Shown here: positions 1 through 64,000 of the stretch, one piece after another
How the letters are laid out: each line of letters starts with the position of its first letter
Position numbering within the stretch: position 1 is the stretch's first letter
Source of the DNA: Clostridia bacterium
GTDB taxonomy: Bacteria > Bacillota > Clostridia > UBA1381 > UBA9506
DNA length: 64,000 bases
Direction of reading: 5' to 3'
Assembly: GCA_045590535.1 (NCBI GenBank)
Contig: JAZNRE010000005.1
Coordinates: 8,485-72,484 of the forward strand
Notes under the pieces: generated by a model
Databases searched by the model: none
Seen by the model: the letters and a program-made list of their open reading frames with translations, nothing else
What the model was told of the DNA's origin: nothing
Translations under genes and position numbers: made by a program

Positions 1-517
1 CAGTGCATTGGCCTTTGGCGTGATTGTGGCCTCTTTGGCAGGGGGCATGAACACCGATGTGCACAACTATATGTTTGGCAGCATTCTGGCCATGAGCCAG
101 GGGGATGTGGTTTTAAGTGTTATCCTATCCCTTGCGGTGCTTTTGCTCTTTGTTGTGTTTTACCACGACATTTTTGCTGTCACCTTTGATGAGGCCTTTG
201 CCCGCGCCACAGGCATGCGAGTGCGACTTTACAATATGTTAATTGCACTGCTCACTGCCGTAACAATTGTGGTTGGCATGCGAATGATGGGCGCCATGCT
301 CATGTCCAGTCTGATTATTTTCCCGGCGCTGACGGCCATGCGCTTGTTTAAAAGCTTTAAGGCTGTTGTGCTGTGTGCCGCTGTTTCGAGCCTTTCTTGC
401 TTCTTCATTGGCATGCTGCTTTCCTTCTTTTTCTCTGTTCCCACCGGGGCATGCATTGTGGCTGTGAGTTTGTGCTTGTTTCTTTTGTTTTCACTTATTG
501 CAAAAATTAAATCTTAA
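1..517 (+). CDS. Metal ABC transporter permease (ABC-3 / ZnuB-MntB type), 5' end cut by the window edge
   Basis: The reading frame is open to the left edge. The sequence is very hydrophobic and multi-TM, with FGSILAMS and LIIFPALTA segments typical of ABC-3 permeases. A hairpin terminator follows. Confidence 0.75.
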   Translation, partial: SALAFGVIVASLAGGMNTDVHNYMFGSILAMSQGDVVLSVILSLAVLLLFVVFYHDIFAVTFDEAFARATGMRVRLYNMLIALLTAVTIVVGMRMMGAMLMSSLIIFPALTAMRLFKSFKAVVLCAAVSSLSCFFIGMLLSFFFSVPTGACIVAVSLCLFLLFSLIAKIKS

Positions 518-560
518 ATTAAAACTCAAGCCTGCAAAAAACAAGCGGGGGTTTTTGCGT

Positions 561-604
561 AAAAAAGCCGTCGTTTTTCTGTTTGAAAACGACGGCTTTT
601 TCAA
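561..604. terminator. Bidirectional intrinsic terminator between convergent genes
   Basis: AAAAAAGCCGTCGTTTT-loop-AAAACGACGGCTTTTT: a perfect GC-containing stem flanked by an A-run and a T-run. Confidence 0.7.
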
Positions 605-607
605 TTT

Positions 608-1510
608 TTATTTATTCGCTACAGCAAGCACCTGAATATAGGCATTTATATATGCAATAATGTTTTCAGCCTGTTCTTCGCAGGCGGCGGGCACATAAAA
701 CACTTCCAGGTTATCTCCGTTTTGCACCGGAAAAGCAATAATGCGTTTTTCACCGTCGACTACTTTATCGCTAATAGCTTTATCTTTAAGCAGGCTAACC
801 ACTTCAGGATTGTGCGTTACAATGTAAGGAGTTAAATCCAGCAAACCTTGTTTTAATTCTTCCGTCAATGTCCACTCTTCGTTGTTAAACACAACCACAG
901 CATCACCAGAGGCTAAACAAGCACTGGCCCAACCCTGATATTCGGCAGGCTCGGCAAAAAGACCTGCAACCTTTGCATTTGAAATAGTCGCCGCTACTTG
1001 AAAAAGCGGGACCACCTTCCCGTCAGACGGGAGCAAGATGTCAAAAACCGGACCGTCATACATGCCCACTAACACAACAGAGGCAAAAACCGTTCCGTCT
1101 TCGGCATATTCCTGATGAAAGTCAACCTGGCAGCCTACCGCTTCAGCCAAGAAGCGCACCGGCACATAAAGCTCACTGCCCACTTCGCGAGTGGTCACTG
1201 CGAGGGCAACTTCAATGCCGTTCATGATGCAGGAAGAGGCATCTTTTTTGAATACAATCGCACCGTCACCAATGGAGAAAACGCCATCCGCATAGGTATA
1301 CGGTATCGCTAAAACAGAGCAAAGGGTCTGGGCACCGGCCATTAAACGGTCATTTTCAACAAACAGCCCGTTTTCGCACTTAACCACTTCATCATACATA
1401 ATCAAATTCCAGCCGGCAGAAAGTTCAGCACCAGCAGGCACTGCTGTTTCCGCCATAACCGGCAGAGGAAGCAGGAACAGGCACAACAAAACTATACATA
1501 TTTTTTTCAT
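608..1510 (-). CDS. Secreted protein with a copper amine oxidase N-terminal-like (stalk) domain
   Basis: Signal peptide MKKICIVLLCLFLLPLPVMA. The VPVRFLAEAVGCQVDF segment is typical of the CuAO-N-like domain of clostridial surface proteins. RBS AAGGAG lies 7 nt upstream of the ATG. Confidence 0.6.
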   Translation of the reverse strand: MKKICIVLLCLFLLPLPVMAETAVPAGAELSAGWNLIMYDEVVKCENGLFVENDRLMAGAQTLCSVLAIPYTYADGVFSIGDGAIVFKKDASSCIMNGIEVALAVTTREVGSELYVPVRFLAEAVGCQVDFHQEYAEDGTVFASVVLVGMYDGPVFDILLPSDGKVVPLFQVAATISNAKVAGLFAEPAEYQGWASACLASGDAVVVFNNEEWTLTEELKQGLLDLTPYIVTHNPEVVSLLKDKAISDKVVDGEKRIIAFPVQNGDNLEVFYVPAACEEQAENIIAYINAYIQVLAVANK

Positions 1511-1583
1511 TTTCTTTCTCCTTACTGTTTATAATCCTGTGACATGAAAAACTTATTAAACAGTAAAACCATATCACATTTTT

Positions 1584-1612
1584 ATTGTAATACAATCTAA
1601 ATCCATTGTCAA
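1584..1612 (-). promoter_or_regulatory. Sigma-A type promoter (TTGACA-N17-TACAAT on the minus strand)
   Basis: The reverse complement reads TTGACA atggatttagattgtat TACAAT, about 70 nt upstream of the 1510 start codon. Confidence 0.55.
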
Positions 1613-1664
1613 GCATGAACTTTCTCATCTTAGAGCATGCCCGCTAACAAAATATAAATTGTAA

Positions 1665-1692
1665 AAACCGCCTGCCGAAAGGCAAGCGGTTT
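1665..1692 (-). terminator. Intrinsic terminator downstream of gerM
   Basis: AAACCGCCTGCC-GAAA-GGCAAGCGGTTT hairpin. On the minus strand it is followed by TTTTT. Confidence 0.6.
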
Positions 1693-1719
1693 CATTAACC
1701 ATTTCACTATTTCTTTCTT

Positions 1720-2652
1720 TTATTTTTGAATCATGCTGACATTTCGTTCAATGGGCTCGTTAAAGATCATGTGGTGATACACTTCTTTTTTCTCACCTTC
1801 AATTAAAAACTGCACCTTATCCACATTGGAAAGCTCTGTTAAAGAATTAACTATAGAATAAATGGTCAGTTGCTCGGCTGAAGAACCTACATTGTTTTTT
1901 GAAACAAATTCAGCGGATAAATTCACAAAGCAAACCTTATCCTTTGTTTCAACCGAACGAATCTTGGTCTCGGCTGGCACAGTGCGTCCGCCGTTTGCAT
2001 TTTTGGGGCCCTTAATCAGCTCACTAACCACAACCTTTTCCATAGATTCACCACGGGGCACCCGAACTCTGCGGACTTCTCTGACCAGATATTCTGCATT
2101 CATATCTGAAAAATATAAGGTGATGTCCGATTCATCGGTCATTAAGGTGTCAGCATCAAAAACCACATCCGATTCTTTTAAAACGCCTATGGGCGTTCCG
2201 TCAGCCGTTTCCATGGGTTTTCCTTCAATGGTAATCATAACCCGATCATAAACACGAACGGAGCAAAGAGATTTAACAATGGCTGCCTGCGCCAACACAT
2301 CATAAATGCTGATTTCGTGATAAAACTCTTTGGATAGGTCCACATTCACCTGGCTTCCTTCCACTTGAATGGACAAAAGCCGTGTTCCCGCCCGAACAGC
2401 CCGTGTTAAATCGGGCTTGCTGGGGCCGTCTAACAATTTTTCCATTATATATGCCGGAACATCCTCTGGGTCTTTATCTTTAATATCCAGACTTTCTGCA
2501 ATTAGGTCGGTCCCCTCTTGATTGGCAAAATACAAAATAGCCGTTTCAGGAATCCCGTCATGTGAAAGAGTGGGTGCAAGCTTTCTCAAGCTGCTGCAAC
2601 CGGTGAGCAATAACAAAACAGCTAAACACAAAATAAAGCATCTTTTTTTCAT
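1720..2652 (-). CDS. gerM: GerM-like sporulation/germination lipoprotein (two GerMN domains)
   Basis: Lipobox LLLLTGCSS. Two repeated modules are present: LLDGPSKPDLTRAV...VNVDLSKEF and LIKGPKNANGGRTV...CFVNLSAEF. The start was moved to the ATG 9 nt after GGAGG. The ORF-track start at 2718 has no RBS. Confidence 0.75.
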   Translation of the reverse strand: MKKRCFILCLAVLLLLTGCSSLRKLAPTLSHDGIPETAILYFANQEGTDLIAESLDIKDKDPEDVPAYIMEKLLDGPSKPDLTRAVRAGTRLLSIQVEGSQVNVDLSKEFYHEISIYDVLAQAAIVKSLCSVRVYDRVMITIEGKPMETADGTPIGVLKESDVVFDADTLMTDESDITLYFSDMNAEYLVREVRRVRVPRGESMEKVVVSELIKGPKNANGGRTVPAETKIRSVETKDKVCFVNLSAEFVSKNNVGSSAEQLTIYSIVNSLTELSNVDKVQFLIEGEKKEVYHHMIFNEPIERNVSMIQK

Positions 2653-2767
2653 ATTCATTACCTCCCCATTTAACCGGGCGAGCACCGCACCATCGGCAGT
2701 GCCAAACACAATCATCACATTTTGATTTTACATCAGCAGTTAAAGAAAATAACTGTTTGGCTCAGTT

Positions 2768-3070
2768 TTATCGATTTCTTTTATAGCGTTCAAGCTCTGC
2801 TTCTGCCCGGCGCAGCTGTTCGGCACACTGGGCCGCCTGTTTTTTAAGCACATCGTCTTCCTTTTTCAAGCGAAGATAATCCTCTGCCAAATTCAGTGCA
2901 GTTAAAACCGCTGTCATGGCTGTGCTCATGCCGGGGCTTGCATGATTAACCTCTTTCATTTTCCGGTCAACCAAGTCCGCAACACCTAACATGTATCCCC
3001 GCGATTCCTGGGATGCAATGGTGTAATCCTGTCCGTTAATTTTAACAATCAGTGTATTTTTATCCGCCAT
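2768..3070 (-). CDS. zapA: Cell division protein ZapA
   Basis: 100 aa. INGQDYTIASQES...VDRKMKEV...MTAVLTALNLAEDYLRLKKE followed by a coiled-coil tail matches the ZapA pattern of Firmicutes. Confidence 0.85.
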   Translation of the reverse strand: MADKNTLIVKINGQDYTIASQESRGYMLGVADLVDRKMKEVNHASPGMSTAMTAVLTALNLAEDYLRLKKEDDVLKKQAAQCAEQLRRAEAELERYKRNR

Positions 3071-3127
3071 GTGTGCCTCCCTTCTCGCCTGTGGGGCGAA
3101 AAAGTGTATTTATAAGTAAACACTCGT

Positions 3128-3619
3128 TCAGCCTAATTCACTTTCAACAATTTCATCCATCAAGGCTTCAATCTCATACTGGGTTTTCGCCTTTGCCACA
3201 ACCAGCTCACTGACCAAAATCTGCTTTGAGTTTGAAAGCATTTTTCGCTCACTGGTTGAAAGACCTTTCATTTTATCCCGCAGCATCAGATTTTTCACAA
3301 CATGCACAACCTCATAAATGTTGCCGCTTTTGATGCGGGACATGTTCTCTCTGTGTCGTTTATTCCAATTGCTGTCCATATCCGTGACAAAGCTTTTAAA
3401 TTCAGCCAAAACCTTGTCTGCCTCCTGGGCATCAATAACATCGCGCAGGCCAACCTCTTTCGCCGTTTGCATAGGCACCATCACTTTCATATCACCCACA
3501 GGAATCCGCAGGATGTAATACTGCTGCTTAACACCCATGATTTCTCGTTCTTCAATTGCTTCAATCACACCTGCACCATGCATGGGATAAACAACTTTAG
3601 AGCCTATCTGATACTGCAT
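3128..3619 (-). CDS. CarD/CdnL family transcriptional regulator
   Basis: YPMHGAGVIEAIEEREIMGVKQQYYILR is the CarD_CdnL_TRCF RNAP-interaction domain. The ATG at 3619 lies 9 nt after GGAGG. The track start at 3625 is a TTG. Confidence 0.85.
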   Translation of the reverse strand: MQYQIGSKVVYPMHGAGVIEAIEEREIMGVKQQYYILRIPVGDMKVMVPMQTAKEVGLRDVIDAQEADKVLAEFKSFVTDMDSNWNKRHRENMSRIKSGNIYEVVHVVKNLMLRDKMKGLSTSERKMLSNSKQILVSELVVAKAKTQYEIEALMDEIVESELG

Positions 3620-3678
3620 TACCAATGACCTCCATTTACCATGTTGCCCGGCAGAAATAATACAAAGTTTACATCTTT

Positions 3679-3707
3679 ATTGTAATACAATTCACAAAAA
3701 ATGTCAA
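3679..3707 (-). promoter_or_regulatory. Sigma-A type promoter of carD (TTGACA-N17-TACAAT)
   Basis: The reverse complement reads TTGACA ttttttgtgaattgtat TACAAT. The -10 context is identical over 16 nt to the promoter at 1584-1612. Confidence 0.55.
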
Positions 3708-3783
3708 GACTTAAAGAAAAAAAGCCCCTTCTTTCGTAGGTGTTTTTCTGCGCATGAATGCGGGGTTTTAACCCATGAATTAC

Positions 3784-3812
3784 TTGACATTTTTGTCATT
3801 TGTTGCTATAAT
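3784..3812 (+). promoter_or_regulatory. Consensus sigma-A promoter (TTGACA-N17-TATAAT)
   Basis: TTGACA tttttgtcatttgttgc TATAAT, 75 nt upstream of the 3888 start. Confidence 0.6.
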
Positions 3813-3887
3813 ATTTTCGGCTGCTCTTGTCTATAAAAAATTAGAACCAAAGGGCAGAACGAAAAAATTATAAAAAGGAGCTGTACG

Positions 3888-5015
3888 ATGGAGGTTATTT
3901 TTGAAAATCTCATGTTGCTCACCTGGCAACAAGTTGTCATGTGGGTCATTGGTGGTATTCTTATTTTCCTGGCAATTAAAAAGGAAATGGAACCAACCTT
4001 GCTTTTGCCCATGGGTTTTGGTGCCATTTTGGTCAATCTGCCCATGTCCGGCGCGGTTACACACTTTTTAAACGGTGTGCAAATCAGCGAAGAGGGCGCC
4101 ATTGATGTTTTATTTAATGCCGGTATCGCAAATGAACTCTTCCCCCTGCTGTTATTCATAGGTATTGGTGCTATGATTGACTTTGAGCCGATTTTATCAA
4201 ATCCCAAGCTTTTGTTCTTCGGTGCAGGTGCTCAGTTTGGTATTTTCTTTACCTTCAGCATGGCAGCTCTCTTTGGCTTCGATATTAACGATGCGGCTTC
4301 AATCGGTATTATTGGTGCTGCTGACGGCCCCACCTCGATTTTCGTTGCCAACACCTTAAAATCAAACTACATTGGTGCAATTGTGGTGGCTGCCTATTCT
4401 TACATGGCACTGGTACCCATTATACAGCCGGCTGTTATTAAGACACTGACAACCAGGAAAGAGCGCTTAATTCGCATGGAATATAAGCCCGGCTCTGTTT
4501 CACAGCCTGTTAAAATTTTATTCCCCATTGTCATTACCATTTTAGCCGGTTTGGTAGCACCTACTTCTGTTTCTTTGGTTGGCTTTTTAATGTTTGGTAA
4601 CCTGCTTCGTGAATGTGGCGTTTTAAGAGGCCTTTCTGAAACAGCTCAAAATGTTTTAGCCAATCTGATCACCCTGCTTTTAGGTCTTACCATTGCCACA
4701 AAAATGCAGGCCGAACTATTCTTAACACCGCAAACCCTGTTAATTATGGGCTTGGGCCTTTTTGCTTTTATCTTCGACACCGCAGGCGGCGTTATCTTGG
4801 CTAAAATCATTAACCTGTTTGTTAAAAAGAAAATCAATCCCATGGTTGGTGCAGCCGGCATTTCTGCTTTCCCCATGTCTGCCCGTGTTGTTCACAAAAT
4901 GGGACTGAAAGAAGACCCGCAAAACTTCTTGCTGATGCATGCAGCCGGTGCCAATGTGGCAGGTCAGATCGCTTCTGTTATTGCCGGCGGTTTGCTGCTT
5001 AGCTTATTAGGTTAG
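3888..5015 (+). CDS. Sodium ion-translocating decarboxylase beta subunit (OadB/GcdB/MmdB family)
   Basis: A 375-aa polytopic membrane protein. FNAGIANELFPLLLFIGIGAMIDF, GAADGPTSIF and GAAGISAFPMSARV are characteristic of the Na+-pumping decarboxylase beta chain. Confidence 0.85.
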   Translation: MEVIFENLMLLTWQQVVMWVIGGILIFLAIKKEMEPTLLLPMGFGAILVNLPMSGAVTHFLNGVQISEEGAIDVLFNAGIANELFPLLLFIGIGAMIDFEPILSNPKLLFFGAGAQFGIFFTFSMAALFGFDINDAASIGIIGAADGPTSIFVANTLKSNYIGAIVVAAYSYMALVPIIQPAVIKTLTTRKERLIRMEYKPGSVSQPVKILFPIVITILAGLVAPTSVSLVGFLMFGNLLRECGVLRGLSETAQNVLANLITLLLGLTIATKMQAELFLTPQTLLIMGLGLFAFIFDTAGGVILAKIINLFVKKKINPMVGAAGISAFPMSARVVHKMGLKEDPQNFLLMHAAGANVAGQIASVIAGGLLLSLLG

Positions 5016-5028
5016 GAGGAAATTTAGC

Positions 5029-5166
5029 ATGATTAATGTAAACGGTTTGCTTGAAAGTCTGCCCACCTCCGGTTTAGGCATGTTGGGTGTGTTTGTTGTA
5101 ATGGGAGCCATCTATGTGAGCATAAAGCTTTTGTGCTGGCTGATTCGCCCCAAAAAAGAGCAATAA
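5029..5166 (+). CDS. OadG-like small membrane subunit (45 aa, below the ORF-track cutoff)
   Basis: ATG lies 9 nt after GGAGG. The product is MINVNGLLESLPTSGLGMLGVFVVMGAIYVSIKLLCWLIRPKKEQ, a single TM helix with a GLGMxxVF core as in decarboxylase gamma subunits. It sits immediately after the beta subunit and before a terminator. Confidence 0.55.
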   Translation: MINVNGLLESLPTSGLGMLGVFVVMGAIYVSIKLLCWLIRPKKEQ

Positions 5167-5177
5167 AACAATGAATA

Positions 5178-5208
5178 GGGTGCAGCAAAGGCTGCACCCT
5201 TATTTTTT
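5178..5208 (+). terminator. Intrinsic terminator of the oadB-oadG unit
   Basis: GGGTGCAGC-AAAG-GCTGCACCC followed by TTATTTTTT. Confidence 0.75.
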
Positions 5209-5361
5209 ATGCTCTGTTGCTTTTACAAAGCATAAAAGCCACTGTTTTTGAATCCTTCAGCCATTTCTGCAGCGGTCTCCGTCCCTTTAGCCATGGAAGG
5301 CTATGTTCATCCGATGAGCTTTCGTAATCACCACGACTATCGAGTGGTTTTGGTTATATAA

Positions 5362-5394
5362 AAAGGCGATTCAGCATTTTGCTGAATCGCCTTT
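5362..5394 (-). terminator. Intrinsic terminator downstream of the GT2 synthase gene (usable in both directions)
   Basis: AAAGGCGATTCAGC-ATTTT-GCTGAATCGCCTTT. Confidence 0.7.
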
Positions 5395-5414
5395 ATCAAT
5401 CTTAAAATTTTGAT

Positions 5415-6674
5415 TTACGCTTTTCCCTCTAAACTGTCAATGGTGTCTGAAACATGATGCTGAATGTCTTTCCATGTAACATTTTTAAACAACGCTGTGA
5501 TGGAAATGGGAATGTAAGTCAGCATAAAGAACGGGAAAGTGAAAAACGACTTAATCTTTTTAAAAGCAGAGCAACGAATGTTTTTCCACTCATAAACGCC
5601 GCTGATAGCACCCACAAACCACAAGGTGAGATAAATGCTTAAAAAGGTTATGGCACATTCAATCACAACGGGAACAATCACTTTTGCATTAAAAATCAGG
5701 GCGTATACCAAAGCGCCCGCATTCACAACAATGGTCAAGATTGATGTAACAAACGCCGGTGCAATGGTCATTAACATGTCATAACAAGAAAAGCTCTTTC
5801 CTTGAACACAGCCCCGCAGCAGCTTGCCGCCATAGTTGTGTAAAACCTGCAAAAAGCCTTTGGACCATCTGAGGCGCTGATTCCAGGATTGCTTAAAGGT
5901 CACCGGTTGCTCATCATAAAACTGAGCGGCATCACAATAGGCTACCTTTTCTCCTCGAATTACCTGATCGGTGGTGAACTCAATATCCTCGGTCAACAGA
6001 AAATGCTTCCAGCCGTCTTGCTTTTTAATAATGTCACGGTGAACCAAAAAGCCGGTTCCGGAAACGGCACAACTGGTGCCAAGCAAGGTTCTGACGCTGT
6101 TTAAAAACCGCGCTTCTCTTAAAAACCAAAGGGAATAACCGGCACTAATCCAGTTTGTGCCATAGTTTTTGGAATTTCGGTAGCTGGTGACAATTTTGTT
6201 GCCGGCAGCAAGGCATTTATTCATCTCGGTAATATACCGGGCATTTAACAGGTTATCCGCATCAAAAATGAAATAACCGTCGTAATAATCAAGGGTCTTT
6301 GTCTTTTTAATAATGTTCAGCAAAAACTCTAAAGCAAAACCTTTACCCACATGGAGCTTATCCTGACGCTCATACACAATGGCGCCGCTTGCTTCGGCTA
6401 CCTCTTTTGTTTTGTCATCGCAATTGTCGGCCAAAACATAAATATCTAAAAGTTCAAGTGGATAGTCCTGTTTTTTAATGGAGTCAATCAATTGGCTGAT
6501 AACAGCTTCTTCATTTCGCGCGGGAATCAGCACAGCATACCGGTTTTTCGGCTCGACTTCCGGATACATCTTTGCTTTTTTAAAGCATCCGTATGCAATA
6601 TAAAACAATTGATACGAATAACAAAGAAGAAACAACGCGGCAATCGAACAGTTAAAAATGTGTAACCAAGTCAT
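5415..6674 (-). CDS. Membrane-embedded processive family-2 glycosyltransferase (PgaC/IcaA/HasA/cellulose-synthase-like)
   Basis: 419 aa with an N-terminal TM helix and 3-4 C-terminal TM helices. Motifs are VLIPARNEE, DADN, TEDIEF and QRLRWSKG (QxxRW), the signature set of processive beta-glycan synthases. Confidence 0.8.
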   Translation of the reverse strand: MTWLHIFNCSIAALFLLCYSYQLFYIAYGCFKKAKMYPEVEPKNRYAVLIPARNEEAVISQLIDSIKKQDYPLELLDIYVLADNCDDKTKEVAEASGAIVYERQDKLHVGKGFALEFLLNIIKKTKTLDYYDGYFIFDADNLLNARYITEMNKCLAAGNKIVTSYRNSKNYGTNWISAGYSLWFLREARFLNSVRTLLGTSCAVSGTGFLVHRDIIKKQDGWKHFLLTEDIEFTTDQVIRGEKVAYCDAAQFYDEQPVTFKQSWNQRLRWSKGFLQVLHNYGGKLLRGCVQGKSFSCYDMLMTIAPAFVTSILTIVVNAGALVYALIFNAKVIVPVVIECAITFLSIYLTLWFVGAISGVYEWKNIRCSAFKKIKSFFTFPFFMLTYIPISITALFKNVTWKDIQHHVSDTIDSLEGKA

Positions 6675-6785
6675 ATATATTCTCCGTAACTTTCAATCCG
6701 TATTTTTTTACTATCATTATTATTGTAATGCAAGGATATCCCATTTATGTCTTGCACAAAGGAAACAGTTCCATTTCCCTAAACA

Positions 6786-6814
6786 ATTATACACATTAAA
6801 TATCCCATAGTCAA
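6786..6814 (-). promoter_or_regulatory. Sigma-A type promoter of the GT2 synthase gene (TTGACT-N17-TATAAT)
   Basis: The reverse complement reads TTGACT atgggatatttaatgtg TATAAT. About 110 nt of 5' UTR follow. Confidence 0.5.
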
Positions 6815-7015
6815 GTATAAATTATTTTTTTATGGCAAAAGGAGAAATAATATGGCAAAAAACAAACTTTTTCCCTTTATATATTGCCCGCTTTTTTCGC
6901 ATAAAAAAAATAAAATTCTCTTTACAAAATCGTCGGTTTGTAGTATGATGAATAGGTGTGAGGGTGCCTCTATAATGGTGAGGCAGCAAAGAACAATTTT
7001 GAGCGAGGATTCACT

Positions 7016-7627
7016 ATGATTATCAATTTTGACAGAACCGCTGCATATCGTTGTCCCGGTTGCGGTGAAATTGCCTTTGGTGATTTTTCAATGTTTGAAC
7101 TTTCGGGCAACAAAAGCGTGAGTGTGCAATGCAATTGCGGCCAGTCTTCTCTTTTAATTGCACCCGAAAATAAAAATAACTACATTATAACATTACAATG
7201 CATGGTTTGTGACGACATTCACAAATTCTCACTGCCTTTTCAAAGCCTTGCAAAAAAGGACTGCACCGAATATACCTGCCCCAATGTGATGGTTGGTCTT
7301 GTTTTCATTGGTCGCAGCGAGGCGGTGCACAATGCCGTTATGCACAGTGAGCATTACATAGAAGAAGTAATTGCCGCCTGCGGCCTGGAGCACACCGGTA
7401 AAAACGGTGTAACCATGTTGAAGGCTTTGGACAAAATTCAGGAACTTTCAGACCGGGAAAAGCTTTTTTGCGAATGCGGCTCAAACATGATTGATGTGGA
7501 AGTGCAGGAAGATAACTTAATTTTAGAGTGTTGCATGTGCGGCGCTTCCGTCACCTTAACCGCTGACATGATTCGCAACAGCGATTTTTCACATTTAGAG
7601 CAGTTGATCTTAAAACGAAAGAAATAA
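7016..7627 (+). CDS. Hypothetical cysteine-rich protein with several zinc-ribbon-like CxxC pairs
   Basis: 203 aa. Cys pairs are CPGCG...CNCG, CMVCD...C..C and CECG...CCMCG. RBS GAGGA lies 6 nt upstream and a terminator lies downstream. I recognise no family. Confidence 0.6.
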   Translation: MIINFDRTAAYRCPGCGEIAFGDFSMFELSGNKSVSVQCNCGQSSLLIAPENKNNYIITLQCMVCDDIHKFSLPFQSLAKKDCTEYTCPNVMVGLVFIGRSEAVHNAVMHSEHYIEEVIAACGLEHTGKNGVTMLKALDKIQELSDREKLFCECGSNMIDVEVQEDNLILECCMCGASVTLTADMIRNSDFSHLEQLILKRKK

Positions 7628-7640
7628 TATTGTTTTTATA

Positions 7641-7673
7641 AAGGGATGCTAACCAAAAGGTTCAGCATCCCTT
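7641..7673. terminator. Bidirectional intrinsic terminator
   Basis: AAGGGATGCTAACC-AAAA-GGTTCAGCATCCCTT, followed by TTTGTTTTT. Confidence 0.65.
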
Positions 7674-7681
7674 TTTGTTTT

Positions 7682-8368
7682 TCATATCCGTTCTTCTTTA
7701 GCCACAACCTTGTCAGTGGCTTTCACAATGGAATTGGCAGGATAAACACCCCGCAGGGAAACGAGTGGATACACCGCTGTGTTTTTACCGATAACCGTAC
7801 CCGGATTTAAAACACAACCACATCCCACATCACCGCCGTCACCAATGATGCCGCCGATTTTACGAAGTCCCGTTTCTATCGGCACTTCCCCATGAATCAC
7901 CACTGGTTTTTTATCCGCCTTTAAATTGGAACAAACCGCACCGGCGCCCATGTGAGCACCCGTGCCCAAAACAGAGTCCCCTACATAGTTATAATGGGGC
8001 ACCTGGACACCTTTAGACAACACACAGTTTTTCAGCTCGGTTGCATTGCCGATGACACAATTGGGCCCTGTTATAACAGCACCGCGGATATAAGCCCCCG
8101 GGCGTACCTCGGTTCCCGGTCCCAAAATGGTGGGGCCTTCAATCACAGCCAAAGGGTGCACTGTTACATTTTCCCCTACCAGCACATTGTCTTTTAGCTT
8201 TGCAAATCCGGGCATGCCCTTTTGAATTAAGTCCTTAATGTAGTCCTTAATTTTAGGTAACATTTCCCATGGGTATTCACTTCCTGCAAACAAGGGGGCT
8301 AAATAATCGGTTTTGCAATCAAACAGCGTGGTTGTTTTTAAAGAATCAGTCAACGGTATGACCTCCAT
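7682..8368 (-). CDS. Stand-alone left-handed beta-helix acetyltransferase, GlmU C-terminal-domain-like
   Basis: Hexapeptide repeats run throughout. VRPGAYIRG...ELKNCVL...PHYNYVGDSVLG...GAGAVCSN parallels the GlmU acetyltransferase core (HLxYxGD). The gene overlaps the glmM-fusion stop codon. An alternative TTG start at 8353 has a better RBS. Confidence 0.7.
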   Translation of the reverse strand: MEVIPLTDSLKTTTLFDCKTDYLAPLFAGSEYPWEMLPKIKDYIKDLIQKGMPGFAKLKDNVLVGENVTVHPLAVIEGPTILGPGTEVRPGAYIRGAVITGPNCVIGNATELKNCVLSKGVQVPHYNYVGDSVLGTGAHMGAGAVCSNLKADKKPVVIHGEVPIETGLRKIGGIIGDGGDVGCGCVLNPGTVIGKNTAVYPLVSLRGVYPANSIVKATDKVVAKEERI

Positions 8369-9974
8369 TTTTTATAGCATTTACAATTTCTTCAGCATAG
8401 GCTCGGCACTGCTCTTCATTGTCACTTTCAATCATCACGCGGATAACTGGTTCGGTGCCGCTGGGACGCAAAAGCGCTCTGCCGCAACCGTTAATCTGTC
8501 TTTCTACTTTAGCCAGCGCCTCTAAAACGGCAGCATCGGCCAAAACGGCTTCTTTATCTTTCACCCGTACATTTTGCATGTATTGGGGATATAGGGTGAT
8601 GTCCTGCTTAAGCTTTGAAAGAGAAAGCTTAGAATCGCAAATTTCTTCCATGAGCATAATGGCCGTCAAAATGCCATCACCTGTTGTGGCATATTTTTTC
8701 AAAATAACATGACCGGATTGTTCTCCGCCCAAAGCATAATCATTTTCCTGCATACATTCATAAACAAATCGGTCGCCCACCGCCGTTTGCTCACAGAAAA
8801 TTCCCAAAGCCGCAAGGCTTGACAAAAGGCCGCTGTTGGTCATGACCGTGCCCACCACCTTGTTATGATTCAGCATGCCACGGCTTTTTAGTCTTTTGCC
8901 TAAAATGTAGAGCATCATGTCTCCATCCACGATGTTGCCGTTTTCATCAACAGCAATGCAACGGTCAGCGTCGCCGTCAAAGGCAAAGCCAACATCCAGA
9001 TGCTGCTCTTTCACTAATCGGCAAAGATTTTCTATGTGTGTTGAGCCACAACCTTTGTTGATGTTTAAGCCGTTTGGTTCAGCCCCAATCACCACCGTTT
9101 GTGCCCCCAGGGCATCAAACACCGATTTTGCAATCATCCAGGCGGCGCCGTTGGCACAATCAAGGCCCACCCGCATCGTTTTGTAAGAATGTGAAGCCAA
9201 CGAAATGAGATAACCCACATAGCGATTTCGACCGGAAACATAATCCACAATACAGCCGATTTTTTCCCGGTTTGCAAGAGGCAGGTCGCCACTGTCAAAG
9301 CCCAGGGCTTTCATATTGCCGTCTAAATAAGCTTCAACATAGGCCGTTGTGTCATCATCCAGTTTTTCGCCATAGCGGTTAATGATTTTAATGCCGTTGT
9401 CATAATAAGAATTGTGCGAAGCGGTTATCATAATACCACAATCAAACTCTTCCTGCCGGGTCACATAGGAAACACTGGGGGTTGTGGTTACATGTAGCAT
9501 ATAAGCATCGGCACCCGAGGCGGTAATCCCTGCTACTATGGAATATTCCAGCATATAGCTTGAGCGTCTTGTGTCTTTACCAATCACAATGCGAGGGCGA
9601 TAGCCCACCTTGGTGCAACCAGCCAGCGATGAGCCATAATACCAGCCCAAAAACCGCCCAACCTGATAGGCCTGATAAGAGGTCAGGCTCACATTTGCCT
9701 CACCGCGAAAGCCATCTGTACCAAAATATTTATTGGATGTCTCATTTGCTTTTTGTTCTTTTTGCAGGGATATCTCGTCGTGCAAAAGCTCATCCGTTGT
9801 CACATCAAATAAACTGCAAAGCTGCAGCACCTTATCAATTTGCGGCATAGCCTGATTCATTTCCCACTTTGAAACTGATTGTCTTGAAACTGACACCTTT
9901 TCTGCCAGCTGCTCTTGGGAAAGCCCCGCCAAAGTGCGCAGCTTTAAAATCTTTTCCCCGATTGTCATAACCAA
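8346..9974 (-). CDS. glmM: XRE-family HTH domain fused to phosphoglucosamine mutase
   Basis: The first ~65 aa, IGEKILKLRTLAGLSQEQLAEKVSVSRQSVSKWEMNQAMPQIDKVLQLCSLFDVTTDELL, form a Cro/C1-type HTH. The rest is GlmM-like: active-site TASHNSYYDNGIK, DGDADRCIAVD and GGEQSGH. Confidence 0.8.
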   Translation of the reverse strand: MVMTIGEKILKLRTLAGLSQEQLAEKVSVSRQSVSKWEMNQAMPQIDKVLQLCSLFDVTTDELLHDEISLQKEQKANETSNKYFGTDGFRGEANVSLTSYQAYQVGRFLGWYYGSSLAGCTKVGYRPRIVIGKDTRRSSYMLEYSIVAGITASGADAYMLHVTTTPSVSYVTRQEEFDCGIMITASHNSYYDNGIKIINRYGEKLDDDTTAYVEAYLDGNMKALGFDSGDLPLANREKIGCIVDYVSGRNRYVGYLISLASHSYKTMRVGLDCANGAAWMIAKSVFDALGAQTVVIGAEPNGLNINKGCGSTHIENLCRLVKEQHLDVGFAFDGDADRCIAVDENGNIVDGDMMLYILGKRLKSRGMLNHNKVVGTVMTNSGLLSSLAALGIFCEQTAVGDRFVYECMQENDYALGGEQSGHVILKKYATTGDGILTAIMLMEEICDSKLSLSKLKQDITLYPQYMQNVRVKDKEAVLADAAVLEALAKVERQINGCGRALLRPSGTEPVIRVMIESDNEEQCRAYAEEIVNAIKNGGHTVD

Positions 9975-10147
9975 CGCTCACTCCTTACTGGATTTACAAA
10001 TTAAAGTCATTTTTACTCTTTCTTGCACTCATGTATTACATCATATCAACTGAAACAGAGGGATGCAAGCAACTTCGGTTGGTTTTTAAAAGCAACTGCA
10101 GGTTGCATTTTTTATAAATAGAAAAGTATTTTTCTTAATTTTTAATT

Positions 10148-10176
10148 ATTGTACCATATAATTTTTGTTTTTGCAA
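10148..10176 (-). promoter_or_regulatory. Sigma-A type promoter of the HTH-glmM operon (TTGCAA-N17-TACAAT)
   Basis: The reverse complement reads TTGCAA aaacaaaaattatatgg TACAAT, leaving about 165 nt of 5' UTR before the 9974 start. Confidence 0.45.
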
Positions 10177-10184
10177 ATTACACT

Positions 10185-10198
10185 TGTCAAATTTGACA
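10185..10198. promoter_or_regulatory. Perfect 14-bp palindrome TGTCAAATTTGACA, candidate operator
   Basis: A 7+7 perfect inverted repeat lies 8 nt upstream of the -35 of the HTH-glmM promoter. Confidence 0.35.
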
Positions 10199-10224
10199 GG
10201 TTTCACCCGAAAGACTTTTTTGGC

Positions 10225-10263
10225 TAAAAAGAATTGCAGCAAAGCATAAACCCGGCTGCAATT
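10225..10263 (-). terminator. Probable terminator of the M42 peptidase operon
   Basis: AATTGCAGC-N14-GCTGCAATT hairpin. On the minus strand it is followed by CTTTTTA. Confidence 0.45.
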
Positions 10264-10295
10264 TCTCTATGGTAATTTTTTTGTTGTCGTTTTTG

Positions 10296-11285
10296 TTAAA
10301 TACCTTCTTCAATTAACGCCTTGGTTAAAGCAACCACCTGCTCTAAATCCTTACGGCACAGCATTTCGCCCGGGGTGTGCACATAGCGCAGGGGAATGGA
10401 AATGCAGCCCGAGGGAACGCCGCCCCCTGTTAAATGAATGGCACCTGCATCGGTGCCGCCTCTTTCAAGTACCTCCGCCTGCCATAAAATGTTATGCTCT
10501 TTGCACAGGTTTTGCAGGCGTTCTTTAATGATGGGATGTGCCAGCATGGAGCTGTCCATAATTTTAATAGCCGCACCACCACCTAAACGAACCGACATTT
10601 TCGGTCCGCAGGCTGCATCACCGGTTCTTGTAACATCCAGCGCCACGGCATAATCCGGCTTTACGGTTTCAGCAACGGCTTTGGCACCCCGCAAGCCCAA
10701 CTCTTCACTAACGGTGAAAACGGCATAAATATCCTGCTTATTTGTCTCGGCTTCCCGAAGCGCCTGAATCAACGCATAGCAACCGGCGCGGTTATCCAGT
10801 GCCTTTGAAATCACGGTGTCACCCTGTTCGCAATAGGCGCCAACAAAAGCAGCCCCTTCGCCCAAGGCCACACGGGCTGACGCTTCTTCTGCATCTTTAG
10901 CGCCAATATCTACATAGAGCCTAGACAGCTTTAAATCCTTAAGCAACTCTGCTTCCTGGCCGTCCGGCACCAGCACACCCTCAGCACCGTTTTCAAACCG
11001 AACACGCTGATAAAGAGCCGTGTGAGGAAAAACACCGCCCAAAGCCGAAACATAAATCTGCCCCTTTTCGCCATAACAGGTGGCAACCAGACCGATCTCA
11101 TCCATATGGGCACAGAGCATCAGCTTTGTGCCGTCACCCTTTTTATGCACAATTAAGTTGCCTAAGGCGTCTTGCCACACCTCGTCGGCACAGGACTCAA
11201 TTTCCTTTTTTATCAAGGATGCTAAATTCCCTTCACAGCCGGAAGGGGCATTGGCATCACAAAGTGTTTTGAGCAAAGTCAACAT
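10296..11285 (-). CDS. M42 family metallopeptidase (TET/FrvX/YsdC-like aminopeptidase), paralog 3
   Basis: CAHMDEIGL, ALDNRAG, VSEELGLRGA and RYVHTP motifs. Confidence 0.85.
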   Translation of the reverse strand: MLTLLKTLCDANAPSGCEGNLASLIKKEIESCADEVWQDALGNLIVHKKGDGTKLMLCAHMDEIGLVATCYGEKGQIYVSALGGVFPHTALYQRVRFENGAEGVLVPDGQEAELLKDLKLSRLYVDIGAKDAEEASARVALGEGAAFVGAYCEQGDTVISKALDNRAGCYALIQALREAETNKQDIYAVFTVSEELGLRGAKAVAETVKPDYAVALDVTRTGDAACGPKMSVRLGGGAAIKIMDSSMLAHPIIKERLQNLCKEHNILWQAEVLERGGTDAGAIHLTGGGVPSGCISIPLRYVHTPGEMLCRKDLEQVVALTKALIEEGI

Positions 11286-12294
11286 GTTGAACCTCCTGAA
11301 TCCATAATCGGGTTAAATCTTTCGCCGCCTGATAATCTTTAAGAGAAATGACATTCACCGGCGAATGTATATACCGTGCCGGCACGGAAATCGCCGCTGT
11401 TACAATACCGCCGGCTGAAACATGAATAATGCCGGCATCATTGCCGCCGGTGGCTGTTTGTTTAAACTGCACAGGGATGCCGTTCTTTTCACCCATCTGA
11501 TATAACTTTTGCGCCACTTTTCGATTATAGCTGGTGGCGCCATCTATCAAGGAAATAGCTGCACCCTTACCTAAACGGGTGGATACGGCTCTTTCTTCTG
11601 TTTCTGGCAAATCTGAACAGGTTGTTCCCTCTATCACCAACGCCATGTCGGGCTTTACACGCCGTGCACACAGCCGCGCACCACGAAGACCCACCTCTTC
11701 CTGCACCGTAAAGGCAAAGCAAACATCCCACGGGCAAGGCTCCTGCGCTAATTCCAGCAAAATGGCACAACCAAGGCGGTCATCCAAGGCCTTGGCCTTG
11801 ATTAAACCATCGCCAAAAGGCACAAAAGCACTATCGAATGTGATATAGTCTCCGACAGATACCTTGCTTTCTGCATCGGCTTTGTCCTTTGCACCAATGT
11901 CTACATAAAGTTCTTTTACCTTGGGTGCTTTTTTGCGTTCATCAGGGGTGAGCAGGTGAATGGCCTTTCGGCCAATCACGCCGGAAAGACCCGCAGAGCC
12001 TACCAACACCCGCTTGGATATTAACACCCGGGGGTCAATACCCCCTACGGTTTTAAACTTTAAAAATCCCTCTTCGGTAATGCGGCTGACAATGAGACCC
12101 ACCTCATCCATGTGGGCACAAAGCATAAGAGTTTTGCCACAATTTTCTGTGCCTTTTCGAAAGGCCATGAGATTGCCCATTGAATCAATTTCAATCCGGT
12201 CACAAAAGGGAGTTATTTTTTCTTTAATATAAGAGCGCACGGCGTTTTCGTTACCCGATACGCCGGCAAGATTGGTTAATTCTGAAAGGTACAT
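11257..12294 (-). CDS. M42 family metallopeptidase, paralog 2
   Basis: CAHMDEVGL, ALDDRLG, VQEEVGLRGA and RYIHSP. It overlaps paralog 3 by 29 nt. Confidence 0.85.
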   Translation of the reverse strand: MYLSELTNLAGVSGNENAVRSYIKEKITPFCDRIEIDSMGNLMAFRKGTENCGKTLMLCAHMDEVGLIVSRITEEGFLKFKTVGGIDPRVLISKRVLVGSAGLSGVIGRKAIHLLTPDERKKAPKVKELYVDIGAKDKADAESKVSVGDYITFDSAFVPFGDGLIKAKALDDRLGCAILLELAQEPCPWDVCFAFTVQEEVGLRGARLCARRVKPDMALVIEGTTCSDLPETEERAVSTRLGKGAAISLIDGATSYNRKVAQKLYQMGEKNGIPVQFKQTATGGNDAGIIHVSAGGIVTAAISVPARYIHSPVNVISLKDYQAAKDLTRLWIQEVQHVDFAQNTL

Positions 12295-13319
12295 GCAAGC
12301 ACCTCCAAATCCAAATTTTGCAAAAGGGCTGCCAGCAAATCACCCACCGCCTGCACATCATCAAAATGCAGGGTTTCCACCGTGGTGTGCATATACCTTA
12401 AGGGAATGGATAAAAGCAACACAGGAATGCCCCCATTGGCAACCTGAACAGCCCAGGCATCGGTGCCTGTGTCACCGCCGTCAGCATCGAAGCTAGCGGC
12501 AATATCTTCTTTTTCAGCCACCTCTTTGGCTAGCGACGATAAATAAGGATGAATGTTGGGGCCAAAGCTGACAACGGCACCGCTACCCAGCTTAAAGATG
12601 CTTTCTGAACCCCCATCCGGCGTATCACCGTGGCAAACATCCACCACAAAGGCACAATCGGGCGCCAGTCTTTCGCTAACCATGGCAGCGCCACGCAAAC
12701 CAACCTCTTCTTGCACAGCCGCCACCACATAAATTGTGAACGGCAAGTCCTTGCCCTTTAAAGCCTCTAAACACAAAATTAGTGAAATGAGTCCGGCCCG
12801 GTCATCAAAGCTTTTGCCCGACAAAATATCATTATAAAGCTCGGCCGGTTCTTCGGCAAAGCAGACCATATCGCCCACCGAAACCTTCTGCCGAACCATT
12901 TCGCCGGAAAGACCCAAATCAATAAACATGTCTTTAATTTCTGTGGCTTTATCCTGTCCGCCGCTTTGCAAATGAGGAGGCTTGGCACCAATAACGCCAT
13001 ACAAAATCTCTTTGCCCCAAACCCGCACCTCGGCACCGGGCAAAATGGCACAATCCACACCGCCCACGGGCACAAAGGATAAAAATCCGTCTTCGCTGAT
13101 GCCGGATACCATAAGGCCAATGCCGTCTATGTGCGCTTCCAGCATAACGGATTTTGCATCGGGGTTTTTGGCCGGAATCACGCCCACCACATTCCCCATG
13201 GGGTCTCTTTCCACAGAGGCACAATAAGGCGCAAGCAAATTGCTCACCGCCTCTGTAAGCGAAAATTCAAAGCCGGATATGCCGTCTTTGGCTGCTAACT
13301 GTAACAATGCGTTTTTCAT
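12276..13319 (-). CDS. M42 family metallopeptidase, paralog 1
   Basis: EAHIDGIGL, FDDRAG, VQEEVGLRGA and RYMHT. It overlaps paralog 2 by 19 nt and the murD stop by 4 nt. Confidence 0.85.
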   Translation of the reverse strand: MKNALLQLAAKDGISGFEFSLTEAVSNLLAPYCASVERDPMGNVVGVIPAKNPDAKSVMLEAHIDGIGLMVSGISEDGFLSFVPVGGVDCAILPGAEVRVWGKEILYGVIGAKPPHLQSGGQDKATEIKDMFIDLGLSGEMVRQKVSVGDMVCFAEEPAELYNDILSGKSFDDRAGLISLILCLEALKGKDLPFTIYVVAAVQEEVGLRGAAMVSERLAPDCAFVVDVCHGDTPDGGSESIFKLGSGAVVSFGPNIHPYLSSLAKEVAEKEDIAASFDADGGDTGTDAWAVQVANGGIPVLLLSIPLRYMHTTVETLHFDDVQAVGDLLAALLQNLDLEVLACTFQN

Positions 13320-14719
13320 AAACGATTCACCAGTTCCTTAAATAAATTACCGCGTTCTTCAAAGTTTTTAAACAAGTCAAAACTTGTGCTTGCATTGGAA
13401 AGCAACACAACATCACCGCAGCTTGCCGCTTCTTTCGCTTTTAAAACCGCATCTTCATAGCTTTCGGCAAACACAATGGGCACCTCCGGCGCCGCCTTTT
13501 TGCTCACCTGGGCAATGGTGTTTGCTGTGGCACCAATTAAAACCAGGCACTTAACATGCTCACAAATGGCAGGACCCAGGTCATCATAAGGAATACCCTT
13601 ATCCTTACCCCCCGCAATCAACACAACCGGTGCGGAAAAGACCGACAAGGTGTTTATGGTGCGGTTAGGAGAAGAATCAATGGAGCTGTTATAATAACGA
13701 ACGCCCTCAAGTTCCCGCACAAACTCAATGCGATGAGCCACGCCGCCAAACTCGGCTGCGCAGGTTTGAATGTGTCCAGCGCTTACCGCCGGATACACAG
13801 CGCCAATAGCCGCCATATAGTTTTCTATGTTATGATTGCCGGGGATTTTGATGGTGCGCACATCCAAAATGGGTGCTCCTTGATAAACAATCTCTGTACC
13901 CTTAAGGCAAATGTCGGCATCTTGCTGTCTTGAAAAGGTGAGCACCTTGCCTTTTGCTTCTTTAATCATACCCCAGGTGACCTTATTGTCTAAATTTAGT
14001 ATTGCCAAATTATCCCCGGTTTGATACTGCAAAATGTTTTGTTTTGCAGCGATGTATTCTTCATAGTCCTTGTGATAGTCCAAATGGTTGGGGGTTATGT
14101 TGGTAATAACCGCTGTTTGCGGGCTATGTGTCATGGTTTGCAACTGAAAGCTGGATAATTCAAGCACCACTCTGTCAGTTTCGGCAATGGAATCAATCAC
14201 TGGGAGCAAGGGGGCACCAATGTTACCACCCACATGGGTTTTAAAACCCGCTGCCGATAAAAGCTTGTAAATAAGCGTAGTGGTTGTGGTTTTGCCGTCA
14301 CTGCCTGTCACCGCCGTAACAGGTGCCGGACACAAATCCATAAACACTTCCATTTCGGATGTGACCAAAACGCCTTGCTTCATAGCATCCAAAAGCGCCG
14401 GCACATCCGGACGCAGACCGGGAGTTTTAAAAATAACATCCCTCGACAAATGGGAAAGATACCCTTCACCCAGTTCCAGCTTAACGCCCAGTTGGCGCAG
14501 CTTATGGGCTGTTTCGCCCAATTCGCTTTCGGTCCGTTTGTCGCAAGCTGTCACAACAGCGCCCAGCTTCACCAAATATTCAATTAAGGGCAAGTGGCTA
14601 ATGCCAATGCCCACAACGCAAACATGCTTATGATGCAAACTTTGTTTCCAAGCCTCCAGCTTTGTGTTCACACAAATCCTTCTTTCTGCACGAGGTTTTA
14701 AAGTCATAAAAAGACCCAT
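13316..14719 (-). CDS. murD: UDP-N-acetylmuramoyl-L-alanine--D-glutamate ligase
   Basis: VCVVGIGISH (Rossmann N-domain), VTGSDGKTTTTTL (P-loop), NITPNHLDYH, and the C-terminal GGKDKG motif. The start is uncertain: 14719 or the ATG at 14707. Confidence 0.85.
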   Translation of the reverse strand: MGLFMTLKPRAERRICVNTKLEAWKQSLHHKHVCVVGIGISHLPLIEYLVKLGAVVTACDKRTESELGETAHKLRQLGVKLELGEGYLSHLSRDVIFKTPGLRPDVPALLDAMKQGVLVTSEMEVFMDLCPAPVTAVTGSDGKTTTTTLIYKLLSAAGFKTHVGGNIGAPLLPVIDSIAETDRVVLELSSFQLQTMTHSPQTAVITNITPNHLDYHKDYEEYIAAKQNILQYQTGDNLAILNLDNKVTWGMIKEAKGKVLTFSRQQDADICLKGTEIVYQGAPILDVRTIKIPGNHNIENYMAAIGAVYPAVSAGHIQTCAAEFGGVAHRIEFVRELEGVRYYNSSIDSSPNRTINTLSVFSAPVVLIAGGKDKGIPYDDLGPAICEHVKCLVLIGATANTIAQVSKKAAPEVPIVFAESYEDAVLKAKEAASCGDVVLLSNASTSFDLFKNFEERGNLFKELVNRL

Positions 14720-14888
14720 CTACACTCTTTATGTAATACCATTATTATACAACATTTTATGACTAAAGTAAAGATAATTATACGCAGCATATAGAAATGA
14801 TTGTCATCTTGTTTTGCCAAAAAAATGTTGAAAAAAAGGGAAATTTGCGATACAATAAAAAGTGATAAAACATAAGGAGTTATCTAAA

Positions 14889-16391
14889 ATGAAAAAAATA
14901 TATATTAGCCTTTGCTTGCTTTTTTTCCTGTGCATCCCTGTAGATGCGCAGGAAACATATTCTATGGCATATTCTTTTAATGATGGCACAGCTCGGGTGG
15001 TCACAGACTTAAAATGGGGCCTTGTTGACCAGAACTTAAAAACGGTTTTAGCACCCAAATGGGACTTTTTGGGCGAGGTTTCAGAAGGTCTTCGCACTAT
15101 GCGCCAAGGCACACTCTTTGGCTTTACTGATGAAAAGGGAAAGCCGGTCATCTCCCCCACTTTTGCTCATGCCGAGCCGTTTTCCCAGGGGCTTGCAGCC
15201 GTGAAAAACGAAGAGGGGCTTTGGGGCTATGTGAACACCAGCGGCAAAGTCGTTATTCCCTTTTCCTTTGAAGATGCCCACTCTTTTTCAGATGGATTGG
15301 CCCTTGTTAAGCAAGAAGGGACCTACGGATACATAAACAAAGAGGGGGACATGGCCATTGTTCCCACCTACGAAGAAGCCTATTCCTTCAGCGAAGGACT
15401 TGCCTGTGTGCGGCAAGGAGATGCTTACGGTTATATTAACACCGAAGGAGCGCTTGTGATTGCACCAAAGTTTGAGTTGGCCTTTGATTTTACAGAAGGT
15501 GCTGCCGTGGTGAAATCCGGTCAGTACGGTGTTATTGATACCACCGGCGCATTGATAGTAAAACCCACTTGGTCACAACTTAATCCCAACATAACAAATG
15601 GTTTGATCAAAGCCATGAAAAACGGAAAATGGGGCATTATTGACACCCTGGGCAAAGCAAGAACTTCCTTTGTTTACAATTATATTGGCGACTTTTCCGA
15701 GGGACTCTGCCCTGTGGCAACCGATGAAGGCTGGGGCTATTTGGATGCCTCCTTTTCACTTGTCCTGCCTGCCGTTTGGGAGCAAGCCACTTCTTTTTCA
15801 GAGGGATTTGCCGCAGTTTTAAAAGACGGACTTTGGGGCTATATTGACAAAAACGGCAACCCAAAAACCGATTTCTCTTATGCCTCTTGCGGTCAGGTTG
15901 TGGGCGGTTTGGCCCCTGCGAGCGACGCCAGCGGAAATTATCAATTTGTAGCAACAAAAGACTTCAGCGTTTCAAAAGAGGAACCCATAGAACCGGTTGA
16001 ACCAGCTACCCCTGGCACCTTGCTTTTGCAAATCGGGAACAAGGTTATGAAAAACGGTGAAGACAAAATCCCGTTGGATGTCGCACCCGCCATTTATGAT
16101 GGTCACACTCTTCTCCCCATTCGTGCCGTTGTAGAAGCCATTGACGGTACGGTGCAATGGGATGAGGCAGAAAAGAAGGTAACCCTGCAACGAGGCGGGC
16201 ACATGGTCATTTTACATATCGACGAAACCGCCGCCTTTGTTGACGGCCGAATCACCATTCTCCCCATTGCGCCAATGATTCGCGATGGGCGCACTCTCAT
16301 TCCCCTGCGTTTTGCCACCGAATCTTTAGATTGTAATGTGGATTGGAAGCCGGAAACACAAGAAATTTATATCCAATATGAAATGCCGTGA
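14889..16391 (+). CDS. Secreted WG-repeat (KWG-type) protein with two C-terminal CuAO-N-like stalk domains
   Basis: Signal peptide MKKIYISLCLLFFLCIPVDA. About 10 repeats of F.EGLA.V...G.WGYI(D/N)..G are followed by LLPIRAVVEAIDGTVQWD and LIPLRFATESLDCNVDW. The start was set at the ATG 10 nt after AAGGAG. Confidence 0.7.
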   Translation: MKKIYISLCLLFFLCIPVDAQETYSMAYSFNDGTARVVTDLKWGLVDQNLKTVLAPKWDFLGEVSEGLRTMRQGTLFGFTDEKGKPVISPTFAHAEPFSQGLAAVKNEEGLWGYVNTSGKVVIPFSFEDAHSFSDGLALVKQEGTYGYINKEGDMAIVPTYEEAYSFSEGLACVRQGDAYGYINTEGALVIAPKFELAFDFTEGAAVVKSGQYGVIDTTGALIVKPTWSQLNPNITNGLIKAMKNGKWGIIDTLGKARTSFVYNYIGDFSEGLCPVATDEGWGYLDASFSLVLPAVWEQATSFSEGFAAVLKDGLWGYIDKNGNPKTDFSYASCGQVVGGLAPASDASGNYQFVATKDFSVSKEEPIEPVEPATPGTLLLQIGNKVMKNGEDKIPLDVAPAIYDGHTLLPIRAVVEAIDGTVQWDEAEKKVTLQRGGHMVILHIDETAAFVDGRITILPIAPMIRDGRTLIPLRFATESLDCNVDWKPETQEIYIQYEMP

Positions 16392-16396
16392 AATCC

Positions 16397-16425
16397 TTGA
16401 CAAATAAAGGAAAAACCATTATACT
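16397..16425 (+). promoter_or_regulatory. Sigma-A type promoter of galE (TTGACA-N17-TATACT)
   Basis: TTGACA aataaaggaaaaaccat TATACT, 38 nt upstream of the start codon. Confidence 0.6.
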
Positions 16426-16463
16426 AATAGGTAAGAAAATATCACCTTTAGGAGTTGAAAATT

Positions 16464-17471
16464 ATGTCAATTTTAGTCACCGGCGGCGCCGGTTTTATTG
16501 GTTCACACACTTGTGTTGAGCTTTTGGAAAACGGGTATGACATTGTTGTTTTAGACAACTTTCTTAATTCAAAGCCCGAATCTTTAAAACGCGTTAAACA
16601 GATTACAGGTAAAGATTTTAAGTTCTATGAAACAGACCTGTTAGACCGTGAGGGTTTAGAAACCATTTTTAGCGAAAACAAAATTGATGCCGTTATCCAT
16701 TTTGCCGGCCTTAAAGCTGTTGGCGAATCGGTACAAAAGCCCCTGTGGTATTATCACAATAACTTAACAGGCACCTTCCTTTTGTGTGAAACCATGGCAA
16801 AATATAATGTTAAGAAGCTGGTTTTCTCATCCTCGGCTACCGTTTATGGCAATCCTGCTTCTGTTCCCATTCGTGAGGACTTCCCCCTTTCAACCACCAA
16901 TCCCTATGGCAGCACAAAGCTGATGATTGAAAACATTCTGCGTGACTTGTGTGTGCCCGACAAAGATTGGAGCATTGCGCTTCTTCGTTATTTTAATCCC
17001 ATTGGCGCTCACGAATCCGGTTTGATTGGCGAAGACCCCAACGGCATCCCCAACAACCTGATGCCTTATGTGGCCCAGGTTGCAGCCGGCAAGCTTGAAA
17101 TTCTCAGCGTATTTGGTGACGACTATGACACAAAAGACGGCACCGGCGTTCGCGATTACATTCATGTGGTTGACCTGGCGCGTGGTCATATTAAAGCCGT
17201 TGAAAGAGTTATGGCCACAAAGGGCATCGATGCCTATAACCTGGGAACAGGCCATGGCTACAGCGTGCTTGAAATGGTAAATGCTTTCTCAAGTGTTAAT
17301 GGTGTTAATGTGCCTTATAAAATTGCACCTCGTCGTTCCGGCGACATTGCTGAATGCTATGCTGACCCCAAAAAAGCCAAAGAGCTTCTTGGTTGGGAAG
17401 CCCAGTTTGGTCTTGAAAAAATGTGCAAAGACGCCTGGAACTTCATGGTGAAAAACCCCAACGGACTATAA
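16464..17471 (+). CDS. galE: UDP-glucose 4-epimerase
   Basis: [21 protein letters not shown] and YGSTK (catalytic YxxxK), with full-length similarity to GalE. The ATG lies 9 nt after AGGAG. Confidence 0.9.
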
Positions 17472-17490
17472 AATATGACATAAAAAATAT

Positions 17491-17522
17491 CCACCCGCTA
17501 TATGCGGGTGGGTTTTATTTTT
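17491..17522 (+). terminator. Intrinsic terminator of galE
   Basis: CCACCCGC-TATAT-GCGGGTGG followed by GTTTTATTTTT. Confidence 0.75.
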
Positions 17523-17705
17523 GGGTATAGCCCTAATGCTGCCGGCGGCACTACATTAGCGTTTTTTATTGGCCTGCCAGCCATGCAACTGTTACTTACT
17601 ACCCATAAATGGGTTTTTTTACGCAAGTCTTCCCCTTGAGGGGAAGGCTTTGTTTGTTGATTAACCTTTATTGAACCACAGAACAATCGCGTGAGTTTCG
17701 TTATA

Positions 17706-17747
17706 CAAAAAAGCCTGCATCCATCAATTCGGATGCAGGCTTATTTT
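17706..17747. terminator. Bidirectional intrinsic terminator (serves the prsA-like gene)
   Basis: AAAAAAGCCTGCATCC-ATCAATTC-GGATGCAGGCTTATTTTT. Confidence 0.7.
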
Positions 17748-17760
17748 TACGCTTCACTTA

Positions 17761-18810
17761 TTATTTAACTTTAATGCCGTTAATAACACTTTGACGAATT
17801 TCAACGGTCATTTCGGGTTTAAAGGCATCAATCACGGCGTTATATTTATCCTGGGAAAGAACAGCTGTGATGTTTTCTTTCGCCGTTTCGTAGTCTGTAC
17901 CACTTGTGGGCAGGGCATACTTTTTAATGATGTGCCAACCAAAGCTGGTTTCCACCAAATCAGAAACTTCGCCAACGGCCAAAGCATAGGCTGCATCTTC
18001 AAATTCTGCAACCATGGTGCCCTTTGTGAAGGTATAACCCTGGGGACTTTCTTCCATGCCGGGGTCTTCGCCATAGTCACGAACTAAAGAATCAAAGTTT
18101 GCGCCGGCTTTTGCCTTTTGCAGAACTTCGGCCGCTTTTGCCTGCTGTGATGCTTTATAGGCTTCGGCGGCAACTGCCTTTTCTTCGGCTGAAAGCTCTT
18201 CTCCGCTTTCAGCAGCGCTTTCATCAGTGTTGCCGATTAACACATGCTTAACATGAACATATTCCTGCTCATAGGCCGCTTTAATCTCAGCATCGGTGGG
18301 CACAAGAGCATCGGGATTTTGGGCGTTATATTCTGCTGCATACATGCTGGCTAAAGTTGTTTTGCACAGCATGTCGATGAGCTGCTGGTCAGAAAGACCG
18401 GTAAAATCTTTAATGTAATCAACCTGTGCTTTTTGCTCTGCTTCTGTGCTTTTAATCATAGCACGAATTTGTGAAAGATCAGCTGCGGGAATGCTAAGAC
18501 CACTTTCTTCTGCCTTAATGCAGGCAATTTCAACACGAACAGCCTCTTCCAAAGCACGCTTTTTGGCAAGCTCGCTAGCTTTTTCGCCGTCAATTTCTGC
18601 ATTCCAGAAGCCTTCAGCATCCTGAGTGCCGGATTCAGCCAACATTTGCTGTTTTACATTTTCCAAATAATACATGTATTCAGCCTTGGTGATAACACGA
18701 CCGTTAACGGTTGCAATTTCTTTGGAAATTTGAAGCTTACCGCAACCTGCCATGGTAAACAAAAGGGCGAATACGCAAACAAGTGCAGCAATTTTTTTCA
18801 TCTTTTTCAT
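17761..18810 (-). CDS. PrsA-like foldase lipoprotein (parvulin-type peptidyl-prolyl isomerase)
   Basis: Lipobox FTMAGCG, a SurA-N-like N-terminus, and PPIC core VKHVLIG...SFGWHIIKK. The ATG lies 8 nt after AAAGGAG. Confidence 0.8.
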   Translation of the reverse strand: MKKMKKIAALVCVFALLFTMAGCGKLQISKEIATVNGRVITKAEYMYYLENVKQQMLAESGTQDAEGFWNAEIDGEKASELAKKRALEEAVRVEIACIKAEESGLSIPAADLSQIRAMIKSTEAEQKAQVDYIKDFTGLSDQQLIDMLCKTTLASMYAAEYNAQNPDALVPTDAEIKAAYEQEYVHVKHVLIGNTDESAAESGEELSAEEKAVAAEAYKASQQAKAAEVLQKAKAGANFDSLVRDYGEDPGMEESPQGYTFTKGTMVAEFEDAAYALAVGEVSDLVETSFGWHIIKKYALPTSGTDYETAKENITAVLSQDKYNAVIDAFKPEMTVEIRQSVINGIKVK

Positions 18811-18901
18811 GTTTAACACTCCTTTTTGTCAATTTATCTGATGAATCGACAAGTTTTAAATGAAAACTGTGTCTGTACATACCTAACAAGATTATTATAC
18901 A

Positions 18902-21900
18902 CTACTTTTCTTCGTTGCGCAAGTCTTTAAAGGTCTGTAACAAACTTTTAATACAGCCTGCAACAGCTTTTTTATCCGCCTCTGTCATGCGATAGGCAAA
19001 ATAAGGCTTTTTACCGGCTGAAAGCAAAATCCGGCCCTGGTATTTACCAATTAAATCTGCAATTTCTGCCGGATTAAAGGTATCCTTAAAATAGAAAAGA
19101 ATGCTGCCGTCTTTGGCGGTTATCTGTGAAATGCCCACCTCTTTTGCAAGGGCACGGCTTTGGGCGGCCAACAAAAGATTGCCCACACAGGCCGGATAAT
19201 CACCAAAACGGTCGATGAGTTCTTCCGTTGTGATGCGCACATCTTCTTCTGAACTGATGGCACCAATTTTTTTATAAAATTCAAGGCGCAAACGGTGGCT
19301 GCGAATGTAGGTGGCCGGAATGTAGGCATCCGCCTCAAAGTCAAGCTGCGGCTCCCACTCTTCAGCTGTAGCCGCACGCCCCTGCAGCTCATTCACGCTC
19401 TCTTCAAGCAAGCGGCAATACATGTCATAACCAACAGTTTCCATGTGTCCGTGCTGCTCGGCACCCAGCAAATTGCCCGCACCTCTGATTTCCAAATCCC
19501 GCATGGCAATTTTAAAGCCCGAGCCAAACTCCGTAAATTCACGAATGGCCGAAAGGCGCTTCACTGCCTCTTCCCGCAGGGATTTATTCCGCTGATAGGT
19601 GAGATAACAATAGGCACGGCGGTTGCTGCGACCAACACGCCCCCTGAGCTGATAGAGCTGCGAAAGACCAAGCCGGTCGGCATCTTCGATAATCATGGTA
19701 TTAACATTTTGAATGTCAAGTCCTGTTTCAATAATGGTGGTGCAAACCAAAATGTCAATTTCGCCGTTTTGCATGGTCAGCATAACATCCTCAAGCTCTT
19801 CCGGGTCCATCTGTCCGTGAGCAAACCGGATGCGAGCTTCCGGCAATGCCGCCTGCAGCCTTCTGGCACAAGAGGCAATGCTCTGGGTTTGATTGTGAAG
19901 ATAATAAACCTGGCCCCCACGGGAGAGTTCCTTTTTAATAGCATCTTCTAAAATAACGGGATTATACTCAACCACATAGGTGGACACAGGATAGCGGTCT
20001 TGGGGCGGTTCCGAAAGCAGGCTCATGTCTTTAATGTTGACCATAGACATGTGCAGAGTTCGGGGAATGGGCGTTGCCGACAGAGTGAGCACATCCACAT
20101 TGTTTTTCATTTCTTTAATGCGTTCTTTGTGGCGCACACCAAACCGCTGCTCTTCGTCAATGACCAAAAGACCTAAATCACGGAACTTAATCTCCTGACC
20201 CAAAAGCTTATGGGTGCCAATGACAATATCGGTTTCGCCGGTTTTGAGCCGCCTTATGATGGCCGCCTGTTCCTTTGCTGGCACCAAGCGGCTCAAAAGC
20301 TCAACTTTAACAGGAAAATGCCGCATGCGGTTTGTAAAAGTGTTATAGTGCTGCAACGCAAGCACGGTTGTGGGCGCTAAATACGCCACCTGCTTTGAAT
20401 CCTGAACAGCTTTAAAAGCAGCCCGCAAGGCAACCTCTGTTTTGCCATAGCCCACATCACCGCAAAGGAGACGGTCCATGGGACGCTCACTTTCCATATC
20501 GGCTTTGACCTCAGAGATGGCGGTCAGCTGGTCCTCTGTTTCTTCATAGGGGAAATGGTCTTCAAATTCTTTTTGCCAGGCGGTATCAGGGCTGTAGGCA
20601 TAGCCGGTGCTCGCCTGTCGTGCGGCGTAAAGGGCGATTAAGCCCTGGGCCATTTCCATGGTTGATTTTTTAACCTTGGCTTTTTGACGGGCAAAATCAG
20701 CACCGCCCATTTTAGATAATCGGACACGAGCCTCTTTGCCAATATATTTCTGCAAAAGCTCAAGCTGGTCGCAGGGAACATATAAAAAGTCATCCCCTGC
20801 ATATTTAATCTTTAAATAATCTTTATAATGTCCCTCCACTGTCAGGGTATCAAGACCCACATATTGTCCTATGCCGTGAGTGGCATGCACAACAAAATCG
20901 CCAATGTCTAAATCGTCAAAGCTTTTTAGCTTATTGCCTCGTGCCGCTTTTTTCCGGCGGGCACGCTTGGATTCACGGCCAAAAATTTCGCCCTCTGCAA
21001 TTAAGACAAAACGACAATTGGGGTAAGAAAAGCCCTTTTTAATAGCACCCTCTGTAACCAAAATTTTCCCTGCTGCCGCTTCGTTTGGGTCAGAGGCTAA
21101 AAACACCGGCAACTCTCTATCTGAAAATTCTCTGAAAAGCGCCTCACACTGCAGCTTGCTGGTTGCCGCAACCACAACCGCAAAGCCTTCAGAAAGCCAA
21201 TTTTCCAAATCGGCATAAAGCATATCACGATGACCGGAATAGGTATTGATGCCATGGCTGGTCACATTAACTGACATGGCCGGTCGATAGTCGCCGGTGG
21301 ATTGGGGCAATGTGAAAAGCCCCACAAAGGGGTGACACAGCAGCTCTTTTAACACTTTGCCGTAATCATGAATATAGGCCTCTTTCGCCTCTTCAATAAC
21401 GCCTTTTTCCAAAAGCGCCGTCACCGTTTCGCCAATATCCCACAAATATCCCTCGGCGCGCTCAGAGATGCGGGCGGGTTCGTTATAGAAAACCGGCATA
21501 TCCGGGGATATATAATCCGTCACGCAGGGGTGACCCGTTTGGTGGGAAAGCTGTTCCTTCGCCGCCTCAATCCGCACAGAAGAAAGCCGCTGAATGGAAG
21601 TTTGCATAATGGGGTCAAATTCACGGACTGAATCAATTTCATCACCGAAAAACTCGATACGGTATGGGTTTTCTGCCGAGGGTGGATATACATCAATAAT
21701 GCCGCCACGAACGGAAAACTGACCCTTTGCCTCCACCATTTCTTCACGGACATAGCCTAAAGCTTCCAGTTCTTCTAAAAGCCGTTCGGTTTCATAGGTG
21801 CCCCCATCTTGGAGGGTAATGCGGGACTGTTTAAAAGCCTTAAAATCGGCAGCAAACTGCAAAAGAGCATCCACTCCCAAAACAAAAAAGGCACCCTCGC

Positions 21901-22240
21901 CCTCTTCTGCCAAACGGCCCAAAGCCGCTAAGCGCTGCGCTTCCAACTCGTTGCTTTTTGCATCAACCCGATAATATTCAATTTCTTTTGAAGGGTAATA
22001 GATAGGCTCACAACCGGCAAAAAAAGCAAGGTCTTCACAAAAACGGCGTGCTGTGTAATCACTGTCACAAACCACCATGGCGCCTTTTTGTTTTTGAGCG
22101 CACAAAGAGGCGGCCAACTGCGCTTTCGCCTGGTCTGTCAACCCGGTGACAGACAAGGGCAGTTGACCTTTACAAAAGGCGGTTTCTAAAGTTTTCCACT
22201 CACTGTGAGCTGATAAAATTGCTTCAAACAAAACCTTCAC
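18902..22240 (-). CDS. mfd: Transcription-repair coupling factor
   Basis: 1112 aa. It has a UvrB-homology N-terminus, a CarD-like RID (VVHATHGIGQYVGL), SF2 motifs GDVGYGKTEVA, DEEQRFG and LSATPIPRT, and a TRG motif region. Confidence 0.95.
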   Translation of the reverse strand: MKVLFEAILSAHSEWKTLETAFCKGQLPLSVTGLTDQAKAQLAASLCAQKQKGAMVVCDSDYTARRFCEDLAFFAGCEPIYYPSKEIEYYRVDAKSNELEAQRLAALGRLAEEGEGAFFVLGVDALLQFAADFKAFKQSRITLQDGGTYETERLLEELEALGYVREEMVEAKGQFSVRGGIIDVYPPSAENPYRIEFFGDEIDSVREFDPIMQTSIQRLSSVRIEAAKEQLSHQTGHPCVTDYISPDMPVFYNEPARISERAEGYLWDIGETVTALLEKGVIEEAKEAYIHDYGKVLKELLCHPFVGLFTLPQSTGDYRPAMSVNVTSHGINTYSGHRDMLYADLENWLSEGFAVVVAATSKLQCEALFREFSDRELPVFLASDPNEAAAGKILVTEGAIKKGFSYPNCRFVLIAEGEIFGRESKRARRKKAARGNKLKSFDDLDIGDFVVHATHGIGQYVGLDTLTVEGHYKDYLKIKYAGDDFLYVPCDQLELLQKYIGKEARVRLSKMGGADFARQKAKVKKSTMEMAQGLIALYAARQASTGYAYSPDTAWQKEFEDHFPYEETEDQLTAISEVKADMESERPMDRLLCGDVGYGKTEVALRAAFKAVQDSKQVAYLAPTTVLALQHYNTFTNRMRHFPVKVELLSRLVPAKEQAAIIRRLKTGETDIVIGTHKLLGQEIKFRDLGLLVIDEEQRFGVRHKERIKEMKNNVDVLTLSATPIPRTLHMSMVNIKDMSLLSEPPQDRYPVSTYVVEYNPVILEDAIKKELSRGGQVYYLHNQTQSIASCARRLQAALPEARIRFAHGQMDPEELEDVMLTMQNGEIDILVCTTIIETGLDIQNVNTMIIEDADRLGLSQLYQLRGRVGRSNRRAYCYLTYQRNKSLREEAVKRLSAIREFTEFGSGFKIAMRDLEIRGAGNLLGAEQHGHMETVGYDMYCRLLEESVNELQGRAATAEEWEPQLDFEADAYIPATYIRSHRLRLEFYKKIGAISSEEDVRITTEELIDRFGDYPACVGNLLLAAQSRALAKEVGISQITAKDGSILFYFKDTFNPAEIADLIGKYQGRILLSAGKKPYFAYRMTEADKKAVAGCIKSLLQTFKDLRNEEK

Positions 22241-22265
22241 ACCGTTTCTTTTACCATAATGGTTA

Positions 22266-22829
22266 TTACTTGCCGTTAAAACGGTTCATGGCACTTTGCA
22301 CGCCTCGTTCCATAATTTCTTCAACCATGTCGGGGACTGAGTCCACCGCTTTGGACAGGGTTTTAACTTCCTCATCGGTAAATTTCGATAAAACCCAATC
22401 GGCCAAATCATAGTTCTCGGGCTTTTGCCCAACACCCAAACGAATCCGGGGGAAATTATCACTGTGCAAATGATAAATAAGCGATTTCATACCGTTGTGG
22501 CCGCCGTCTGAACCCTTGGGGCGAATGCGGATGCGACCTGTGTCTAAATTTACATCATCATAAATAACAATAATATTTTCAGGGGGCACCTTGTAAAACC
22601 GGGCGATTTCACCCACGCTCTCACCGGAAAGATTGACAAAGGTTTGGGGTTTTACCAGCAAAACCCGTTCCCCCTTGTGCTGACCCTCGCCGATCAGCGC
22701 TTTGTGTTTAATCTTCTGAATGGGAATGTTCCAGGCTGCCGACAAAAAATCTAAACTAATAAAGCCAATGTTGTGCTTTGTGTTTTCATATTGCCGTCCC
22801 GGATTTCCAATGCCTACAATAATATACAT
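22266..22829 (-). CDS. pth: Peptidyl-tRNA hydrolase
   Basis: IIVGIGNPGRQYENTKHNIGF...GSDGGHNGMKS. Confidence 0.95.
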   Translation of the reverse strand: MYIIVGIGNPGRQYENTKHNIGFISLDFLSAAWNIPIQKIKHKALIGEGQHKGERVLLVKPQTFVNLSGESVGEIARFYKVPPENIIVIYDDVNLDTGRIRIRPKGSDGGHNGMKSLIYHLHSDNFPRIRLGVGQKPENYDLADWVLSKFTDEEVKTLSKAVDSVPDMVEEIMERGVQSAMNRFNGK

Positions 22830-22841
22830 AGTTGCCTCCTG

Positions 22842-23492
22842 CTACTCTCTTATCAAGGTGACGGCCACGCCGTCACCCACCGATAAAACGGTTGTATGAA
22901 ACTTTGGGTTGTGACATAAAAATGAGAGATAGTCCCGCATGGCACGAACGCCTGTGCGGTGCTTGTGCTCCGGTTCGCCGGGCATGGCCGTGCGACCGCC
23001 ATAGAGCACATTATCTGTCACAATTAAGCCGCCTGCCGCCACTTTGGGCAGTGCCAAATCAAAAAATCGCTGACTGGCACCTTTGGCTGCATCAATAAAC
23101 ACCATATCAAACCCCGGTTCAAGACCTTCTATAATTTCTTCAGCATCCCCGCAAATGGGTTTGATTTTATCCAAAGCCCCAAACTGCCTGAAGTTTTGCC
23201 TTGCCAGCAAAAATCGTTCCTCGTCTTTTTCAATAGTAATAATGCGGGCGGTTTTGCCGGAGCCTTCATACATGGTGAGGGCAGAATATCCCGCTGCCGT
23301 TCCAATCTCCAAAACCCGCTTGGGATGATGGATGGCGGCTAAAAGATATAAAAGTCTTGCTGTGGGCGCCGTTGCCGCTGGAATATTTTCTTTGCGACAA
23401 AAGTCCTCAAGTTCACGCAAAAAGCCGTCCTCCGGCATTTGAAGGGCGTTTAAATATTCTTCAATATAAGGGTATGTAATTTGATTATCCAT
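22842..23492 (-). CDS. Class I SAM-dependent O-methyltransferase (family 3, YrrM/TrmR-like)
   Basis: VLEIGTAAGYSAL (motif I), ITIEKDEE and MVFIDAAKG. Confidence 0.8.
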   Translation of the reverse strand: MDNQITYPYIEEYLNALQMPEDGFLRELEDFCRKENIPAATAPTARLLYLLAAIHHPKRVLEIGTAAGYSALTMYEGSGKTARIITIEKDEERFLLARQNFRQFGALDKIKPICGDAEEIIEGLEPGFDMVFIDAAKGASQRFFDLALPKVAAGGLIVTDNVLYGGRTAMPGEPEHKHRTGVRAMRDYLSFLCHNPKFHTTVLSVGDGVAVTLIRE

Positions 23493-23499
23493 TATTCTG

Positions 23500-25722
23500 T
23501 CACTGCCTTGCTTCTAAAAATGACGGCAAAGCCGAATACCGTTTTTCTTCATAGTTATTATCAATCATGGTTTCTACCGCACTCTTTTGTCCCACCAAAA
23601 CCACCAGTCGGGTGGCACGGGTTACGGCTGTATACAAAAGATTGCGGGTCATGAGCCTTGGCACGCCGTGAAACACAGGCATCACCACAGCAGGAAATTC
23701 ACTGCCCTGACTTTTGTGCACGGTTACAGCATAGGCATGTTCTAATTCTTCTAACATGGCCGGCTTATACGAAACACGACGCTCACCGTCAAACACCACG
23801 GTGACGCTTTCAGAATCAATATCCTCAATTACGCCCATGTCACCGTTATAAACCCCCACGCCCTCTTGCTTATTATCTACCGATGTCCAGGGCAAATCAT
23901 AGTTATTTTTAACCTGCATGACCTTGTCGCCTTCTCTAAATGTCCGCAGGGCCATGGCACGCTCACGCTTTTCTTTCCCCGCCGGATTTAATGTTTCCTG
24001 CAAAAGCTGATTTAAGTGAATCACACCGGCTGTGGTTTTTTTCATGGGCGAAATCACCTGAATATCCCGCAGGGCATCAAAGCCATAGGCCTTGGGCAAT
24101 CTGTCGCCCAAAAGGTTGGTCAGCTGCTTGCAAATCGTTTCGGCATCCGGTGCACTGACAAAAAAGAAATCTTTGTCTTTTTGGTTATAAACCGGAATTT
24201 CGCCACGGTTAATGCGGTGAGCATTTTGCACAATCATGCTCTCTTCCGCCTGGCGAAACACTGTATCAAGCCGTACAACCGGCGCTTTTTTTGAAGCAAT
24301 AACATCCTTTAAGGCGTTGCCCGCCCCCACCGGCGGCAGCTGGTCAGAATCGCCTACTAAAATCAGTTGTGTTTCGGGGCGCATTGCCTCGGTCAGCGCC
24401 GATAAAAGCAAAACATCGGCCATGCTGGCTTCATCTACAATAATAACATCTTCACTCAAAGGGTCTTCTGCATTTTTGCTGAATTCCCGCATAATATCAT
24501 CATCGTCGGCATAACCGACTTCTAACAGCCTGTGAATGGTTTTGGCCTCATAACCGGCAAGCTGGCTCATGCGCTTGGCTGCCCGGCCGGTTGGCGCGCA
24601 AAGAGCAATTTTTTTCTTACGCCCGCGAAAGGCTGCAATTAAAAACCGAATGGCTGTGGTTTTACCCGTTCCCGGACCACCTGTTATCACCGATAAGCCG
24701 GAGGTCAGCCCCGTCATCACCGCTTCTCTTTGCAAAGGGGCAAGCTCAATGCCCTGCTCCATTTCCAGCTCGCTTATCTCTCTTTCGGCTGCCTGAAGAG
24801 CCTTTGGACTCACCTTTTTGCCCTCGGCTGCCATAGCCAAAAGCTTTTTACCCAAGCGGTACTCTGCCTGATAAAAAACGGGCAAAAATATACCCTCAGT
24901 TCCATCAATCACATCGCTGATAAGCTCCCCAGATGCCAAAAGGGAAACCACGGCATTTTCGATTAAAAGCTCGTCAGCATATAAAAGCTGCGCCGCTGTA
25001 CTCACCAAGAGAGTGCGGGGCAAATAGGTATGACCACCTGAAAAAGCGCCGTATGTCAAAGTGTGTTTCACGCCGGAACGAATGCGGTTTTCGTCATCAG
25101 GCAAAATGCCTAAACTTTTTGCTACGCCGTCGGCCACTCGAAAACTGATGCCACGGACATATTCGCAAAGCAAATAAGGGTTTTTTTCAATTCTCTCTAC
25201 GGCACGACCGCCAAACAGTTCATAAAGGCGCATGGCGTGTCCTGTTGCTATGCCATGCTTTTGCATAAACATAATCAGTTGCTCTAAATCCTGACTTTCC
25301 AAATAGGCATTGTGAATTTCAAAGGCTCTCTTTTCCGTAATGCCTTTAATTTCGGCCAGGCGTTCCGGTGCATCAGCAATCACCCGCAAGGTATCCGCCC
25401 CGAATTTAGAAACCAGCTTTTCTGCAGTAGCACGGCGCACCCCGGGAATGATGCCTGAAGCCAAAAAACCGAGGATTTCGGCTTCACCACTAGGGGTTGG
25501 GCGCACAAATCCCGTCAGCTTCAGTTGTTTGCCGTAACTGGGGTGATGATGCCATCCGCCCATGACAGTCAGGCTCTCACCGGGATTCACAAAGGGCAAA
25601 GTGCCCGTGCAGGTCACAATCTCCTTTTCCTCTGTCAAAAGGTCAAAGATGCTGTAACCGTTTTCTTTATTAAAATAAATAACCTCTGTCACTGTTCCTG
25701 TCAGTTTTAAGGCTTCTTCCAT
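23500..25722 (-). CDS. recD2: SF1B RecD2-type ATP-dependent DNA helicase
   Basis: An N-terminal OB/HhH region, GGPGTGKTT (Walker A), IIVDEASM, VGDSDQLPPVG, and the C-terminal YAVTVHKSQGSEF. Confidence 0.9.
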   Translation of the reverse strand: MEEALKLTGTVTEVIYFNKENGYSIFDLLTEEKEIVTCTGTLPFVNPGESLTVMGGWHHHPSYGKQLKLTGFVRPTPSGEAEILGFLASGIIPGVRRATAEKLVSKFGADTLRVIADAPERLAEIKGITEKRAFEIHNAYLESQDLEQLIMFMQKHGIATGHAMRLYELFGGRAVERIEKNPYLLCEYVRGISFRVADGVAKSLGILPDDENRIRSGVKHTLTYGAFSGGHTYLPRTLLVSTAAQLLYADELLIENAVVSLLASGELISDVIDGTEGIFLPVFYQAEYRLGKKLLAMAAEGKKVSPKALQAAEREISELEMEQGIELAPLQREAVMTGLTSGLSVITGGPGTGKTTAIRFLIAAFRGRKKKIALCAPTGRAAKRMSQLAGYEAKTIHRLLEVGYADDDDIMREFSKNAEDPLSEDVIIVDEASMADVLLLSALTEAMRPETQLILVGDSDQLPPVGAGNALKDVIASKKAPVVRLDTVFRQAEESMIVQNAHRINRGEIPVYNQKDKDFFFVSAPDAETICKQLTNLLGDRLPKAYGFDALRDIQVISPMKKTTAGVIHLNQLLQETLNPAGKEKRERAMALRTFREGDKVMQVKNNYDLPWTSVDNKQEGVGVYNGDMGVIEDIDSESVTVVFDGERRVSYKPAMLEELEHAYAVTVHKSQGSEFPAVVMPVFHGVPRLMTRNLLYTAVTRATRLVVLVGQKSAVETMIDNNYEEKRYSALPSFLEARQ

Positions 25723-26630
25723 GTAAATTCCTCCAAAACGGACTTTATGGCCTGTTCGTCCAGGGGGTTCACCCAGTGATACCGCTTATCACGGCGGAAC
25801 CAAGTCAGTTGCCGCTTTGCATAGTGTCTTGTAGACTTTTTAATGTTTTCAATGCAATCCTCAAAGGTGACGAATCCGTCTAAATAATCAAAAACCTCTT
25901 TATAGCCAATGCCCTGCATGGATTGCATCTCACGGCTAAGCCCCATATCCTTTAGCCTTTTGCTTTCTTCCAAAAGTCCCATGGTAACCATTTGGTCAAC
26001 CCGCCGATTGATCCGCTCATAAAGCACCTCGCGGGGCGGACACAAAGCAATCATAAAAGGCTCATAGGGGGATGGATTTTTTCTTGACCGCTCATTTTGC
26101 TCGGTTAAGGTCATCCCCGTTGTTTCATAAATCTCCAAAGCGCGCACCACCCGCTTTTTGTTATTGGGGTGAATGTTCAAGGCTGCCTTGGGGTCAATTT
26201 TTTTCAGCTCTTCATATAAAGGCATAATCCCTTCGGATTCTACCCGCGAAAGCAACGCCTCACGCACGCTCATGTCGCAGGCTTCATCTAAAAATTCTAT
26301 GTTATCAACCAGCGAAGAGATGTAAAGACCCGTGCCGCCTGCCACAATGGGCAGAGCCTTGCGGGCTAGAACTTCATCAATGGTGGCCTTGGCCTTTTCC
26401 ACATAGTCGGCCACAGAAAAGCGGTCAAAGGGCGACACCATATCCAGCAGGTGATGTGGGATGCCTTCCATTTCCTCTTTAGTGGGCTTGGCGCTGGCAA
26501 TATTAAGTTCTTGATAAATCTGAATTGAATCGGCCGAAATCACTTCACCGCCATACTTTTTGGCAAGCTGAACGGCAAAACCGGTTTTGCCGCTGGCGGT
26601 AGGACCGGCCACAACCATAATTTGTTGCAT
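25707..26630 (-). CDS. miaA: tRNA dimethylallyltransferase
   Basis: VVAGPTASGKT...ISADSIQIYQELNIASAKP...HHLLD. Confidence 0.95.
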   Translation of the reverse strand: MQQIMVVAGPTASGKTGFAVQLAKKYGGEVISADSIQIYQELNIASAKPTKEEMEGIPHHLLDMVSPFDRFSVADYVEKAKATIDEVLARKALPIVAGGTGLYISSLVDNIEFLDEACDMSVREALLSRVESEGIMPLYEELKKIDPKAALNIHPNNKKRVVRALEIYETTGMTLTEQNERSRKNPSPYEPFMIALCPPREVLYERINRRVDQMVTMGLLEESKRLKDMGLSREMQSMQGIGYKEVFDYLDGFVTFEDCIENIKKSTRHYAKRQLTWFRRDKRYHWVNPLDEQAIKSVLEEFTWKKP

Positions 26631-26658
26631 AGCTGCCTCCCAAACCCTTTTTCATAAA

Positions 26659-28614
26659 TCACACAATGCGCTTAAATTGCTTTTCAATAAACCCCTTAGT
26701 CATCGCCACCGTGATGGGTCGACCGTGAGGGCAGGTGTTAATGGAATCCAGCGCAAAAACACCGTCTAAAAGCGCTTTGATTTCAGCCTCTTTTAGCTGA
26801 TTGCCTGCTTTGACCGCACTTTTGCAGGCAATGGTATAAAGGGCACGCTGCTCTTTTTCGCCCCGGGCGTCTTTTCTACGGTCACCCAAGTGACCTAAAA
26901 CCTCAACAAACAGATTTTGCAGAGTCGCCTCATCCAGTGCCTCGGGCACGCTGCGAATGATAACGGTTTTATCGCCAAAAAGCTCTGCATCAAAGCCCAT
27001 GGAAAAGAGCATGTCCTGATATTCACAAAAGAGTGCCTCTTCTGCCGCTGTCAGCCGCACCGTTACAGGCAAAAGGAGCATTTGTGATTGCACCTGTTTG
27101 CCTTCAAACTGTTTTAGGAGGGCTTCATAGCGCAGGCGCTCGTGGGCGGCATGTTGGTCGACTAAAAGCATTTGATTGTCTTTTTCCACGATGATGTATG
27201 TATCAAAAACCTGACCGCAAACACGGTAGGAAATTGTTTTTTCCACAGTTGGTGCTGCAGGCGTTTCTTCTTTTATTGCCATAGTCTCTTCCGCTTTTTG
27301 CACCGTGGGCGCCGGTTCTTTTTCAAAAGAAGGGGCCGGCACTTCTTTTGGCGGTGCCATCTCGGTTCCTGCCTCTATATTAAGCTGCGAAGGTTCTTGC
27401 CTTGTCGGTTCGGCTTTTTCTGTAACCTTCGGCGTTTCCGTCTTTTGAGACTGGGTTAGACCCTGCCAAACAAAGGGGGCTTCCTTTTTCACATAGGCCA
27501 CCGCCGCCTCTTGCATAACAGGTTTTTGAGCAACGGTTTTTGTTGGCTGCACCACTTGTTTGGGTACAGTTTTCATGGTTTCTTCCTTTTCAATTTCGGC
27601 TTTTAAAGTCACAGCCGGTATTTCATTTTTTTGATAAAGGGCGTTTTTAGCCGCCCAGTAAACGCAGTGATACACCGCTTTTTCGTCAGCAAATTTGGCC
27701 TCAAGCTTGGTGGGGTGTACATTGATATCCACCATGGCTGGCGGCAGTGTTAAAAGCAAAACGCAGGCAGGAAACTTGCCGCCCATAACCTCGTTTTTAT
27801 ATGCCTCTTCAACGGCGCGGGCCATTAGAGGACTTTTGATGTATCGACCGTTTACAAAAAAGTTTTGCATGCTGCGGTTGGGTCTTGCTCCGGCGCCGGT
27901 TGCACAAAAACCGCTGACGGCTATGCCCCCTTCTTCATAATCAGCCGGGCGCATGGTGTTTTTTAAATCCTTGCCATAAACAGCAAAAATGCAGCCCAAA
28001 AGATCAGAATCTCCGGCTGTAAACAAAGTTTCTTTGCCATCAACAAGCAGACGGAAAGATACATCGGCACGGGCCAACGCCAAACGGTTTACAATGTCAC
28101 TTATGTAGCCTGCCTCGGTGTAGTTCTTCTTTAAAAACTTCATGCGGGCAGGGGTTGTCATGAACAAATCCCGCACCACAACGGTGGTACCCACAGGACA
28201 GCCTGCCTCGGAGCATTCTGTAATTTCACCGTTTTCCGAAATGAGATGTGTGCCTGTTTCTTCACCGGCTGTGCGGGTGTAAATCTCCATTTTGCTCACA
28301 GCACCAATGCTGGATAAAGCCTCACCACGAAAGCCAAGGGTCATAATGGCTTCTAAATCACTTGATGTTGCAATTTTGCTGGTTGCATGACGCAGCATAG
28401 CCACAGGAACATCCTCCCGGGACATGCCGCAGCCGTTATCAGTTACACGAATGTAGGTAATGCCACCATTTTTAATTTCCGTCACAATGTTGGTGGCGCC
28501 GGCATCCAATGCATTTTCAAGCAATTCCTTCACAACAGAAGCGGGGCGTTCAACAACCTCGCCCGCCGCAATCTGATTGGAAACAGATTTATCTAAAACC
28601 TGAATTTTTCCCAT
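26659..28614 (-). CDS. mutL: DNA mismatch repair protein MutL (endonuclease-type)
   Basis: GHKL ATPase N-terminus (IAAGEVVERPASVVKELLENALDAG), a P/E/K/T-rich linker, and the C-terminal DQHAAHERLRYE endonuclease motif. Confidence 0.95.
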   Translation of the reverse strand: MGKIQVLDKSVSNQIAAGEVVERPASVVKELLENALDAGATNIVTEIKNGGITYIRVTDNGCGMSREDVPVAMLRHATSKIATSSDLEAIMTLGFRGEALSSIGAVSKMEIYTRTAGEETGTHLISENGEITECSEAGCPVGTTVVVRDLFMTTPARMKFLKKNYTEAGYISDIVNRLALARADVSFRLLVDGKETLFTAGDSDLLGCIFAVYGKDLKNTMRPADYEEGGIAVSGFCATGAGARPNRSMQNFFVNGRYIKSPLMARAVEEAYKNEVMGGKFPACVLLLTLPPAMVDINVHPTKLEAKFADEKAVYHCVYWAAKNALYQKNEIPAVTLKAEIEKEETMKTVPKQVVQPTKTVAQKPVMQEAAVAYVKKEAPFVWQGLTQSQKTETPKVTEKAEPTRQEPSQLNIEAGTEMAPPKEVPAPSFEKEPAPTVQKAEETMAIKEETPAAPTVEKTISYRVCGQVFDTYIIVEKDNQMLLVDQHAAHERLRYEALLKQFEGKQVQSQMLLLPVTVRLTAAEEALFCEYQDMLFSMGFDAELFGDKTVIIRSVPEALDEATLQNLFVEVLGHLGDRRKDARGEKEQRALYTIACKSAVKAGNQLKEAEIKALLDGVFALDSINTCPHGRPITVAMTKGFIEKQFKRIV

Positions 28615-28651
28615 AGCTCTTCCCTCACTTCGCTTTACACTTTAGTAATTT

Positions 28652-29686
28652 TTAAAACAGAAGCTTAATCACATCCATATAAGCAATCACAACAGAAAGC
28701 AACAACAGTAAAACCAAACCAATCACATGCACCAATCCCTCTTTTTCCGGTGGAATGGGCTTTCTTCGAATGATTTCAATAAGCACAAAAAAGATGCGGC
28801 CGCCATCTAAGGCCGGAACAGGCAACAAATTGAAAACGCCCAAATTGATGGTTAATAAGACCGTTAGCTGCAACAAATTTAAAAAGCCCAGCCAACCTCT
28901 TTCAGCTGTTTGTTGAACAGCTGTGCCGATTTCAGACACAATGCCGATGGGACCGGACATTTGGTTAAAGCTCACCTCACCCTGCAGCAAATCGATAAAG
29001 GTTTCAACCACCACGCCGGCATAAAAACAAGTGTTATAAAAGCCGGTTTTCATGGTAAGCCACAAACTGTTTGGCTGTTGTGTAATGCGAATGCCCAAAT
29101 TTAAAGCACCGTCCACAATTTGAGGCGTTATGGTTTTGTGTTCTTTTTGACCATTCCGCAAAACGACAATCTCGGTTGGCTCTTCTGTGAGCTTGGACTT
29201 TGCCCAGGATAAATCTTCCACAATATGAACTCTACGACCGCCTAAGTGGATAATTTCATCACCGGCTAAAAGTCCGGCTTCTTCTGCAGCGCTGCCGCCT
29301 TCTACAAATGCAACTTGTGGCACTGCTACTGTGTCTACGGAGCCATAAATGCATAGCAGGAGCACAAAGCCCAGCAAAAGATTCATAAAAGAGCCGGCAA
29401 CCAAAACAATCAGCTTTGCCCAGGCAGGCTTGTTAGACAGCGCCCGCGCATCCTCTGAAGATTCATTTTCGCCCTCCAGAGCACAAAAGCCGCCAATGGG
29501 AAGAGCACGAACAGAATAAAGGGTTTCCCCTTTTTGACGCTTCCACAGTTTAGGTCCCATACCAATGGCAAATTCGTGGACACGAATGCCCAAAAGCTTT
29601 GCTGAGATAAAATGCCCCAGTTCATGAACAAAAATCAAAATGCAGAAAATCAGCACTGCTGCCAAGGCAGTCCATAATCCCGTCAT
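28652..29686 (-). CDS. rseP: RIP site-2 metalloprotease RseP/RasP
   Basis: HELGHF zinc motif in TM1, a central PDZ domain, and NLLPVPALDGG. Confidence 0.9.
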   Translation of the reverse strand: MTGLWTALAAVLIFCILIFVHELGHFISAKLLGIRVHEFAIGMGPKLWKRQKGETLYSVRALPIGGFCALEGENESSEDARALSNKPAWAKLIVLVAGSFMNLLLGFVLLLCIYGSVDTVAVPQVAFVEGGSAAEEAGLLAGDEIIHLGGRRVHIVEDLSWAKSKLTEEPTEIVVLRNGQKEHKTITPQIVDGALNLGIRITQQPNSLWLTMKTGFYNTCFYAGVVVETFIDLLQGEVSFNQMSGPIGIVSEIGTAVQQTAERGWLGFLNLLQLTVLLTINLGVFNLLPVPALDGGRIFFVLIEIIRRKPIPPEKEGLVHVIGLVLLLLLSVVIAYMDVIKLLF

Positions 29687-29763
29687 AATGCCATAGCCTT
29701 TCTGCCCATAGTTTCTAGTCTCAAAACCATTTGCCCACGGGCAAACAAACGGCTGGCAGATGG

Positions 29764-30921
29764 CTAGCGCACCCGTGAATAAACCTGTTCACGAGCCCAA
29801 CTGTCTGCCTCAAGAATATCCTCAAGTGTCGGATTTTGAATCACCTTGTGGTTATCCATAACCCCTTTTAAAACTTCGGCAATTTCCAAAAATCCTATTT
29901 TCTTATGTAAAAACAGCGAAACCGCTGCTTCATTTGCACCGTTTAACACACACGGCATAGTATGCCCAGCCTTTGCCGCCTCATACGCTAAGCTAAGACA
30001 CCGAAAGGTTTCAACATCCGGTTTTTCAAAGGTGAGCTGACCCACTTGCGCTAAATCCAGCGCATTATCGGTCATTACCTGGCGCTGGGGATAAGTCAAA
30101 GCATACTGAATGGGCAGCTTCATATCGGGCACGCCCATTTGTGCAAGCACAGCACCGTCTGTCAATTCAATCATAGAATGAATGATGCTTTGGCGGTGAA
30201 CCAACACATCAATTTTATCCACAGAAACACAAAAAAGCTGTGCGGCTTCTAAAACCTCCAGCCCTTTATTCATCAGTGTTGCCGAATCAATTGTAATTTT
30301 TGCGCCCATGTCCCAGTTGGGATGCTTAAGGGCTGCTTCGGGGGTAATCTCTGTCAAATCGTTTGTAGTTTTGCCCGCAAAAGGCCCGCCCGACGCCGTT
30401 AAAATAAGGCGATTCACTTCTTTGGCACGCCGCTCTTCTTTCACAGCCTCAAGGCATTGAAAAATTGCGCTGTGTTCACTGTCAACGGGAATCAGTTCGC
30501 CGCCGGATTTTTTGAGTTCCCGACGGACAATATCACCTGCCGCCACCATGGTTTCTTTGTTGGCAAGAGCCAGTCGTTTGCCGGCGCAAAGAGCCGCCAA
30601 AGAAGGCTTTAACCCGGCAAGACCCACAATGGCGCCCACAACGATTTCCGATTCCGGTGCGGCTGCTAATGCCTCCATGGATTCGGTTCCGTGCAGCACC
30701 TTGGTCTTTGTATCGCTGACTTTCACACGAAGTGCCCTGGCCGCTTCTTCATCTGCCACGCAGGCAACTGCAGGGTGAAATTCACGAATCTGTTTTTCTA
30801 AAAGTTCAATGTTACGACCGGCAGCAAGACCCACAACGGTCACATCCCCGCGGCTTCTGACAATGTCAAGGGTTTGGGTGCCGATAGAGCCTGTTGAACC
30901 CAATATTGTTATTTTCATCAT
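29764..30921 (-). CDS. dxr: 1-deoxy-D-xylulose-5-phosphate reductoisomerase
   Basis: ILGSTGSIGTQTLD, LANKE, DSEHSA and NKGLE. The ATG overlaps the cdsA stop (AAATGATGA). Confidence 0.95.
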   Translation of the reverse strand: MMKITILGSTGSIGTQTLDIVRSRGDVTVVGLAAGRNIELLEKQIREFHPAVACVADEEAARALRVKVSDTKTKVLHGTESMEALAAAPESEIVVGAIVGLAGLKPSLAALCAGKRLALANKETMVAAGDIVRRELKKSGGELIPVDSEHSAIFQCLEAVKEERRAKEVNRLILTASGGPFAGKTTNDLTEITPEAALKHPNWDMGAKITIDSATLMNKGLEVLEAAQLFCVSVDKIDVLVHRQSIIHSMIELTDGAVLAQMGVPDMKLPIQYALTYPQRQVMTDNALDLAQVGQLTFEKPDVETFRCLSLAYEAAKAGHTMPCVLNGANEAAVSLFLHKKIGFLEIAEVLKGVMDNHKVIQNPTLEDILEADSWAREQVYSRVR

Positions 30922-31745
30922 TTGCAAATAACCTCAAACATCAGTAAAAAGTAGTAAACAACCGGTGCAATGAAAACCAAACTGTCGATGCGGTCTAAAA
31001 TGCCGCCGTGACCGGGAATTAAATTGCCAAAATCCTTAATATCACAGGCACGCTTAATCACCGAGGCAGATAAATCACCAAACTGTGCAACAACGCCACA
31101 GAGCAGCGCCAAGCCCATTAAGGCAAGATAGTTAACGGTAAATTGAAAACCGAAAGAAAGAATCAGACCATAGAGAAGAAAGGTCACAACGGGTCCCACC
31201 ACGCCTCCAATGGCGCCCTCTACCGTTTTGTTGGGACTCACACCGGGAATAAGCTTATGCTTGCCAAACATCCGCCCTGCAAAATAGGCAAAAGTGTCAG
31301 GCATCCATGCCCCCAAAAAGGGAATAAACAAAAGAGCAATGCCGTGGTCCATCTGTCTTATGTAAGTTAAATGCATGGGAAACAGCACCGCATAAATCAC
31401 AGAAAAGAAGGATGAAACAACATCCGAAAAACTGATCTTTTCGTGACAGATAACGGAAATCATCATCAGCACCATTAGTTGAAGTACCAACAAGGTGGGC
31501 ACAAACCCCTGCCACCCCTCCGGCCATAAAACCGGAAGAGCAAGATGCACAATGGCAAAGATGTAACCCGGCAGGGCCACTTGCCATTTTTTATGCTGAC
31601 CAAAGGTGGTTTGCAGCTCATAGAGCATAATCAGGCAGGCTGCCGCCACAACAAGGTGAAAAATCCAGGCTTTAGAAAAAATCATAGCAATAACAAAAAC
31701 GGCACCAATCAAGGCACTGATAATGCGAATTTTATGTTTAGACAT
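30918..31745 (-). CDS. cdsA: Phosphatidate cytidylyltransferase
   Basis: Polytopic, with the C-terminal signature SVIKRACDIKDFGNLIPGHGGILDRIDS. The ATG lies 6 nt after GGGGGAG. Confidence 0.9.
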   Translation of the reverse strand: MSKHKIRIISALIGAVFVIAMIFSKAWIFHLVVAAACLIMLYELQTTFGQHKKWQVALPGYIFAIVHLALPVLWPEGWQGFVPTLLVLQLMVLMMISVICHEKISFSDVVSSFFSVIYAVLFPMHLTYIRQMDHGIALLFIPFLGAWMPDTFAYFAGRMFGKHKLIPGVSPNKTVEGAIGGVVGPVVTFLLYGLILSFGFQFTVNYLALMGLALLCGVVAQFGDLSASVIKRACDIKDFGNLIPGHGGILDRIDSLVFIAPVVYYFLLMFEVICK

Positions 31746-31791
31746 CTCTGTCTCCCCCTTCAAAAAAAGAACGCATATGGTCGACCACCGA

Positions 31792-32544
31792 CTATCCGCC
31801 GAACCTTCGGTTCCGGTTTTGATAATCTAAAATAGCTTGCGTGAAATCTTTAGTGGAAAAATCGGGCCAGCAAATGTCAGAAAACCAAAATTCGCTATAG
31901 GCCGATTGCCACAAAAGAAAATTCGACAGCCGCAGCTCGCCGCTGGGACGGATAATCAAATCCACATCGGGAACATCGTCTGTGTAAACCCTCTCTGAAA
32001 TCATTTGCTCACTAACCTGACCGGGATTTAATTTGCCGTCACAAACCTCTTGGCAGAGCTGATTGACCGCACGGACAATTTCCTGACGACCGCCATAATT
32101 GATGGCAAGATAGAGCACCATGCCGTCTCTATCCTTGGTGTAATCCTCAATCACATCAATCTCACGGTTAATCTCATCGGAAAGAGCGCTGCGATCACCA
32201 ATAACACGAATGGTCACATTCTTACCAGCCAGCTGGTTTTTATCCCGCAGATAGTCTAAAAGAAGCTGCATGAGCGCATCAACCTCTTCTTTGGGACGCT
32301 TCCAGTTTTCTGTGCTGAAAGCATAGGCCGTAATGTAACGAATGCCCATTTCGCCGGCAAATTCGGTGATGGTTTTTAAATTTTGCGCACCGGCTTTGTG
32401 ACCGGCGCTGCGAGGCAAGCCACGCTTTTGCGCCCAACGGCCGTTGCCGTCCATAATAATGCCCACATGCTTGGGTAAATTATTCGGGTCAATTTCACCA
32501 AGAGCCTTTGAGCGCAGGCGCCGTTTTTTAAAATCCATAAACAT
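31792..32544 (-). CDS. uppS: Isoprenyl transferase (undecaprenyl diphosphate synthase)
   Basis: HVGIIMDGNGRWA...FSTENWKRP...RPSGELRLSNFLLWQ. Confidence 0.95.
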   Translation of the reverse strand: MFMDFKKRRLRSKALGEIDPNNLPKHVGIIMDGNGRWAQKRGLPRSAGHKAGAQNLKTITEFAGEMGIRYITAYAFSTENWKRPKEEVDALMQLLLDYLRDKNQLAGKNVTIRVIGDRSALSDEINREIDVIEDYTKDRDGMVLYLAINYGGRQEIVRAVNQLCQEVCDGKLNPGQVSEQMISERVYTDDVPDVDLIIRPSGELRLSNFLLWQSAYSEFWFSDICWPDFSTKDFTQAILDYQNRNRRFGG

Positions 32545-32586
32545 ATGTTTCCCCTTGCCGATTCTTCAGGCGTTGCCAAAGAATCA

Positions 32587-33132
32587 TCAGATTTCCATAA
32601 TTTCCTTTTCTTTTTTGGCGGAAATAGTGTCAATATCTTTAATGAACTGATCGGTGAGCTTTTGAATGTCAGTTTCAGCACCCTTTAAGTCATCTTCTGT
32701 AATTTCGCCTTTTTTCTTTTGTGCCTTAAAGCTTTCTAAAGCGTCACGGCGAATATTACGAATGACAACCTTTGCTTCTTCTGCACGCTTGGAAATGCCT
32801 TTAACCAATTCCTTACGACGATCCTCTGTCAAAGCCGGGAAATTGATGCGGATAACCTTGCCGTCATTATTGGGTGTTAAACCCAAATCCGATTTTAAAA
32901 TTGCCTTTTCGATGGCGCCCAAAAGGGAAGCATCCCAGGGCTGAATCACCAGCATGCGTGCCTCGGGTACAGAAACAGTGCCAACCTGGGGAACGGGTGT
33001 GGGTGTGCCATAATAATCCACCGTCACTTTATCAAGAAGGGCAGGATTGGCGCGTCCGGCACGAATGGCCGCATAATCATTTTCTAAAGAGGCAATTGCC
33101 TTGTTCATTTTTGCTTTAACATCTTCATACAT
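32587..33132 (-). CDS. frr: Ribosome recycling factor
   Basis: 181 aa: [11 protein letters not shown]...YGTPTP...IRNIRRD. Confidence 0.95.
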
Positions 33133-33194
33133 TTTTAAATCCGTCCTTTCGTTTTGTAACTTGTTGTTGTGCTAAACACAAGCAATGATTTATT

Positions 33195-33905
33195 TTAATC
33201 GTTGGAAACAATGGTGCCGATTTGCTCACCCTCCAACACACGAACAATGTTATGGGGGTCATCCAAACCGAAGACCAAAATGGGAATGTTGTTATCCATA
33301 CAAAGGGAGGTTGCCGTAGAATCCATGACGCCCAAACCACGATTTAACACATCTATGTAGCTTAAGCTGTCAAAGCGTTTTGCATTGGGATTTTTAGCCG
33401 GGTCGCTGTCGTAAACGCCATCCACCTTTTTAGCCAGAAAAATGGCCTCTGCCTCAATCTCAGCTGCACGAAGCGCTGCTGCTGTATCGGTGGAAAAGAA
33501 GGGGTTACCTGTGCCGCAACCAAAAACCACAACACGACCTTTTTCCATGTGACGAATGGCCTTGCCACGAATGTAAGGCTCTGCAATTTGGCGCATTTCA
33601 ATAGCGGTTTGCACCCGGGTGGGAACGCCGGCTGCCTCTAGCGCACTTTGCATAGCCAGTGAGTTAATAACCGTTGCCAGCATGCCCATGTGGTCGGCAC
33701 GGGTTCTGTCCATATCGCCGCCGGAGCGACCTCGCCAGAAGTTGCCGCCACCAACAACAATAGCCATTTCAACACCGGCTTCATTACATTCTTTCACAAC
33801 GGCTGCAATGCGGGCTAAAGTTTCAAAATCAAGACCGGTACCCTTGGCACCTGCCAATGCTTCACCGCTAACTTTGAGCAAAATTCTTTTGTATCGTTTT
33901 GTCAT
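33195..33905 (-). CDS. pyrH: UMP kinase
   Basis: [13 protein letters not shown]...[10 protein letters not shown]...[17 protein letters not shown]. Confidence 0.95.
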
Positions 33906-33943
33906 AGGAACCTCCCATTATTCTTTTTATTCTTATCATATTT

Positions 33944-33972
33944 ATTATATATCCTTTTACGGCAATATTCAA
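33944..33972 (-). promoter_or_regulatory. Sigma-A type promoter of pyrH (TTGAAT-N17-TATAAT)
   Basis: The reverse complement reads TTGAAT attgccgtaaaaggata TATAAT, about 38 nt upstream of the ATG. Confidence 0.55.
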
Positions 33973-33991
33973 GTGTTATCCTAAAAAAATA

Positions 33992-34028
33992 ATGAAAAGG
34001 CGGCAAAAATAAGTGCGCCGCCTTTTCA
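33992..34028. terminator. Bidirectional hairpin terminator
   Basis: ATGAAAAGGCGGC-N12-GCCGCCTTTTCAT. Confidence 0.6.
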
Positions 34029-34040
34029 TTAGCCAACAGG

Positions 34041-34148
34041 TTATTAACATTATCAACAGGCTTGTTAACATTTTTTATGAACAAATTCCCGTTAAATCGG
34101 CTGTTTTATAACAGTTTTGTTGATAAAAAGTGCAAAAACTGTTGATAA
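34041..34148. repeat. Cluster of TTATCAACA (DnaA-box-like) 9-mers in both orientations
   Basis: TTATCAACA occurs at 34050-34058. Its reverse complement TGTTGATAA occurs at 34118-34126 and 34140-34148. Variants are TTATTAACA (34041-34049) and TTGTTAACA (34062-34070). The palindrome CTGTTTTATAACAG lies at 34101-34114. Confidence 0.4.
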
Positions 34149-34248
34149 CTTCAAAAAAATCACACTTTTTCAACAAGCACCGCAATCGCCTGTAAAGCAT
34201 TTTTCCTTTACAGCTTTTTTCATCGGTCTGCTTCATAACTTTACAGTA

Positions 34249-34698
34249 TCATTTTTTGAAAACCCAAAGTCGGTTTCCTAAAAAGTTAATGGCCGAAGAA
34301 AAGGGGAAAGCAAGCACTTTACAAGCCAAAACAGCACTCTCGCCACGGAGGGCAAAAGCAATGTGAAGCCGATGCAAAGCAGCATTGATGACCTCATATA
34401 AATGCCAGGCATCATAAAACAGGTTAAGACACAAAAGAGTTGTTAAAAGAGAAAGAAAATTGACCACAATAAATTTCCAAATCTCCTTTGTGCGAATCAT
34501 ACCCGTTTGCCCAAAGGTCCAATAGCGGTTTAAAAGATAACTGTTTGCCATGGCAAAGGATGTGGCTAAAATCTGGGCTATGTTTTTATCCCAGTTGCAA
34601 ACAGAGAAGAAAAGAAAGAACAAAAGATAATCCAAAACCGTATTGATCACACCGGCAATCGAAAATTTTACAAATTGTAACACATCATTTTTCTTCAT
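34249..34698 (-). CDS. GtrA family membrane protein (polyprenol-linked sugar flippase-like)
   Basis: Four TM helices. FVKFSIAGVINTVLDY and LNRYWTF are typical of GtrA. The start was set at MKKNDVL, overlapping the upstream GT2 stop. Confidence 0.8.
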   Translation of the reverse strand: MKKNDVLQFVKFSIAGVINTVLDYLLFFLFFSVCNWDKNIAQILATSFAMANSYLLNRYWTFGQTGMIRTKEIWKFIVVNFLSLLTTLLCLNLFYDAWHLYEVINAALHRLHIAFALRGESAVLACKVLAFPFSSAINFLGNRLWVFKK

Positions 34699-35638
34699 AA
34701 TCAAAACCCTTTTTCTCTCGAATAATATATAAAGGTCGGTTTTTTGTTTCGTCATAAATCCGACCGATATATTCGCCCAAAACACCAAGCATAATGAAAA
34801 TCACACCGTTAAAAAACAGCGAAACAGCGAAAGCCAAAGACCAGCCTGTCACAACTTTTTCTGTAAACAGTTTTAAGCCGAGAGCCACCAGCAGGTAGAT
34901 TAAACTCAACACCGAAATGGTGCTGCCAATATAGCTGCTGATTTTCAGTGGTTTGTGCGAAAAGGCTGTTATGCCATCAAGAGCAAAGCGGAGCATTTTC
35001 TTTAAAGGATATTTGGTTTTGCCTGCAAAACGCTCTTTACGATGAAAATAAACAGCCGTTTGGCGAAAGCCCGCCCAACTGATAAGCCCCCGCACATAAC
35101 GGTTCTTTTCCTTAAAAGAAGAGAGCGCATCGCAAACCTTTCGATCAATCAAGCGGAAATCCCCTGCATCCACCGGCATGTCAACGCTTGTCAGGCGCCG
35201 CATAAGCTGATAATACCATTTGGCCGAAAGCTTTTTAAAAAAGGTTTCGCCCTCTCTTGAAAGGCGCTGGCCATACACCACATCATAGCCTTCCTTCCAC
35301 TTCTCTATCATTTCTAAAATGACTTGAGGTGGATCTTGCAGGTCAGCATCAATCACCACAATTGCCTGTCCTGTTGATGCCTCCATGCCGGCAGTAATGG
35401 CAATTTGGTGCCCAAAATTGCGGGAAAAGCTGATGAGGCGCACCCTGGGGTCACGGTCACATAAATCGCTGACCATTGCCTCGGTTTTATCACGACTGCC
35501 GTCATTGACAAACAGGAGTTCATACGGCTCACTCGTTGTATCCATTGTCGCTTTTATTCGCTTGTAACATTCTTCAATAACCAGTTCTTCATTATAAACC
35601 GGAATGACGATTGAATATCGAGCCACCATTTTTAACAC
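34685..35638 (-). CDS. Polyprenol-phosphate family-2 glycosyltransferase (GtrB/CsbB/ArnC-like)
   Basis: YSIVIPVYNEE, FVNDGSRD, VIDADLQDPP, and two C-terminal TM helices. Confidence 0.85.
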   Translation of the reverse strand: MLKMVARYSIVIPVYNEELVIEECYKRIKATMDTTSEPYELLFVNDGSRDKTEAMVSDLCDRDPRVRLISFSRNFGHQIAITAGMEASTGQAIVVIDADLQDPPQVILEMIEKWKEGYDVVYGQRLSREGETFFKKLSAKWYYQLMRRLTSVDMPVDAGDFRLIDRKVCDALSSFKEKNRYVRGLISWAGFRQTAVYFHRKERFAGKTKYPLKKMLRFALDGITAFSHKPLKISSYIGSTISVLSLIYLLVALGLKLFTEKVVTGWSLAFAVSLFFNGVIFIMLGVLGEYIGRIYDETKNRPLYIIREKKGFDYEEK

Positions 35639-35696
35639 CTCCCAAAAAAGCAGGCATGCACCACACCTTTTAACCGTTTAAACCTGTATGTATTGT

Positions 35697-36337
35697 CTAT
35701 TCTATTTTCAGCAGCTCTTTGGCTATGACATCTGCCATAATGCTTTGACCTTTGTCGTTTGGATGAAGTCCATCCGGCACAAGCTCCGGATCATGCGGGT
35801 CAAGAGGATTGATTTTAAACAAATCAATGACAGGGATGTTATGCTTTTTGCAAACGGCACAAATCGCCTCAACATAGTCTTTTAAAACTTTTGAATCGGG
35901 GTTTGAAGGCTCATTTTCTGTCACTCTGTGTATGGGCGTCATAAACACGATTTTTGCCTTAGGAAAATCACTCTTTAATTTTTTAATAAGCGAATTAACA
36001 GCGCCACAGAATGTGTACACATCTTCGCTGTCCTCTGTTCCAAAGGGAGCATCGCCATGACCAAAATCATTTGTTCCGCCAAAAACCACAACGGCATCGG
36101 CATTTTTATCCATAATATCTGCACGAAGCTCAAATGTCAAATCACATATCGTCATGTCTTTTGTGGGTACAATCTGCCGAGCGATTCTCGTACCGCCCAC
36201 GCCATAATTATAGGCATGTTTCATGCCGTATTGTTCTTTAATAATTTGATGATACACTTTTTCTGGCGCTGTTGTGCCACAGCCTTCTGTAATGCTGTCG
36301 CCTAAAAAGTTCATCGTTAAGCCTTTTAATTCCATAA
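35697..36337 (-). CDS. SGNH/GDSL family hydrolase
   Basis: FLGDSITEG (block I), GGTND (block III) and DGLHPN (block V). The ATG lies 8 nt after AAAGGAG. The longer track ORF overlaps the upstream gene. Confidence 0.8.
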
Positions 36338-36402
36338 CCAATGCTCCTTTATAATAATTTCCATTGTTCGTTTTTGCATCAAAACATAGCCACTTTCGTT
36401 GT

Positions 36403-37290
36403 TCATTCCCCTTTATGCTTTTTTGCCTCATAAAGTTTTTTGTCAGCATTGTCCAAAAGGTCGTCAATGGGTGTCACACCGTCATAAAGGGCAAAGCCCA
36501 TGCTCATTTTAATGTCATAATCTTCTCGAAACTTTAGGGAGTCCAATTCTTTTTTAATGGCATTGATAGCATCAACTGCCAATCCTTTTTCGGATGTATC
36601 GGTAATGACAACAAATTCGTCACCGCCAATTCGAAAGGCATTGGCATTAAACATTTTGCTTACCTTTAAAAGCGCATCCGCAACAAGAATCAAAGCCCTG
36701 TTGCCTTCTAAATGCCCCCATGTATCGTTGATGTGTTTAAAATCATCTAAATCGCAGGCGATGATGTAAAACGAATCGCTGTGCTCGTGTTCATATTGGC
36801 GAAGCTGCTTTGCTAATTCAGCCTCAAGACCATAACGATTATAAAGCCCTGTGAGATTGTCGATTCGTATTTTATTATATTGTGCCACAACAACAGCCAG
36901 CATCACCGCCAAAGTCATGGCATAAATCGGTGCGTTTATCCCCCATTTTAATAAGAAAAAGGTTAAAATGCCAAAAGCCCCGCCAATCAGTAATGCCACG
37001 CTGTTTTGAGCAATCGGTTTCTTTTCCGCCGAAAAGAACAGTTGCTTTTGCCAATAAAAAATTGCCAACATAAAGTAGCAGGAGCAGGCCGTTAAAAATA
37101 TGTTTTTAACACACGCCTGCACCACCATGCCCTCTGCCGTTGAAAACAAAACGCCGATAAAAGCAAAAAGATATGTAAAGCAGGTTGCTTCGGTTTGCCG
37201 CAAAAATGTTTTCTTATGAAAAAAAGCTAAAAACCCGATTGCCAATAAACAAAACAGCTTTGCTTCGGTTTCAACAAATAAAAGATTCAT
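36403..37290 (-). CDS. Membrane-anchored diguanylate cyclase (GGDEF domain)
   Basis: About 5 N-terminal TM helices are followed by DNLTGLYNR...CDLDDFKHIND...RIGGDEF. No recognisable sensor domain is present. Confidence 0.85.
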   Translation of the reverse strand: MNLLFVETEAKLFCLLAIGFLAFFHKKTFLRQTEATCFTYLFAFIGVLFSTAEGMVVQACVKNIFLTACSCYFMLAIFYWQKQLFFSAEKKPIAQNSVALLIGGAFGILTFFLLKWGINAPIYAMTLAVMLAVVVAQYNKIRIDNLTGLYNRYGLEAELAKQLRQYEHEHSDSFYIIACDLDDFKHINDTWGHLEGNRALILVADALLKVSKMFNANAFRIGGDEFVVITDTSEKGLAVDAINAIKKELDSLKFREDYDIKMSMGFALYDGVTPIDDLLDNADKKLYEAKKHKGE

Positions 37291-37403
37291 GTTTTTTCTC
37301 CTTTGGTCATTATAAAATGTTGGTTTTTGTCAAGTCAGGACTAAAAATAACAATTATATAGTTAAAAACATATTATATACAAAAACATTTGTAGGTGATT
37401 TAT

Positions 37404-37886
37404 ATGTTTAACAATTCCATGCTCAACATCAAAAAGAGACCTTTTGCGTTTGCTATGATAAAAGGAAGCGATGATTATCCCGCCATCGACGGCATCGTCT
37501 ATTTTTATAAGGTGCAGGCAGGGGTTTTGGTTTCGGTGCAACTCAATGGTTTGCCTGAATCAGATGACATCTGCAAGCAACCAATTTTTGCCGTTCACAT
37601 TCACAGTGGCGGCCGTTGCACCGGCAATAACACCGACCCTTTTGCAGACGCCATGACACACTATAACTCCAATGATTGCGCTCATCCTTATCACGCAGGC
37701 GATTTGCCACCTGTGTTCGGCGTTAACGGTCTTGGTTTTTCAGCATTTTTAACAAACCGTTTTTCTGCTGAAGAAATAATCGGAAAAACCGTTATCATCC
37801 ACTCCGGCCCCGATGACTTCACAACACAGCCCTCCGGCAATTCGGGTACAAAAATTGCCTGTGGGGTAATTTCATCTGTATATTAA
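37404..37886 (+). CDS. Cu/Zn superoxide dismutase family protein without a signal peptide
   Basis: AVHIHSGGRC, THYN...AHPYHAGDLPP, IIHSGPDD and KIACGVI align with the SodC metal-ligand pattern. Confidence 0.75.
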   Translation: MFNNSMLNIKKRPFAFAMIKGSDDYPAIDGIVYFYKVQAGVLVSVQLNGLPESDDICKQPIFAVHIHSGGRCTGNNTDPFADAMTHYNSNDCAHPYHAGDLPPVFGVNGLGFSAFLTNRFSAEEIIGKTVIIHSGPDDFTTQPSGNSGTKIACGVISSVY

Positions 37887-38016
37887 GCGTTCTCGCTTAG
37901 AATGCATTTTCATTATATAAAGACTGTATAATCTGGATGCCAAACCTTTTTAACGATTGCGAAATGTAAGGTTTAGATGTAGTTTGTTTTTCTGAACTTC
38001 GTACCATCCGAAGGCC

Positions 38017-38131
38017 CCCTTGCCTAAAGGGGGCTGTCTGCGAAGCAGACTGGGGGATTCATTTTTAATTTGTTAAACCCCACTTATATCCCTCCACCAC
38101 CTTCGGTGGTCCCCCTCCCTTTAGGCAAGGG
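38017..38131. repeat. GC-rich hairpin element bounded by a perfect 15-bp inverted repeat
   Basis: CCCTTGCCTAAAGGG (38017-38031) and its exact reverse complement CCCTTTAGGCAAGGG (38117-38131). Internal hairpins are GTCTGC-GAA-GCAGAC, ACCACC-TTC-GGTGGT and CCTCCCTT-TAGGC-AAGGGAGG. Confidence 0.5.
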
Positions 38132-38227
38132 AGGCTTTTATTAAACTCATTATACCATATTTTAACCCAATATACAAGGCATTTCGAACCAACCATAATA
38201 TAATTGCACATCGTGGGTAAAATAATA

Positions 38228-38256
38228 TTGACAATAAAAATCTTTTTTGCTATAAT
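38228..38256 (+). promoter_or_regulatory. Consensus sigma-A promoter (TTGACA-N17-TATAAT) of the T-box/aspS operon
   Basis: TTGACA ataaaaatcttttttgc TATAAT. Confidence 0.65.
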
Positions 38257-38261
38257 GACTA

Positions 38262-38484
38262 ATGGAGACTCGGCTTTTGTGGAAAGTCTGAAAGGGAGAA
38301 TGCGTCATGGACTGAAAGCGCATTTGAGATGAGTAGTAAGTTTGGGAACACTCCGATTTTCATAACAGTTTCATATTTAAAAGCGGATGCCGTTTCGGCA
38401 TCAAAGCGGGTGGCACCGCGGGTTAAATATTTTGTTTACTCGTCCCGGAAATATCGTTTGATATTTCCGGGGCTTTTATTTTTT
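38262..38484 (+). promoter_or_regulatory. T-box riboswitch leader (tRNA-sensing transcription attenuator)
   Basis: Stem I elements are an AG-bulge-like GGGAGA, a distal loop ending UGAAAG, and AGUAGUA. The T-box core AAAGCGGGTGGCACCGCGGG lies at 38403-38423. The terminator CCCGGAAATATC-GTTTG-ATATTTCCGGG plus TTTTATTTTTT lies at 38444-38484. Confidence 0.8.
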
Positions 38485-38512
38485 CAGTATATTATCGTAG
38501 GAGGAATATAGT

Positions 38513-40591
38513 ATGTATAGAACCCTATATTGCAATGACATACGCGATGAGCACATTGGCAAAACCGTTCAGCTCGCCGGCTGGGTGGATGTTGTGCGTG
38601 ACCATGGCGGTGTTATTTTTATTGACCTTCGTGATTACACCGGCGTAACACAGGTAGTCATTCATAATGAAGAACTTGTGAAGGATGTAAACCGTGAAAC
38701 CGTCATCTCTGTCAGCGGTATTGTCAGCAAGCGTGACCCCGAAACCGTGAATGACAAAATTGAAACCGGCGCCGTGGAGCTGGTGGCTGACAGCCTTGAC
38801 ATTTTAGGCAAAAGCTTAAACAAGCTTCCTTTTGATGTCCGTGCTTCCCGCTCAAGCAAAGATGAGTTGCGCCTTAAATATCGCTATTTAGATTTGCGCA
38901 ATCCCAAAAACCACGATAATTTGGTAAAACGCTCACAGATTATCCGCCATTTGAGAAACAAGATGGAAGAAAAAGGCTTTTTGGATATGCAAACGCCTAT
39001 CTTAACAGCCTCTTCTCCGGAAGGTGCCAGAGACTTTTTGGTGCCCAGCCGTAAGCATCCCGGCAAGTTTTATGCACTGCCCCAGGCACCCCAGCAGTTT
39101 AAACAGCTTTTAATGGTGTCCGGCTTTGACCGTTATTTTCAGGTAGCGCCTTGCTTCCGTGATGAAGACGCCCGCGCTGACCGTTCACCCGGTGAGTTCT
39201 ATCAGTTAGACTTTGAAATGGCTTTTGCCACGCAAGAAGAAGTTTTGGATGTGTGCGAAGATGTAATCTACGACACCTTCAAAACCTTCTCGGATAAACG
39301 AATTACGCCGAAGCCCTTCCGTCGCATCACCTATGCGGATGCCATGATGACCTACGGCTCGGATAAACCCGATTTAAGAAACCCCTTAATCATCTGCGAT
39401 TTAACCGCCTTCTTTGAAGGGGTTGACTTCCCTGCCTTTAAGGGCAAGCCCGTCCGCGGTATTGTTGCTGGCTGTCAGGGCAAATCCAAGAAGTTCTTTG
39501 AAGATTCATTAAAATATGCCACCTCCCCCGAGGTTGGTCTTGGCGGTCTTGGATATATCACTTTAAAAGACGGCGCCTTTGCAGGCCCCATTGCCAAATT
39601 CTTAAGCGATGCACAAAAAGAAGAAATCACCACCCTGACCGGTGTGAAAGAGGGCGAAACCCTGTTCTTCATTTGCGACGACACCAAGAACGACACCGAG
39701 AAAAAAGCCGGCTTAATCCGTACCTGGCTGGCCAAAAAAGAACAGCTTGATTTAATTGATGAAGATGCTTTTGAATTCTGCTTCGTTGTGGACTTCCCCA
39801 TGTTTGAAAACGATGAGGAAACCGGTGAAACCATCTTCACTCATAACCCCTTCTCCATGCCCCAGGGCGGTATGGAAGCTTTGCTCACCAAAGACCCAAC
39901 CGAAGTGCTTGCATATCAGTATGACCTGGTAGGCAACGGCATTGAGCTTGCCTCCGGTGCTGTTCGTAACCACGATATTGACATTATGAAAAAGGCCTTT
40001 GAAATTGCAGGCTATCCTGAAGAGGAACTGAAAAAGCGGTTTAACGCTTTATACACTGCATTTCAGTATGGTGCTCCACCCCATGCCGGTATGGCGCCGG
40101 GCATTGACCGTATGGTAATGCTCTTAACTGACGAAGAAAAGATTTTAGATGTTATTGCTTTCCCCTTAAACGGCAACGCCCAGGACCTGCTTTTAGGCGC
40201 ACCCAGCTTTGTAACCAATCAGCAGCTTGAGGATGTTCACCTCTTAGGAAGCACCAATGTATTGGCGCAGCGTGCCGCCGGACCGGCCAGCGCAGCCAAA
40301 ACCTCGGCTGGCAAGCGTTCCACCTTCTCCAATGCACAGCAGCTGAATCAGATTGCTTTAACTGAAGAGGAAGAAAAGGTTGTGCAGGATATTTTTGGTG
40401 CCATGAATGAGCAGGAAAAAGCGCTGGACGAAATCAGCACCGAGGGTGTTGAACCCATGGTGCATGTCATGCCCATGACCAATGTTCTGCGTGAAGATGT
40501 CCGCCGTCAGCCTTTCTCCCGTGAGAGTCTCTTAGAGGGTGCTCCGGAACGCAGTGAAGATAGCTGGCAAGTGCCAAGACTTGTAAAGTGA
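38513..40591 (+). CDS. aspS: Aspartyl-tRNA synthetase (bacterial type, with GAD insertion) fused to a C-terminal GatC domain
   Basis: The AspRS core has QSPQ-equivalent LPQAPQQFKQLLM, FRDEDARADR, the GAD insert, and GIDRMVML. After a ~30-aa Ala/Ser/Lys-rich linker, the last ~85 aa (ALTEEEEKVVQDIF...GVEPMVHVMPMTNVLREDV...LLEGAPERSEDSWQVPRLV) match GatC end to end. No separate gatC lies upstream of gatA. Confidence 0.85.
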   Translation: MYRTLYCNDIRDEHIGKTVQLAGWVDVVRDHGGVIFIDLRDYTGVTQVVIHNEELVKDVNRETVISVSGIVSKRDPETVNDKIETGAVELVADSLDILGKSLNKLPFDVRASRSSKDELRLKYRYLDLRNPKNHDNLVKRSQIIRHLRNKMEEKGFLDMQTPILTASSPEGARDFLVPSRKHPGKFYALPQAPQQFKQLLMVSGFDRYFQVAPCFRDEDARADRSPGEFYQLDFEMAFATQEEVLDVCEDVIYDTFKTFSDKRITPKPFRRITYADAMMTYGSDKPDLRNPLIICDLTAFFEGVDFPAFKGKPVRGIVAGCQGKSKKFFEDSLKYATSPEVGLGGLGYITLKDGAFAGPIAKFLSDAQKEEITTLTGVKEGETLFFICDDTKNDTEKKAGLIRTWLAKKEQLDLIDEDAFEFCFVVDFPMFENDEETGETIFTHNPFSMPQGGMEALLTKDPTEVLAYQYDLVGNGIELASGAVRNHDIDIMKKAFEIAGYPEEELKKRFNALYTAFQYGAPPHAGMAPGIDRMVMLLTDEEKILDVIAFPLNGNAQDLLLGAPSFVTNQQLEDVHLLGSTNVLAQRAAGPASAAKTSAGKRSTFSNAQQLNQIALTEEEEKVVQDIFGAMNEQEKALDEISTEGVEPMVHVMPMTNVLREDVRRQPFSRESLLEGAPERSEDSWQVPRLVK

Positions 40592-40601
40592 GGTGCCAAG
40601 A

Positions 40602-41780
40602 ATGAATCATTATAAAACAAAAATCGGTAGCGGCAACATCGCCGTTGACGATACCATTTTAGTAAAAGATATTGAAGCTTGTGCCGGTTCTAAAATGCTC
40701 ACCGGCTTTAAGCCTCTCTTTAGTGCAGAAGCCGTAACCCGCCTGGAAGCCAAGGGCTACAAAATCGCCGGCAAAACCAATGTGGGCGAATTTGGCCTTG
40801 ACCTTTTGGGTGAGTTCTCCTATGGTGCAGAAAGCGAAGGCACATTAAAAGGTGCGGCTGCAGACCTGGTGGCAAGTGGCGAAGTGAAAGCGGCTTTGGC
40901 TGTGGATATGAACGGAACAGCAAGACGCGCGGCTGCCATCTCCGGTATTGACTTTTTAAAACCGACATATGGCACAGTTTCCCGCTATGGCGTCATTTCC
41001 TGTGCCGCTTCCGGTGAACAAATCGGCGTTTATGCTAAAGATGCCTCCGGTGTTCAGGAAATTATGAATGTGATCGCCGGTCACGACGAAAAAGACGGCA
41101 CCAGCTTAAAGAACGAAAGCTATGATTACAGTTTTCAGCCTGTTTCCGGCAAAAAAGTTGCCATTATAAAGGAACTTTTAGAAAAAGCTGATGACGAAAC
41201 CAAAAAACGCGTGAGTGTTTATGCTGATGCACTTCGTGCAAAAGGCGTAACGGTTGAAGAAATTTCCTTTAATCTCTTTGACGCCGCCAATGTTGCCTGG
41301 CAGATTTTAATGACCGCTGAAACCTGCAATAACATCTCCCGTTATGACGGCGTGAAGTTTGGTCATCGTGCTAAGGAATATAAAAACATTGACGAATTGT
41401 ATGTTAATTCCAGAACCGAAGGCTTTAACTTCTTAACCAAGGCGGTTATTCTGTATGGCTCTGATGTGCTTTCGAAAAACCGTTATGAAGCCTGCTATGA
41501 TAAATCCTTAAAGGTCCGCCGTGTGATTGCTGAAAAATTCCAAGAGTTAATGGCAAATTATGATGCGATTTTAACCCCGGCGGCAAGCAAAATCACTTAC
41601 GAAGCCTACGACATTCACGAAGCCTTCAAAAAGGTGTTTGAAGAAAGCGTTTTCACCGCACTGGCTAACTTAATCGGCACATCGGCTTTAGTTTCCGGCG
41701 GTGTGCAGCTTATGGGTAAGCATTTTTCAGAGAGTTTGTTATTAAGCCTTGCAGACGCTGCTAAAAAGGAGGGCAAATAA
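40602..41780 (+). CDS. gatA: GatA-like amidase-family protein, short and with a degenerate amidase signature
   Basis: It is colinear with GatA (ILVKD..., GKTNVGEF, LKPTYGTVSRYG, SRYDGVKFGHR, SRTEGFN). It lacks the canonical N-terminal segment of several tens of residues. It carries TLKGAAAD in place of GGSSGGS and AVDMNGTARR in place of GSDTGGSIRQ. Confidence 0.7.
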   Translation: MNHYKTKIGSGNIAVDDTILVKDIEACAGSKMLTGFKPLFSAEAVTRLEAKGYKIAGKTNVGEFGLDLLGEFSYGAESEGTLKGAAADLVASGEVKAALAVDMNGTARRAAAISGIDFLKPTYGTVSRYGVISCAASGEQIGVYAKDASGVQEIMNVIAGHDEKDGTSLKNESYDYSFQPVSGKKVAIIKELLEKADDETKKRVSVYADALRAKGVTVEEISFNLFDAANVAWQILMTAETCNNISRYDGVKFGHRAKEYKNIDELYVNSRTEGFNFLTKAVILYGSDVLSKNRYEACYDKSLKVRRVIAEKFQELMANYDAILTPAASKITYEAYDIHEAFKKVFEESVFTALANLIGTSALVSGGVQLMGKHFSESLLLSLADAAKKEGK

Positions 41781-41782
41781 TC

Positions 41783-43201
41783 ATGAATTATGAATTGGTC
41801 ATCGGCCTTGAGACCCATGTGGAGCTCAACACCGAATCAAAAATATTCTGTTCCTGCGGTGGTCACTCAGCCGCCAAAGAACCCAATGACTGTGTATGCC
41901 CTGCCTGCAGCGGCATGCCCGGTATGCTCCCTGTGATGAACAAACATGTTGTGGAGCTGGCTGTTACAGCAGGACTCATGTTAAACTGCGACATTAACCG
42001 TTACACCACCTTTGACAAAAAGAATTACTACTACCCTGACCTGCCCTGTGCTTATCAGATTACACAGCTCAACCATCCCATTTGCACCAACGGCTGTGTG
42101 ACCTTAAAAACCTCGGCCGGCACCCGTGACATCCGCATTAAGCAGATCCACATGGAAGAAGATGCAGGCAAATTGGTGCACGGCGGTAAATACTCTTATG
42201 TTGACTTTAACCGCACCAGCGTGCCCTTGATTGAAATTGTTACCCAGCCTGACTTTAGAAGTGCTGAAGAGGTGGTAACCTACTTAAACAAGCTGAAATC
42301 CATGTTCCGTTCCGGCGGTATTTCAGAATGTGAAGAGGGTGCTATGCGCTGCGATGTTAACATCTCCGTTCGTCCTGAAGACAGCGAAGAATTCGGTGTG
42401 CGTACCGAAATTAAAAACATGAGCTCCTTTGAAGCCATTGAAAAGGCCATCCGCTATGAAGCACAGCGCCATATGGACGCTTTGGAATTTGACACCGAAG
42501 AACTGGTGCAGGAAACCCGCCGTTTTGATGATGCCAGCGGCAAAACCTTTGCCATGCGTAACAAAGAAACCGAGGCGGATTACCGCTACTTCCCCGATGC
42601 TAACTTAATGCCCATCATCATTGATGACGAGTGGCTGGAGGAAATTAAGGCGAACAAACCTGCTGCTGTGGATGAAAAGGCTGAAGATTATCGCCTGGCA
42701 GGCATTTCGGATAAAGAAATCGACATGCTCATCTCCAACCACAAAATCAGCAAGCTACTCGATGATATTGTGGCTATGGGTGCTAATGCCAAAGATGGTG
42801 CTGCATGGATTTTAACCGACTGTGCCGGTATTTTGCGCAAAGATGGCAAAACCTTGAATGATTTAGTTATCACCGCTGAAAAGCTCTATGCTGTCATTCA
42901 AATGGTGGATAATGGCGACATCAACCGCAACGCCGGCAAAAAGATACTCATTGCTGTGGTTGAACAAGATGTTGACCCCATTGCTTATTGCAAAGAGCAG
43001 GGGCTTGACAAAAAGTTTGATACTTCTGCCATCAGCGCTGTGGTCGATAAGGCCATTGCCGAAAATCCCCAGTCTGTAGAGGACTTTAAAAATGGTAAGG
43101 TTAAGGCATTGCAAGCTCTCTTTGGTGCTTGTATGAAAGAATTAAAAGGCGCCGGCGACCCCGCCGTTATCAAAACCTTGTTGGAAGAGAAATTGAAGTA
43201 A
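41783..43201 (+). CDS. gatB: Asp-tRNA(Asn)/Glu-tRNA(Gln) amidotransferase subunit B
   Basis: ELVIGLETHVELNTESKIFC, DKKNYYYPDLP, MEEDAGK, DFNRTSVPLIEIV, and a C-terminal YqeY-like tail. Confidence 0.95.
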   Translation: MNYELVIGLETHVELNTESKIFCSCGGHSAAKEPNDCVCPACSGMPGMLPVMNKHVVELAVTAGLMLNCDINRYTTFDKKNYYYPDLPCAYQITQLNHPICTNGCVTLKTSAGTRDIRIKQIHMEEDAGKLVHGGKYSYVDFNRTSVPLIEIVTQPDFRSAEEVVTYLNKLKSMFRSGGISECEEGAMRCDVNISVRPEDSEEFGVRTEIKNMSSFEAIEKAIRYEAQRHMDALEFDTEELVQETRRFDDASGKTFAMRNKETEADYRYFPDANLMPIIIDDEWLEEIKANKPAAVDEKAEDYRLAGISDKEIDMLISNHKISKLLDDIVAMGANAKDGAAWILTDCAGILRKDGKTLNDLVITAEKLYAVIQMVDNGDINRNAGKKILIAVVEQDVDPIAYCKEQGLDKKFDTSAISAVVDKAIAENPQSVEDFKNGKVKALQALFGACMKELKGAGDPAVIKTLLEEKLK

Positions 43202-43216
43202 GAATTAAAGCAAAAG

Positions 43217-43249
43217 AAACCGCAGAAAACAAAATGTTTTCTGCGGTTT
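43217..43249. terminator. Bidirectional intrinsic terminator (gatB / GH172 gene)
   Basis: AAACCGCAGAAAAC-AAAAT-GTTTTCTGCGGTTT followed by TTATT. Confidence 0.75.
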
Positions 43250-43332
43250 TTATTGTGGAACACTACAAGGTTCCCGGGTACCCAACTGCAATCTTTGATT
43301 GCGTTGTTGGGCGGGGTTCTTATTATGCCGTC

Positions 43333-44415
43333 TTATATGATTTCCAGCTCGTCTTCTGTTGGGAACGGGGGGAAGGTTTTGCAAATTGTGTCCTGATACC
43401 AGAATGCCACAGACGAAATGTCATCCTGCAGTGGCAGGTAACGGCGTTTATCCCGCCAGCCAAGTGCTTGAATTGTTACCTTTAAATCTTCTTTAAAGTA
43501 AATCGGGTCCTGAATATGCCAACGGTACATGGAGAAACGATGCTGTGACACATACAGGCCGTTGGGACGGATGATTTTAGGCACGCCGGAATAGGGGGTG
43601 CAAAATTCCTGATATTTTCCTCCGATGTCAAAATTCCACGAGCCGCAGAAATAATCCTCTGTGCCTGTGCCGCAAATGGTGGGAAATTCTTTGTCGCCGT
43701 CTAAATAAAATTTAATTTCGCCCTCACCCCACCAGCGACAGTTGTTAAGACCCCAGAACATGTAGGTTCCCACGTAATGACCATTACCGCTGACGTTGTC
43801 CAAAATAGTATAAACATCCTTATAGGGCAGGGGGTTAACCCGTCTGAACTGGGCATGGAAATAGGCCATGCCCTCAGGAAGCTCTGTGAGGATATAATCA
43901 ATCTGATAATAAACCGTGATTTCTTCATTAAAGATGTTTTCAAGGGTTATTTTGCAGTTTTTATAAAAAGGCATGTCCCAGTAACAGTTAAAGGCTCGTT
44001 TGGGATTAACGCAAACAGGCAAGGATGTCACCTGGGCATATTCCTGACAATCGGCGCAGGCAAAAAAATCACCCAAGGGCGCTTCTACTGAGGGAGTGTC
44101 GCTACCATCCCAATACATCCTGAGAATCAGCTTGCGATTGGTGGGACAGTTTTCGGTAATCCAGATATGTTTGATAATACCCGAACCGTTAATTTCACCC
44201 ATGGTAAAGGTTTCACCGGGTGCAACAACAACGCTGGGGGATATTTTCCAGCCCTGACCCAAATCACGGGCACAGGCCTTGCCGGTGCCCTCGGTCGCCA
44301 TGCCGCCTTTTCCTTTTTCACCTGTAAAGTTTTCAGGTGAAATGGAACGGCTCACCGCTTTTGATGTGCGGGCAATGGAAGAAAGAACAGTTTCATAGTT
44401 ATTCATTTTATTCAT
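43333..44415 (-). CDS. DUF2961 / glycoside hydrolase family 172 protein
   Basis: 360 aa. GSGIIKHIWIT, LRMYWDG...PSVEAPLGDFF, YFHAQFRR, WWGEGEIKFYLDGD and GTGTEDYF follow the DUF2961 pattern as I remember it. No signal peptide is present. Confidence 0.7.
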   Translation of the reverse strand: MNKMNNYETVLSSIARTSKAVSRSISPENFTGEKGKGGMATEGTGKACARDLGQGWKISPSVVVAPGETFTMGEINGSGIIKHIWITENCPTNRKLILRMYWDGSDTPSVEAPLGDFFACADCQEYAQVTSLPVCVNPKRAFNCYWDMPFYKNCKITLENIFNEEITVYYQIDYILTELPEGMAYFHAQFRRVNPLPYKDVYTILDNVSGNGHYVGTYMFWGLNNCRWWGEGEIKFYLDGDKEFPTICGTGTEDYFCGSWNFDIGGKYQEFCTPYSGVPKIIRPNGLYVSQHRFSMYRWHIQDPIYFKEDLKVTIQALGWRDKRRYLPLQDDISSVAFWYQDTICKTFPPFPTEDELEII

Positions 44416-44418
44416 CTC

Positions 44419-46053
44419 CTACTTCTTTAGCTTTATATTTCGCATAATATTGTTTTTTGCAAAAAAATCAGATACGTTTAAATATTCCTTGTATAAAATC
44501 TGATATTTTTTATGATTCTCATCATTGGGATAGTACACCTTTTCGCTTTTATCGGCTATAACAGCAGCAGCATCGAAGACATTGTCAAAATATCCGCCGG
44601 CTACCGATGCAAAAATGGCACTGCCCTTGGCACCCGCCTGGGTGCTGGCTGCAATTTTAATGGGACAGCCCAGAACATCGGCATAAACCTGCATCATAAA
44701 AGCATTTTTTTGCGAAATGCCACCGGCTGCATAAATCTCAGATACCCTAATGCCGTTTTGGTTATAAAGGTCGATGATGGCTTTTGTTCCAAAGGCTGTG
44801 GACTCAATGATCGCCCTGAAAATCTCTTCCGGCTTTGTTCTTAAATTAAGACCGATAATGGTGCCTGTTAAATCATAATTGGCATAGGGTGTGCGGTTGC
44901 CGTTCCACCAATCAAGAGCCAAAATGCCACTTTCACCAACAGAGAGTCTTTCTGCCTTTTGGGTGATGTAATCAAAAATATTTTGGTTTTTAGCCTTTGC
45001 TTCTTCTGCATAAGCTGACGGCACGCAGTTTTTGACAAACCAATCAAAGCTGTCACCAACGCAGGCCTGCCCTGCTTCATAGGCAACAAGACCGGGGATG
45101 ATACCATCTTGCACACGTCCGCAGATGCCTCTAACCTCTTTATCTTCATGGCTCATGACAATGTGGCAGCTGGATGTGCCTGCGATAATCATAAGTCTTC
45201 CATCATTCACAATGCCTGCTGCAGGAAGTGCCGCATGGGCATCAATAATCGGAACAGCCACCGCCGTTCCCTCGCAAAGGCCCGAAAGCTCTGCACCCTT
45301 CTTGCTGATTGTGCCCGCTTTGGTGCCGGTGGGCTTTACCTCTTCTGATATCTTTGTGCCAATAACATCTCCAAAACCTGCATCAACCTTTGACCAGAAT
45401 GCATTGGAGGGATATCCTGTGTCTTTGCTCCACAAGGCCTTATAGCCCGCCATGCAGCTGCTACGGACTTCTTCTCCTGTGAGCTGCCAGACGAGCCAGT
45501 CGCCTGCCTCTAAAAAGCAGTCGCATTCATTATAAACTGCAGGGGATTTATGCATGGTTTCCAAAAGTTTTGGAAACAGCCATTCAGATGACACCTTGCC
45601 GCCATAAGCCTCTAGCCATGCTTCGCCGGAACTAAGAGCTGCCTTTGTGATGGCTTCTGCCTCCGGCTCGGCGCTGTGGTGCTTCCACAGCTTTACATAG
45701 CTCTGGGGCTCATTTTTAAATTTTTCAAAAAAACAAAGGGGTGTTCCATCTGCCTTCACCGGCAAAGCTGTGCAGGAGGTAAAATCAATACCCACACCCA
45801 CAACCTGCTCAGGCAAGATTCCTGACTCTTTTAAAACGGATTTTACTGTACCGGAAAAAACATCAAGATAATCCTGGGGGTGCTGAAATGCATCCGTTTT
45901 TAAAAGATGAATGCCTGTAAAGTCTTTGTCTGTCATCACTGCATGGGGATAAACAAATTCACTTTCGGCAAGCTCTTTTCCCGTTTCCAAGTCAATAAGC
46001 AGTGCTCTTGCTGAAAGTGTGCCGTAATCGATGCCGATTGAATATTTTTTCAT
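44419..46053 (-). CDS. araB: FGGY-family ribulokinase (AraB type)
   Basis: YSIGIDYGTLSARALLIDLETGKE closely resembles AraB N-termini. The ~545-aa length is typical of ribulokinase rather than fuculokinase or xylulokinase. The ATG lies after AAAGGA, and the upstream part of the track ORF lacks an RBS. Confidence 0.8.
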   Translation of the reverse strand: MKKYSIGIDYGTLSARALLIDLETGKELAESEFVYPHAVMTDKDFTGIHLLKTDAFQHPQDYLDVFSGTVKSVLKESGILPEQVVGVGIDFTSCTALPVKADGTPLCFFEKFKNEPQSYVKLWKHHSAEPEAEAITKAALSSGEAWLEAYGGKVSSEWLFPKLLETMHKSPAVYNECDCFLEAGDWLVWQLTGEEVRSSCMAGYKALWSKDTGYPSNAFWSKVDAGFGDVIGTKISEEVKPTGTKAGTISKKGAELSGLCEGTAVAVPIIDAHAALPAAGIVNDGRLMIIAGTSSCHIVMSHEDKEVRGICGRVQDGIIPGLVAYEAGQACVGDSFDWFVKNCVPSAYAEEAKAKNQNIFDYITQKAERLSVGESGILALDWWNGNRTPYANYDLTGTIIGLNLRTKPEEIFRAIIESTAFGTKAIIDLYNQNGIRVSEIYAAGGISQKNAFMMQVYADVLGCPIKIAASTQAGAKGSAIFASVAGGYFDNVFDAAAVIADKSEKVYYPNDENHKKYQILYKEYLNVSDFFAKNNIMRNIKLKK

Positions 46054-46127
46054 ATCATTTGATCCTTTCGGATTTCTTTTGTGCCCTCGGGCATTGCTTG
46101 CCCGGGGCACCCCGTTTTAATCTTTCA

Positions 46128-47930
46128 TTATCTTATGTTTCTATACAGAGGGCCATAAGCATCGCAAGCCCGATAGTCCTGCCCCTCTTTATCCATGCCA
46201 AAAGCGTTCCAGCTTGCCGGACGGAAGATTTTTTCTTCGCTTACATTGTGCATGCAGACAGGAATGCGGAGCATGGAGCAAAGAGTGATCACATCAGCAC
46301 CAATGTGACCATAGCTGATGGAGCCGTGATTTGCACCCCAGTTATTCATAACATCATAAGCTGTTTTAAAGGCACCCTCGCCGGTAACACGTGGTGCAAA
46401 CCAGGTGCAGGGCCATGTGTAATCGGTTCGCTTCCAAAGTTTGTCAGAAACCTCTTCAGGCAATGAAACAGTCCAACCCTCTGCAATTTGCATAACGGGA
46501 CCAAGACCTTTCACAAAGTTAAGACGAATCATGGTTGCCGGCATTTCGGCACGGGTTTCAAAGCGCGAAGAATAGCCACCGCCTCTGAAATAGCCCAGAT
46601 CTGCAGCATTCCAGGTGGTTGCAGATAGGCAAGCTTTTTGGTCTTTTTCTGTCATCTCCCAGAAGGGTTTAATCACAGCATTGCCTGCATCGTCTCGAGC
46701 CTCGCCGCAGGCATCAAGGCAGGCAGCACCTGAATTAATGAGATGGATAAATCCGCCTGCTTCCTTTGCTTTGCCCACAAGGTCATAGCCTGTTGCCTTT
46801 TTAACAGCCTCGGGGCTCCAATAGGTTCTCACATCGGCAAAAATCTGTGCCGTGTTTGTTAAGAGCTTTCCAAAAAGCATGCAAACGCCGTTTAATGTAT
46901 CGTTTTCTGTTGCTAAAATGTAAGGCTCACGGGCGCCATTCCAGTCAAAAGAGGTGTTAAGCATGGATTCAGCAAAGTCACCATTGGGATAAAAGTCGGT
47001 CCATTGTCTTTGTCCCTGAAAACCGGCTGCTATGGCATTGTGACCAACCATTTCTTCCTCACAGCCCTTGGGAAGATTGGAATTGCCGTTCATTAAATCC
47101 TTAATGATGCACATGGTCTTCACAACAAATTCCCATTCTTCTTCTTTCTTTTCAGGAGATTTTTGCAACTCGGGCGGATTTTTATCAAAGCCCTCGGGGC
47201 AGTTTTCTTTTGTCCATTTAAGAGCCTTTTCAAACTCTTCCTTGTCGTAAATGCCCTCTGCCATTCTGCGCAGAATTTCCACTTCGTCAACTGATTCTAC
47301 CCGCATACCTAGGTAGTCCTCAAAAAATTCCGTATTAATGATAGATCCGGCAATACCCATGCAAATGGAACCAATTTGCAAATAGGATTTGCCCCGCATG
47401 GTGGCGACTGCAACAGCCGAGCGGGCAAAGGCAAGAATTTTTGCCTGAACATCAGCAGGAATGGTGGTGTCATCTGCTTCGCAAACATCGTGACCGTAAA
47501 TACCAAAGGCCGGCAGACCCTTTTGGGCATGAGATGCCAAAACCGATGCAAGATAAACCGCACCCGGTCTTTCTGTGCCGTTAAAGCCCCAAACGGCTTT
47601 AATGGTCATGGGGTCCATATCCATGGTCTCTGAGCCATAGCACCAGCAAGGTGTTACCGTGAGGGTGATAGCCACGTTTTCTCTTTTAAATTTAGCCTCG
47701 CAGGCCGCTGCCTCTGCCACGCGACCTATGGTTGAATCGGCAATGATAACTTTTACGGCCTCACCGTTTGAATATTTTAAATTTTTTGTGATTAACTCTG
47801 CCGCAGCTTTTGCCATGTTCATGGTTTGGTCTTCAAGAGATTCCCTGACTTTTAAAGGGCCTCTTCTTCCGTCTATAGTGGGACGGATACCAATTACGGG
47901 ATATTCCCCAATATATCTGTTTTTACCCAT
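46128..47930 (-). CDS. fucI: L-fucose isomerase family protein (L-fucose/D-arabinose isomerase)
   Basis: 600 aa. [29 protein letters not shown] and the overall length match FucI. It is not the ~500-aa AraA type. Confidence 0.8.
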
Positions 47931-48039
47931 TATATTTTCCTCCCCAATTTAGTTGGTAATATAATTATATACTTGCGTTTTCCCTAATACTTGTGTTATA
48001 ATAACAAAAAGTATAACTATTTCCATATCGAGGTGTAAT

Positions 48040-48891
48040 ATGGCTTATAACGAACTAGAGCAAAGAGGAACCTCTGATTTTCCTGTGGAATTTTTCCACA
48101 TTGATGAGCATCATCCCCGCTATCACATGTCTGCCCATTGGCACAGCGAAATTGAGCTGATTAAGGTGCTTGAGGGGCATCTGGAAATTAAGCTTAACAA
48201 CAATGAATATCTTGCAAAACCGGGTGATATTGTTTTTATTAATTCAGAAACGCTCCACCAGGCAATTCCTCATGCATGCACCTATGAATGCATTGTTTTT
48301 CACATTAACTTTTTGTATAATGACACTTTAAGCTGCCGCTATTTCATTGAAAGTATTTTAAGCGGCGAAAACATTGTGAATGAATTTAACCCCCTTGCAA
48401 ATGATGAATTTCATAAAGTGGCAGGTGACGTGTTTCACCATTTAAACAGCCATTCCTCAGGGTATAAATTCAGAACCATAGCCGCCTTTTATATGCTTTT
48501 AGGGGTGATTGCAGATGAGCACATGTATCATTCAACCGTGAGCGACAAAACCTTTGATGTGGACAAAAACATTGTTAAGCTTAAAAAAGTCCTTTCATTT
48601 ATGCGCGAGAACTACAATAAAAGCATCACCTTAGAAGACATGGCCAAAACGGCTGGCATTTCTTTTAAATATTTTGGCACCTTCTTTAAGAATATGACCC
48701 GAAAAACGCCGGTTGATTATCTCATTGAATACCGTATTGAAAAAGCCTCCCGAAAGCTTTTAAACACCGACATGAGCGTGACGGACATTGCCTATTCCTG
48801 CGGTTTTAATGACCTGAGCTACTTCATTAAAACCTTTAAAAGAATCAACAAAATTTCTCCGGGAAAATACAGAGAAAAACAGCCGGAATAA
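48040..48891 (+). CDS. AraC family transcriptional regulator (cupin sensor plus dual HTH)
   Basis: N-terminal cupin (HWHSEIELIKVLEG). The C-terminal HTH_18 region includes ITLEDMAKTAGISFKYF and VTDIAYSCGFNDLSYFIKTFKR. It is divergent from the sugar genes. Confidence 0.85.
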   Translation: MAYNELEQRGTSDFPVEFFHIDEHHPRYHMSAHWHSEIELIKVLEGHLEIKLNNNEYLAKPGDIVFINSETLHQAIPHACTYECIVFHINFLYNDTLSCRYFIESILSGENIVNEFNPLANDEFHKVAGDVFHHLNSHSSGYKFRTIAAFYMLLGVIADEHMYHSTVSDKTFDVDKNIVKLKKVLSFMRENYNKSITLEDMAKTAGISFKYFGTFFKNMTRKTPVDYLIEYRIEKASRKLLNTDMSVTDIAYSCGFNDLSYFIKTFKRINKISPGKYREKQPE

Positions 48892-49014
48892 AAAGTAACG
48901 TATGATAGCAGTAAAACATACTGTTTTTGAAAAAAGACTCTCCTTAGAATGAGGATGAGTCTTTTTTACGTGCAAAAATCGCTGTATAAATTTTTTTAGA
49001 CTTCGGTTCATAAT

Positions 49015-49047
49015 ATGACATTTTTTTCCAGCCCTGTGTGTTACAAT
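49015..49047 (+). promoter_or_regulatory. Candidate spoIIG-type promoter with an over-long spacer (ATGACA-N21-TACAAT)
   Basis: ATGACA (49015-49020) and TACAAT (49042-49047) are separated by 21 nt, 60 nt upstream of the spoIIGA GTG. TATGACA matches 5/7 of a Spo0A box (TTCGACA). Confidence 0.3.
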
Positions 49048-49106
49048 AATGATGAATCCGAGCCTTATAGTATCCCTTGACCAATACATATGCGGAGGAC
49101 AGCCTT

Positions 49107-49982
49107 GTGGAAATTAAAATCTATGTAGATGTTTTGTTTTTCATCAATCTTCTGTTTAATTATTTGCTGCTTTGGTTCACCGGCCTTCTGCTTCGTCAGT
49201 CTGTTTCCAATGGGCGCCTTTTTGCCTCTGCCTCTTTGGGTGCCCTCTATGCCGTGTGCATCTTTTTTTTGCCAGTAGCCGTGTTTTATGCCCTGCCGGG
49301 AAAGCTTCTCTTTGGCATGCTAATGGTCTTTTTGGCTTTTCGCCCCCATTCTCTTTTGGCATGGCTCAAATGCAGTTGTGTGTTTTTTGCAGCGGTATTT
49401 ATTGTAGGGGGTGCGGCTTTGTGTTTCGTCTTTTTTAGTGGCGAAAAAGCATTACAGGGCATTCTCTATCGTAATGGCGCTCTTTATATGAATCTGCCGA
49501 TTTCTCTTTTGCTTTTTCTGTTTGCTCTTTGCTATAGCATTTTAAAGGTTGCCTTTTCACTAGGCGCCAAAGTGAATGCGGCAGGGAGGCAAACAGTGCC
49601 CCTACTTGTTGTTTTAGGCAACCGTTCTGTGCGGCTGCGGGGCTTTTATGACAGCGGAAACCTATTGCAAGACCGACACGGTCGTGGCGTGATGATAACA
49701 GAAAAAAAGCGGGTTGCCCCGCTTTTTAAAAATCAAGAAAAACTAAAAGCATCCCCGGCCCAATTCCGTTTTAAAACACTAAAGGGTCAGGGAAAACTGC
49801 AGGGCTTTTGGCCCGATGCCATCTATCGTGAAGAGGGACGAAGGTTAATCCCGGTTGCGCCCTGCTATGTGGCCGTCACGGATGAGCCGTTAAATTATTA
49901 TCATAACTGGGACACAATTTTGCCCAACAATTTTGAGGGAGTGGAAAAGAATGAAACGAAAACGCATGAAGCAGTTATTTAA
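49107..49982 (+). CDS. spoIIGA: Sigma-E processing peptidase SpoIIGA
   Basis: N-terminal polytopic region beginning [17 protein letters not shown]. The C-terminal aspartic protease motif is [10 protein letters not shown]. The GTG lies 8 nt after GGAGG. The gene is directly followed by sigE. Confidence 0.85.
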
Positions 49983-50688
49983 CTTTACGGCTTTCAAACA
50001 AACCGCTATTTTCAAATGGATTGTGGGTGGTGATACCCCCGTTTTATACATTGGCGGCAGCCAGGCTTTGCCGGCTCCCCTTTCGTCTGACGAAGAAGCC
50101 GCTCTTTTAGAACAATTAACCTCCGACACACCGGAGGTCAAAAAAACATTGATTGAACGCAATTTAAGGCTTGTGGTGTATGTGGCACGAAAATTTGAAA
50201 ACACCGGAGTTAACATTGAAGATTTAATCTCCATCGGCTCCATTGGTCTGATTAAAGCCATTAACACCTTTGATACGGGAAAGAACATCAAGCTTGCAAC
50301 CTATGCCTCCCGCTGTATCGAAAACGAAATTCTCATGTATCTGCGCAAAAACCATAACATTAAAACCGAGGTATCCATTGATGAGCCTTTAAACACCGAT
50401 TGGGACGGCAACGAGCTGCTCCTGTCCGATGTGCTGGGCACCGATACCGATGAGATTTCCCACCGCATTGAAGAAGAGGTTGACCGCCAGCTTTTATATA
50501 GCGCCATCAATCGCCTTTCTTCAAGAGAGCGACAAATCATGGAACTGCGCTTTGGACTTCGCTCCGGCAACGAAAAAACACAAAAAGAAGTGGCCGACAA
50601 GCTGGGCATTTCCCAGTCTTACATCTCAAGACTGGAAAAGCGCATCATCGGCCGACTTAAAATTGAATTTGCCAAGTTAATGCAGTGA
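49951..50688 (+). CDS. sigE: Sporulation sigma factor SigE (pro-sigma-E)
   Basis: [17 protein letters not shown]...[41 protein letters not shown]...[13 protein letters not shown] is near-canonical SigE. The ATG follows GAGGGAG. Confidence 0.9.
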
Positions 50689-51537
50689 GACAGTTTTAGC
50701 CATGAAGTCTACATATTGGTCAATTACATCAATATCCGTTAAATGGTAGAGCATCCTTGCTCCCACAACATCTTCAATCTCGCCCAGCATGGGCTGACCC
50801 TTTGAATAAAGCAGGTCAATACCGGCAAAGCCCAGTGGTAAATGGTCTGTTATGGTGCGAACAATATGCATCTCTTCCTGGGTCAGTGTTTTTTGTTCGG
50901 CCCTGCCGCCTAAGCAGTAGTTGCTGCGAAAATCATCATCACGCATGCGGAGCATGGCACACACAACCTCACCGCCCACAACATAAACCCGCAAATCGCG
51001 ACCCAAATCGGCAACCGGCTTTTGCAATAAAAAGCTTGCATGAGCATAGCCGGTGAGTTTATCCGCTAAATCCGAGGGGCTTTCAACCCATAAAACATCC
51101 TGGCCCCCATGACCGTCCCGAGGCTTCATCACCAAGGGAAAGCCCAAGTCTATGCCAATTTCCATGGCGCTGTTACGGGTTGCCACACGGGTAACTGGCG
51201 TGGGAATGCCTAAAGAAGCCGCAAACTGCAAGGTTTTCAGCTTATCATTGGCTAAAAGTGACACTCGGGCGCTGTTAAAAAGCCGACAGCCCATGGCCTC
51301 TAAATGTGCCGAAAATATAGGTTCCGTTGCCCGCATAATCACAAAGTCGGGCAATTTTTTTATGTCTTTTTTTGCATAAGACAAATAAAGGCCGTTTTCC
51401 GCCGTGCCCCAAGAAAAATCTTCATAATAGCAAAGTGACATTTGAATGTTTCGTTTTTCGCATGCCTGCCTGTAAAAAGAGATGGCATGGTGATTGCGCT
51501 CTGCTTCCCCGCGGGTGTAAATCAGCCAACAAGTCAT
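50677..51537 (-). CDS. RimK-family ATP-grasp ligase, paralog B
   Basis: [22 protein letters not shown]...[25 protein letters not shown] and GFAGIDLL are colinear with E. coli RimK. Confidence 0.75.
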
Positions 51538-51556
51538 GCCTCTTCACTCCTTTTTA

Positions 51557-52435
51557 TTATTCTTTGTCTATTTGTTGAGCAATGTGCTGTACAATTGCCT
51601 CTGCTGTGTCAATGCCGGTACAATCGAGCAGATTTTTAAAATGGGCGTTTGAATTGATTTCGCACAAAATTGGCTCATCATTTTTACCAAACAAAAGGTC
51701 GACTCCGGCAAAATCAAGCCCCAGAGTCCGGCACGCCTTTATGGCCATTTCTTTTTGGGCTTCTGTGGGGGTGTAGGCCTTCATGCTGCCCCCGGCGGTG
51801 ACATTGGCACGAAAATCGCCTTTTTCATTGTAGCGCAGCATGGCGGCAACCACCCGGTCCCCCACCACCTGCAGGCGCACATCCCGTCCCACACTTTCTT
51901 TCACAAAAGCCTGCATGATAAAGGGTGTGGCACCCAAGGTTTTAACAATTTTCTCTGCCTCTTTTTGCGAATGAGCCAAAAAAACCTGACTGCCAAAGGA
52001 GCCAAAGCAGGCCTTAATCACCATAGGCCAGCCTAACTGCTCCCCTGCTTTTTCAATAAAGGATAGATCTGTGTAACCCACAGCATCATAGGTCATGGGT
52101 GCACAAATGGTATCGGGCATGGGTACTTTTCCCGCCAGTGCCACATGGGTCAGACTTTTATCGTCACACACCATAACCGCATGAGCCGGGTTAAAAAGCC
52201 GCAAACCCATATTTTCCAGCGAAAGAGCCAGGCGAATGTCTTTATCCCAAAACAGGCCAAAATCCGGCAAATTCTCTTTTGAAAAGCCTTTGCCGATGAT
52301 GTGCAAAAGGTCACATCCGCTTTTCATAACGAGGTCAATGCCCTGGTCTTTTGCTGCCTGTTGCAGACGCTCATAAAGCTCTGAAAATTTATTTGTTTTT
52401 AAAAAATGATTCACAATTAACCAGCCGGTTTTCAT
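51557..52435 (-). CDS. RimK-family ATP-grasp ligase, paralog A
   Basis: WPMVIKACFGSFGSQV, MQAFVKESVGRDVRLQVVGDRVV, GDFRANVTAGG and DFAGVDLLF. The ATG lies 4 nt after GGAGAAG. Confidence 0.75.
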   Translation of the reverse strand: MKTGWLIVNHFLKTNKFSELYERLQQAAKDQGIDLVMKSGCDLLHIIGKGFSKENLPDFGLFWDKDIRLALSLENMGLRLFNPAHAVMVCDDKSLTHVALAGKVPMPDTICAPMTYDAVGYTDLSFIEKAGEQLGWPMVIKACFGSFGSQVFLAHSQKEAEKIVKTLGATPFIMQAFVKESVGRDVRLQVVGDRVVAAMLRYNEKGDFRANVTAGGSMKAYTPTEAQKEMAIKACRTLGLDFAGVDLLFGKNDEPILCEINSNAHFKNLLDCTGIDTAEAIVQHIAQQIDKE

Positions 52436-52487
52436 AACACTTCTCCAAATTCTTTTGTTAGTCAAAAATGCTTATTTCATATTTACG

Positions 52488-52516
52488 ATTATAGTCCCAT
52501 TCGCATGCTCTGTCAA
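52488..52516 (-). promoter_or_regulatory. Consensus sigma-A promoter of the ATP-grasp pair (TTGACA-N17-TATAAT)
   Basis: The reverse complement reads TTGACA gagcatgcgaatgggac TATAAT, about 50 nt upstream of the 52435 start. Confidence 0.6.
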
Positions 52517-52620
52517 GTCAAGGTCTTGCTTTGGGCTATAAAAATCACACTTTTTCTTTTTAGGCATATAATGTAAAGAACTCGGTTTCAAACCGCAGGC
52601 CATGCAAAGGAGTGTGTGAT

Positions 52621-53061
52621 ATGGCGTTTTCAGACAGAGAGCTGCTGGCAAGACTTGTACAGTGCGAAGCCGGCGGCGAGGGCGATTCGGGCATGCGGGC
52701 CGTGGCCAGCGTGGTCATGAACCGTGTCAACGCACCGGGTGGCGAATATGCAAGAGTGGGCAGAGGCAGTCTGCGAAACATTATTTTTCAGCCAGACCAA
52801 TTTACCTGCGTGAAGGAGGTGGTGGGCGGACAATATAACCGGCAAAATATTTATAACATGCGTCCTGAGGCCATTCACTATTCGATTGCCGATTGGGCCA
52901 TAGCCGGCAACCGATTATCTCCCTTGGGTCAGGCACTTTGGTTTTACAATCCGTATTCACCAACCTGCCGGCAAAACTTTCCCAGTCGCGTGGGCTACCT
53001 TACAACGCGAATTGTAGACCATTGCTTTTACAATCCGACAGATGCCTATTTTCAAACCTAA
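52621..53061 (+). CDS. Spore cortex-lytic cell wall hydrolase, CwlJ/SleB catalytic-domain family
   Basis: LLARLVQCEAGGEGDSGMRAVASVVMNRV...IFQPDQF...HCFYNP matches the Hydrolase_2 domain of CwlJ. The ATG lies 8 nt after AAGGAG. Confidence 0.8.
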   Translation: MAFSDRELLARLVQCEAGGEGDSGMRAVASVVMNRVNAPGGEYARVGRGSLRNIIFQPDQFTCVKEVVGGQYNRQNIYNMRPEAIHYSIADWAIAGNRLSPLGQALWFYNPYSPTCRQNFPSRVGYLTTRIVDHCFYNPTDAYFQT

Positions 53062-53106
53062 TGAATAAAACAGAATGAAAGGATATATGAATTCAGAAAG
53101 GACTGT

Positions 53107-53655
53107 ATGCACATGGCAAACGACACAAGGCCGATGATGACAGATGCAAACGAAGAAAGCTGGGGCGCTTATGATAACAACCATAACGCCACTGTTTATG
53201 ATTATTTAAACCCTAATTCATCAGGTGTTTATCCCCTCCCCGTTCCTGATTCAAGCTTTAGCAACAATCACGGAAATGGCGGCACATCTGCACAAAGTGG
53301 TTCAGGCAATTTTGGCCCTCAGGAATCAATGGAGGCCGTTGAAAATCCACAGAGCAACGAAGAGGTCTATCAGGGCTCCTTTGAGGCAGTTTTGGCCAAT
53401 AACTTAGGCTATTATGTAACTATTGATTTTTTAATCGGCACAACCGAACTCACTTCCCGTTCCGGCATTTTATACGCTGTCGGTAACAACTTTGTGACCC
53501 TGTATGAGCCGGACAGCAATCAATACATTGTTTGTGATTTATTCTCTGTTAAATTTGTTACCTTCTTCCGTTCTGACCCCAGAAACCGACCCATGTCATA
53601 TAATAATTACGGTTATAATCGGGGCCGTTCCGGCGGAATGGGACGCCGCTACTAA
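53107..53655 (+). CDS. gerQ: Spore coat protein GerQ-like
   Basis: A low-complexity N/S/G/Q-rich N-terminus is followed by LGYYVTIDFLIGTTE...GILYAVGNNFVTLYEPDSNQYIVCDLFSVKFVTFF, the GerQ/YwdL C-terminal pattern. It is adjacent to the cwlJ-like gene. Confidence 0.7.
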   Translation: MHMANDTRPMMTDANEESWGAYDNNHNATVYDYLNPNSSGVYPLPVPDSSFSNNHGNGGTSAQSGSGNFGPQESMEAVENPQSNEEVYQGSFEAVLANNLGYYVTIDFLIGTTELTSRSGILYAVGNNFVTLYEPDSNQYIVCDLFSVKFVTFFRSDPRNRPMSYNNYGYNRGRSGGMGRRY

Positions 53656-53670
53656 TACATAGACATAAAG

Positions 53671-53715
53671 AAAGAGGCCGTCTTGCTAAATGAATTTGCA
53701 AGACAGCCTCTTTTT
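53671..53715. terminator. Bidirectional intrinsic terminator (gerQ / PHP gene)
   Basis: AAAGAGGCCGTCTTGC-N10-GCAAGACAGCCTCTTT (one mismatch), followed by TTGTT. Confidence 0.7.
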
Positions 53716-53771
53716 GTTATTCACCAACGATTTTAATCAAAACTCGCTTCCTCTGTTTTCCGTCTAATTCA

Positions 53772-54500
53772 TCAAGGGGCAACGGGTGCTCTCCCAAGGG
53801 TTTTAATTAAGCAGTCTGCACTGCACTCTTCAAGTTCTAGCACGCTCTGTCCTTCATAAACATCCCACAAATAGTGGGCGTCTGAATCGGTTATCAATCG
53901 GTAAGACGAAAGCTCGGGCCAACGGGCAAGCACCTCTTTTTTGGTTGTGTTTTTCGAAATCTCTAAGGTGGTAAAGCCCAGTTCCTCCGGCACGGCACCT
54001 AAATTGGAAATAATGCTGTAGGCATCTTTATCCACATGAGCCGGCATAATCAAGCCGCCCAATGCCCGCACCCGGGGCGCTGCCTCATAAATGGAACAGC
54101 CGGAAGCCGTTGTGAGCAGCCTTTCTTCATAAGCGGTGATTTCGTCTTTTTCATTCATATAGGCCTGCTGCCCAAAAATTTCAGATCTGTTTTTTATGGG
54201 CATAGCAAAGGGCAATAGATATGCCTCAAAGGCCTCTGCCGCTTCAATGGTGGGAAACAAGCAAACAAAATGAGCTTCTTCTGCTGTTTCAAGTTCCATG
54301 CCCGGCACAACGCAAAGCCCCTGTTCTTTGGCACAAGCCATCACCGCACGGACATTGCCCACGGTGTTATGGTCCGTCACCGCAATCATTTGCAGGCCGT
54401 TTAAAAGAGCCATGTTCACAATGTTGTTAGGGGTCATATCCATATCCCCGCAGGGCGACAGGGCGGAATGAATATGAAAATCACAGCTATACTGCATCAA
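53772..54500 (-). CDS. PHP-domain phosphoesterase
   Basis: CDFHIHSALSPCG...IAVTDHNT...PAHVD...SDAH: the PHP metal-binding histidine/aspartate set. The start overlaps the upstream stop by 4 nt. Confidence 0.8.
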   Translation of the reverse strand: MMQYSCDFHIHSALSPCGDMDMTPNNIVNMALLNGLQMIAVTDHNTVGNVRAVMACAKEQGLCVVPGMELETAEEAHFVCLFPTIEAAEAFEAYLLPFAMPIKNRSEIFGQQAYMNEKDEITAYEERLLTTASGCSIYEAAPRVRALGGLIMPAHVDKDAYSIISNLGAVPEELGFTTLEISKNTTKKEVLARWPELSSYRLITDSDAHYLWDVYEGQSVLELEECSADCLIKTLGRAPVAP

Positions 54501-54832
54501 CTTTGCTGAAAAATGCGGCAGGCCGCTTCATAGGCCGAAAGTGCCGTTCCTAAAATGTTAATGCCCTGCTCCTGTGCCTTTATTTTTGTCGCCTCATCAA
54601 CGCTGCGACCGTCAACCAGCAAAATGCAGGCCGGATCGGTTAAAGCCGCCACAGCGGCAATGTTCACATTGCCCTGAATGGTGATCCACACCTGACCTTC
54701 TTCCACACGGCTCATGGCAAGGCTTAATAAATCACCAATGTAGCAACCGTCTATCTCTTTTTCCAGGTTGCCCTCTGTGATGATTTGCAAATCGTTTTTT
54801 TCAATAAATTCACGAACTGTCATGTTTCTCAC
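54497..54832 (-). CDS. DRTGG domain protein (second copy)
   Basis: 111 aa. CYIGDLLSLAMSRV...VWITIQGNVNIAAVAAL...ILLVDGRSVDEAT...GINILGT fits the DRTGG fold pattern. It has a 4-nt overlap at both ends. Confidence 0.75.
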   Translation of the reverse strand: MRNMTVREFIEKNDLQIITEGNLEKEIDGCYIGDLLSLAMSRVEEGQVWITIQGNVNIAAVAALTDPACILLVDGRSVDEATKIKAQEQGINILGTALSAYEAACRIFQQS

Positions 54833-56169
54833 CTTTCGTAATATTCCCGGTCATCCGTTTTAAATGAGCCGGGCATTTCTTCTTCTAGGGCAATCATTTG
54901 CCGTGCCAGTTCTCGCACCTTTTCACGCAGTTTATAAATGCAGTCGGTTTCGGTGGCAAAGCCACGGACAATATCTTCTGCCAGACTTTTGCAGCTGGGG
55001 GCCCCGCAGGAACCGCAATCCAGTTGCGGCAAATCTTCATAAATTTCCTGCATCCTTTCCATTTTCTGCATAGCCACGGTGATGTCATCATCCAAATTAA
55101 GCACATTGCGGTATGTAACCGGGTTATCCCATTTAAGCTCTTCGTTATCAATGGGAACCATCACGGGCTTCTGCCCTTTTTTCATAAGCTCATTGGCCAA
55201 TTTTTTAATCTTTGTTTTGGCCACAAAGGTGTTATCAACCGTGAGCGGACCACCTACACAGCCGCCTGTGCAGGCCAATGCCTCAATGAAGTCCACATCA
55301 ATCTTTTCATCATCTTCAATTTCTTCTAAAAGCCGCACAACATGATCAATGCCGTCCACGGCTACATACTTGTCGCTGTTTAAGGCACTTGCCTCGCCGC
55401 CGGAGGCCGCCCAGCGAACACCGGCAAAAGCGCAGGTGGATAATTCCTCCACCTTTTCAATTTTGCCCAAAATCGGCAGCAGCTTTAAATACACTTCTTT
55501 GACGGACAGCACACCGTCAACCAACGGCACAGAGCTGCCAAGGGGATTGCGCACTGCAGTGGCTTTTGCCGCACAGGGCGAAATGAAAAACACGCCGATT
55601 TCAGATGGTTTTAACCCCGTTTTGCGCACCGCTTCCTGCCGCGCTACCTTTGCCGCTGTTTCCATGGGGGAAATAAGGGGCAGCACATGGTTAATGAGAT
55701 TGGGGAAACGGACAGAAATCAGGCGCACAACTGTGGGACATGCCGAGTTAATAACCGGCCGCTTCAGCTTGCCCTCTTCAAGCAGTTGCTTGGTGTAGGC
55801 TGTGATGGCTTCGGTGGCCTTTGCCACCTCATAAACATCATCAAAGCCCAAATATTTAAGTCCTGTCAAAATTAGGTTAATATCTTTTAAATTGTTAAAC
55901 TGTCCATAGAGCGTTGGCGCCGGAATGGCCACCTTATAGCGATAGTTAAAAATGTCATCCAGACGCTCTGTAACTGCACTTTTTGCATGATAAGGGCAAA
56001 CACGGATGCACTCGCCACAGTCAATGCACCGTTCTTTAATGATTTTTGCCTTGCCGTCTCGCACACGAATTGCTTCTGTGGGGCAGCCCTTAATACAATT
56101 GATACAGCCTTTGCACTTATCTCTGTCCAGTCTGACCGAATGATAATACTGTCTTTCCGTATCGCTCAT
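54829..56169 (-). CDS. [FeFe]-hydrogenase-like protein: 2x[4Fe-4S] ferredoxin, H-cluster domain and C-terminal 4-Cys FeS domain
   Basis: CKGCINCIKGCP and CIDCGECIRVCP (ferredoxin). NSACP corresponds to L1 (TSCCP), ISPCAAK to L2 (MPCxxK), and EALACTGGCVGGP to L3 (ExMxCxxGCxxG). The C-terminal motif is LDCGSCGAPSCKS...C. Confidence 0.8.
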   Translation of the reverse strand: MSDTERQYYHSVRLDRDKCKGCINCIKGCPTEAIRVRDGKAKIIKERCIDCGECIRVCPYHAKSAVTERLDDIFNYRYKVAIPAPTLYGQFNNLKDINLILTGLKYLGFDDVYEVAKATEAITAYTKQLLEEGKLKRPVINSACPTVVRLISVRFPNLINHVLPLISPMETAAKVARQEAVRKTGLKPSEIGVFFISPCAAKATAVRNPLGSSVPLVDGVLSVKEVYLKLLPILGKIEKVEELSTCAFAGVRWAASGGEASALNSDKYVAVDGIDHVVRLLEEIEDDEKIDVDFIEALACTGGCVGGPLTVDNTFVAKTKIKKLANELMKKGQKPVMVPIDNEELKWDNPVTYRNVLNLDDDITVAMQKMERMQEIYEDLPQLDCGSCGAPSCKSLAEDIVRGFATETDCIYKLREKVRELARQMIALEEEMPGSFKTDDREYYER

Positions 56170-56193
56170 ACACAGCCTCCCTCTGCTGACTTT

Positions 56194-56622
56194 TTAGTTC
56201 AGCTTGATAATCATAGTTACGGTTGTTCCCTTACCCACCTGGGATTCGATGGTCATGGAATCGGAATATTTTTTCATGTTAGGTAGTCCCATGCCCGCAC
56301 CAAAGCCCAGCTCTCTTGCCTCGTCTGTTGCGGTGGAAAAACCTTCCTGCATGGCCTTGTCAATATCGGAAATGCCGGGGCCGTTATCGGTGAATACAAT
56401 GGTGATGGCATCCGACGAAATGGCAACATTGGCCTCGCCGCCCTTGCCGTGAATGATGGTGTTAATTTCACCTTCATACATAGAAATAGCTGCTTTTCGG
56501 ATGGCTTCAGGAGACACACCCAATTGCTTTAACACCTTTTTAATGTTACTTGAAGCCTGACCGGCTGTGGTGAAGTTGTTGCCGTCAATGGTGTAATGCA
56601 GATTGATTGTTTTTTCAGCCAT
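56194..56622 (-). CDS. HATPase_c-type ATP-binding protein (anti-sigma-factor/Ser-kinase-like)
   Basis: 142 aa. EGEINTIIHG (N-box-like), TDNGPGISD (G1) and GFGAGMGLPNM (G2), followed by GKGTTVTMI. The size and motifs resemble RsbW/SpoIIAB-type kinases. Confidence 0.75.
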   Translation of the reverse strand: MAEKTINLHYTIDGNNFTTAGQASSNIKKVLKQLGVSPEAIRKAAISMYEGEINTIIHGKGGEANVAISSDAITIVFTDNGPGISDIDKAMQEGFSTATDEARELGFGAGMGLPNMKKYSDSMTIESQVGKGTTVTMIIKLN

Positions 56623-56625
56623 ATG

Positions 56626-56973
56626 TTACTCCCCTCTGCCAACAAGACCATTTTTATACAGTTCTCCACAAGCAATGTATAAGGGGAATTCCGTTGTCAT
56701 AATGGTGATGCCCATATCCTCTGCCAGCTCTAAAACCGGTGCCTGCGGCACCTTGCCACGAACAAAAACAATGATTTTGATGTCCATCATTTCGCAGGTT
56801 CTAATAACTTGCGGATTCACAAGACCCGTTAAGAGCAACGCCTGATTTTTAACAAAGGCCAAAACATCGCTCATCAAATCGCTGCCGCAAGCAGACTGCA
56901 CTTCTAAATCCTCCCAAGGAGCTTTGGTTAAAACCTTTGCATGTAAAATTTCACTTACCTGTTTCAGTTTCAT
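56626..56973 (-). CDS. DRTGG domain protein (first copy)
   Basis: 115 aa. ACGSDLMSDVLAFVKNQALLLTGLVNPQVIRTCEMMDIKIIVFVRGKVP...LAEDMGITIM. Confidence 0.75.
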   Translation of the reverse strand: MKLKQVSEILHAKVLTKAPWEDLEVQSACGSDLMSDVLAFVKNQALLLTGLVNPQVIRTCEMMDIKIIVFVRGKVPQAPVLELAEDMGITIMTTEFPLYIACGELYKNGLVGRGE

Positions 56974-57047
56974 AACAATGTTCCTTTCTTAATCGCATTC
57001 GGAATTTCAAGTCACAACACACAGAAAACATTGGCTTCTGTGCCTTC

Positions 57048-57076
57048 ATTTTATCATGAATGGTTTTTTTCGTCAA
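57048..57076 (-). promoter_or_regulatory. Sigma-A type promoter of the DRTGG/hydrogenase-like operon (TTGACG-N17-TAAAAT)
   Basis: The reverse complement reads TTGACG aaaaaaaccattcatga TAAAAT, about 70 nt upstream of the 56973 start. Confidence 0.5.
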
Positions 57077-57077
57077 G

Positions 57078-57103
57078 AAAAACCGTTCCATAGGACATGG
57101 AAC
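57078..57103 (-). terminator. Probable addA terminator
   Basis: GTTCCAT-N5-ATGGAAC hairpin abutting the addA stop codon. On the minus strand it is followed by GGTTTTT. Confidence 0.45.
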
Positions 57104-60100
57104 TACAGCTCGATAAGGGTATCATAGTGGAAAAGATATAAATACCGGTGCACAACCTTTTGCCCAAACATTTTCTCGGCAGCCTCACGGTAGCAATCAA
57201 GCTGAATGCGGTAATGCTCTTTTAGTTCTTCCGGTGTTTTGCTGCGGTCGGTTTTATAATCAATAATGCTGATTCCCTCATCCTCAAACAAAACACAGTC
57301 CATCATGCCCTGCAGCATAATCGTTCCTTTTACACGGAAGAAGGGCTCTGCCTCTGTTTGAATACCAAACGAAACCTCCCGCAACACCTTTTTAGAGGCA
57401 GACAACCGCTGACCCAGCTCTGATTGCATGAAGGTGAGCACCTTATGAATCGGAATGCTCTCCGCTTCTTGTTGGGTTAAAATACCTCTCGAAAACAGGG
57501 TATCAATTTGCTTTTGAATCGCCTGGGGACTGTCACAATCATTAAATTGCAAATTCTCTAAGAAGGTGTGTAGAGCCGTACCCGCCTCGGCACCACTGAG
57601 CCTTCCGCTGCGTTCCATTAAAAAGACGGGTCTGGGATAAAGATAAACCGAATCGGCTTCTTCGCCACTGCTTTTTCGCTTTAACTCCGTAACCGTTAGT
57701 TTCGCCGGAAGCTGCCCCTCCTCTTGATAGGGATATCGATAATGCAGCATAGCCGGCAACGAACCCGCCTCTTTGGGCTCTTCTTCTTTTTGGGTTTCTG
57801 CTATGGGCTCTTCTTCTGTAAATAAAGAATCTCCCTCCAGCCACTTTATGCAAAAACGGCTATCATCCACAGACAGACGAAACCTTTCTGTTTCCGCTTT
57901 TTTTCGCAACAGTTCAGCATCGGGATGGGTGCAAAGGGCCATTAAAATCCAATCCAAATAGCACGCAGCCGTGGCGGTAAAGGCGCCGGAGACTCGCTCG
58001 CTTTCAGCACCCACAGCACATTTTTTTATTTTTCCTTCCAGGTTGCGGCCGGCCGCAAGCATAATGAGCTTTTCCCGGGCACGGGTCATGGCCACATAGA
58101 GAATGCGCATTTCTTCTGAAAGCGCCTCTTCTAACATGGCGTGGCGGACAATCTGCCGGGCACTGTTATCATAAACAAGCCCCAACTCTGTATCTATGTA
58201 TTTCGGTCCGTAACCCCAGTCGCTGTGAATGAGGACCTTTTCCGTTAAATCCTGCGTGTTAAATCCACGGGCCATGCCGGCTAAAATCACAACGGGGAAT
58301 TCAAGACCCTTACTTTTATGAATGCTCATCACACGGACGACATTTTGCTCTTCACCAATGGTGCGGCCACCGTCATAGTCGCCGCCCATGGATTGATATT
58401 CATCAATAAAGCGAATGAAATTATACAGTCCTTTTAAACCGGTTTTTTCAAAAGCTGCCGCCCGAGTATACAAAAGCCGCAGATTAAGCCGGCGCAAGGC
58501 TCCGCCGGAAAGGGTTGACTGCGCTTCATAAAATCCCGTTTCCATGTATAAATACCAAACCAGCTCGGCTGTATCTAAAATGCGGCTTTTTTCACGGTAT
58601 ATGCTCAAAGAGGACAAAAAGGACGCCAGTTTTTTGCCCAAAGCGTCTTGCTCTTCGGCCCGCAGGCACAAAGCATCAAACAAATCGGTTTTGCGGTTTG
58701 CCAGGCGAATTTCGGCCAGTTCATCCGTTGACAGGGCATAAAGCTGCGAACGCAAAACGGATAACAGGGGAATGTCCTGATGAGGATTATCAATAATTTT
58801 AAGTAGCGACATCATCACAGTTATCTCCTGGCTTTGCAAAAAGGAGCTGCCGGCATCGCTGTAGCAGGGAATGCCTCTATCAGACAGAGCCTTGCAAAAG
58901 ACCGCGGCTGTATTTTTGGTGGAGCGCATTAAAATGCAAATATCCCGATAGGTCAAGGGTCGCACGCCGTTTTTGCCCAGCACCTGATAGCCACTCTCTA
59001 TCAGTTCGGCAATGCGACCTGCTGCCATGATGGCCTCTGCCTCTACGGCTTCGGGCGGTTCTTCTTCATCAGACTGGCCGTTTAATTCGGCAAGCCACAA
59101 TTCCGTTTCAAAAGGCAAGTGATGTTCCATGGCAGGATACATTGCCCCGGGATAAAGCATTTCTTCTTCATTATATTCAATTTCGCCGGTCTCGGCAGAC
59201 ATCACCCGTTTAAAAATGAAATTGATGCCGTCTAACACCTCGCTGCGGCTACGAAAGTTTTGTGAAAGCAAAATTTTGCGTTTGGGTGCATCGGTCTTGT
59301 GACTGTAGGTTTCTTTTTTCTCCCGAAAGAGCTTGGGGTTGGTGTTACGGAAACGATAAATGCTTTGCTTCACATCGCCCACCAAAAAGAGACCACCCTC
59401 TTTTTTAATAGCGCCAAAGATTGCCTCTTGAAGAGCGCTTGTGTCCTGATATTCATCAATCAAAATTTCGTCATAGCTTTGCTGTTCTGCCAAAGCAACG
59501 GCTGTAGGCTGTCCGGATGCATCGACAAACAGTCGATAGCATCCATGCTCCAAATCGTTATAGTTCAGCAGGTTTTTCGCCGCCTTTTTTTCGTCAAACC
59601 GGTCCATGAGCCGTTTCACCAATTCAGAAAGGCAACGCATTAAAGGATGCAGCTTTAATAAAACCGCCTTTTGCTCCTCTTGAGGCAGGCAAAAAAGCTC
59701 TTCCCGTAATTTTTTCATGTCTGTATTTTTCACACCATCACGCATTTTGCGGAGGCTCTCCCGGTAGCGGGGCTGTGCATCTTTTGGGACACGGGGAATG
59801 GTATCAAAGGTGAAGGCCATCAGCTGCTGATAAAACAGCTCATAATCCTGAATGGAATACAGGCTTATAAAAGCCTCTCTTTCGGCATAGAGCAACTGGT
59901 AAAAAGCCTCACCTCCGTCATCGGCCTCGGCTAGCGAGAGCATGGTGGCATATTTTTCAACAATGCCCTGCACTCTTCTTTTACCAATGGCTAAAAGCTC
60001 TCCGGCATAGGGTGTTTGAGCAAAATCTTCTGCCAGTTCAAAGCGCTTTGCCGCTTCATCCAGCCATCCTTTGGGGTTCGGCAGGCTCATAGCAAAATCG

Positions 60101-60642
60101 TAAATATGATTCACCAATTTATAAAAAGGTTCCGGGTTTTTAATATGTAAATACGCCTCTGTTAAGCGAAGAAAATCCTCGGCATAGGCTTTATCGTCAT
60201 ACATGGCTTCCATAACCTCTTCTAAAGCAGCAAGGCGCATCAATTCATTTTCTGTGGGGTCAGCAATGCGAAAATTCGGATCAAGACCCAACGAGTCAAA
60301 ATTTGCCCGCAAAACCTTGTGACAATAAGCATGAATGGTGGTGATAGAGGCATTAGAAAGCAAGGCAAGCTGACGCAAAAGCAGTTGATTGTCCGGCTCT
60401 TGTTCCAGTTTTTTAGAAAGAGCCGCACCAATTCTCTGCCGCATTTCGGCCGCTGCTGCATTGGTAAAGGTTACCACAAGCAACCGGTCTAAATCCACCG
60501 GTTGCTCGCGGTCTGTTATTCTTTCGATAATGCGTTCCACCAGCACCGCCGTTTTACCGCTGCCAGCTGCCGCTGCAACTAGAATGTCGGCCCCGCGTGC
60601 ATCAATGGCCGCTTGTTGTGATTCTGTCCATTTTGTTCCCAT
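57103..60642 (-). CDS. addA: Helicase-exonuclease AddAB, subunit AddA
   Basis: UvrD-type motifs: AAAGSGKT, IDEYQDT, LSQNFRS, VMSIHKSKGLEFP and YVAMTRAREKL. The C-terminal PD-(D/E)xK nuclease motif is IIDYKTD. The ATG at 60642 lies 8 nt after AGGAG. Confidence 0.9.
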   Translation of the reverse strand: MGTKWTESQQAAIDARGADILVAAAAGSGKTAVLVERIIERITDREQPVDLDRLLVVTFTNAAAAEMRQRIGAALSKKLEQEPDNQLLLRQLALLSNASITTIHAYCHKVLRANFDSLGLDPNFRIADPTENELMRLAALEEVMEAMYDDKAYAEDFLRLTEAYLHIKNPEPFYKLVNHIYDFAMSLPNPKGWLDEAAKRFELAEDFAQTPYAGELLAIGKRRVQGIVEKYATMLSLAEADDGGEAFYQLLYAEREAFISLYSIQDYELFYQQLMAFTFDTIPRVPKDAQPRYRESLRKMRDGVKNTDMKKLREELFCLPQEEQKAVLLKLHPLMRCLSELVKRLMDRFDEKKAAKNLLNYNDLEHGCYRLFVDASGQPTAVALAEQQSYDEILIDEYQDTSALQEAIFGAIKKEGGLFLVGDVKQSIYRFRNTNPKLFREKKETYSHKTDAPKRKILLSQNFRSRSEVLDGINFIFKRVMSAETGEIEYNEEEMLYPGAMYPAMEHHLPFETELWLAELNGQSDEEEPPEAVEAEAIMAAGRIAELIESGYQVLGKNGVRPLTYRDICILMRSTKNTAAVFCKALSDRGIPCYSDAGSSFLQSQEITVMMSLLKIIDNPHQDIPLLSVLRSQLYALSTDELAEIRLANRKTDLFDALCLRAEEQDALGKKLASFLSSLSIYREKSRILDTAELVWYLYMETGFYEAQSTLSGGALRRLNLRLLYTRAAAFEKTGLKGLYNFIRFIDEYQSMGGDYDGGRTIGEEQNVVRVMSIHKSKGLEFPVVILAGMARGFNTQDLTEKVLIHSDWGYGPKYIDTELGLVYDNSARQIVRHAMLEEALSEEMRILYVAMTRAREKLIMLAAGRNLEGKIKKCAVGAESERVSGAFTATAACYLDWILMALCTHPDAELLRKKAETERFRLSVDDSRFCIKWLEGDSLFTEEEPIAETQKEEEPKEAGSLPAMLHYRYPYQEEGQLPAKLTVTELKRKSSGEEADSVYLYPRPVFLMERSGRLSGAEAGTALHTFLENLQFNDCDSPQAIQKQIDTLFSRGILTQQEAESIPIHKVLTFMQSELGQRLSASKKVLREVSFGIQTEAEPFFRVKGTIMLQGMMDCVLFEDEGISIIDYKTDRSKTPEELKEHYRIQLDCYREAAEKMFGQKVVHRYLYLFHYDTLIEL

Positions 60643-60731
60643 CTGTACCACTCCTAAAAGCCTGTCATTTCCCTCTTTAGCTTTAGTATAGCACAGATTT
60701 TTTTCACTTACAATCCTATTTTTTAAATTCC

Positions 60732-60911
60732 CTATCGGCCGGATCGGGGCTGAAAGGTTTTGCATTGCACGCTGCATTGCTGAACAGGATCGCAGCTTGT
60801 CACTTCAATGGATGCCGCCTCACAATTCATATGTCCGCCGTTATACATGCAGTTTGTAACAGAGCAGGAAACGCCGGGCAGCGGTTTGTCGGTTTTTTTA
60901 ACCATCGTCAT
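60732..60911 (-). CDS. DUF1540 domain protein (small Cys-rich protein of spore formers)
   Basis: VSCSVTNCMYNGGHMNCEAASIEVTSC matches the DUF1540 CxVxNCxYN...C pattern. The ATG lies 6 nt after AGGAGGG. Confidence 0.65.
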   Translation of the reverse strand: MTMVKKTDKPLPGVSCSVTNCMYNGGHMNCEAASIEVTSCDPVQQCSVQCKTFQPRSGR

Positions 60912-61037
60912 CACTTTCCCTCCTTTTTTACAGATGTCTTTATTTTTGGTCGCACCGTTATTTTTATACATTTTTGTTTAAAAACTGTTTTTTGTGGTAT
61001 ATGTATAAATATACTACGACTTAAGGTGGTGATTTGC

Positions 61038-61511
61038 TTGGGCGCAATCTTTGAAAATCCGTCCTTGCTGCTTTGGCTTATTTTAATGCTTGTTTTTATT
61101 GTGGTCGAGGCCACCTCGGCAGCACTTATTTCCATTTGGTTTGCCGCTGGCTCTTTAGCTGCTATGGTGATTGCAGCTTTGGGACTGCCTGTGTGGTTGC
61201 AGATTTTGGTATTTATTGCTGTTTCCGGCATTGTTTTGTTAATGGCCAAACCCTTAATCAGCCGTCACATTAACCAAAAGGCAGAAAAAACCAATGCCGA
61301 CCGTGTTATTGATGCTGTGGGGCTTGTAAAAACAGACATTAACCCAATTGCATCAGCAGGACAGGTGGAGGTTATGGGGCAGCTTTGGTCAGCCCGTTCT
61401 GTAAATCAATTGCCCATTCCGGCAGGGAGCCAGGTGCGTGTTGTCGCCATTGAAGGCGCAAAACTTTTGGTAGAGCCTCACGCCGAACAAATTAAGGAGG
61501 AAGAAGCATGA
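61038..61511 (+). CDS. NfeD family membrane protein
   Basis: Three TM helices are followed by a C-terminal OB-fold (GQVEVMGQLWSARS...GSQVRVVAIEGAKLLVEP). The TTG start follows AAGGTGGTGA. It is coupled by a 4-nt overlap to the SPFH gene. Confidence 0.8.
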   Translation: MGAIFENPSLLLWLILMLVFIVVEATSAALISIWFAAGSLAAMVIAALGLPVWLQILVFIAVSGIVLLMAKPLISRHINQKAEKTNADRVIDAVGLVKTDINPIASAGQVEVMGQLWSARSVNQLPIPAGSQVRVVAIEGAKLLVEPHAEQIKEEEA

Positions 61512-62410
61512 GTGGAGTCATTACTGTAATTTTTATTGTTTTAGCTTTATGGGTTGTTATGTCCAGCATTAAAATTGTACCCCAGGCCAGCGCCTATGTT
61601 GTGCAGCAGCTGGGCACATATAAAACAACCTGGCAAACCGGTGTGCATTTTAAAATTCCCTTTATTGAAAAAGTGGCCAAAATTGTTTCCTTAAAAGAGC
61701 AAGTGGTGGATTTTGACCCACAACCCGTGATAACAAAAGATAATGTTACCATGCAAATTGACACGGTTGTGTTTTTTCAAATAACCGACCCTAAGCTGTA
61801 TACCTATGGTGTGGAAAAACCCATGAGCGCCATTGAGAATTTAACAGCAACCACCTTGCGTAACATTATCGGTGAGTTGGAGCTTGACCAAACACTCACC
61901 TCCCGTGACACAGTGAATGCAAAAATGCGTGCCATTTTAGATGAGGCCACAGACCCCTGGGGCATTAAAGTGAACCGGGTTGAGCTGAAAAACATTTTGC
62001 CTCCCCGTGAAATTCAGGATTCAATGGAACGGCAGATGAAAGCCGAGCGTGAACGCCGTGAATCTATCTTACGCGCTGAAGGCGAAAAGAAATCGGCCAT
62101 TTTGGTGGCAGAAGGTGAAAAAGAAGCCGCCATTTTGCGGGCGATTGCAAAACGCGAAGCCCAAATTCAGGAGGCCGAAGGTGAAGCCCAGGCCATTATC
62201 AGCGTGCAAAAGGCCGTTGCCGAAGGCATTCGCATGTTAAACGAGGCCGGTGCCACAAAAGAAGTGATTGCCCTGCAAAGCCTGGAAGCTTTTAAAGAAG
62301 CGGCAAACGGCAAAGCCACAAAACTGATTATCCCCTCTGACATACAGGGCTTAGCCGGTCTGGCTGCCTCTTTAAAAGAGATTGTGGCCGATAAAGACCA
62401 AGAGGCATAA
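61508..62410 (+). CDS. SPFH/Band-7 (stomatin-like) protein
   Basis: An N-terminal TM helix, then IVPQASAYVVQQLGTY...TKDNVTMQIDTVVFFQI and a coiled-coil EAERE-rich tail. Confidence 0.9.
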   Translation: MSGVITVIFIVLALWVVMSSIKIVPQASAYVVQQLGTYKTTWQTGVHFKIPFIEKVAKIVSLKEQVVDFDPQPVITKDNVTMQIDTVVFFQITDPKLYTYGVEKPMSAIENLTATTLRNIIGELELDQTLTSRDTVNAKMRAILDEATDPWGIKVNRVELKNILPPREIQDSMERQMKAERERRESILRAEGEKKSAILVAEGEKEAAILRAIAKREAQIQEAEGEAQAIISVQKAVAEGIRMLNEAGATKEVIALQSLEAFKEAANGKATKLIIPSDIQGLAGLAASLKEIVADKDQEA

Positions 62411-62446
62411 GCCCGTCTGTATAAATCCACAGATAAAAGAAACACT

Positions 62447-62481
62447 AAAGGGTGCAGAACCATTCGTTCTGCACCCTTTTT
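62447..62481 (+). terminator. Intrinsic terminator
   Basis: AAAGGGTGCAGAAC-CATTC-GTTCTGCACCCTTTTT. Confidence 0.75.
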
Positions 62482-62533
62482 GCATAAAAACAGAGATGTT
62501 TATGAATCAAAATAGGAAAGGAAGTTTAAAACC

Positions 62534-63886
62534 ATGCCATCGGGCTTAACCAAAAAATATAATCTTTTTACGGCCATTTCCATGGTGGTGGGTATTGTCA
62601 TTGGCAGCGGTGTGTTTTTTAAGGCCGAAAAGGTGCTGTCTGTCACCGGCGGGGATATTAAACTGGGACTTTTGGCCTGGGCCCTGGGCGGTCTTATTAT
62701 GCTGATTTGTACCTATACCTTTTCTATTTTAGCAGGGCGGTATGAGTATGTCAGCGGTTTGGTAGACTATGCTGAAACCGGTTTGGGAAAAACCTATGCC
62801 TACTATGTGGGTTGGTTTATGAGCCTGGTCTATTATCCCTCCTTGGCTGCTACGCTGGCCTGGGTTTCGGCGCGTTACACCTGTCTTTTATTGGGTTTTT
62901 CGCCAGCAGAGGGCGAGGCCTTGACTCTTACGGCCTTTTTTTTGATTACCGCCTTTGCCGTTAACACTTTGGCGCCCGTAGTGGCCGGCAGAGTGCAAAT
63001 CACCTGCACGGTCATCAAGCTGATTCCTTTGGTTTTAATGGGAATTGTGGGCACTATTTTTGGCATTAAAAACGGCCTTTTGGTCGAAAATTTAGCCGGC
63101 AGCGCCTCCATTTTTGAGGGTGTGACTGTCTCTTTTCCCGCAGCACTGGCCGCAACGGCCTTTGCCTACGATGGCTGGATTGTTGCAACCAGCATTAACG
63201 CCGAGCTACGCAACGCTAAAAAGAACTTACCCAAAGCCCTTTTAACCGGCTCCTTCATCGTCGTCATCGCCTATCTTTTATATTACACAGGCCTTTCCGG
63301 TGCGTTGCCGAAAGTCTATTTTATAAAAAACGGAGAAACTGCCATTCGCCTGGCCTTTGAAACACTTTTTTCTTCTCTTGGTGGCGTGTTGCTCATTGTT
63401 TTTGTGATTATTTCCTGTTTAGGCACCTTAAACGGCATTATGCTGGGCTGCACGAGAAGTCTTTATTCTTTGGCCATTCGTAAAGAAGGTCCCCGCCCCT
63501 TTCTTTTTTCCCAGGTTGATGATGCCACCGGCATTCCGGTAAACGCAGGCATTTGGGGGCTCTTCATTTCGGTTTGCTGGTTGGTTTATTTTTACGGTGC
63601 TTCCTTCGGCAAGTGGTTTGGCCGCTTTAGCTTTGACATAACCGAATTGCCTGCCATTACCATGTATGCCCTTTACATCCCCATTTTTTTGGGCATGATG
63701 AAAAACGAAAAACAGCTTGATGGCTTTCGTCGGTTTGTGATGCCAACATTAGCCATTACAAGCTGTTTGTTCATCCTGTTAACTTCCTGCTATGCACACC
63801 GGGGCGAAATTTTGGGTTACTTTTTTGTGGTTTTTCTGCTGATGCTTTCAGCCGCTTTTTTTAATAAAAAGAACCGCAGATGGTAA
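62534..63886 (+). CDS. APC superfamily amino acid permease
   Basis: A 450-aa protein with about 12 TM helices. The N-terminal IGSGVFF motif is typical of APC transporters. Confidence 0.85.
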   Translation: MPSGLTKKYNLFTAISMVVGIVIGSGVFFKAEKVLSVTGGDIKLGLLAWALGGLIMLICTYTFSILAGRYEYVSGLVDYAETGLGKTYAYYVGWFMSLVYYPSLAATLAWVSARYTCLLLGFSPAEGEALTLTAFFLITAFAVNTLAPVVAGRVQITCTVIKLIPLVLMGIVGTIFGIKNGLLVENLAGSASIFEGVTVSFPAALAATAFAYDGWIVATSINAELRNAKKNLPKALLTGSFIVVIAYLLYYTGLSGALPKVYFIKNGETAIRLAFETLFSSLGGVLLIVFVIISCLGTLNGIMLGCTRSLYSLAIRKEGPRPFLFSQVDDATGIPVNAGIWGLFISVCWLVYFYGASFGKWFGRFSFDITELPAITMYALYIPIFLGMMKNEKQLDGFRRFVMPTLAITSCLFILLTSCYAHRGEILGYFFVVFLLMLSAAFFNKKNRRW

Positions 63887-63901
63887 CCGATAAAGCAAAA
63901 A

Positions 63902-64000
63902 TTATCGCCCCACACAAATATAGGGTCTTATGCTTTCAAAAATGCCGTCCCCAATGCCACTCACTTTCTTAACATCCCGCACCACCTTAAAGGGTGTTTG
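63902..64000 (-). CDS. C-terminal fragment of a ComEA-like helix-hairpin-helix protein (continues beyond the window)
   Basis: Manual translation of the minus strand gives ...TPFKVVRDVKKVSGIGDGIFESIRPYICVGR-stop. The VxGIGxxxxxxI motif is typical of the ComEA HhH tail. Only 32 codons are visible. Confidence 0.45.
   Translation of the reverse strand, partial: QTPFKVVRDVKKVSGIGDGIFESIRPYICVGR

Follow-up and report, generated by a model that had tools for sequence, protein, structure and literature searches.

In the window (the whole stretch of DNA that was analyzed, 64 kb in length), aspartyl-tRNA synthetase (AspRS) and the amidotransferase subunit GatC are encoded by a single open reading frame of 692 aa (38513..40591, plus strand) that runs from a bacterial-type AspRS through a variable linker into a complete GatC. 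This gene, aspS-gatC, is the first of an operon that continues with gatA', whose product is a GatA homologue without the glutaminase catalytic triad, and gatB, and that is preceded by a sigma-70 promoter and a T-box leader. The fusion is conserved and under purifying selection. The reading that we favor, and consider probable, is that the locus encodes a covalently pre-assembled Asn-transamidosome, in which a non-discriminating AspRS (ND-AspRS) is tethered to GatA'-GatB and which probably uses free ammonia. The features of the operon are as follows.

38228..38256, plus strand: sigma-70 promoter (TTGACA, 17 nt spacer, (TG)TATAAT), with a 12/12 match to the consensus
38262..38484, plus strand: T-box leader with a short Stem I, Stem III, a T-box/antiterminator motif (38406–38422), and an intrinsic terminator (38442–38484), from RF00230 and RNAalifold
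38347..38349, plus strand: T-box specifier codon AAC (Asn), followed by a purine and the Stem I base helix, from the comparative fold
38513..40258, plus strand: AspRS moiety, bacterial type with GAD insertion, residues 1 to ~582 (NF001750, TIGR00459, Pfam, dN/dS of 0.039)
40259..40300, plus strand: linker, Ala/Ser/Gly/Lys-rich, ~14–20 aa (low conservation, dN/dS of 0.22)
40301..40591, plus strand: GatC moiety (residues ~597–692) and stop codon (PF02686, TIGR00135, alignment to S. aureus and Aquifex GatC, dN/dS of 0.071)
40602..41780, plus strand: gatA', truncated GatA homologue of 392 aa, presumed scaffold pseudoenzyme (E = 5.7e-54 to Aquifex GatA; triad absent)
41783..43201, plus strand: gatB, full-length kinase/transamidase subunit, apparently intact (NF004012, TIGR00133, alignment to Aquifex GatB)
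43217..43249, no strand assigned: GC-rich hairpin of 15 pairs between the convergent gatB and DUF2961 genes, a terminator-like site and probable operon end

Four Pfam domains are found on the 692-aa protein: tRNA_anti-codon (residues 19–97), tRNA-synt_2 (117–553), GAD (340–392), and GatC (PF02686, 616–686; E = 1.3e-11, 45 bits against a cut-off of 23). The AspRS moiety is full length and of the bacterial type, with an OB anticodon domain, a class II core, and a GAD insertion, and residues 1–577 match the AspRS family models NF001750 (737 bits, cut-off 443) and TIGR00459 (609 bits, cut-off 374). Residues 604–691 match the NCBIfam gatC model TIGR00135 over profile positions 5–92 of 93 (48.1 bits, cut-off 47.1), and the C-terminal extension thus passes the cut-offs of both GatC profiles. 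The original prediction of an AspRS-GatC fusion is borne out by the continuous frame, by its four domains, and by its in-frame occurrence in relatives. Solved AspRS structures are homologous as far as residue ~578, 5–9 residues short of their C-termini, and residues 610–690 align with residues 14–94 of S. aureus GatC (Aquifex GatC also aligns), indicating that the GatC moiety is essentially complete, spanning residues ~597–692 (nt 40301–40588), and that the true linker measures ~15–20 aa. The earlier description of the linker was therefore correct in its translation but not in its length of ~30 aa, and that of a full GatC domain holds except for its proposed start at nt ~40336. An AF2 model of the whole fusion, built on a 44-sequence alignment of close relatives only, has a mean pLDDT of 51.6 and a pTM of 0.35 and is unusable for linker reach or GatC docking.

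The TGA stop codon of the fusion (40589–40591) overlaps a GAGGTG Shine-Dalgarno sequence, and gatA' begins with an ATG at 40602, which leaves no space for a separate gatC between aspS and gatA, just as had been proposed. No second gatC, gatA, gatB, or aspS was found within the 64-kb window, where the only GatC coding sequence is the 3' end of the 692-aa frame, with no free-standing protein of ~95–100 aa. Comparison with relatives also revealed no conserved ATG, GTG, TTG, or RBS in the linker region from which a free GatC could start internally; a TTG at Leu584 was rejected as a GatC start, since 44 of 70 relatives have CTT there.

The fusion is in frame at all 80 GTDB species-representative loci, with matches to the junction and GatC region in 80/80 and, in 79/80, a single tblastn HSP over residues 1–692 or over whatever portion of the gene lies on the contig. 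More than 120 protein clusters (90% identity; NCBI, ENA, JGI, and Logan assemblies) share the same four-domain architecture at 690–693 aa. The hosts are at least 80 species-representative genomes, which are gut MAGs of Acutalibacteraceae and other Oscillospirales, and, beyond these, more distant Clostridia; the species-representative fusions are 85–97% identical. We obtained dN/dS values of 0.039 for AspRS, 0.22 for the linker, 0.071 for GatC, 0.091 for gatA', and 0.035 for gatB, with 0.04–0.09 for the linker flanks. The linker is poorly conserved and varies in length by ±1–2 aa within the window's clade; in other fusion lineages, 55–187 nt (roughly 18–62 aa) separate the AspRS match from the GatC match. 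Distant, independent fusion lineages (L086–L090 and L146) have intact ORFs followed by gatA and gatB, and the junction and GatC regions of some fusion lineages are only ~40% identical, while L144 retains the unfused order aspS, gap, gatC, gatA.

A metagenome scan with generic AspRS motifs yielded 80 loci, most of them unfused AspRS, which were used as a negative control. When 50%-identity representatives were searched with the junction and GatC region, mostly free GatC and fragments were returned (with P0134 and P0203 as leads), evidently because full-length fusions are represented by ordinary AspRS in that set. Homologues of the P0203 C-terminus were fragments only, of 420 aa or less, with lengths clustering at 274–289 aa, and two of these, on long contigs, proved to be fusions interrupted farther upstream, L081 by an in-frame TAG and L082 by a frameshift. 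A 'split AspRS' reading was rejected, as the fragment lengths in these two loci fit gene callers restarting at a conserved internal Met, which sits in the DFPMFE motif of the window protein.

Both promoter hexamers are conserved across relatives, with a spacer that varies. The leader matches the T-box family RF00230 with 41.1 bits (E = 1.4e-7), under the gathering score of 93, a threshold that is passed by relatives (139 bits for L093, 117 for L090, and 105 for L089). RNAalifold on 45 relatives recovered Stem I with compensatory changes, and this comparative fold was adopted over the Rfam alignment of the leader, which was rejected because it placed Stem I over the promoter and left no clear specifier. 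The leader combines a specifier and purine on the 3' side of Stem I, an antiterminator-capable T-box sequence, and a competing terminator of 14 pairs and a T-run, 3' of the motif GCGGGUGGCACCGCGGG. The specifier is AAC in 44/44 relatives and is followed by A in 42 of them and by G in the other 2, and the helix flanking the specifier covaries (GC 27, GU 9, and AU 8 at one pair; GC 39 and AU 4 at another). AAC also occupies the canonical specifier position in the distant fusion loci L081, L082, L087–L090, and L093, where T-box scores reach 139 bits, and it is the specifier in every lineage examined, never GAC, CAA, or CAG. Shared by the window and distant relatives, this AAC specifier links the operon to the making of Asn-tRNA(Asn). 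Comparison of the loci of relatives found no extra conserved operon gene, and no asnS, asnA, asnB, glnS, or second gatCAB was found within the 64-kb window.

The window's anticodon domain is closest to solved ND-AspRS structures, and its RDH31GGVIFIDLRD segment is identical in the Mycobacterium and H. pylori ND-AspRS chains; the E. coli discriminating enzyme (D-AspRS) reads RDLGSLIF. Work by Bernard et al. in 2006 reportedly linked P. aeruginosa His31 (RDHGG), which is Leu in discriminating enzymes, to specificity, a lead rather than a rule. We infer that the fused AspRS is non-discriminating, sequence being an unreliable guide to specificity. On a related point, the presence of gatB in the operon, the Asn specifier of the T-box, and ND enzymes as the best anticodon-domain matches are all pointers toward an ND-AspRS.

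Canonical GatA has a Ser-cisSer-Lys triad, with Ser178 as the nucleophile (PMC2330236). In GatA', 78 of 79 sequences have Asp in place of the catalytic Lys, the cis-Ser motif GGSSGG has become G-x-L-K/E-G-A, and the nucleophile position is occupied by Ala in 36, Ser in 35, Thr in 7, and Gly in 1 of the 79, with Thr in the window. Relative to GatA, the protein lacks ~66 residues at its N-terminus. DMNG and Arg-Arg do not vary, and Leu is found at one cis-Ser position in 75/79. GatA' scores 263 bits against TIGR00132 and so fails its cut-off of 481, compared with 631 bits for the canonical GatA encoded at fusion locus L088. An AF2 model of GatA' has a pTM of 0.80, and a Foldseek search of the PDB with it gives GatA chains or models in each of the first ten places (TM-score 0.74–0.79, the best GatA chains reaching 0.76–0.79); GatA' is thus predicted to keep the GatA fold. 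Judged from its residues, GatA' in the window's clade is a conserved pseudo-glutaminase without a glutaminase active site. The virtually invariant Asp for Lys and the invariant Arg-Arg show that the old pocket has been remodeled rather than left to decay, and it could have another ligand or role. The gene after the fusion had been described as GatA-like, which is right in that it is a GatA homologue, but the whole triad and the N-terminal residues are gone; the idea of a hard-wired but otherwise normal glutamine-dependent GatCAB is excluded by these losses. Our literature search found no description of a triad-less GatA, and such a partner of an AspRS-GatC fusion seems to be undescribed.

GatB, by comparison of sequence with known family members, is apparently intact. 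It matches NF004012 (569 bits, cut-off 338) and TIGR00133 (496 bits, cut-off 315), aligns with Aquifex GatB (3h0l_B) over residues 2–471 (E = 1e-120) with the conserved motifs visible, and carries the Pfam domains GatB_N and GatB_Yqey, giving a cradle domain and a YqeY tail. Its gene is the most conserved in the operon.

We propose that the three-gene operon aspS-gatC/gatA'/gatB serves tRNA-dependent Asn-tRNA(Asn) synthesis. Transcription would start from the strong sigma-70 promoter, and read-through of the terminator would require uncharged tRNA(Asn) to pair with the AAC specifier. The fusion protein itself would be a non-discriminating, bacterial-type AspRS bearing a complete GatC on a short, flexible C-terminal linker. 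GatC is required for GatA folding and GatB binding and forms a belt joining the two (PMC2330236). Fusion of this belt to AspRS must therefore join amidotransferase and synthetase physically, and, since GatA depends on GatC both to fold and to be held on GatB, a GatA'-GatB module should be permanently attached to each subunit of the AspRS dimer (a 2:2:2 complex), making transamidosome assembly independent of tRNA. Transamidosomes are normally transient and tRNA-dependent, AspRS and GatCAB being unassociated without tRNA(Asn), and loosening or destabilizing the complex raises Asp-for-Asn mistranslation (PMC8406222). In the tethered complex, provided that the short linker of ~15–20 aa can bridge the AspRS C-terminus and the GatC N-terminus in a productive arrangement, Asp-tRNA(Asn) made by AspRS would be channeled to GatB and amidated before reaching the ribosome. 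GatA', though under purifying selection, would most likely be a scaffold or tunnel only, and GatB would most likely take free ammonia instead of glutamine-derived ammonia. Free ammonia is abundant in the gut. One amidotransferase (AdT) accepts 20 mM NH4Cl instead of glutamine, an activity that was raised by a loosened GatA site (PMC4027206).

More tentatively, the operon may represent a glutamine-independent indirect pathway, in which an AspRS dimer carries two tethered GatA'-GatB modules, GatA' is a pseudoenzyme scaffold, GatB amidates Asp-tRNA(Asn) with free ammonia, and the glutaminase has been lost more than once. As part of this reading, glutaminase loss among the loci examined would be confined to lineages with an AspRS-fused GatC, namely the window's clade with L084 and L146 and, independently, L093, which suggests that dedicating the amidotransferase to one synthetase frees it from the glutaminase. 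The old GatA' pocket has possibly been re-tooled as an ammonium entry site.

Several other explanations were weighed against this evidence. Fusions in MAG-derived sequence are often artefacts, and the distant relatives L081 and L082 do have aspS disruptions (the in-frame TAG and the frameshift), so a lost stop or frameshift might have joined aspS to a separate gatC; however, those disruptions lie upstream of the junction and not at it, at least 80 species representatives share the in-frame junction, as do >120 protein clusters that derive from independent assemblies, the linker length is constant within 1–2 aa, and purifying selection extends across the junction. Sequencing error or chance was rejected on these grounds, and the frameshift artefact against which the original prediction had urged a check has a negligible probability. 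We also consider it very improbable that the fused enzyme is an ordinary discriminating AspRS with GatC as a passenger and an amidotransferase that serves Gln-tRNA(Gln) as much as Asn. Although the protein passes the general aspS equivalog models and no second aspS was found in the 64 kb searched, a T-box specifier that is AAC in all lineages examined, never GAC, CAA, or CAG, and an anticodon-domain motif of the ND type both argue against it.

Rather unlikely, in our estimate, is a neutral 'Rosetta-stone' fusion of neighboring genes after stop loss, which would provide co-expression only and leave an ordinary dynamic transamidosome without a kinetic benefit from channeling. Such an origin is consistent with the unfused aspS, gatC, gatA order of L144, the location of every fusion in such an operon, the fast evolution of the linker, and the treatment of the protein by NCBI simply as bifunctional, but it fits poorly with a GatC part that is strongly constrained and with persistence among lineages that share only ~40% identity in the junction and GatC regions; moreover, with GatC an integral GatA-GatB belt, the enzymes are physically tethered even if channeling was not what selection favored. 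The remodeled and conserved former active site of GatA' (Asp for Lys in 78/79, DMNG, Arg-Arg, and Leu in 75/79) could instead mean that GatA' has been re-purposed and that the complex does not use ammonia, with GatA' docking a separate ammonia-producing enzyme, sensing a ligand, or stabilizing a GatB that only phosphorylates or sequesters Asp-tRNA(Asn). AtzE-AtzG (PDB 6c62, among the Foldseek matches) is a precedent for a GatA/GatC pair in other chemistry. We regard this as distinctly unlikely, given that GatB is full length with its catalytic motifs and is the most conserved product of the operon, that an Asn T-box is sensible only if the product relieves tRNA(Asn) starvation, and that no additional gene is conserved in the operon.

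The AspRS-GatC architecture on which the proposed tethered transamidosome rests is already catalogued, and the dead GatA' partner seems to be the newly noted part. NCBIfam NF009460/PRK12820, the 'bifunctional aspartyl-tRNA synthetase/aspartyl/glutamyl-tRNA amidotransferase subunit C', likewise has AspRS followed by GatC in one chain, and window residues 5–669 match its profile positions 24–697 of 723. With 466 bits against a cut-off of 1379, however, the window protein falls outside that narrow equivalog, as do seven other fusion lineages (449–684 bits), and the model is silent on the partner GatA. No paper describing a natural AspRS-GatC fusion, including the PRK12820 family, was found in the literature search, so the earlier remark that no characterized example was known agrees with the literature but overlooks the catalogued architecture. 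An aspS-gatCAB operon under a tRNA(Asn) T-box was reportedly described in Clostridium acetobutylicum by Saad et al. (2012, J Biol Chem). It resembles the present operon in its Clostridia AspRS and amidotransferase genes and its Asn-specifier T-box but reportedly has a separate gatC and a normal glutaminase GatA, whereas in the window gatC is fused and GatA' lacks the triad.

The Asn-transamidosomes of Thermus thermophilus (3KFU), Pseudomonas aeruginosa (4WJ3), and Mycobacterium tuberculosis consist of the same parts (ND-AspRS, GatC, GatA, GatB, and tRNA(Asn)) as the complex proposed here and share its presumed purpose of keeping Asp-tRNA(Asn) from translation. Those assemblies are held together non-covalently and form only with tRNA(Asn) (PMC8406222, PMC2330236), whereas the window has a peptide bond and a presumably inactive GatA'; that of H. 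pylori needs an extra protein, Hp0100 (PMC8406222). Deinococcus radiodurans GlnRS, with its C-terminal YqeY/GatB-tail domain (PMC1865053; NF011291), is likewise a synthetase bearing a piece of an amidotransferase, but there the appended domain is a tRNA-binding module for the synthetase itself and recruits no amidotransferase. Yeast mitochondrial GatFAB (PDB 4N0H, PMC4027206) also has a GatC-like belt with an extra domain, and a weakened GatA site favors NH4Cl-dependent transamidation; its GatF extension, however, scaffolds an active GatA, not a synthetase, and its GatA is catalytically competent. A Mycobacterium smegmatis GatC-GatA fusion (PMC7541841) is similarly a covalent fusion involving GatC, but it is a laboratory-selected mutant that joins GatC to GatA and causes mistranslation, and not a natural AspRS fusion.

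As a natural and widespread covalent version of the transamidosome, the fusion offers a ready test of whether tethering channels Asp-tRNA(Asn), and it should aid the preparation of stable complexes for structural work. The conserved, triad-less GatA' challenges the textbook view of GatCAB as a glutamine-dependent enzyme as well as the generalization that glutamine-independent Asn-tRNA(Asn) formation requires AsnA together with AsnRS (PMC2330236). A second canonical gatCAB, asnS, or asnA/asnB elsewhere in the genome, if present, would alter the physiological meaning of the operon. NCBI annotates the fusion only as 'aspartate--tRNA ligase' and the GatA' proteins of the clade as 'hypothetical protein', so gatC and gatA will be overlooked when metabolism is reconstructed for these Clostridia, which are abundant in ruminant and human guts, and the Asn pathway may be scored as absent by mistake; fragments of GatA' relatives are named 'amidase family protein'.

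The aspS gene of the window runs on as a single ORF into a full GatC domain, as the original prediction held, and gatA' follows directly.

Features of the fusion gene and gatA' (window positions; domain limits are residues of the fusion protein, from Pfam)
38513-40591, + strand: AspRS-GatC fusion ORF, 692 aa
residues 19-97: OB anticodon-binding domain
residues 117-553: class II core
residues 340-392: GAD insertion inside the class II core
residues 616-686: GatC domain (E 1.3e-11, 45 bits, cut-off 23)
~40259-40300, + strand: linker, about 15-20 residues only
40589-91, + strand: fusion stop codon TGA, overlapped by the GAGGTG ribosome-binding site of gatA'
40602, + strand: ATG start of gatA'
40602-41780, + strand: gatA', 392 aa (E 5.7e-54 to Aquifex GatA)

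The protein passes the NCBIfam bacterial aspS models at 737 and 609 bits, and its C-terminal extension lies above cut-off in both GatC profile HMMs, PF02686 and TIGR00135 (residues 604-691, 48.1 bits, cut-off 47.1). Because AspRS homology to solved structures ends near residue 578, 5-9 residues short of the natural C-termini of Thermus and Pseudomonas AspRS, and residues 610-690 align with residues 14-94 of S. aureus GatC, the GatC moiety is complete or nearly so (~597-692, nt 40301-40588). The Ala/Ser/Lys-rich linker of ~30 residues proposed earlier thus stands as a linker, shortened by the structure alignments. No separate gatC lies between aspS and gatA, again as proposed, and none was found in the rest of the operon or of the window. 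Since no in-frame start or Shine-Dalgarno sequence before the GatC part is conserved among relatives, and synonymous sites ahead of it are free to vary, GatC is produced solely as part of the fusion.

An assembly or sequencing artefact at the junction was considered and is ruled out by orthologous loci. The same four domains in one chain, at a length of 690-693 residues, recur in >120 clusters (90% identity) built from NCBI, ENA, JGI and Logan assemblies. Scanning one genome for each GTDB species confirmed 209 loci; in the best 80, which are listed, junction and GatC are uninterrupted, without a stop at the junction (80/80). Residues 1-692, or the portion of the gene on the contig, fall in one tblastn HSP at 85-97% identity in 79 of these 80, the exception (L021) being split near residue 143, distant from the junction. 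The listed loci come from the gut of ruminants and humans, under the names Clostridia, Acutalibacteraceae, Ca. Fimenecus, Oscillospiraceae and Monoglobaceae, and wherever the contig is long enough a ~395-aa GatA homologue begins four nucleotides after the fusion, followed by GatB. Pooled over close pairs, dN/dS is 0.039 for AspRS, 0.22 for the linker, 0.071 for GatC, 0.091 for the GatA homologue and 0.035 for GatB. On two long metagenome contigs the fusion gene is broken upstream of the junction, at 7845-7847 through an in-frame TAG (locus L081) and at ~7945-8000 through a frameshift (locus L082); assembly errors or strain-level pseudogenes are the simplest explanations. As a result of such interruptions, many database 'proteins' of 274-289 aa begin at a conserved internal Met, which in the window protein belongs to the motif DFPMFE.

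GatA' is predicted to be a conserved pseudoenzyme with the GatA fold in which all three residues of the Ser-cisSer-Lys triad are replaced. Aligned with Aquifex GatA, it is shorter by ~66 residues at the N-terminus, by 9 ahead of the GGSSGG motif and by 10 close to the C-terminus. The motif of the catalytic Lys, IAVKDN, reads IAVDDT, the cis-Ser motif GGSSGGSA reads GTLKGAAA, and the nucleophile motif DTGGSIRQPA reads DMNGTARRAA. Of 79 relatives, 78 have Asp in place of the catalytic Lys, and Leu and K/E/S stand at the cis-Ser positions; the nucleophile position is unconstrained, being Ala in 36, Ser in 35, Thr in 7 and Gly in 1. GatA' is nevertheless under purifying selection (dN/dS 0.09), with several invariant or nearly invariant pocket residues (Asp-Asp, DMNG, Arg-Arg). 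The AF2 model of GatA' (pLDDT 72, pTM 0.80) is closest to the GatA chains in structures of GatCAB and the transamidosome (TM-score 0.76-0.79). It fails the gatA equivalog (263 bits, cut-off 481), which the GatA adjoining the metagenomic fusion L088 passes at 631 bits, and is unlikely to be a glutaminase. NCBI names the clade's GatA' 'hypothetical protein' and fragments of close relatives 'amidase family protein'. GatB is full length, passes its equivalogs and matches Aquifex GatB at 1e-120 with conserved motifs in place. Three GatA' fragments (P0407-P0409) carry the name 'amidase family protein' in entries for [Clostridium] scindens and Blautia sp.; one is on a 4.0-Mb contig, and the database clusters them with an AspRS-GatC fusion, which may reflect a contaminated bin, horizontal transfer or an artefact of clustering.

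The operon is preceded by a promoter and a T-box leader whose hexamers, leader and terminator are kept across relatives.

Features of the leader region
38228-38256, + strand: sigma-70 promoter, 12/12 match (TTGACA, 17 nt, TG-TATAAT)
38228-38484, + strand: promoter and T-box leader together
38442-38484, + strand: T-box leader terminator, 14 pairs

The leader reaches only 41 bits in Rfam, far under the gathering score of 93. Its Stem I is shortened and has no K-turn region, with transcription beginning at the base of that stem, but the T-box motif is retained along with the terminator. RNAalifold on 45 relatives recovers this short Stem I with compensatory changes in the base helix (GC 27/GU 9/AU 8; GC 39/AU 4; CG 21/UG 12/UA 8). 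Immediately 5' of the base helix's 3' strand sits AAC plus a purine, the AAC (Asn) specifier being unchanged in 44/44 sequences. Distant fusion lineages have canonical T-boxes (79-139 bits) with AAC at the model's specifier position (GAAG-AAC-A, GAAA-AAC-A, GAGG-AAC-A, GAAG-AAC-C). Because the specifier is AAC in both, uncharged tRNA(Asn) would be the signal that turns the operon on. This regulatory logic resembles that of the C. acetobutylicum aspS-gatCAB operon, which Saad et al. in 2012 reportedly described as switched by uncharged tRNA(Asn). The anticodon-binding domain of the window AspRS is closest to the solved non-discriminating AspRSs of Mycobacterium and H. pylori and shares RDH31GGVIFIDLRD with them, whereas the discriminating E. 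coli enzyme reads RDLGSLIF; the RDH31GG likeness is a supporting lead, not proof, for non-discriminating charging. Within 37990-38140, in the AT-rich spacer that separates a Cu/Zn SOD gene from the T-box promoter, are two GC-rich repeats that form hairpins, CCCCCTTGCCTAAAGGGGG and CCTCCCTTTAGGCAAGGGAGG; they resemble REP-type elements, and one may be the SOD terminator.

Fusions also occur beyond this clade. Over the junction and GatC, the database fragments P0134 and P0203 share 45% and 40% identity with the window, and a search with P0203 returned many fragments with both PF00152 and PF02686, from sources including Aristaeellaceae and Eubacteriales; a Lachnospiraceae-labelled fragment with source name GatC in the same match list had no GatC domain match. 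The metagenome scan yielded intact full-length fusion ORFs at L086-L090 and L146, with 55-187 nt (roughly 18-62 aa) between AspRS and GatC matches and gatA and gatB downstream of every one. No gat genes were found downstream of ordinary unfused AspRS loci in that scan except at L144, which has a separate gatC and gatA starting 749 nt beyond aspS. Because L144 has these genes unfused while fusions precede gatA and gatB, the fusion looks like the product of stop-codon loss inside an aspS-gatCAB operon. Three database fragments have a GatC C-terminus on unrelated N-termini, a SerRS coiled-coil (P0176), a phage-like protein (P0149) and a flavoprotein (P0203); miscalled genes or chimeric assemblies are the probable explanation. 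At L090, a cobalamin riboswitch (RF00174, 11552-11696, 36.8 bits, above gathering) lies directly 3' of gatB.

Sister lineages L084 and L146 have the same short dead GatA' after the fusion. At the distant fusion locus L093, a 435-aa GatA (7735-9039) is degenerate in another way, with the N-terminus kept, the catalytic Lys replaced by Thr and the GGSSGG..DTGGSIR segment deleted, suggesting a second, independent glutaminase loss. Fusions L081, L082 and L085-L092 adjoin canonical GatA with intact serine motifs, and for all but L085 the motif of the catalytic Lys could be read as well. Because canonical GatA accompanies many fusions and the degenerate forms are of two kinds, the fusion would have preceded glutaminase loss, which seems to have occurred at least twice.

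GatC is needed for GatA folding and GatA-GatB association (PMC2330236), and hence the AspRS-GatC peptide bond should leave the synthetase with its amidotransferase already assembled on it. AspRS and GatCAB normally do not bind each other without tRNA(Asn), and Asp-for-Asn errors rise when their complex is weakened (PMC8406222). If the AspRS charges without discrimination, Asp-tRNA(Asn) may be channelled within the tethered complex. The expected particle is 2:2:2 because AspRS is a dimer. With the glutaminase gone, free ammonia, in which rumen and hindgut are rich, would be the most economical donor. AdTs accept 20 mM NH4Cl, and in GatFAB loosening the GatA site even increased NH4Cl-dependent activity (PMC4027206).

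The fusion alone is a domain architecture already recognised, yet uncharacterised: NCBIfam NF009460 (PRK12820), 'bifunctional aspartyl-tRNA synthetase/aspartyl/glutamyl-tRNA amidotransferase subunit C', likewise joins AspRS and GatC in one chain. Both moieties of the window protein align to it, below its cut-off (466 bits versus 1379), and seven further fusion lineages score 449-684 bits. A literature search found no paper using either name, and no description of a natural AspRS-GatC fusion or triad-less GatA. The earlier remark that no characterised example was known to its author thus agrees with the literature searched, although the architecture had been catalogued. As far as we can find, the combination of fusion, conserved pseudo-GatA and Asn T-box is undescribed.

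Within the 64-kb window, asnS, asnA, asnB and glnS were not found. The operon lies between the Cu/Zn SOD gene upstream and a DUF2961 gene, an FGGY kinase and a fucose isomerase downstream, and the remaining genes are those of an ordinary Clostridia chromosome (mfd, pth, recD2, miaA, mutL, dxr, cdsA, uppS, frr, pyrH, spoIIGA, sigE, addA). A protein encoded on a 193-kb NCBI contig is identical to the window protein. At 10296-13319 (- strand), three tandem M42 glutamyl aminopeptidase paralogues adjoin a Mur-ligase-like gene. The phosphoglucomutase/phosphomannomutase encoded at 8346-9974 (- strand) combines four PGM_PMM domains with an N-terminal HTH_3 DNA-binding domain, an unusual enzyme-regulator fusion.

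Follow-up and report, generated by a model that had tools for sequence, protein, structure and literature searches.

Which sugar is served by a locus that encodes a GH172 glycosidase, an AraB-type kinase and a FucI-type isomerase side by side, with an AraC-family regulator diverging from them? We addressed this question for a window of 64,000 nucleotides from the 1.58 Mb assembly (91% complete) of an uncultured gut Clostridia-type bacterium. Based on sequence comparison, we consider it likely (probability about 0.8) that the locus provides a route from D-arabinofuranosyl (D-Araf) glycosides to D-arabinose, D-ribulose and finally D-ribulose-5-phosphate (D-ribulose-5-P).

Layout and control regions of the locus

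The genes fucI, araB and GH172 are transcribed in that order from the minus strand, and araC is divergent. The initial annotation had described four open reading frames in this arrangement, and their positions were confirmed, as were the gaps of 3 nt between araB and GH172 and of 74 nt between fucI and araB (17 nt with an alternative, longer araB reading frame that starts at GTG 46110). The araB start at 46053 is supported, since the alignment with B. halodurans AraB begins at query residue 2. The locus had also been described as lacking the canonical L-arabinose and L-fucose genes and a transporter; indeed, the interval from gatB (ends at 43201) to a spoIIGA-like gene (starts at 49077) contains none of araA, araD and fucA and no transporter gene. 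GC content (0.39–0.47) and GC3 (0.44–0.51) across the four genes are near the values of the neighbouring genes, and there is therefore no sign of a recent island. A sister species (G007), represented by a MAG of Clostridia recovered from the colon of water buffalo, has the same locus with proteins 88–96% identical; the exact GH172 protein sequence had no record in the contig collection.

Table 1. Features of the locus, in positions of the window
Feature	Position	Strand	Description and basis
Hairpin resembling an intrinsic terminator at the operon end, probably also serving convergent gatB	43217..43249	-	15-pair stem, then T-rich tail; fold z-score -6.8
GH172 (DUF2961) exo-alpha-D-arabinofuranosidase, ExoMA1-like (predicted)	43333-44415	-	360 aa; ORF list and family searches
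AraB-type FGGY ribulokinase, putative D-ribulokinase	44419-46053	-	544 aa; ORF list and family searches
GC-rich hairpin, fucI-araB spacer	46081..46110	-	no U tract behind; spacer z-score -5.0
L-fucose/D-arabinose isomerase, FucI family	46128-47930	-	600 aa; ORF list and family searches
Conserved divergent control region (putative function), araC-fucI spacer	47960..48020	.	alignment of 13 araC-fucI spacers
TATAAT, oriented to fucI	47964-47969	-	araC-fucI spacer alignment
Two CAAGTA repeats, 18 bp apart	47970-47975, 47988-47993		araC-fucI spacer alignment
Extended -10, oriented to araC	47994-48002	+	araC-fucI spacer alignment
AraC-family regulator, cupin sensor and HTH	48040-48891	+	283 aa; AraC_binding plus HTH_18

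The araC-fucI spacer is kept in 13 genomes with its two -10 boxes and the CAAGTA repeat, and this control-region motif has a single occurrence in the genome. A sigma-70 scan yielded promoter-like sites at a level not above shuffles (12 vs 10.3), and the conserved -10 boxes were not among them. At the equivalent place in its fucI-araB spacer, the sister genome has a hairpin that differs in sequence (z-score -2.3); this element is possibly an mRNA stabiliser or a processing site.

Predicted enzymes and the fate of their product

DUF2961 covers most of the GH172 protein (E 1.4e-93), whose best solved relative is the exo-alpha-D-arabinofuranosidase ExoMA1 (8IC8; E 1e-131, full length), compared with 2e-39 for the difructose dianhydride enzyme alphaFFase1. 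By alignment we assigned E231 as the acid/base, E253 as the nucleophile and N261 as the specificity residue. The 22-residue spacing of E231 and E253 equals that of the acid/base and nucleophile of Dg67 (E242/E264), and N261 aligns with ExoMA1 Asn253. ExoMA1 is specific for alpha-D-Araf, with weak activity on alpha-D-Fruf, and its Asn253, replaced by Gly in alphaFFase1, excludes alpha-D-fructofuranosides (PMC10509167). The earlier assignment of GH172 as an alpha-D-arabinofuranosidase thus gains support from its closeness to ExoMA1, both catalytic glutamates and the Asn gate residue, and we predict an ExoMA1-type enzyme that releases D-arabinose. No signal peptide was detected; as the N-terminus has no hydrophobic stretch, the protein is probably cytoplasmic, like ExoMA1.

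FucI contains three Fucose_iso domains with intact metal-site motifs and scores 1001 bits against TIGR01089 (NCBIfam; cut-off 850), with the B. pallidus D-arabinose isomerase 3A9R as best solved relative (E 4e-261). The family accepts both L-fucose and D-arabinose, and we know of no sequence marker for a preference of D-arabinose over L-fucose; in the present locus, FucI would convert D-arabinose to D-ribulose. The kinase consists of FGGY_N and FGGY_C domains, exceeds the ribulokinase cut-offs (TIGR01234, 650 vs 583; PRK04123, 677 vs 428), reaches 212 bits against the pentulose-kinase model TIGR01315 (cut-off 409) and matches B. halodurans AraB (PDB 3QDK) at E 1e-168; by these scores it is a true member of the AraB subfamily. 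E. coli AraB accepts D-ribulose, and AraB also takes pentitols. Since the kinase sequence leaves D- versus L-ribulose undecided, rival routes were examined across the whole genome.

In the 91% complete genome we found no AraA, no second FucI-like isomerase and no GH29, and the AraB of the locus is the sole FGGY kinase found; tblastn of the genome likewise gave no RhaB/FucK-type kinase. The search of the same assembly gave no FucA-like gene, and the sole class II aldolase found is an AraD homologue on another contig (C28:19726-20391), at 171 bits far below the AraD cut-off of 389. This protein lacks N28, K42, S44, G45, S74, S75 and D76, carries D120E and ends before Tyr229. In AraD, catalysis is reported to depend on the pair Asp120 and Tyr229, while the other missing residues are those that we take to be the phosphate site; judged by its alignment, the protein is a degenerate AraD remnant without catalytic residues. 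The presence of a degenerate araD elsewhere in the genome is new relative to the initial annotation. The sister assembly, likewise 91% complete, has the same pattern of one FGGY kinase, one AraD remnant and no FucA-like gene. The genome encodes Rpe, RpiB and transketolase; because these were found and the genes of the rival routes were not, D-ribulose-5-P has an outlet, whereas L-ribulose-5-P and L-fuculose do not, with the reservation that absences from a 91% complete genome are not proven.

In the route that we propose, AraC would activate the operon for D-arabinose salvage, and small alpha-D-arabinofuranosides or free D-arabinose would enter through a transporter presumably encoded elsewhere. 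The cytoplasmic GH172, as its residues and likeness to ExoMA1 suggest, would free D-arabinose, a rare sugar, most likely from small pieces of cell wall, FucI would isomerise D-arabinose to D-ribulose by an activity known for its family, and the AraB-type kinase, acting as a D-ribulokinase, would form D-ribulose-5-P, which Rpe, RpiB and transketolase would carry onward. Phosphorylation would take place at C5 without aldol cleavage, since FucK and FucA were not found in the genome. The description of the trio as self-sufficient was too strong: GH172 has no signal peptide, GH183 endo-arabinanase had no match in the genome (in a search without positive control), and none of the few sugar-transport candidates genome-wide, all unlinked to the locus, could be picked out as a dedicated importer. 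The cell probably feeds on small fragments or free D-arabinose released by other microbes.

Related loci and alternative substrates

Of 61 relatives, 52 encode FucI. Most of these have neither AraB nor GH172, fucI is often accompanied by araC alone, and in some a fucose set (RhaB/FucK-type kinase, aldolase and FucO) is located away from araC-fucI; given this distribution, araC-fucI may respond to L-fucose. The AraC that usually flanks GH172 in relatives differs from that of the window (~25% identity), and the window araC belongs with the older araC-fucI pair and not with GH172. Its inducer could be D-arabinose, L-fucose or the keto form of either. We infer that the operon is a mosaic, in which an older, widespread araC-fucI unit acquired araB and GH172 behind it in a lineage without the fuculokinase/aldolase branch.

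AraB is present in 23 of the 239 genomes of the order. In a quick tree without bootstrap, left unrooted since the outgroup was a very long branch, and from which we claim no order of events, a single branch (SH-aLRT 99) sets the ten AraBs adjacent to araD apart, with the window kinase outside this group. Among the 12 genomes in which araD does not adjoin AraB, 7 contain GH172, versus 1 of the 11 in which it does (Fisher p 0.027, a value that overstates significance because the compared genomes are kin and not independent). AraB adjoins FucI in three cases (G074, G077 and L242) and GH172 in four more loci. Viewed from the glycosidase, a kinase adjoins GH172 in 10 of 66 close GH172 loci, most of which have just a regulator alongside; in five loci with the same GH172 type, a ribokinase and a short KpsF/GutQ-like (arabinose-5-P-isomerase-like) gene are present instead. 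Ribokinase and arabinose-5-P isomerase would constitute a second route from D-arabinose to D-ribulose-5-P, as judged by the family matches in these relatives. This convergent cassette, together with the GH172 residues, the lack of rival routes genome-wide, the AraB tree and the co-occurrence with GH172, supports the D-Araf/D-arabinose reading.

The same araC-fucI pair suggests an alternative, in which the unit serves mainly L-fucose, araB and GH172 are passengers, and genes that the assembly does not include process L-fuculose. FucI does score above the fucI equivalog cut-off, and the pair is kept with its control region in relatives, some of them with the RhaB/FucK-type kinase, aldolase and FucO; however, one FGGY kinase and no FucA-like gene were found in each of two separate 91% assemblies, the genome yielded no GH29, and the trio shares a single terminator. 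Furthermore, AraB phosphorylates the terminal CH2OH of pentuloses, a group that fuculose does not have, and we regard an L-fucose unit as unlikely. It is very improbable that the locus serves an L-arabinose route, in which FucI would isomerise L-arabinose, AraB would have its usual L-ribulokinase role and the distant araD-like gene would complete the pathway. Although the kinase exceeds the L-ribulokinase cut-off and an araD homologue exists, that homologue has lost the residues listed above together with the Y229 tail, the window AraB lies outside the araD-linked branch, and ExoMA1 is specific for alpha-D-Araf.

GH172 might also be unconnected with the pentose genes and act on difructose dianhydride or alpha-D-fructofuranosides, given that alphaFFase1 is a GH172 member and ExoMA1 is weakly active on alpha-D-Fruf. 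With Asn and not Gly at the gate position, a sequence far nearer to ExoMA1 than to alphaFFase1, D. gadei GH172 enzymes that are inactive on DFA I, and no fructokinase in the locus, this is barely plausible. Another sugar, such as L-xylose or a pentitol, could be freed from some other glycoside and accepted by FucI together with an AraB of wide specificity; breadth is known for both families, as FucI is reported to act also on D-altrose and L-galactose, and AraB acts on pentitols. Such a substrate appears quite improbable, as L-xylulose-5-P would need epimerases and the sole AraD-like protein is degenerate, the locus has no dehydrogenase gene, and the downstream genes found fit D-ribulose-5-P only.

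Fuller loci and comparison with known systems

In one relative (G077) and one independent contig, five large proteins whose starts resemble signal peptides are encoded after GH172 and ahead of AraB and FucI; similar arrays of large proteins follow GH172 in other loci or precede a GH38 mannosidase. Among the secreted proteins of this fuller form, two have S-layer domains and at least one module has a GH39-like fold, and no GH183 was detected. A shared 776-residue module gave a confident fold (pLDDT 87) whose best structure matches are to GH39, at 16–17% identity; the module had no match in the window's genome, and our literature search returned nothing linking GH39 with D-arabinofuranose and arabinomannan. 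Tentatively, the trio might be the cytoplasmic core that remains of a gut-clostridial system for a D-arabinofuranose glycan, the fuller form of which, in relatives, comprises GH172, four to five large secreted proteins, AraB and FucI. If that were true, it would point to undescribed clan GH-A enzymes for D-arabinan or to a D-Araf glycan of herbivore guts that has gone unrecognised, and to an AraB lineage re-used as D-ribulokinase; for new enzymes, the larger loci of the relatives are more promising. The D-arabinose route itself would extend D-arabinose salvage to small-genome gut Clostridia and imply that glycans of D-arabinofuranose serve as food in animal guts. Where araA and araD are missing, an 'L-ribulokinase' label can be misleading.

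Several characterized systems share single components with the locus. The ribulokinase of the L-arabinose araBAD system (B. halodurans AraB, 3QDK) is of the same subfamily as the window kinase, whereas neither AraA nor an intact AraD was found in the window genome and its kinase falls outside the araD-linked branch of the order. RbtK-type D-ribulokinases of Klebsiella and E. coli (PMC3245297) would carry out the same reaction but belong to a different subfamily. The FucI-FucK-FucA pathway for L-fucose, through which D-arabinose is also metabolised by way of ribulose-1-P (PMC3637100), has FucI in common with the locus, while FucK and FucA were not found in the window genome.

Closer parallels are known from D-arabinan degradation. 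Dysgonomonas gadei cells growing on D-arabinan contain abundant fucose isomerase (Al-Jourani et al. 2023, PMC10115798; bioRxiv 10.64898/2026.08.13.744632), and PUL42, like the window, combines GH172 with a fucose isomerase; PUL42, however, encodes three GH172 enzymes that are periplasmic, along with GH183 and uptake of the TonB type, compared with one cytoplasmic GH172 in the window. The D-arabinan locus of Microbacterium arabinogalactanolyticum, like the window, joins a cytoplasmic ExoMA1-type GH172 with an isomerase and a kinase, both putative, for which a pathway to D-ribulose-5-P has been proposed (Shimokawa et al. 2023, PMC10509167), and the pathway idea is therefore not new. In contrast to that locus, ours contains no GH183 endo-enzyme, GH116 or ABC importer, its host is a gut clostridium, and its regulator comes from the araC-fucI pair. 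With its three enzymes, the trio is a small system in which to examine the isomerase and kinase steps, so far only proposed in the 2023 papers; in function, the locus would correspond to the cytoplasmic end of a D-arabinan locus and not to a full one, a pathway stripped to its core.

Large proteins encoded behind GH172 in relatives

In G077, a compared genome, and at the further loci listed in the table, the GH172 gene is followed by a conserved array of large proteins (four to five, depending on the locus; 750–1420 aa), which ends in AraB-FucI or in GH38. The proteins are apparently secreted; two carry SLH and one carries CBM9. One module has a GH39-like fold in its predicted structure, with NEP and E-x-G-W motifs, and a domain of ~310 aa with almost no Pfam matches is repeated in the array proteins. 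We consider them candidate new enzymes acting on a D-arabinofuranose (D-Araf) glycan.

Locations of the features discussed (L, loci in compared genomes; G000, the window's own genome; C28, another contig of that genome)
Feature	Location	Genome	Remark
Large-protein array	L229:12385 to L230:15981	G077	downstream of GH172
Further array copies	L244/L242, L245-L247, L239, L243, L011		
AraD homologue	G000:C28:19726-20391 = L088:9727-10392 (minus strand)	G000	
fucI + RhaB/FucK-type kinase	L170, L174, L175, L180		
Aspartyl-tRNA synthetase, GatA, GatB, in that order	window 38513-43201	G000	by-eye reading
spoIIGA-like, sigE-like, 2 ATP-grasp (RimK-like)	window 49077-52465	G000	by-eye reading
2 tandem GH172	L234:8961-11086	G182	
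GH172 > ribokinase > KpsF/GutQ-like isomerase	L028, L029, L032, L033, L036, about 9070-10650		

Degenerate AraD homologue, and genomes with fucI and a RhaB/FucK-type kinase

Alignment of the AraD homologue from G000 revealed that the zinc histidines are retained while the phosphate-site and catalytic residues are gone. Its reading frame is unbroken, and the same small gene adjoins it, in all eight aligned genomes (two genera); it occupies the position where G023 carries intact araB-araD. It is possibly a pseudo-enzyme or a protein of new activity. Several genomes of the window organism's genus contain both fucI and a RhaB/FucK-type kinase, with a galactokinase-like gene nearby at three of the four loci. 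No class II aldolase besides the degenerate AraD was found in G001, G004 and G011.

Genes flanking the window locus

By eye, the aspartyl-tRNA synthetase (692 aa) looks fused to GatC at its C-terminus, and the short GatA (395 aa) seems to be missing the usual amidase signature. The spoIIGA-like and sigE-like genes lie immediately behind araC, followed on the opposite strand by the two tandem ATP-grasp genes.

Other settings of GH172

The tandem GH172 proteins of G182 are 62–63% identical to the window protein, and no kinase or isomerase gene lies beside them at that locus. Five gut Clostridia genomes share the order GH172, ribokinase, single-domain KpsF/GutQ-like isomerase; the latter two would constitute a predicted two-step D-arabinose route, alternative to FucI/AraB.

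Follow-up and report, generated by a model that had tools for sequence, protein, structure and literature searches.

A conserved five-gene module in Clostridia centred on a putatively sensory [FeFe]-hydrogenase of Group D (M2e)

Five closely spaced genes in the stretch of clostridial DNA analysed here (64 kb in full, hereafter the window) form a conserved module centred on HydS, a protein whose sequence places it among the Group D (M2e) [FeFe]-hydrogenases that have been termed putatively sensory (PMC8163306, PMC13104023, PMC3561251). The partners of HydS are two small DRTGG proteins, a single-domain GHKL ATPase and a PHP-family phosphoesterase. We believe that the genes are expressed as one transcript and that their products act together in signalling by the route proposed below, and we put the probability of this reading at roughly 0.55. 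In the literature we searched, there was no description of a conserved partner set for the Group D HydS proteins.

Gene organization and flanking signals

The five co-oriented ORFs reported by a first-pass annotation of the window were all present on the minus strand, in a run spanning positions 53772-56973 (Table 1). With the longest ORFs, the reported spacing of 3 nt, 24 nt and two 4-nt overlaps was also reproduced, and two of the start codons probably need correcting. From the family alignment, the ATG at 54823 is more likely to be the true start of DRTGG protein 2, because M4 hardly varies among family members, whose consensus opens xMTV; this choice leaves a 5-nt gap behind the HydS stop codon. 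The PHP gene more likely begins at the ATG at 54497, since the NCBI form of the product has 241 aa, and it would then overlap the DRTGG protein 2 gene by 1 nt.

A hairpin followed by a T-run divides the upstream AddA-like gene from the module. The promoter that had been proposed between this hairpin and the first gene does exist as a site, matching at 10 of 12 positions and lying about 75 nt ahead of the first ATG, but such sites are no more frequent in the region than expected by chance (7 versus 6.9 in shuffled sequences). Consequently, what speaks for this site is its position between the AddA hairpin and the first start codon. The terminator predicted to follow the module is present, with a z score of -3.85 over a 121-nt region; it was absent from a consensus scan because its loop is 11 nt long. 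Since a convergent plus-strand gene stops at 53655, this terminator is probably bidirectional.

Table 1. Coordinates of the module genes and of the candidate expression signals around them
Feature	Positions	Strand	Details
Intrinsic terminator of the module	53665-53713	-	14-16 bp G+C-rich hairpin (53713-53671), then TTCTTTAT
PHP-family metal-dependent phosphoesterase	53772-54500	-	242 aa from TTG 54500; likelier 241 aa from ATG 54497
DRTGG protein 2 (DRTGG2)	54497-54832	-	111 aa from GTG 54832; likelier 108 aa from ATG 54823
HydS, Group D (M2e) [FeFe]-hydrogenase-like protein	54829-56169	-	446 aa ORF
SpoIIAB/RsbW-like single-domain GHKL ATPase	56194-56622	-	142 aa ORF
DRTGG protein 1 (DRTGG1)	56626-56973	-	115 aa ORF
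Promoter-like site	57048-57076	-	-35 TTGACG (57076-57071), 17-nt spacer, TG-extended -10 TAAAAT (57053-57048)
Terminator-like hairpin and T-run	57085-57103	-	End of upstream AddA-like gene; 8-bp stem, then GGTTTTTCTT

Conservation and genomic neighbourhood

Of 82 sources, 70 have the genes in the order DRTGG1, ATPase, HydS, DRTGG2, PHP. Because this many sources share five genes in one fixed order, the arrangement is far beyond chance, and the proposal that the genes are made as a unit fits what is one conserved, transcription-unit-like module. It recurs in dozens of gut and fermenter Clostridia, and is also found in Congzhengia and in Acetivibrio saccincola. Median distances over about 75 loci are -4 nt between the DRTGG1 and ATPase genes and -1 nt between the DRTGG2 and PHP genes. 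The representative genomes that were searched do not include the genome from which the window derives, and the best match among them has 85% identity.

To survey the flanks, we used the 31 complete loci that have at least 7 kb on either side. A bifurcating HydABC-type operon adjoins the module in 20 of these, in agreement with the earlier remark that related modules usually sit beside bifurcating hydrogenase operons. In a Thermoanaerobacteraceae locus, for example, the five genes of the module are followed by HydABC. The neighbour genes that recur code for NuoE, a GHKL protein of 183 aa, a 2Fe-2S ferredoxin, NuoF and a Group A HydA, and no others do, so a HydABC-type operon is the one recurrent neighbour of the module. 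The hydEFG genes are not among the recurrent neighbours, and neither are AraC genes; the AraC gene in the window (48040-48891) adjoins a fucose isomerase gene.

The module in the window belongs to the 11 of 31 loci that stand alone. A phmmer search of the window returned no second Fe-hydrogenase homologue besides HydS, no member of the NuoE or NuoF families was found there, and the radical-SAM motif CxxxCxxC was absent from window ORFs of at least 250 aa, and no maturase gene was found. Insertion of the [2Fe] subcluster requires HydE, HydF and HydG from the genome. Pfam scans of 30 further window ORFs gave housekeeping and sporulation genes only. Thus, the first-pass annotation was correct that the window holds no catalytic hydrogenase, NuoE/F-like gene or hydEFG gene, and that the target is left open by this. 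However, the situation is not unusual: with about a third of well-flanked loci standing alone, the lack of a hydrogenase neighbour is common rather than special.

HydS is a Group D enzyme by sequence

Pfam matches (Fe_hyd_lg_C, 113.9 bits; PF04060 FeS, 44.2 bits) and motifs agree with the original description of HydS as a protein with two ferredoxin clusters, an H-cluster domain and an extra C-terminal four-cysteine site. Both N-terminal ferredoxin-type 4Fe-4S motifs (CxxCxxCxxxC, at C19-C29 and C48-C58) are invariant among relatives. The H-cluster ligands C144, C199, C300 and C304 align with those of the Desulfovibrio enzyme and do not vary among 15 relatives, and K202 is invariant across the family. 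The C-terminal site has the form Cx2Cx4Cx16C (C385-x2-C388-x4-C393-x16-C410), and D384, E398 and D399 are likewise invariant among relatives. Assuming a six-residue offset, these acidic residues look like the counterparts of D378, E392 and D393, which are reported to be 100% conserved (PMC13104023). The protein ends just 36 residues beyond its last cluster cysteine, and Pfam and NCBIfam scans revealed no PAS domain in it.

The active-site motifs of HydS read NSACP, SPCAAK and ACTGGCVGGP. Relative to the Desulfovibrio enzyme, TSCCP has become NSACP, MPCIAK has become SPCAAK and EYMAC has become EALAC. These changes correspond to C299A, M353S and M497L (CpI numbering), the set of substitutions described for Group D, and they replace the proton-relay cysteine along with the two methionines framing the active site. 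The H-cluster site of HydS is thus intact by sequence, and it is without any of the Group A residues for fast proton transfer.

The characterised Group D (M2e) enzyme is TamHydS of Thermoanaerobacter mathranii (PMC8163306, PMC13104023). In a tblastn comparison, HydS shares 46-50% identity with TamHydS over residues 8-433, or about 50% for the full protein, as measured against the published coding sequence from the supplement of PMC13104023, into which machine reading of the PDF had introduced frameshifts. Judged by these sequence features, HydS is an orthologue of TamHydS, and the earlier description of a hydrogenase-type sensor corresponds to a class that the literature regards as putatively sensory.

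The partner proteins

Pfam scores for the two DRTGG proteins (PF07085; 20.8 and 21.1 bits) fall under the gathering score of 25.2. The DRTGG fold assignment, as first made, is nevertheless confirmed by several lines of evidence: the proteins are full-length paralogues of each other (hhalign 99.2%, E 2.7e-19), their homologues carry precomputed PF07085 matches (some also Hpr_kinase_N), their profile matches the DRTGG domain of CBS-pyrophosphatase (E 5e-4), and the AlphaFold model of DRTGG1 (pLDDT 84.8) superposes on the DRTGG protein AF1212 with a TM score of 0.81 in Foldseek. Further Foldseek matches of this model are the CBS-pyrophosphatase DRTGG domain, the HprK/P N-domain and MurE-N. DRTGG1 is strongly conserved, with D32, S35, D36, G50, Q55, R58, T59 and R72-G73-K74 invariant and T49 nearly so. 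DRTGG2 is a diverged copy that has kept D34, S37 and T51, such that the invariant D, S and T positions are common to both paralogues, and has lost the basic R/R-G-K residues.

The 142-aa ATPase had been likened to RsbW and SpoIIAB in size, and Pfam (HATPase_c, 49.1 bits; HATPase_c_2, 39.6 bits) and its nearest solved relatives in the PDB (SpoIIAB, E 4e-12; RsbW, E 1.4e-4) support the comparison. Its N-box (E50/N54/H58), G1 box (D79-x-G81-x-G83) and G2 box (G106-FGAGMGL) are invariant. This closeness to SpoIIAB and RsbW makes kinase activity plausible on sequence grounds. Given its score of 64.7 bits against the SpoIIAB equivalog TIGR01925 (NCBIfam), for which the cutoff is 135, the protein could instead be a non-kinase ATP switch. 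Pfam detected the catalytic ATP-binding domain and no HisKA/DHp domain.

The fifth protein is a PHP metal-dependent phosphoesterase as annotated, with the generic PHP domain (34.3 bits) as its sole Pfam match. In the 241-aa numbering, H8-x-H10, S14-P15-C16, D42-H43, E68, H76, H154 and D206-x-H208 are invariant, and for H8, H10, D42, H43, E68, H76, H154, D206 and H208 this holds in 39-45 homologues; we take these HxH, DH, E, H, H and DxH motifs to be the complete metal-ligand set. By sequence and by fold (AlphaFold pLDDT 94.9), its top relatives are EndoQ, RNase AM, TM0559, BAD_1165 and Cv1693, whose substrates are nucleic acids or nucleotides, together with the PHP domains of polymerases. We considered and rejected membership in the CpsB_CapC family, as only the generic PHP domain matches and the neighbours are EndoQ/RNase AM-like. 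The idea of a kinase-like and phosphatase-like pair flanking HydS is thus supported in part: the ATPase resembles SpoIIAB, but the PHP protein is nearest to nucleic-acid and nucleotide phosphoesterases rather than to protein phosphatases.

Proposed function and its alternatives

We propose that, like TamHydS in vitro, HydS binds H2 and converts it at a slow rate, and that it might report H2 pressure by a conformational change rather than by reduction of its C-terminal cluster. TamHydS has raised H2 affinity and CO tolerance, its secondary structure shifts under H2, and H2 does not reduce its C-terminal cluster (PMC8163306, PMC13104023). The change in HydS would be read by a complex whose members form two pairs coupled in translation, one of DRTGG1 and the SpoIIAB-like GHKL ATPase/kinase, the other of DRTGG2 and the PHP enzyme. 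A DRTGG1/DRTGG2 heterodimer is probable, in which the conserved basic pocket of DRTGG1 would suit a phosphate and DRTGG2 would serve as the degenerate copy. A phosphoryl or nucleotide-linked mark would be written by the ATPase and erased by the PHP enzyme, and the best candidate sites for this mark are the Ser and Thr residues conserved in both paralogues (S35/S37 and T49/T51). The output might be control of hydrogen and redox metabolism, most likely of a HydABC-type hydrogenase encoded elsewhere in the genome.

Several observations count against this proposal. The domain scans and the DRTGG1 fold search found no DNA-binding protein, sigma factor, receiver, STAS domain or PP2C in the module. 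In addition, the relatives of the PHP protein cut nucleic acids or nucleotides and not phosphoproteins, the catalysis of TamHydS is measurable, and the ATPase scores far under the SpoIIAB equivalog cutoff.

The partner-switching or phospho-relay circuit suggested initially is not supported in its classical form, in which a GHKL anti-sigma-type Ser/Thr kinase and a PHP phosphatase would act on a DRTGG antagonist, thereby freeing a sigma factor or another regulator. It is true that the ATPase is equal in size to its nearest relatives SpoIIAB and RsbW, that both DRTGG paralogues have an invariant Ser within a D-L-x-S loop as well as one Thr, and that phosphatase-type genes are reported beside Group C sensory hydrogenases (HydDB class C3). 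Protein phosphatases also occur within the PHP family (CpsB/YwqE). However, no such phosphatase is present among the 50 fold matches listed for the PHP model, which resembles EndoQ and RNase AM. No STAS domain was detected in any of the five proteins by Pfam or NCBIfam, or among the fold matches of the DRTGG1 model, and no PP2C, sigma factor or receiver protein is found among the recurrent neighbour families in the 82 sources. The sigE gene about 3 kb from the module is part of the spoIIGA sporulation cluster, and it does not recur beside the module in other sources. We therefore regard classical partner switching as unlikely.

We consider it improbable to a similar degree that the signal read by HydS is the redox state of ferredoxin or NAD(H) rather than H2, with its N-terminal clusters taking electrons from the ferredoxin pool and its H-domain serving as an electron sink. 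The invariance of both ferredoxin-type clusters would be in keeping with such a role, and the equivalent clusters are indispensable in TamHydS (PMC13104023). Furthermore, a Rex operator precedes the module in 8 of 74 relatives at no more than two mismatches, when 0.4 would be expected, which ties the module to NADH/NAD+ control in this subset. The window itself has no Rex box, though, and if H2 chemistry were of no importance it would be hard to account for four invariant H-cluster ligands and an invariant K202. TamHydS also reacts with H2, at raised affinity (PMC8163306).

Less probable still is that HydS is a slow metabolic hydrogenase, such as a ferredoxin-linked H2 valve, and that the products of the four small genes help to assemble, stabilise or repair it rather than to transduce a signal. 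In vitro, TamHydS both produces and oxidises H2 (PMC8163306, PMC13104023), and the stand-alone third of well-flanked loci offers no other nearby hydrogenase to regulate. Against this, the proton-transfer cysteine and both framing methionines are replaced in HydS, the partners come from families of ATP switches and phosphoesterases and from no known maturation family, and the hydEFG genes do not travel with the module. A two-component system was rejected, as the ATPase has no HisKA/DHp domain and a receiver is absent from both the module and its recurrent neighbours.

Comparison with known systems

The closest counterpart of HydS is TamHydS, with which it shares domain order, length class, sequence identity, the lack of a PAS domain, the Cys-to-Ala, Met-to-Ser and Met-to-Leu replacements, the C-terminal Cx2Cx4Cx16C site with conserved acidic residues, and an adjoining gene for a histidine-kinase-like ATPase. 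In TamHydS the missing C299 and the Leu and Ser replacements have been described (PMC8163306). The systems differ in that the TamHydS gene lies upstream of a bifurcating HydABC, whereas the window copy has no other hydrogenase within 64 kb. The neighbours named for TamHydS are only the ATPase and an AraC regulator (PMC8163306, PMC13104023), whereas the conserved partners here include two DRTGG proteins and the PHP enzyme.

Group C (M2f) enzymes (TmHydS, the R. albus HydS and Thermoanaerobacterium HfsB) also have an H-domain without the proton-relay cysteine and Fe-S clusters at both termini. Their genes are linked to phosphatase-type genes (HfsC is homologous with serine phosphatases) and to other hydrogenases, and a regulatory role has been proposed. 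However, Group C proteins carry PAS domains and are phosphatase-linked (HydDB class C3), whereas our HydS is PAS-free, ends about 36 residues past its C-terminal cluster and is linked to DRTGG and PHP genes.

The HoxBC-HoxJ-HoxA system of Ralstonia/Cupriavidus offers a functional parallel, drawn by the authors of the TamHydS work (PMC8163306), in which a [NiFe] hydrogenase turned slow, high-affinity H2 sensor controls expression of an energy-converting hydrogenase. Its metal site and family are unrelated to those of HydS, and its signal passes through a histidine kinase with a PAS domain and a response regulator, both absent from the module. With the SpoIIAB-SpoIIAA-SpoIIE and RsbW-RsbV-RsbU systems, the module has in common a small GHKL protein that consists of one domain and carries the N, G1 and G2 boxes, a candidate reversing hydrolase and small partners with a conserved Ser, but it has no STAS fold, PP2C or sigma factor, and its candidate hydrolase is of the PHP family. 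Finally, in HPr kinase/phosphorylase and in the CBS-pyrophosphatase insert, a DRTGG-type domain is fused to a kinase/phosphorylase or to a nucleotide-sensing regulatory unit. The DRTGG proteins of the module are instead two free-standing paralogues of about 110 aa, and the enzymes encoded with them are GHKL and PHP proteins rather than a P-loop kinase or a DHH pyrophosphatase.

Classification of the hydrogenase-like protein

The 446-aa [FeFe]-hydrogenase-like protein of the module, HydS, carries two ferredoxin-type 4Fe-4S motifs, an Fe_hyd_lg_C domain (113.9 bits) and a PF04060 Fe-S domain when searched against Pfam and NCBIfam. In an alignment to solved Group A enzymes, all four H-cluster cysteines are retained in HydS, the proton-relay cysteine is replaced (TSCCP to NSACP), and each of the two methionines bordering the diiron site is also substituted (MPC to SPC and EYMAC to EALAC). 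TamHydS, the characterized Group D / M2e putative sensory hydrogenase of Thermoanaerobacter mathranii, follows the M2e pattern, in which the two methionines give way to leucine and serine, C299 is not retained and a PAS domain is lacking (PMC8163306). HydS has the same pattern of active-site replacements and likewise has no PAS domain. Its C-terminal site reads C385-x2-C388-x4-C393-x16-C410, and residues D384, E398 and D399 are invariant in its own alignment; on the assumption of a 6-residue offset, these appear to be the counterparts of the three residues reported to be 100% conserved in Group D (PMC13104023). Furthermore, HydS is ~50% identical to the published TamHydS coding sequence across residues 8-433, even though the PDF text contained reading errors. 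A search for a solved structure of the Group D / M2e class found none, and the solved enzymes used for alignment belong to Group A.

Every testable feature of Group D / M2e is present in HydS, and the PAS domain of Group C is absent. Given the motif replacements, the C-terminal site and the identity to TamHydS, we therefore assign HydS to the Group D / M2e [FeFe]-hydrogenases, with a probability of roughly 95%. Members of this class have been termed 'putatively sensory' or 'functionally undefined' (PMC3561251, PMC11216029), and we lean towards a sensory role for HydS.

Organization and conservation of the five-gene module

The first-pass annotation located five minus-strand open reading frames exactly where we find them, and the domain content it guessed is matched by Pfam and NCBIfam, with both DRTGG matches falling below threshold. 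On homology grounds, we moved the starts of the DRTGG2 and PHP genes (see the table), and with these corrected starts the intergenic gaps become 3, 24, 5 and -1 nt, such that the tight packing is retained. The promoter-like site upstream of the unit matches at 10 of 12 positions and has a TG extension. Such matches are no commoner in this region than in shuffled sequence, and the site is credible only by its position past the hairpin that closes the AddA-like gene. The unit closes with a strong hairpin followed by a U-tract; a consensus scan missed this hairpin because its loop is 11 nt long. No riboswitch or other known leader RNA was found at the Rfam gathering score anywhere in the window, and the sole Rfam match within 53500-57300, between the terminator hairpin and mir-19, is due to chance.

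Features of the window (coordinates count within the window)
Feature	Coordinates	Strand	Remarks
Five-gene module	53772-56973	-	order DRTGG1, ATPase, HydS, DRTGG2, PHP
ATPase gene	56194-56622	-	142 aa, SpoIIAB-like GHKL
HydS gene	54829-56169	-	446 aa
DRTGG2 start, revised	54823	-	ATG
PHP start, revised	54497	-	ATG
Promoter-like site	57076-57048	-
Terminator hairpin and U-tract	53713-53665	-
AspRS-GatC-type ORF	38513-43201, including the following genes	+	692 aa; class II aspartyl-tRNA synthetase with anticodon OB, catalytic and GAD domains; C-terminal GatC domain at residues 616-686
Amidase/GatA gene	40593-41780	+	directly after the 692-aa ORF
gatB	41783-43201	+	after the amidase/GatA gene
HTH_3-phosphomutase ORF	8346-9974	-	542 aa; XRE-type HTH_3 at residues 10-63, in frame with a complete four-domain phosphoglucomutase/phosphomannomutase
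M42 glutamyl aminopeptidase paralogues	10296-13319	-	three, tandem and overlapping; 329, 345 and 347 aa
AddA-type helicase-nuclease	57103-60777	-	1224 aa; no AddB gene beside it
NfeD/SPFH pair	60765-62410	+	overlaps the AddA start on the opposite strand
182-aa ORF	53107-53655	+	convergent with the module; zero Pfam matches

Scanning one genome for each species yielded 80 loci, and the window and a locus from Congzhengia bring the number of sources to 82; the neighbourhood tally was taken directly from profile hits. Most of the 80 loci are from metagenome-assembled genomes (MAGs) labelled Oscillospiraceae, Clostridia or Bacillota, and the survey also recovered Thermoanaerobacteraceae, Harryflintia, Hydrogenoanaerobacterium and Caproiciproducens. 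All five genes occur in the same order in 70 of the 82 sources. Seven of the 12 incomplete loci are cut by contig ends, and the other five are missing one or more of DRTGG1, DRTGG2 and an adjacent PHP gene, with one of them carrying a PHP gene ~2.4 kb upstream of the module. The only locus outside the Bacillota, from an Oceanispirochaeta MAG (L074), has the ATPase and HydS genes alone (9552-11293), and no DRTGG or PHP gene was found in the ~10 kb of sequence on either side. Group D hydrogenases are widespread among gut, rumen and fermenter Clostridia; each of three profile searches returned at least 8000 candidates.

Across approximately 75 loci, most junctions between DRTGG1 and the ATPase and between DRTGG2 and PHP are overlaps (medians -4 and -1 nt), and those on either side of HydS are short gaps. 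This spacing points to two translationally coupled pairs, one on each side of the putative sensor.

Linkage to bifurcating hydrogenase operons

Clustering of all neighbouring genes revealed only five recurrent families beyond the module itself: a NuoE-like protein (45 loci), a distinct 183-aa GHKL protein (41), a 2Fe-2S ferredoxin (36), a NuoF-like protein (35) and a Group A M3-type HydA. Together these constitute a bifurcating hydrogenase operon of the HydABC type. Of the complete loci, 31 are flanked by 7 kb or more at both ends, and in 20 of these such an operon adjoins the module, which bears out the earlier suggestion that modules of this kind accompany bifurcating hydrogenases. HydA lies downstream on the same strand in 14 of these linked loci and upstream in five, and one has NuoE and NuoF downstream; locus L073 was classed as linked on its NuoE and NuoF genes. 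The remaining 11 modules, including those of the window and Congzhengia, stand alone, and in Acetivibrio saccincola no hydrogenase gene was found within 10 kb of the module. Stand-alone copies are thus common, and they show that the module is more than an adjunct to the HydABC operon. In the neighbour clustering of all 82 sources, the module has no recurrent transcription factor, sigma factor or maturase neighbour.

An AraC regulator was considered as a partner and rejected: homologues occur in only five distinct sources (the window and four loci), and the AraC gene of the window adjoins a fucose isomerase gene. The 183-aa GHKL gene, present at 41 loci (for example, L032:13095-13646 and L064:12975-13514), sits between the NuoE-like and 2Fe-2S ferredoxin genes of module-adjacent HydABC-type operons and is absent from the window. 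Its product differs from the module ATPase in its motifs (LDIAQNS, DNGCGM and TTRKVGLGIP) and in a C-terminal extension of ~80 aa, the two proteins being only distant kin (hhalign 96.7%). We consider it a candidate signal receiver. At four loci (L001, L007, L009 and L018), a conserved block encoding a rubrerythrin, a Fur-family regulator, a ParA/Mrp-like ATPase and a CpsB_CapC-type PHP protein lies immediately upstream of the module. The loci with this separate CpsB_CapC gene belong to Congzhengia and one closely related Clostridia MAG, and the block may reflect lineage synteny only.

In eight of 74 relatives (L010, L016, L027, L047 and four more loci), the 300 nt preceding the first DRTGG gene contain a Rex operator (TTGTTAAnnnnTTAACAA) with at most two mismatches, compared with 0.4 expected from shuffles, and four of the copies are perfect. 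These sites suggest that NADH/NAD+ controls the module in some species. No Rex operator was found in the corresponding 300 nt of the window, where the best match has six mismatches.

Predicted functions of the partner proteins

The top NCBIfam match of the module ATPase, a HATPase_c protein, is the anti-sigma F factor SpoIIAB, at 64.7 bits against an equivalog cutoff of 135, and the nearest solved structures are SpoIIAB (E 4e-12) and RsbW. Its N-box (E50, N54 and H58), G1 (D79-x-G-x-G) and G2 (GFGAGMGL) motifs are invariant in 39 homologues. The protein has no DHp/HisKA domain and is therefore not a histidine kinase.

Every His, Asp and Glu motif of the PHP protein is invariant, as is a family-specific S-P-C motif, and its AlphaFold model has a pLDDT of 94.9. 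Among the matches listed, its nearest relatives by sequence and fold are the lesion-specific nuclease EndoQ (TM 0.72), RNase AM, the phosphoesterases BAD_1165 and Cv1693 (Cv1693 solved with AMP bound), TM0559 and the PHP domains found in replicative polymerases, with histidinol phosphatases ranking far behind. One source labels the family 'PHP family Zn ribbon phosphoesterase'. A role as a CpsB/YwqE-type protein phosphatase is not supported, as no such protein is among the 50 matches listed.

DRTGG1 and DRTGG2 are full-length paralogues (hhalign 99.2%). Their DRTGG assignment holds up despite the sub-threshold Pfam scores: homologues bear precomputed PF07085 matches, and the AlphaFold model of DRTGG1 (pLDDT 84.8) superposes on the DRTGG protein AF1212 (TM 0.81) and on a CBS-pyrophosphatase through its DRTGG insert, with a weaker match to the HPr kinase N-domain. 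The fold search ruled out a STAS-like fold. DRTGG1 is the better conserved of the two (mean column identity 62% versus 46%), with D32, S35, D36, G50, Q55, R58, T59 and R72-G73-K74 invariant and T49 nearly so. In the model these residues sit after strands of the alpha/beta fold, where they may form a phosphate-binding crevice. DRTGG2 retains equivalents of D32, S35 and T49 only, its basic residues having been lost. No domain fusions joining partners were found among the best 120 of ~8000 matches for DRTGG1, or likewise for PHP.

A possible route from hydrogen to output

TamHydS exhibits raised H2 affinity, CO tolerance and an H2-induced change in secondary structure, and its C-terminal cluster stays unreduced under 1 atm H2 (PMC8163306, PMC13104023). 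By analogy, the redox state of this cluster is unlikely to carry the signal. A conformational change of HydS might instead be passed to the two coupled pairs assembled in one complex, in which the ATPase would write, and the PHP enzyme would erase, a phosphoryl or nucleotide-linked mark, with a DRTGG heterodimer as substrate or adaptor. Given the kinship of the PHP protein with nucleases and nucleotidases, the mark or ligand could be a nucleotide rather than a phosphoprotein. The output might act on HydABC-type enzymes or on HydABC expression. Such a write-and-erase mechanism is tentative, and we would place the odds against it.

A further proposal is that the module represents a new signalling device, in which the coupled pairs would turn H2 binding into a covalent or nucleotide-linked mark on the DRTGG heterodimer, without STAS/PP2C or His-Asp parts, and would act post-translationally on bifurcating hydrogenases or central redox metabolism. 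If true, this would explain why the module travels without a DNA-binding protein and functions regardless of an adjacent HydABC operon. We judge this proposal to be unlikely.

Other genes in the window

The window derives from an uncultured spore-forming Clostridia MAG whose closest proteins are 85-87% identical. The genes flanking the module are unrelated to hydrogen, and include those for an AddA-like helicase-nuclease, an NfeD/SPFH pair, an amino-acid permease, a SleB-type hydrolase, two RimK-like ATP-grasp proteins, SpoIIGA and probable SigE, a fucose-utilization group with an AraC regulator, aspS-gatCAB, dxr, murein genes and peptidases. As had been noted from the sequence, hydrogenase genes are missing from these surroundings: no second Fe-hydrogenase, NuoE/F relative or radical-SAM open reading frame was found in the window.

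The 692-aa reading frame seems to fuse AspRS with GatC, which would amount to a hard-wired transamidosome. The HTH_3-phosphomutase frame could be a genuine fusion, or the far-upstream TTG start could have created it artificially. The trio of M42 paralogues lies directly downstream of a Mur-ligase-like gene. The 182-aa frame, with an Asn/Gln/Gly/Ser-rich first half and a conserved-looking second half, may encode a spore protein, because it adjoins the SleB-type cell wall hydrolase gene.

Value of a defined partner set

Group D hydrogenases are suspected to set the response of gut, rumen and fermenter Clostridia to hydrogen pressure, on which depend the balance of fermentation, the yield of biofuels and cross-feeding to methanogens and acetogens. 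The TamHydS papers name only an ATPase gene and an AraC gene as neighbours and state that interaction partners remain to be identified (PMC8163306, PMC13104023). The locus in the window is an ordinary member of the Group D family that adds no new mechanism and will not surprise a specialist. The gene contexts of M2e hydrogenases were probably first described by Calusinska et al. in 2010, a study that lies outside our search; within the literature searched, no paper treating DRTGG, PHP and hydrogenase together was found, and searches with locus tags and other terms for the partner genes returned catalogue-type mentions only. What the survey adds is a defined set of conserved partners, which was not found in the searchable literature and which makes the standing question of Group D signalling partners more directly testable. 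Specifically, four candidate partner proteins of HydS emerge from the window locus and its 70 syntenic relatives, along with candidate residues in DRTGG1 (S35 and T49, and the basic pocket of R58, R72 and K74), DRTGG2 (S37 and T51) and the ATPase (E50 and N54), and the metal site of PHP.

Comparison with known signalling systems

The first-pass annotation proposed a partner-switching or phospho-relay circuit. The HisKA and receiver features of two-component systems are missing from the module. The SpoIIAB-like ATPase is the only component that the module and partner switching have in common, and the defining STAS, PP2C and sigma factor components are all missing. The module may nevertheless work like a partner-switching circuit, though it falls outside that family.
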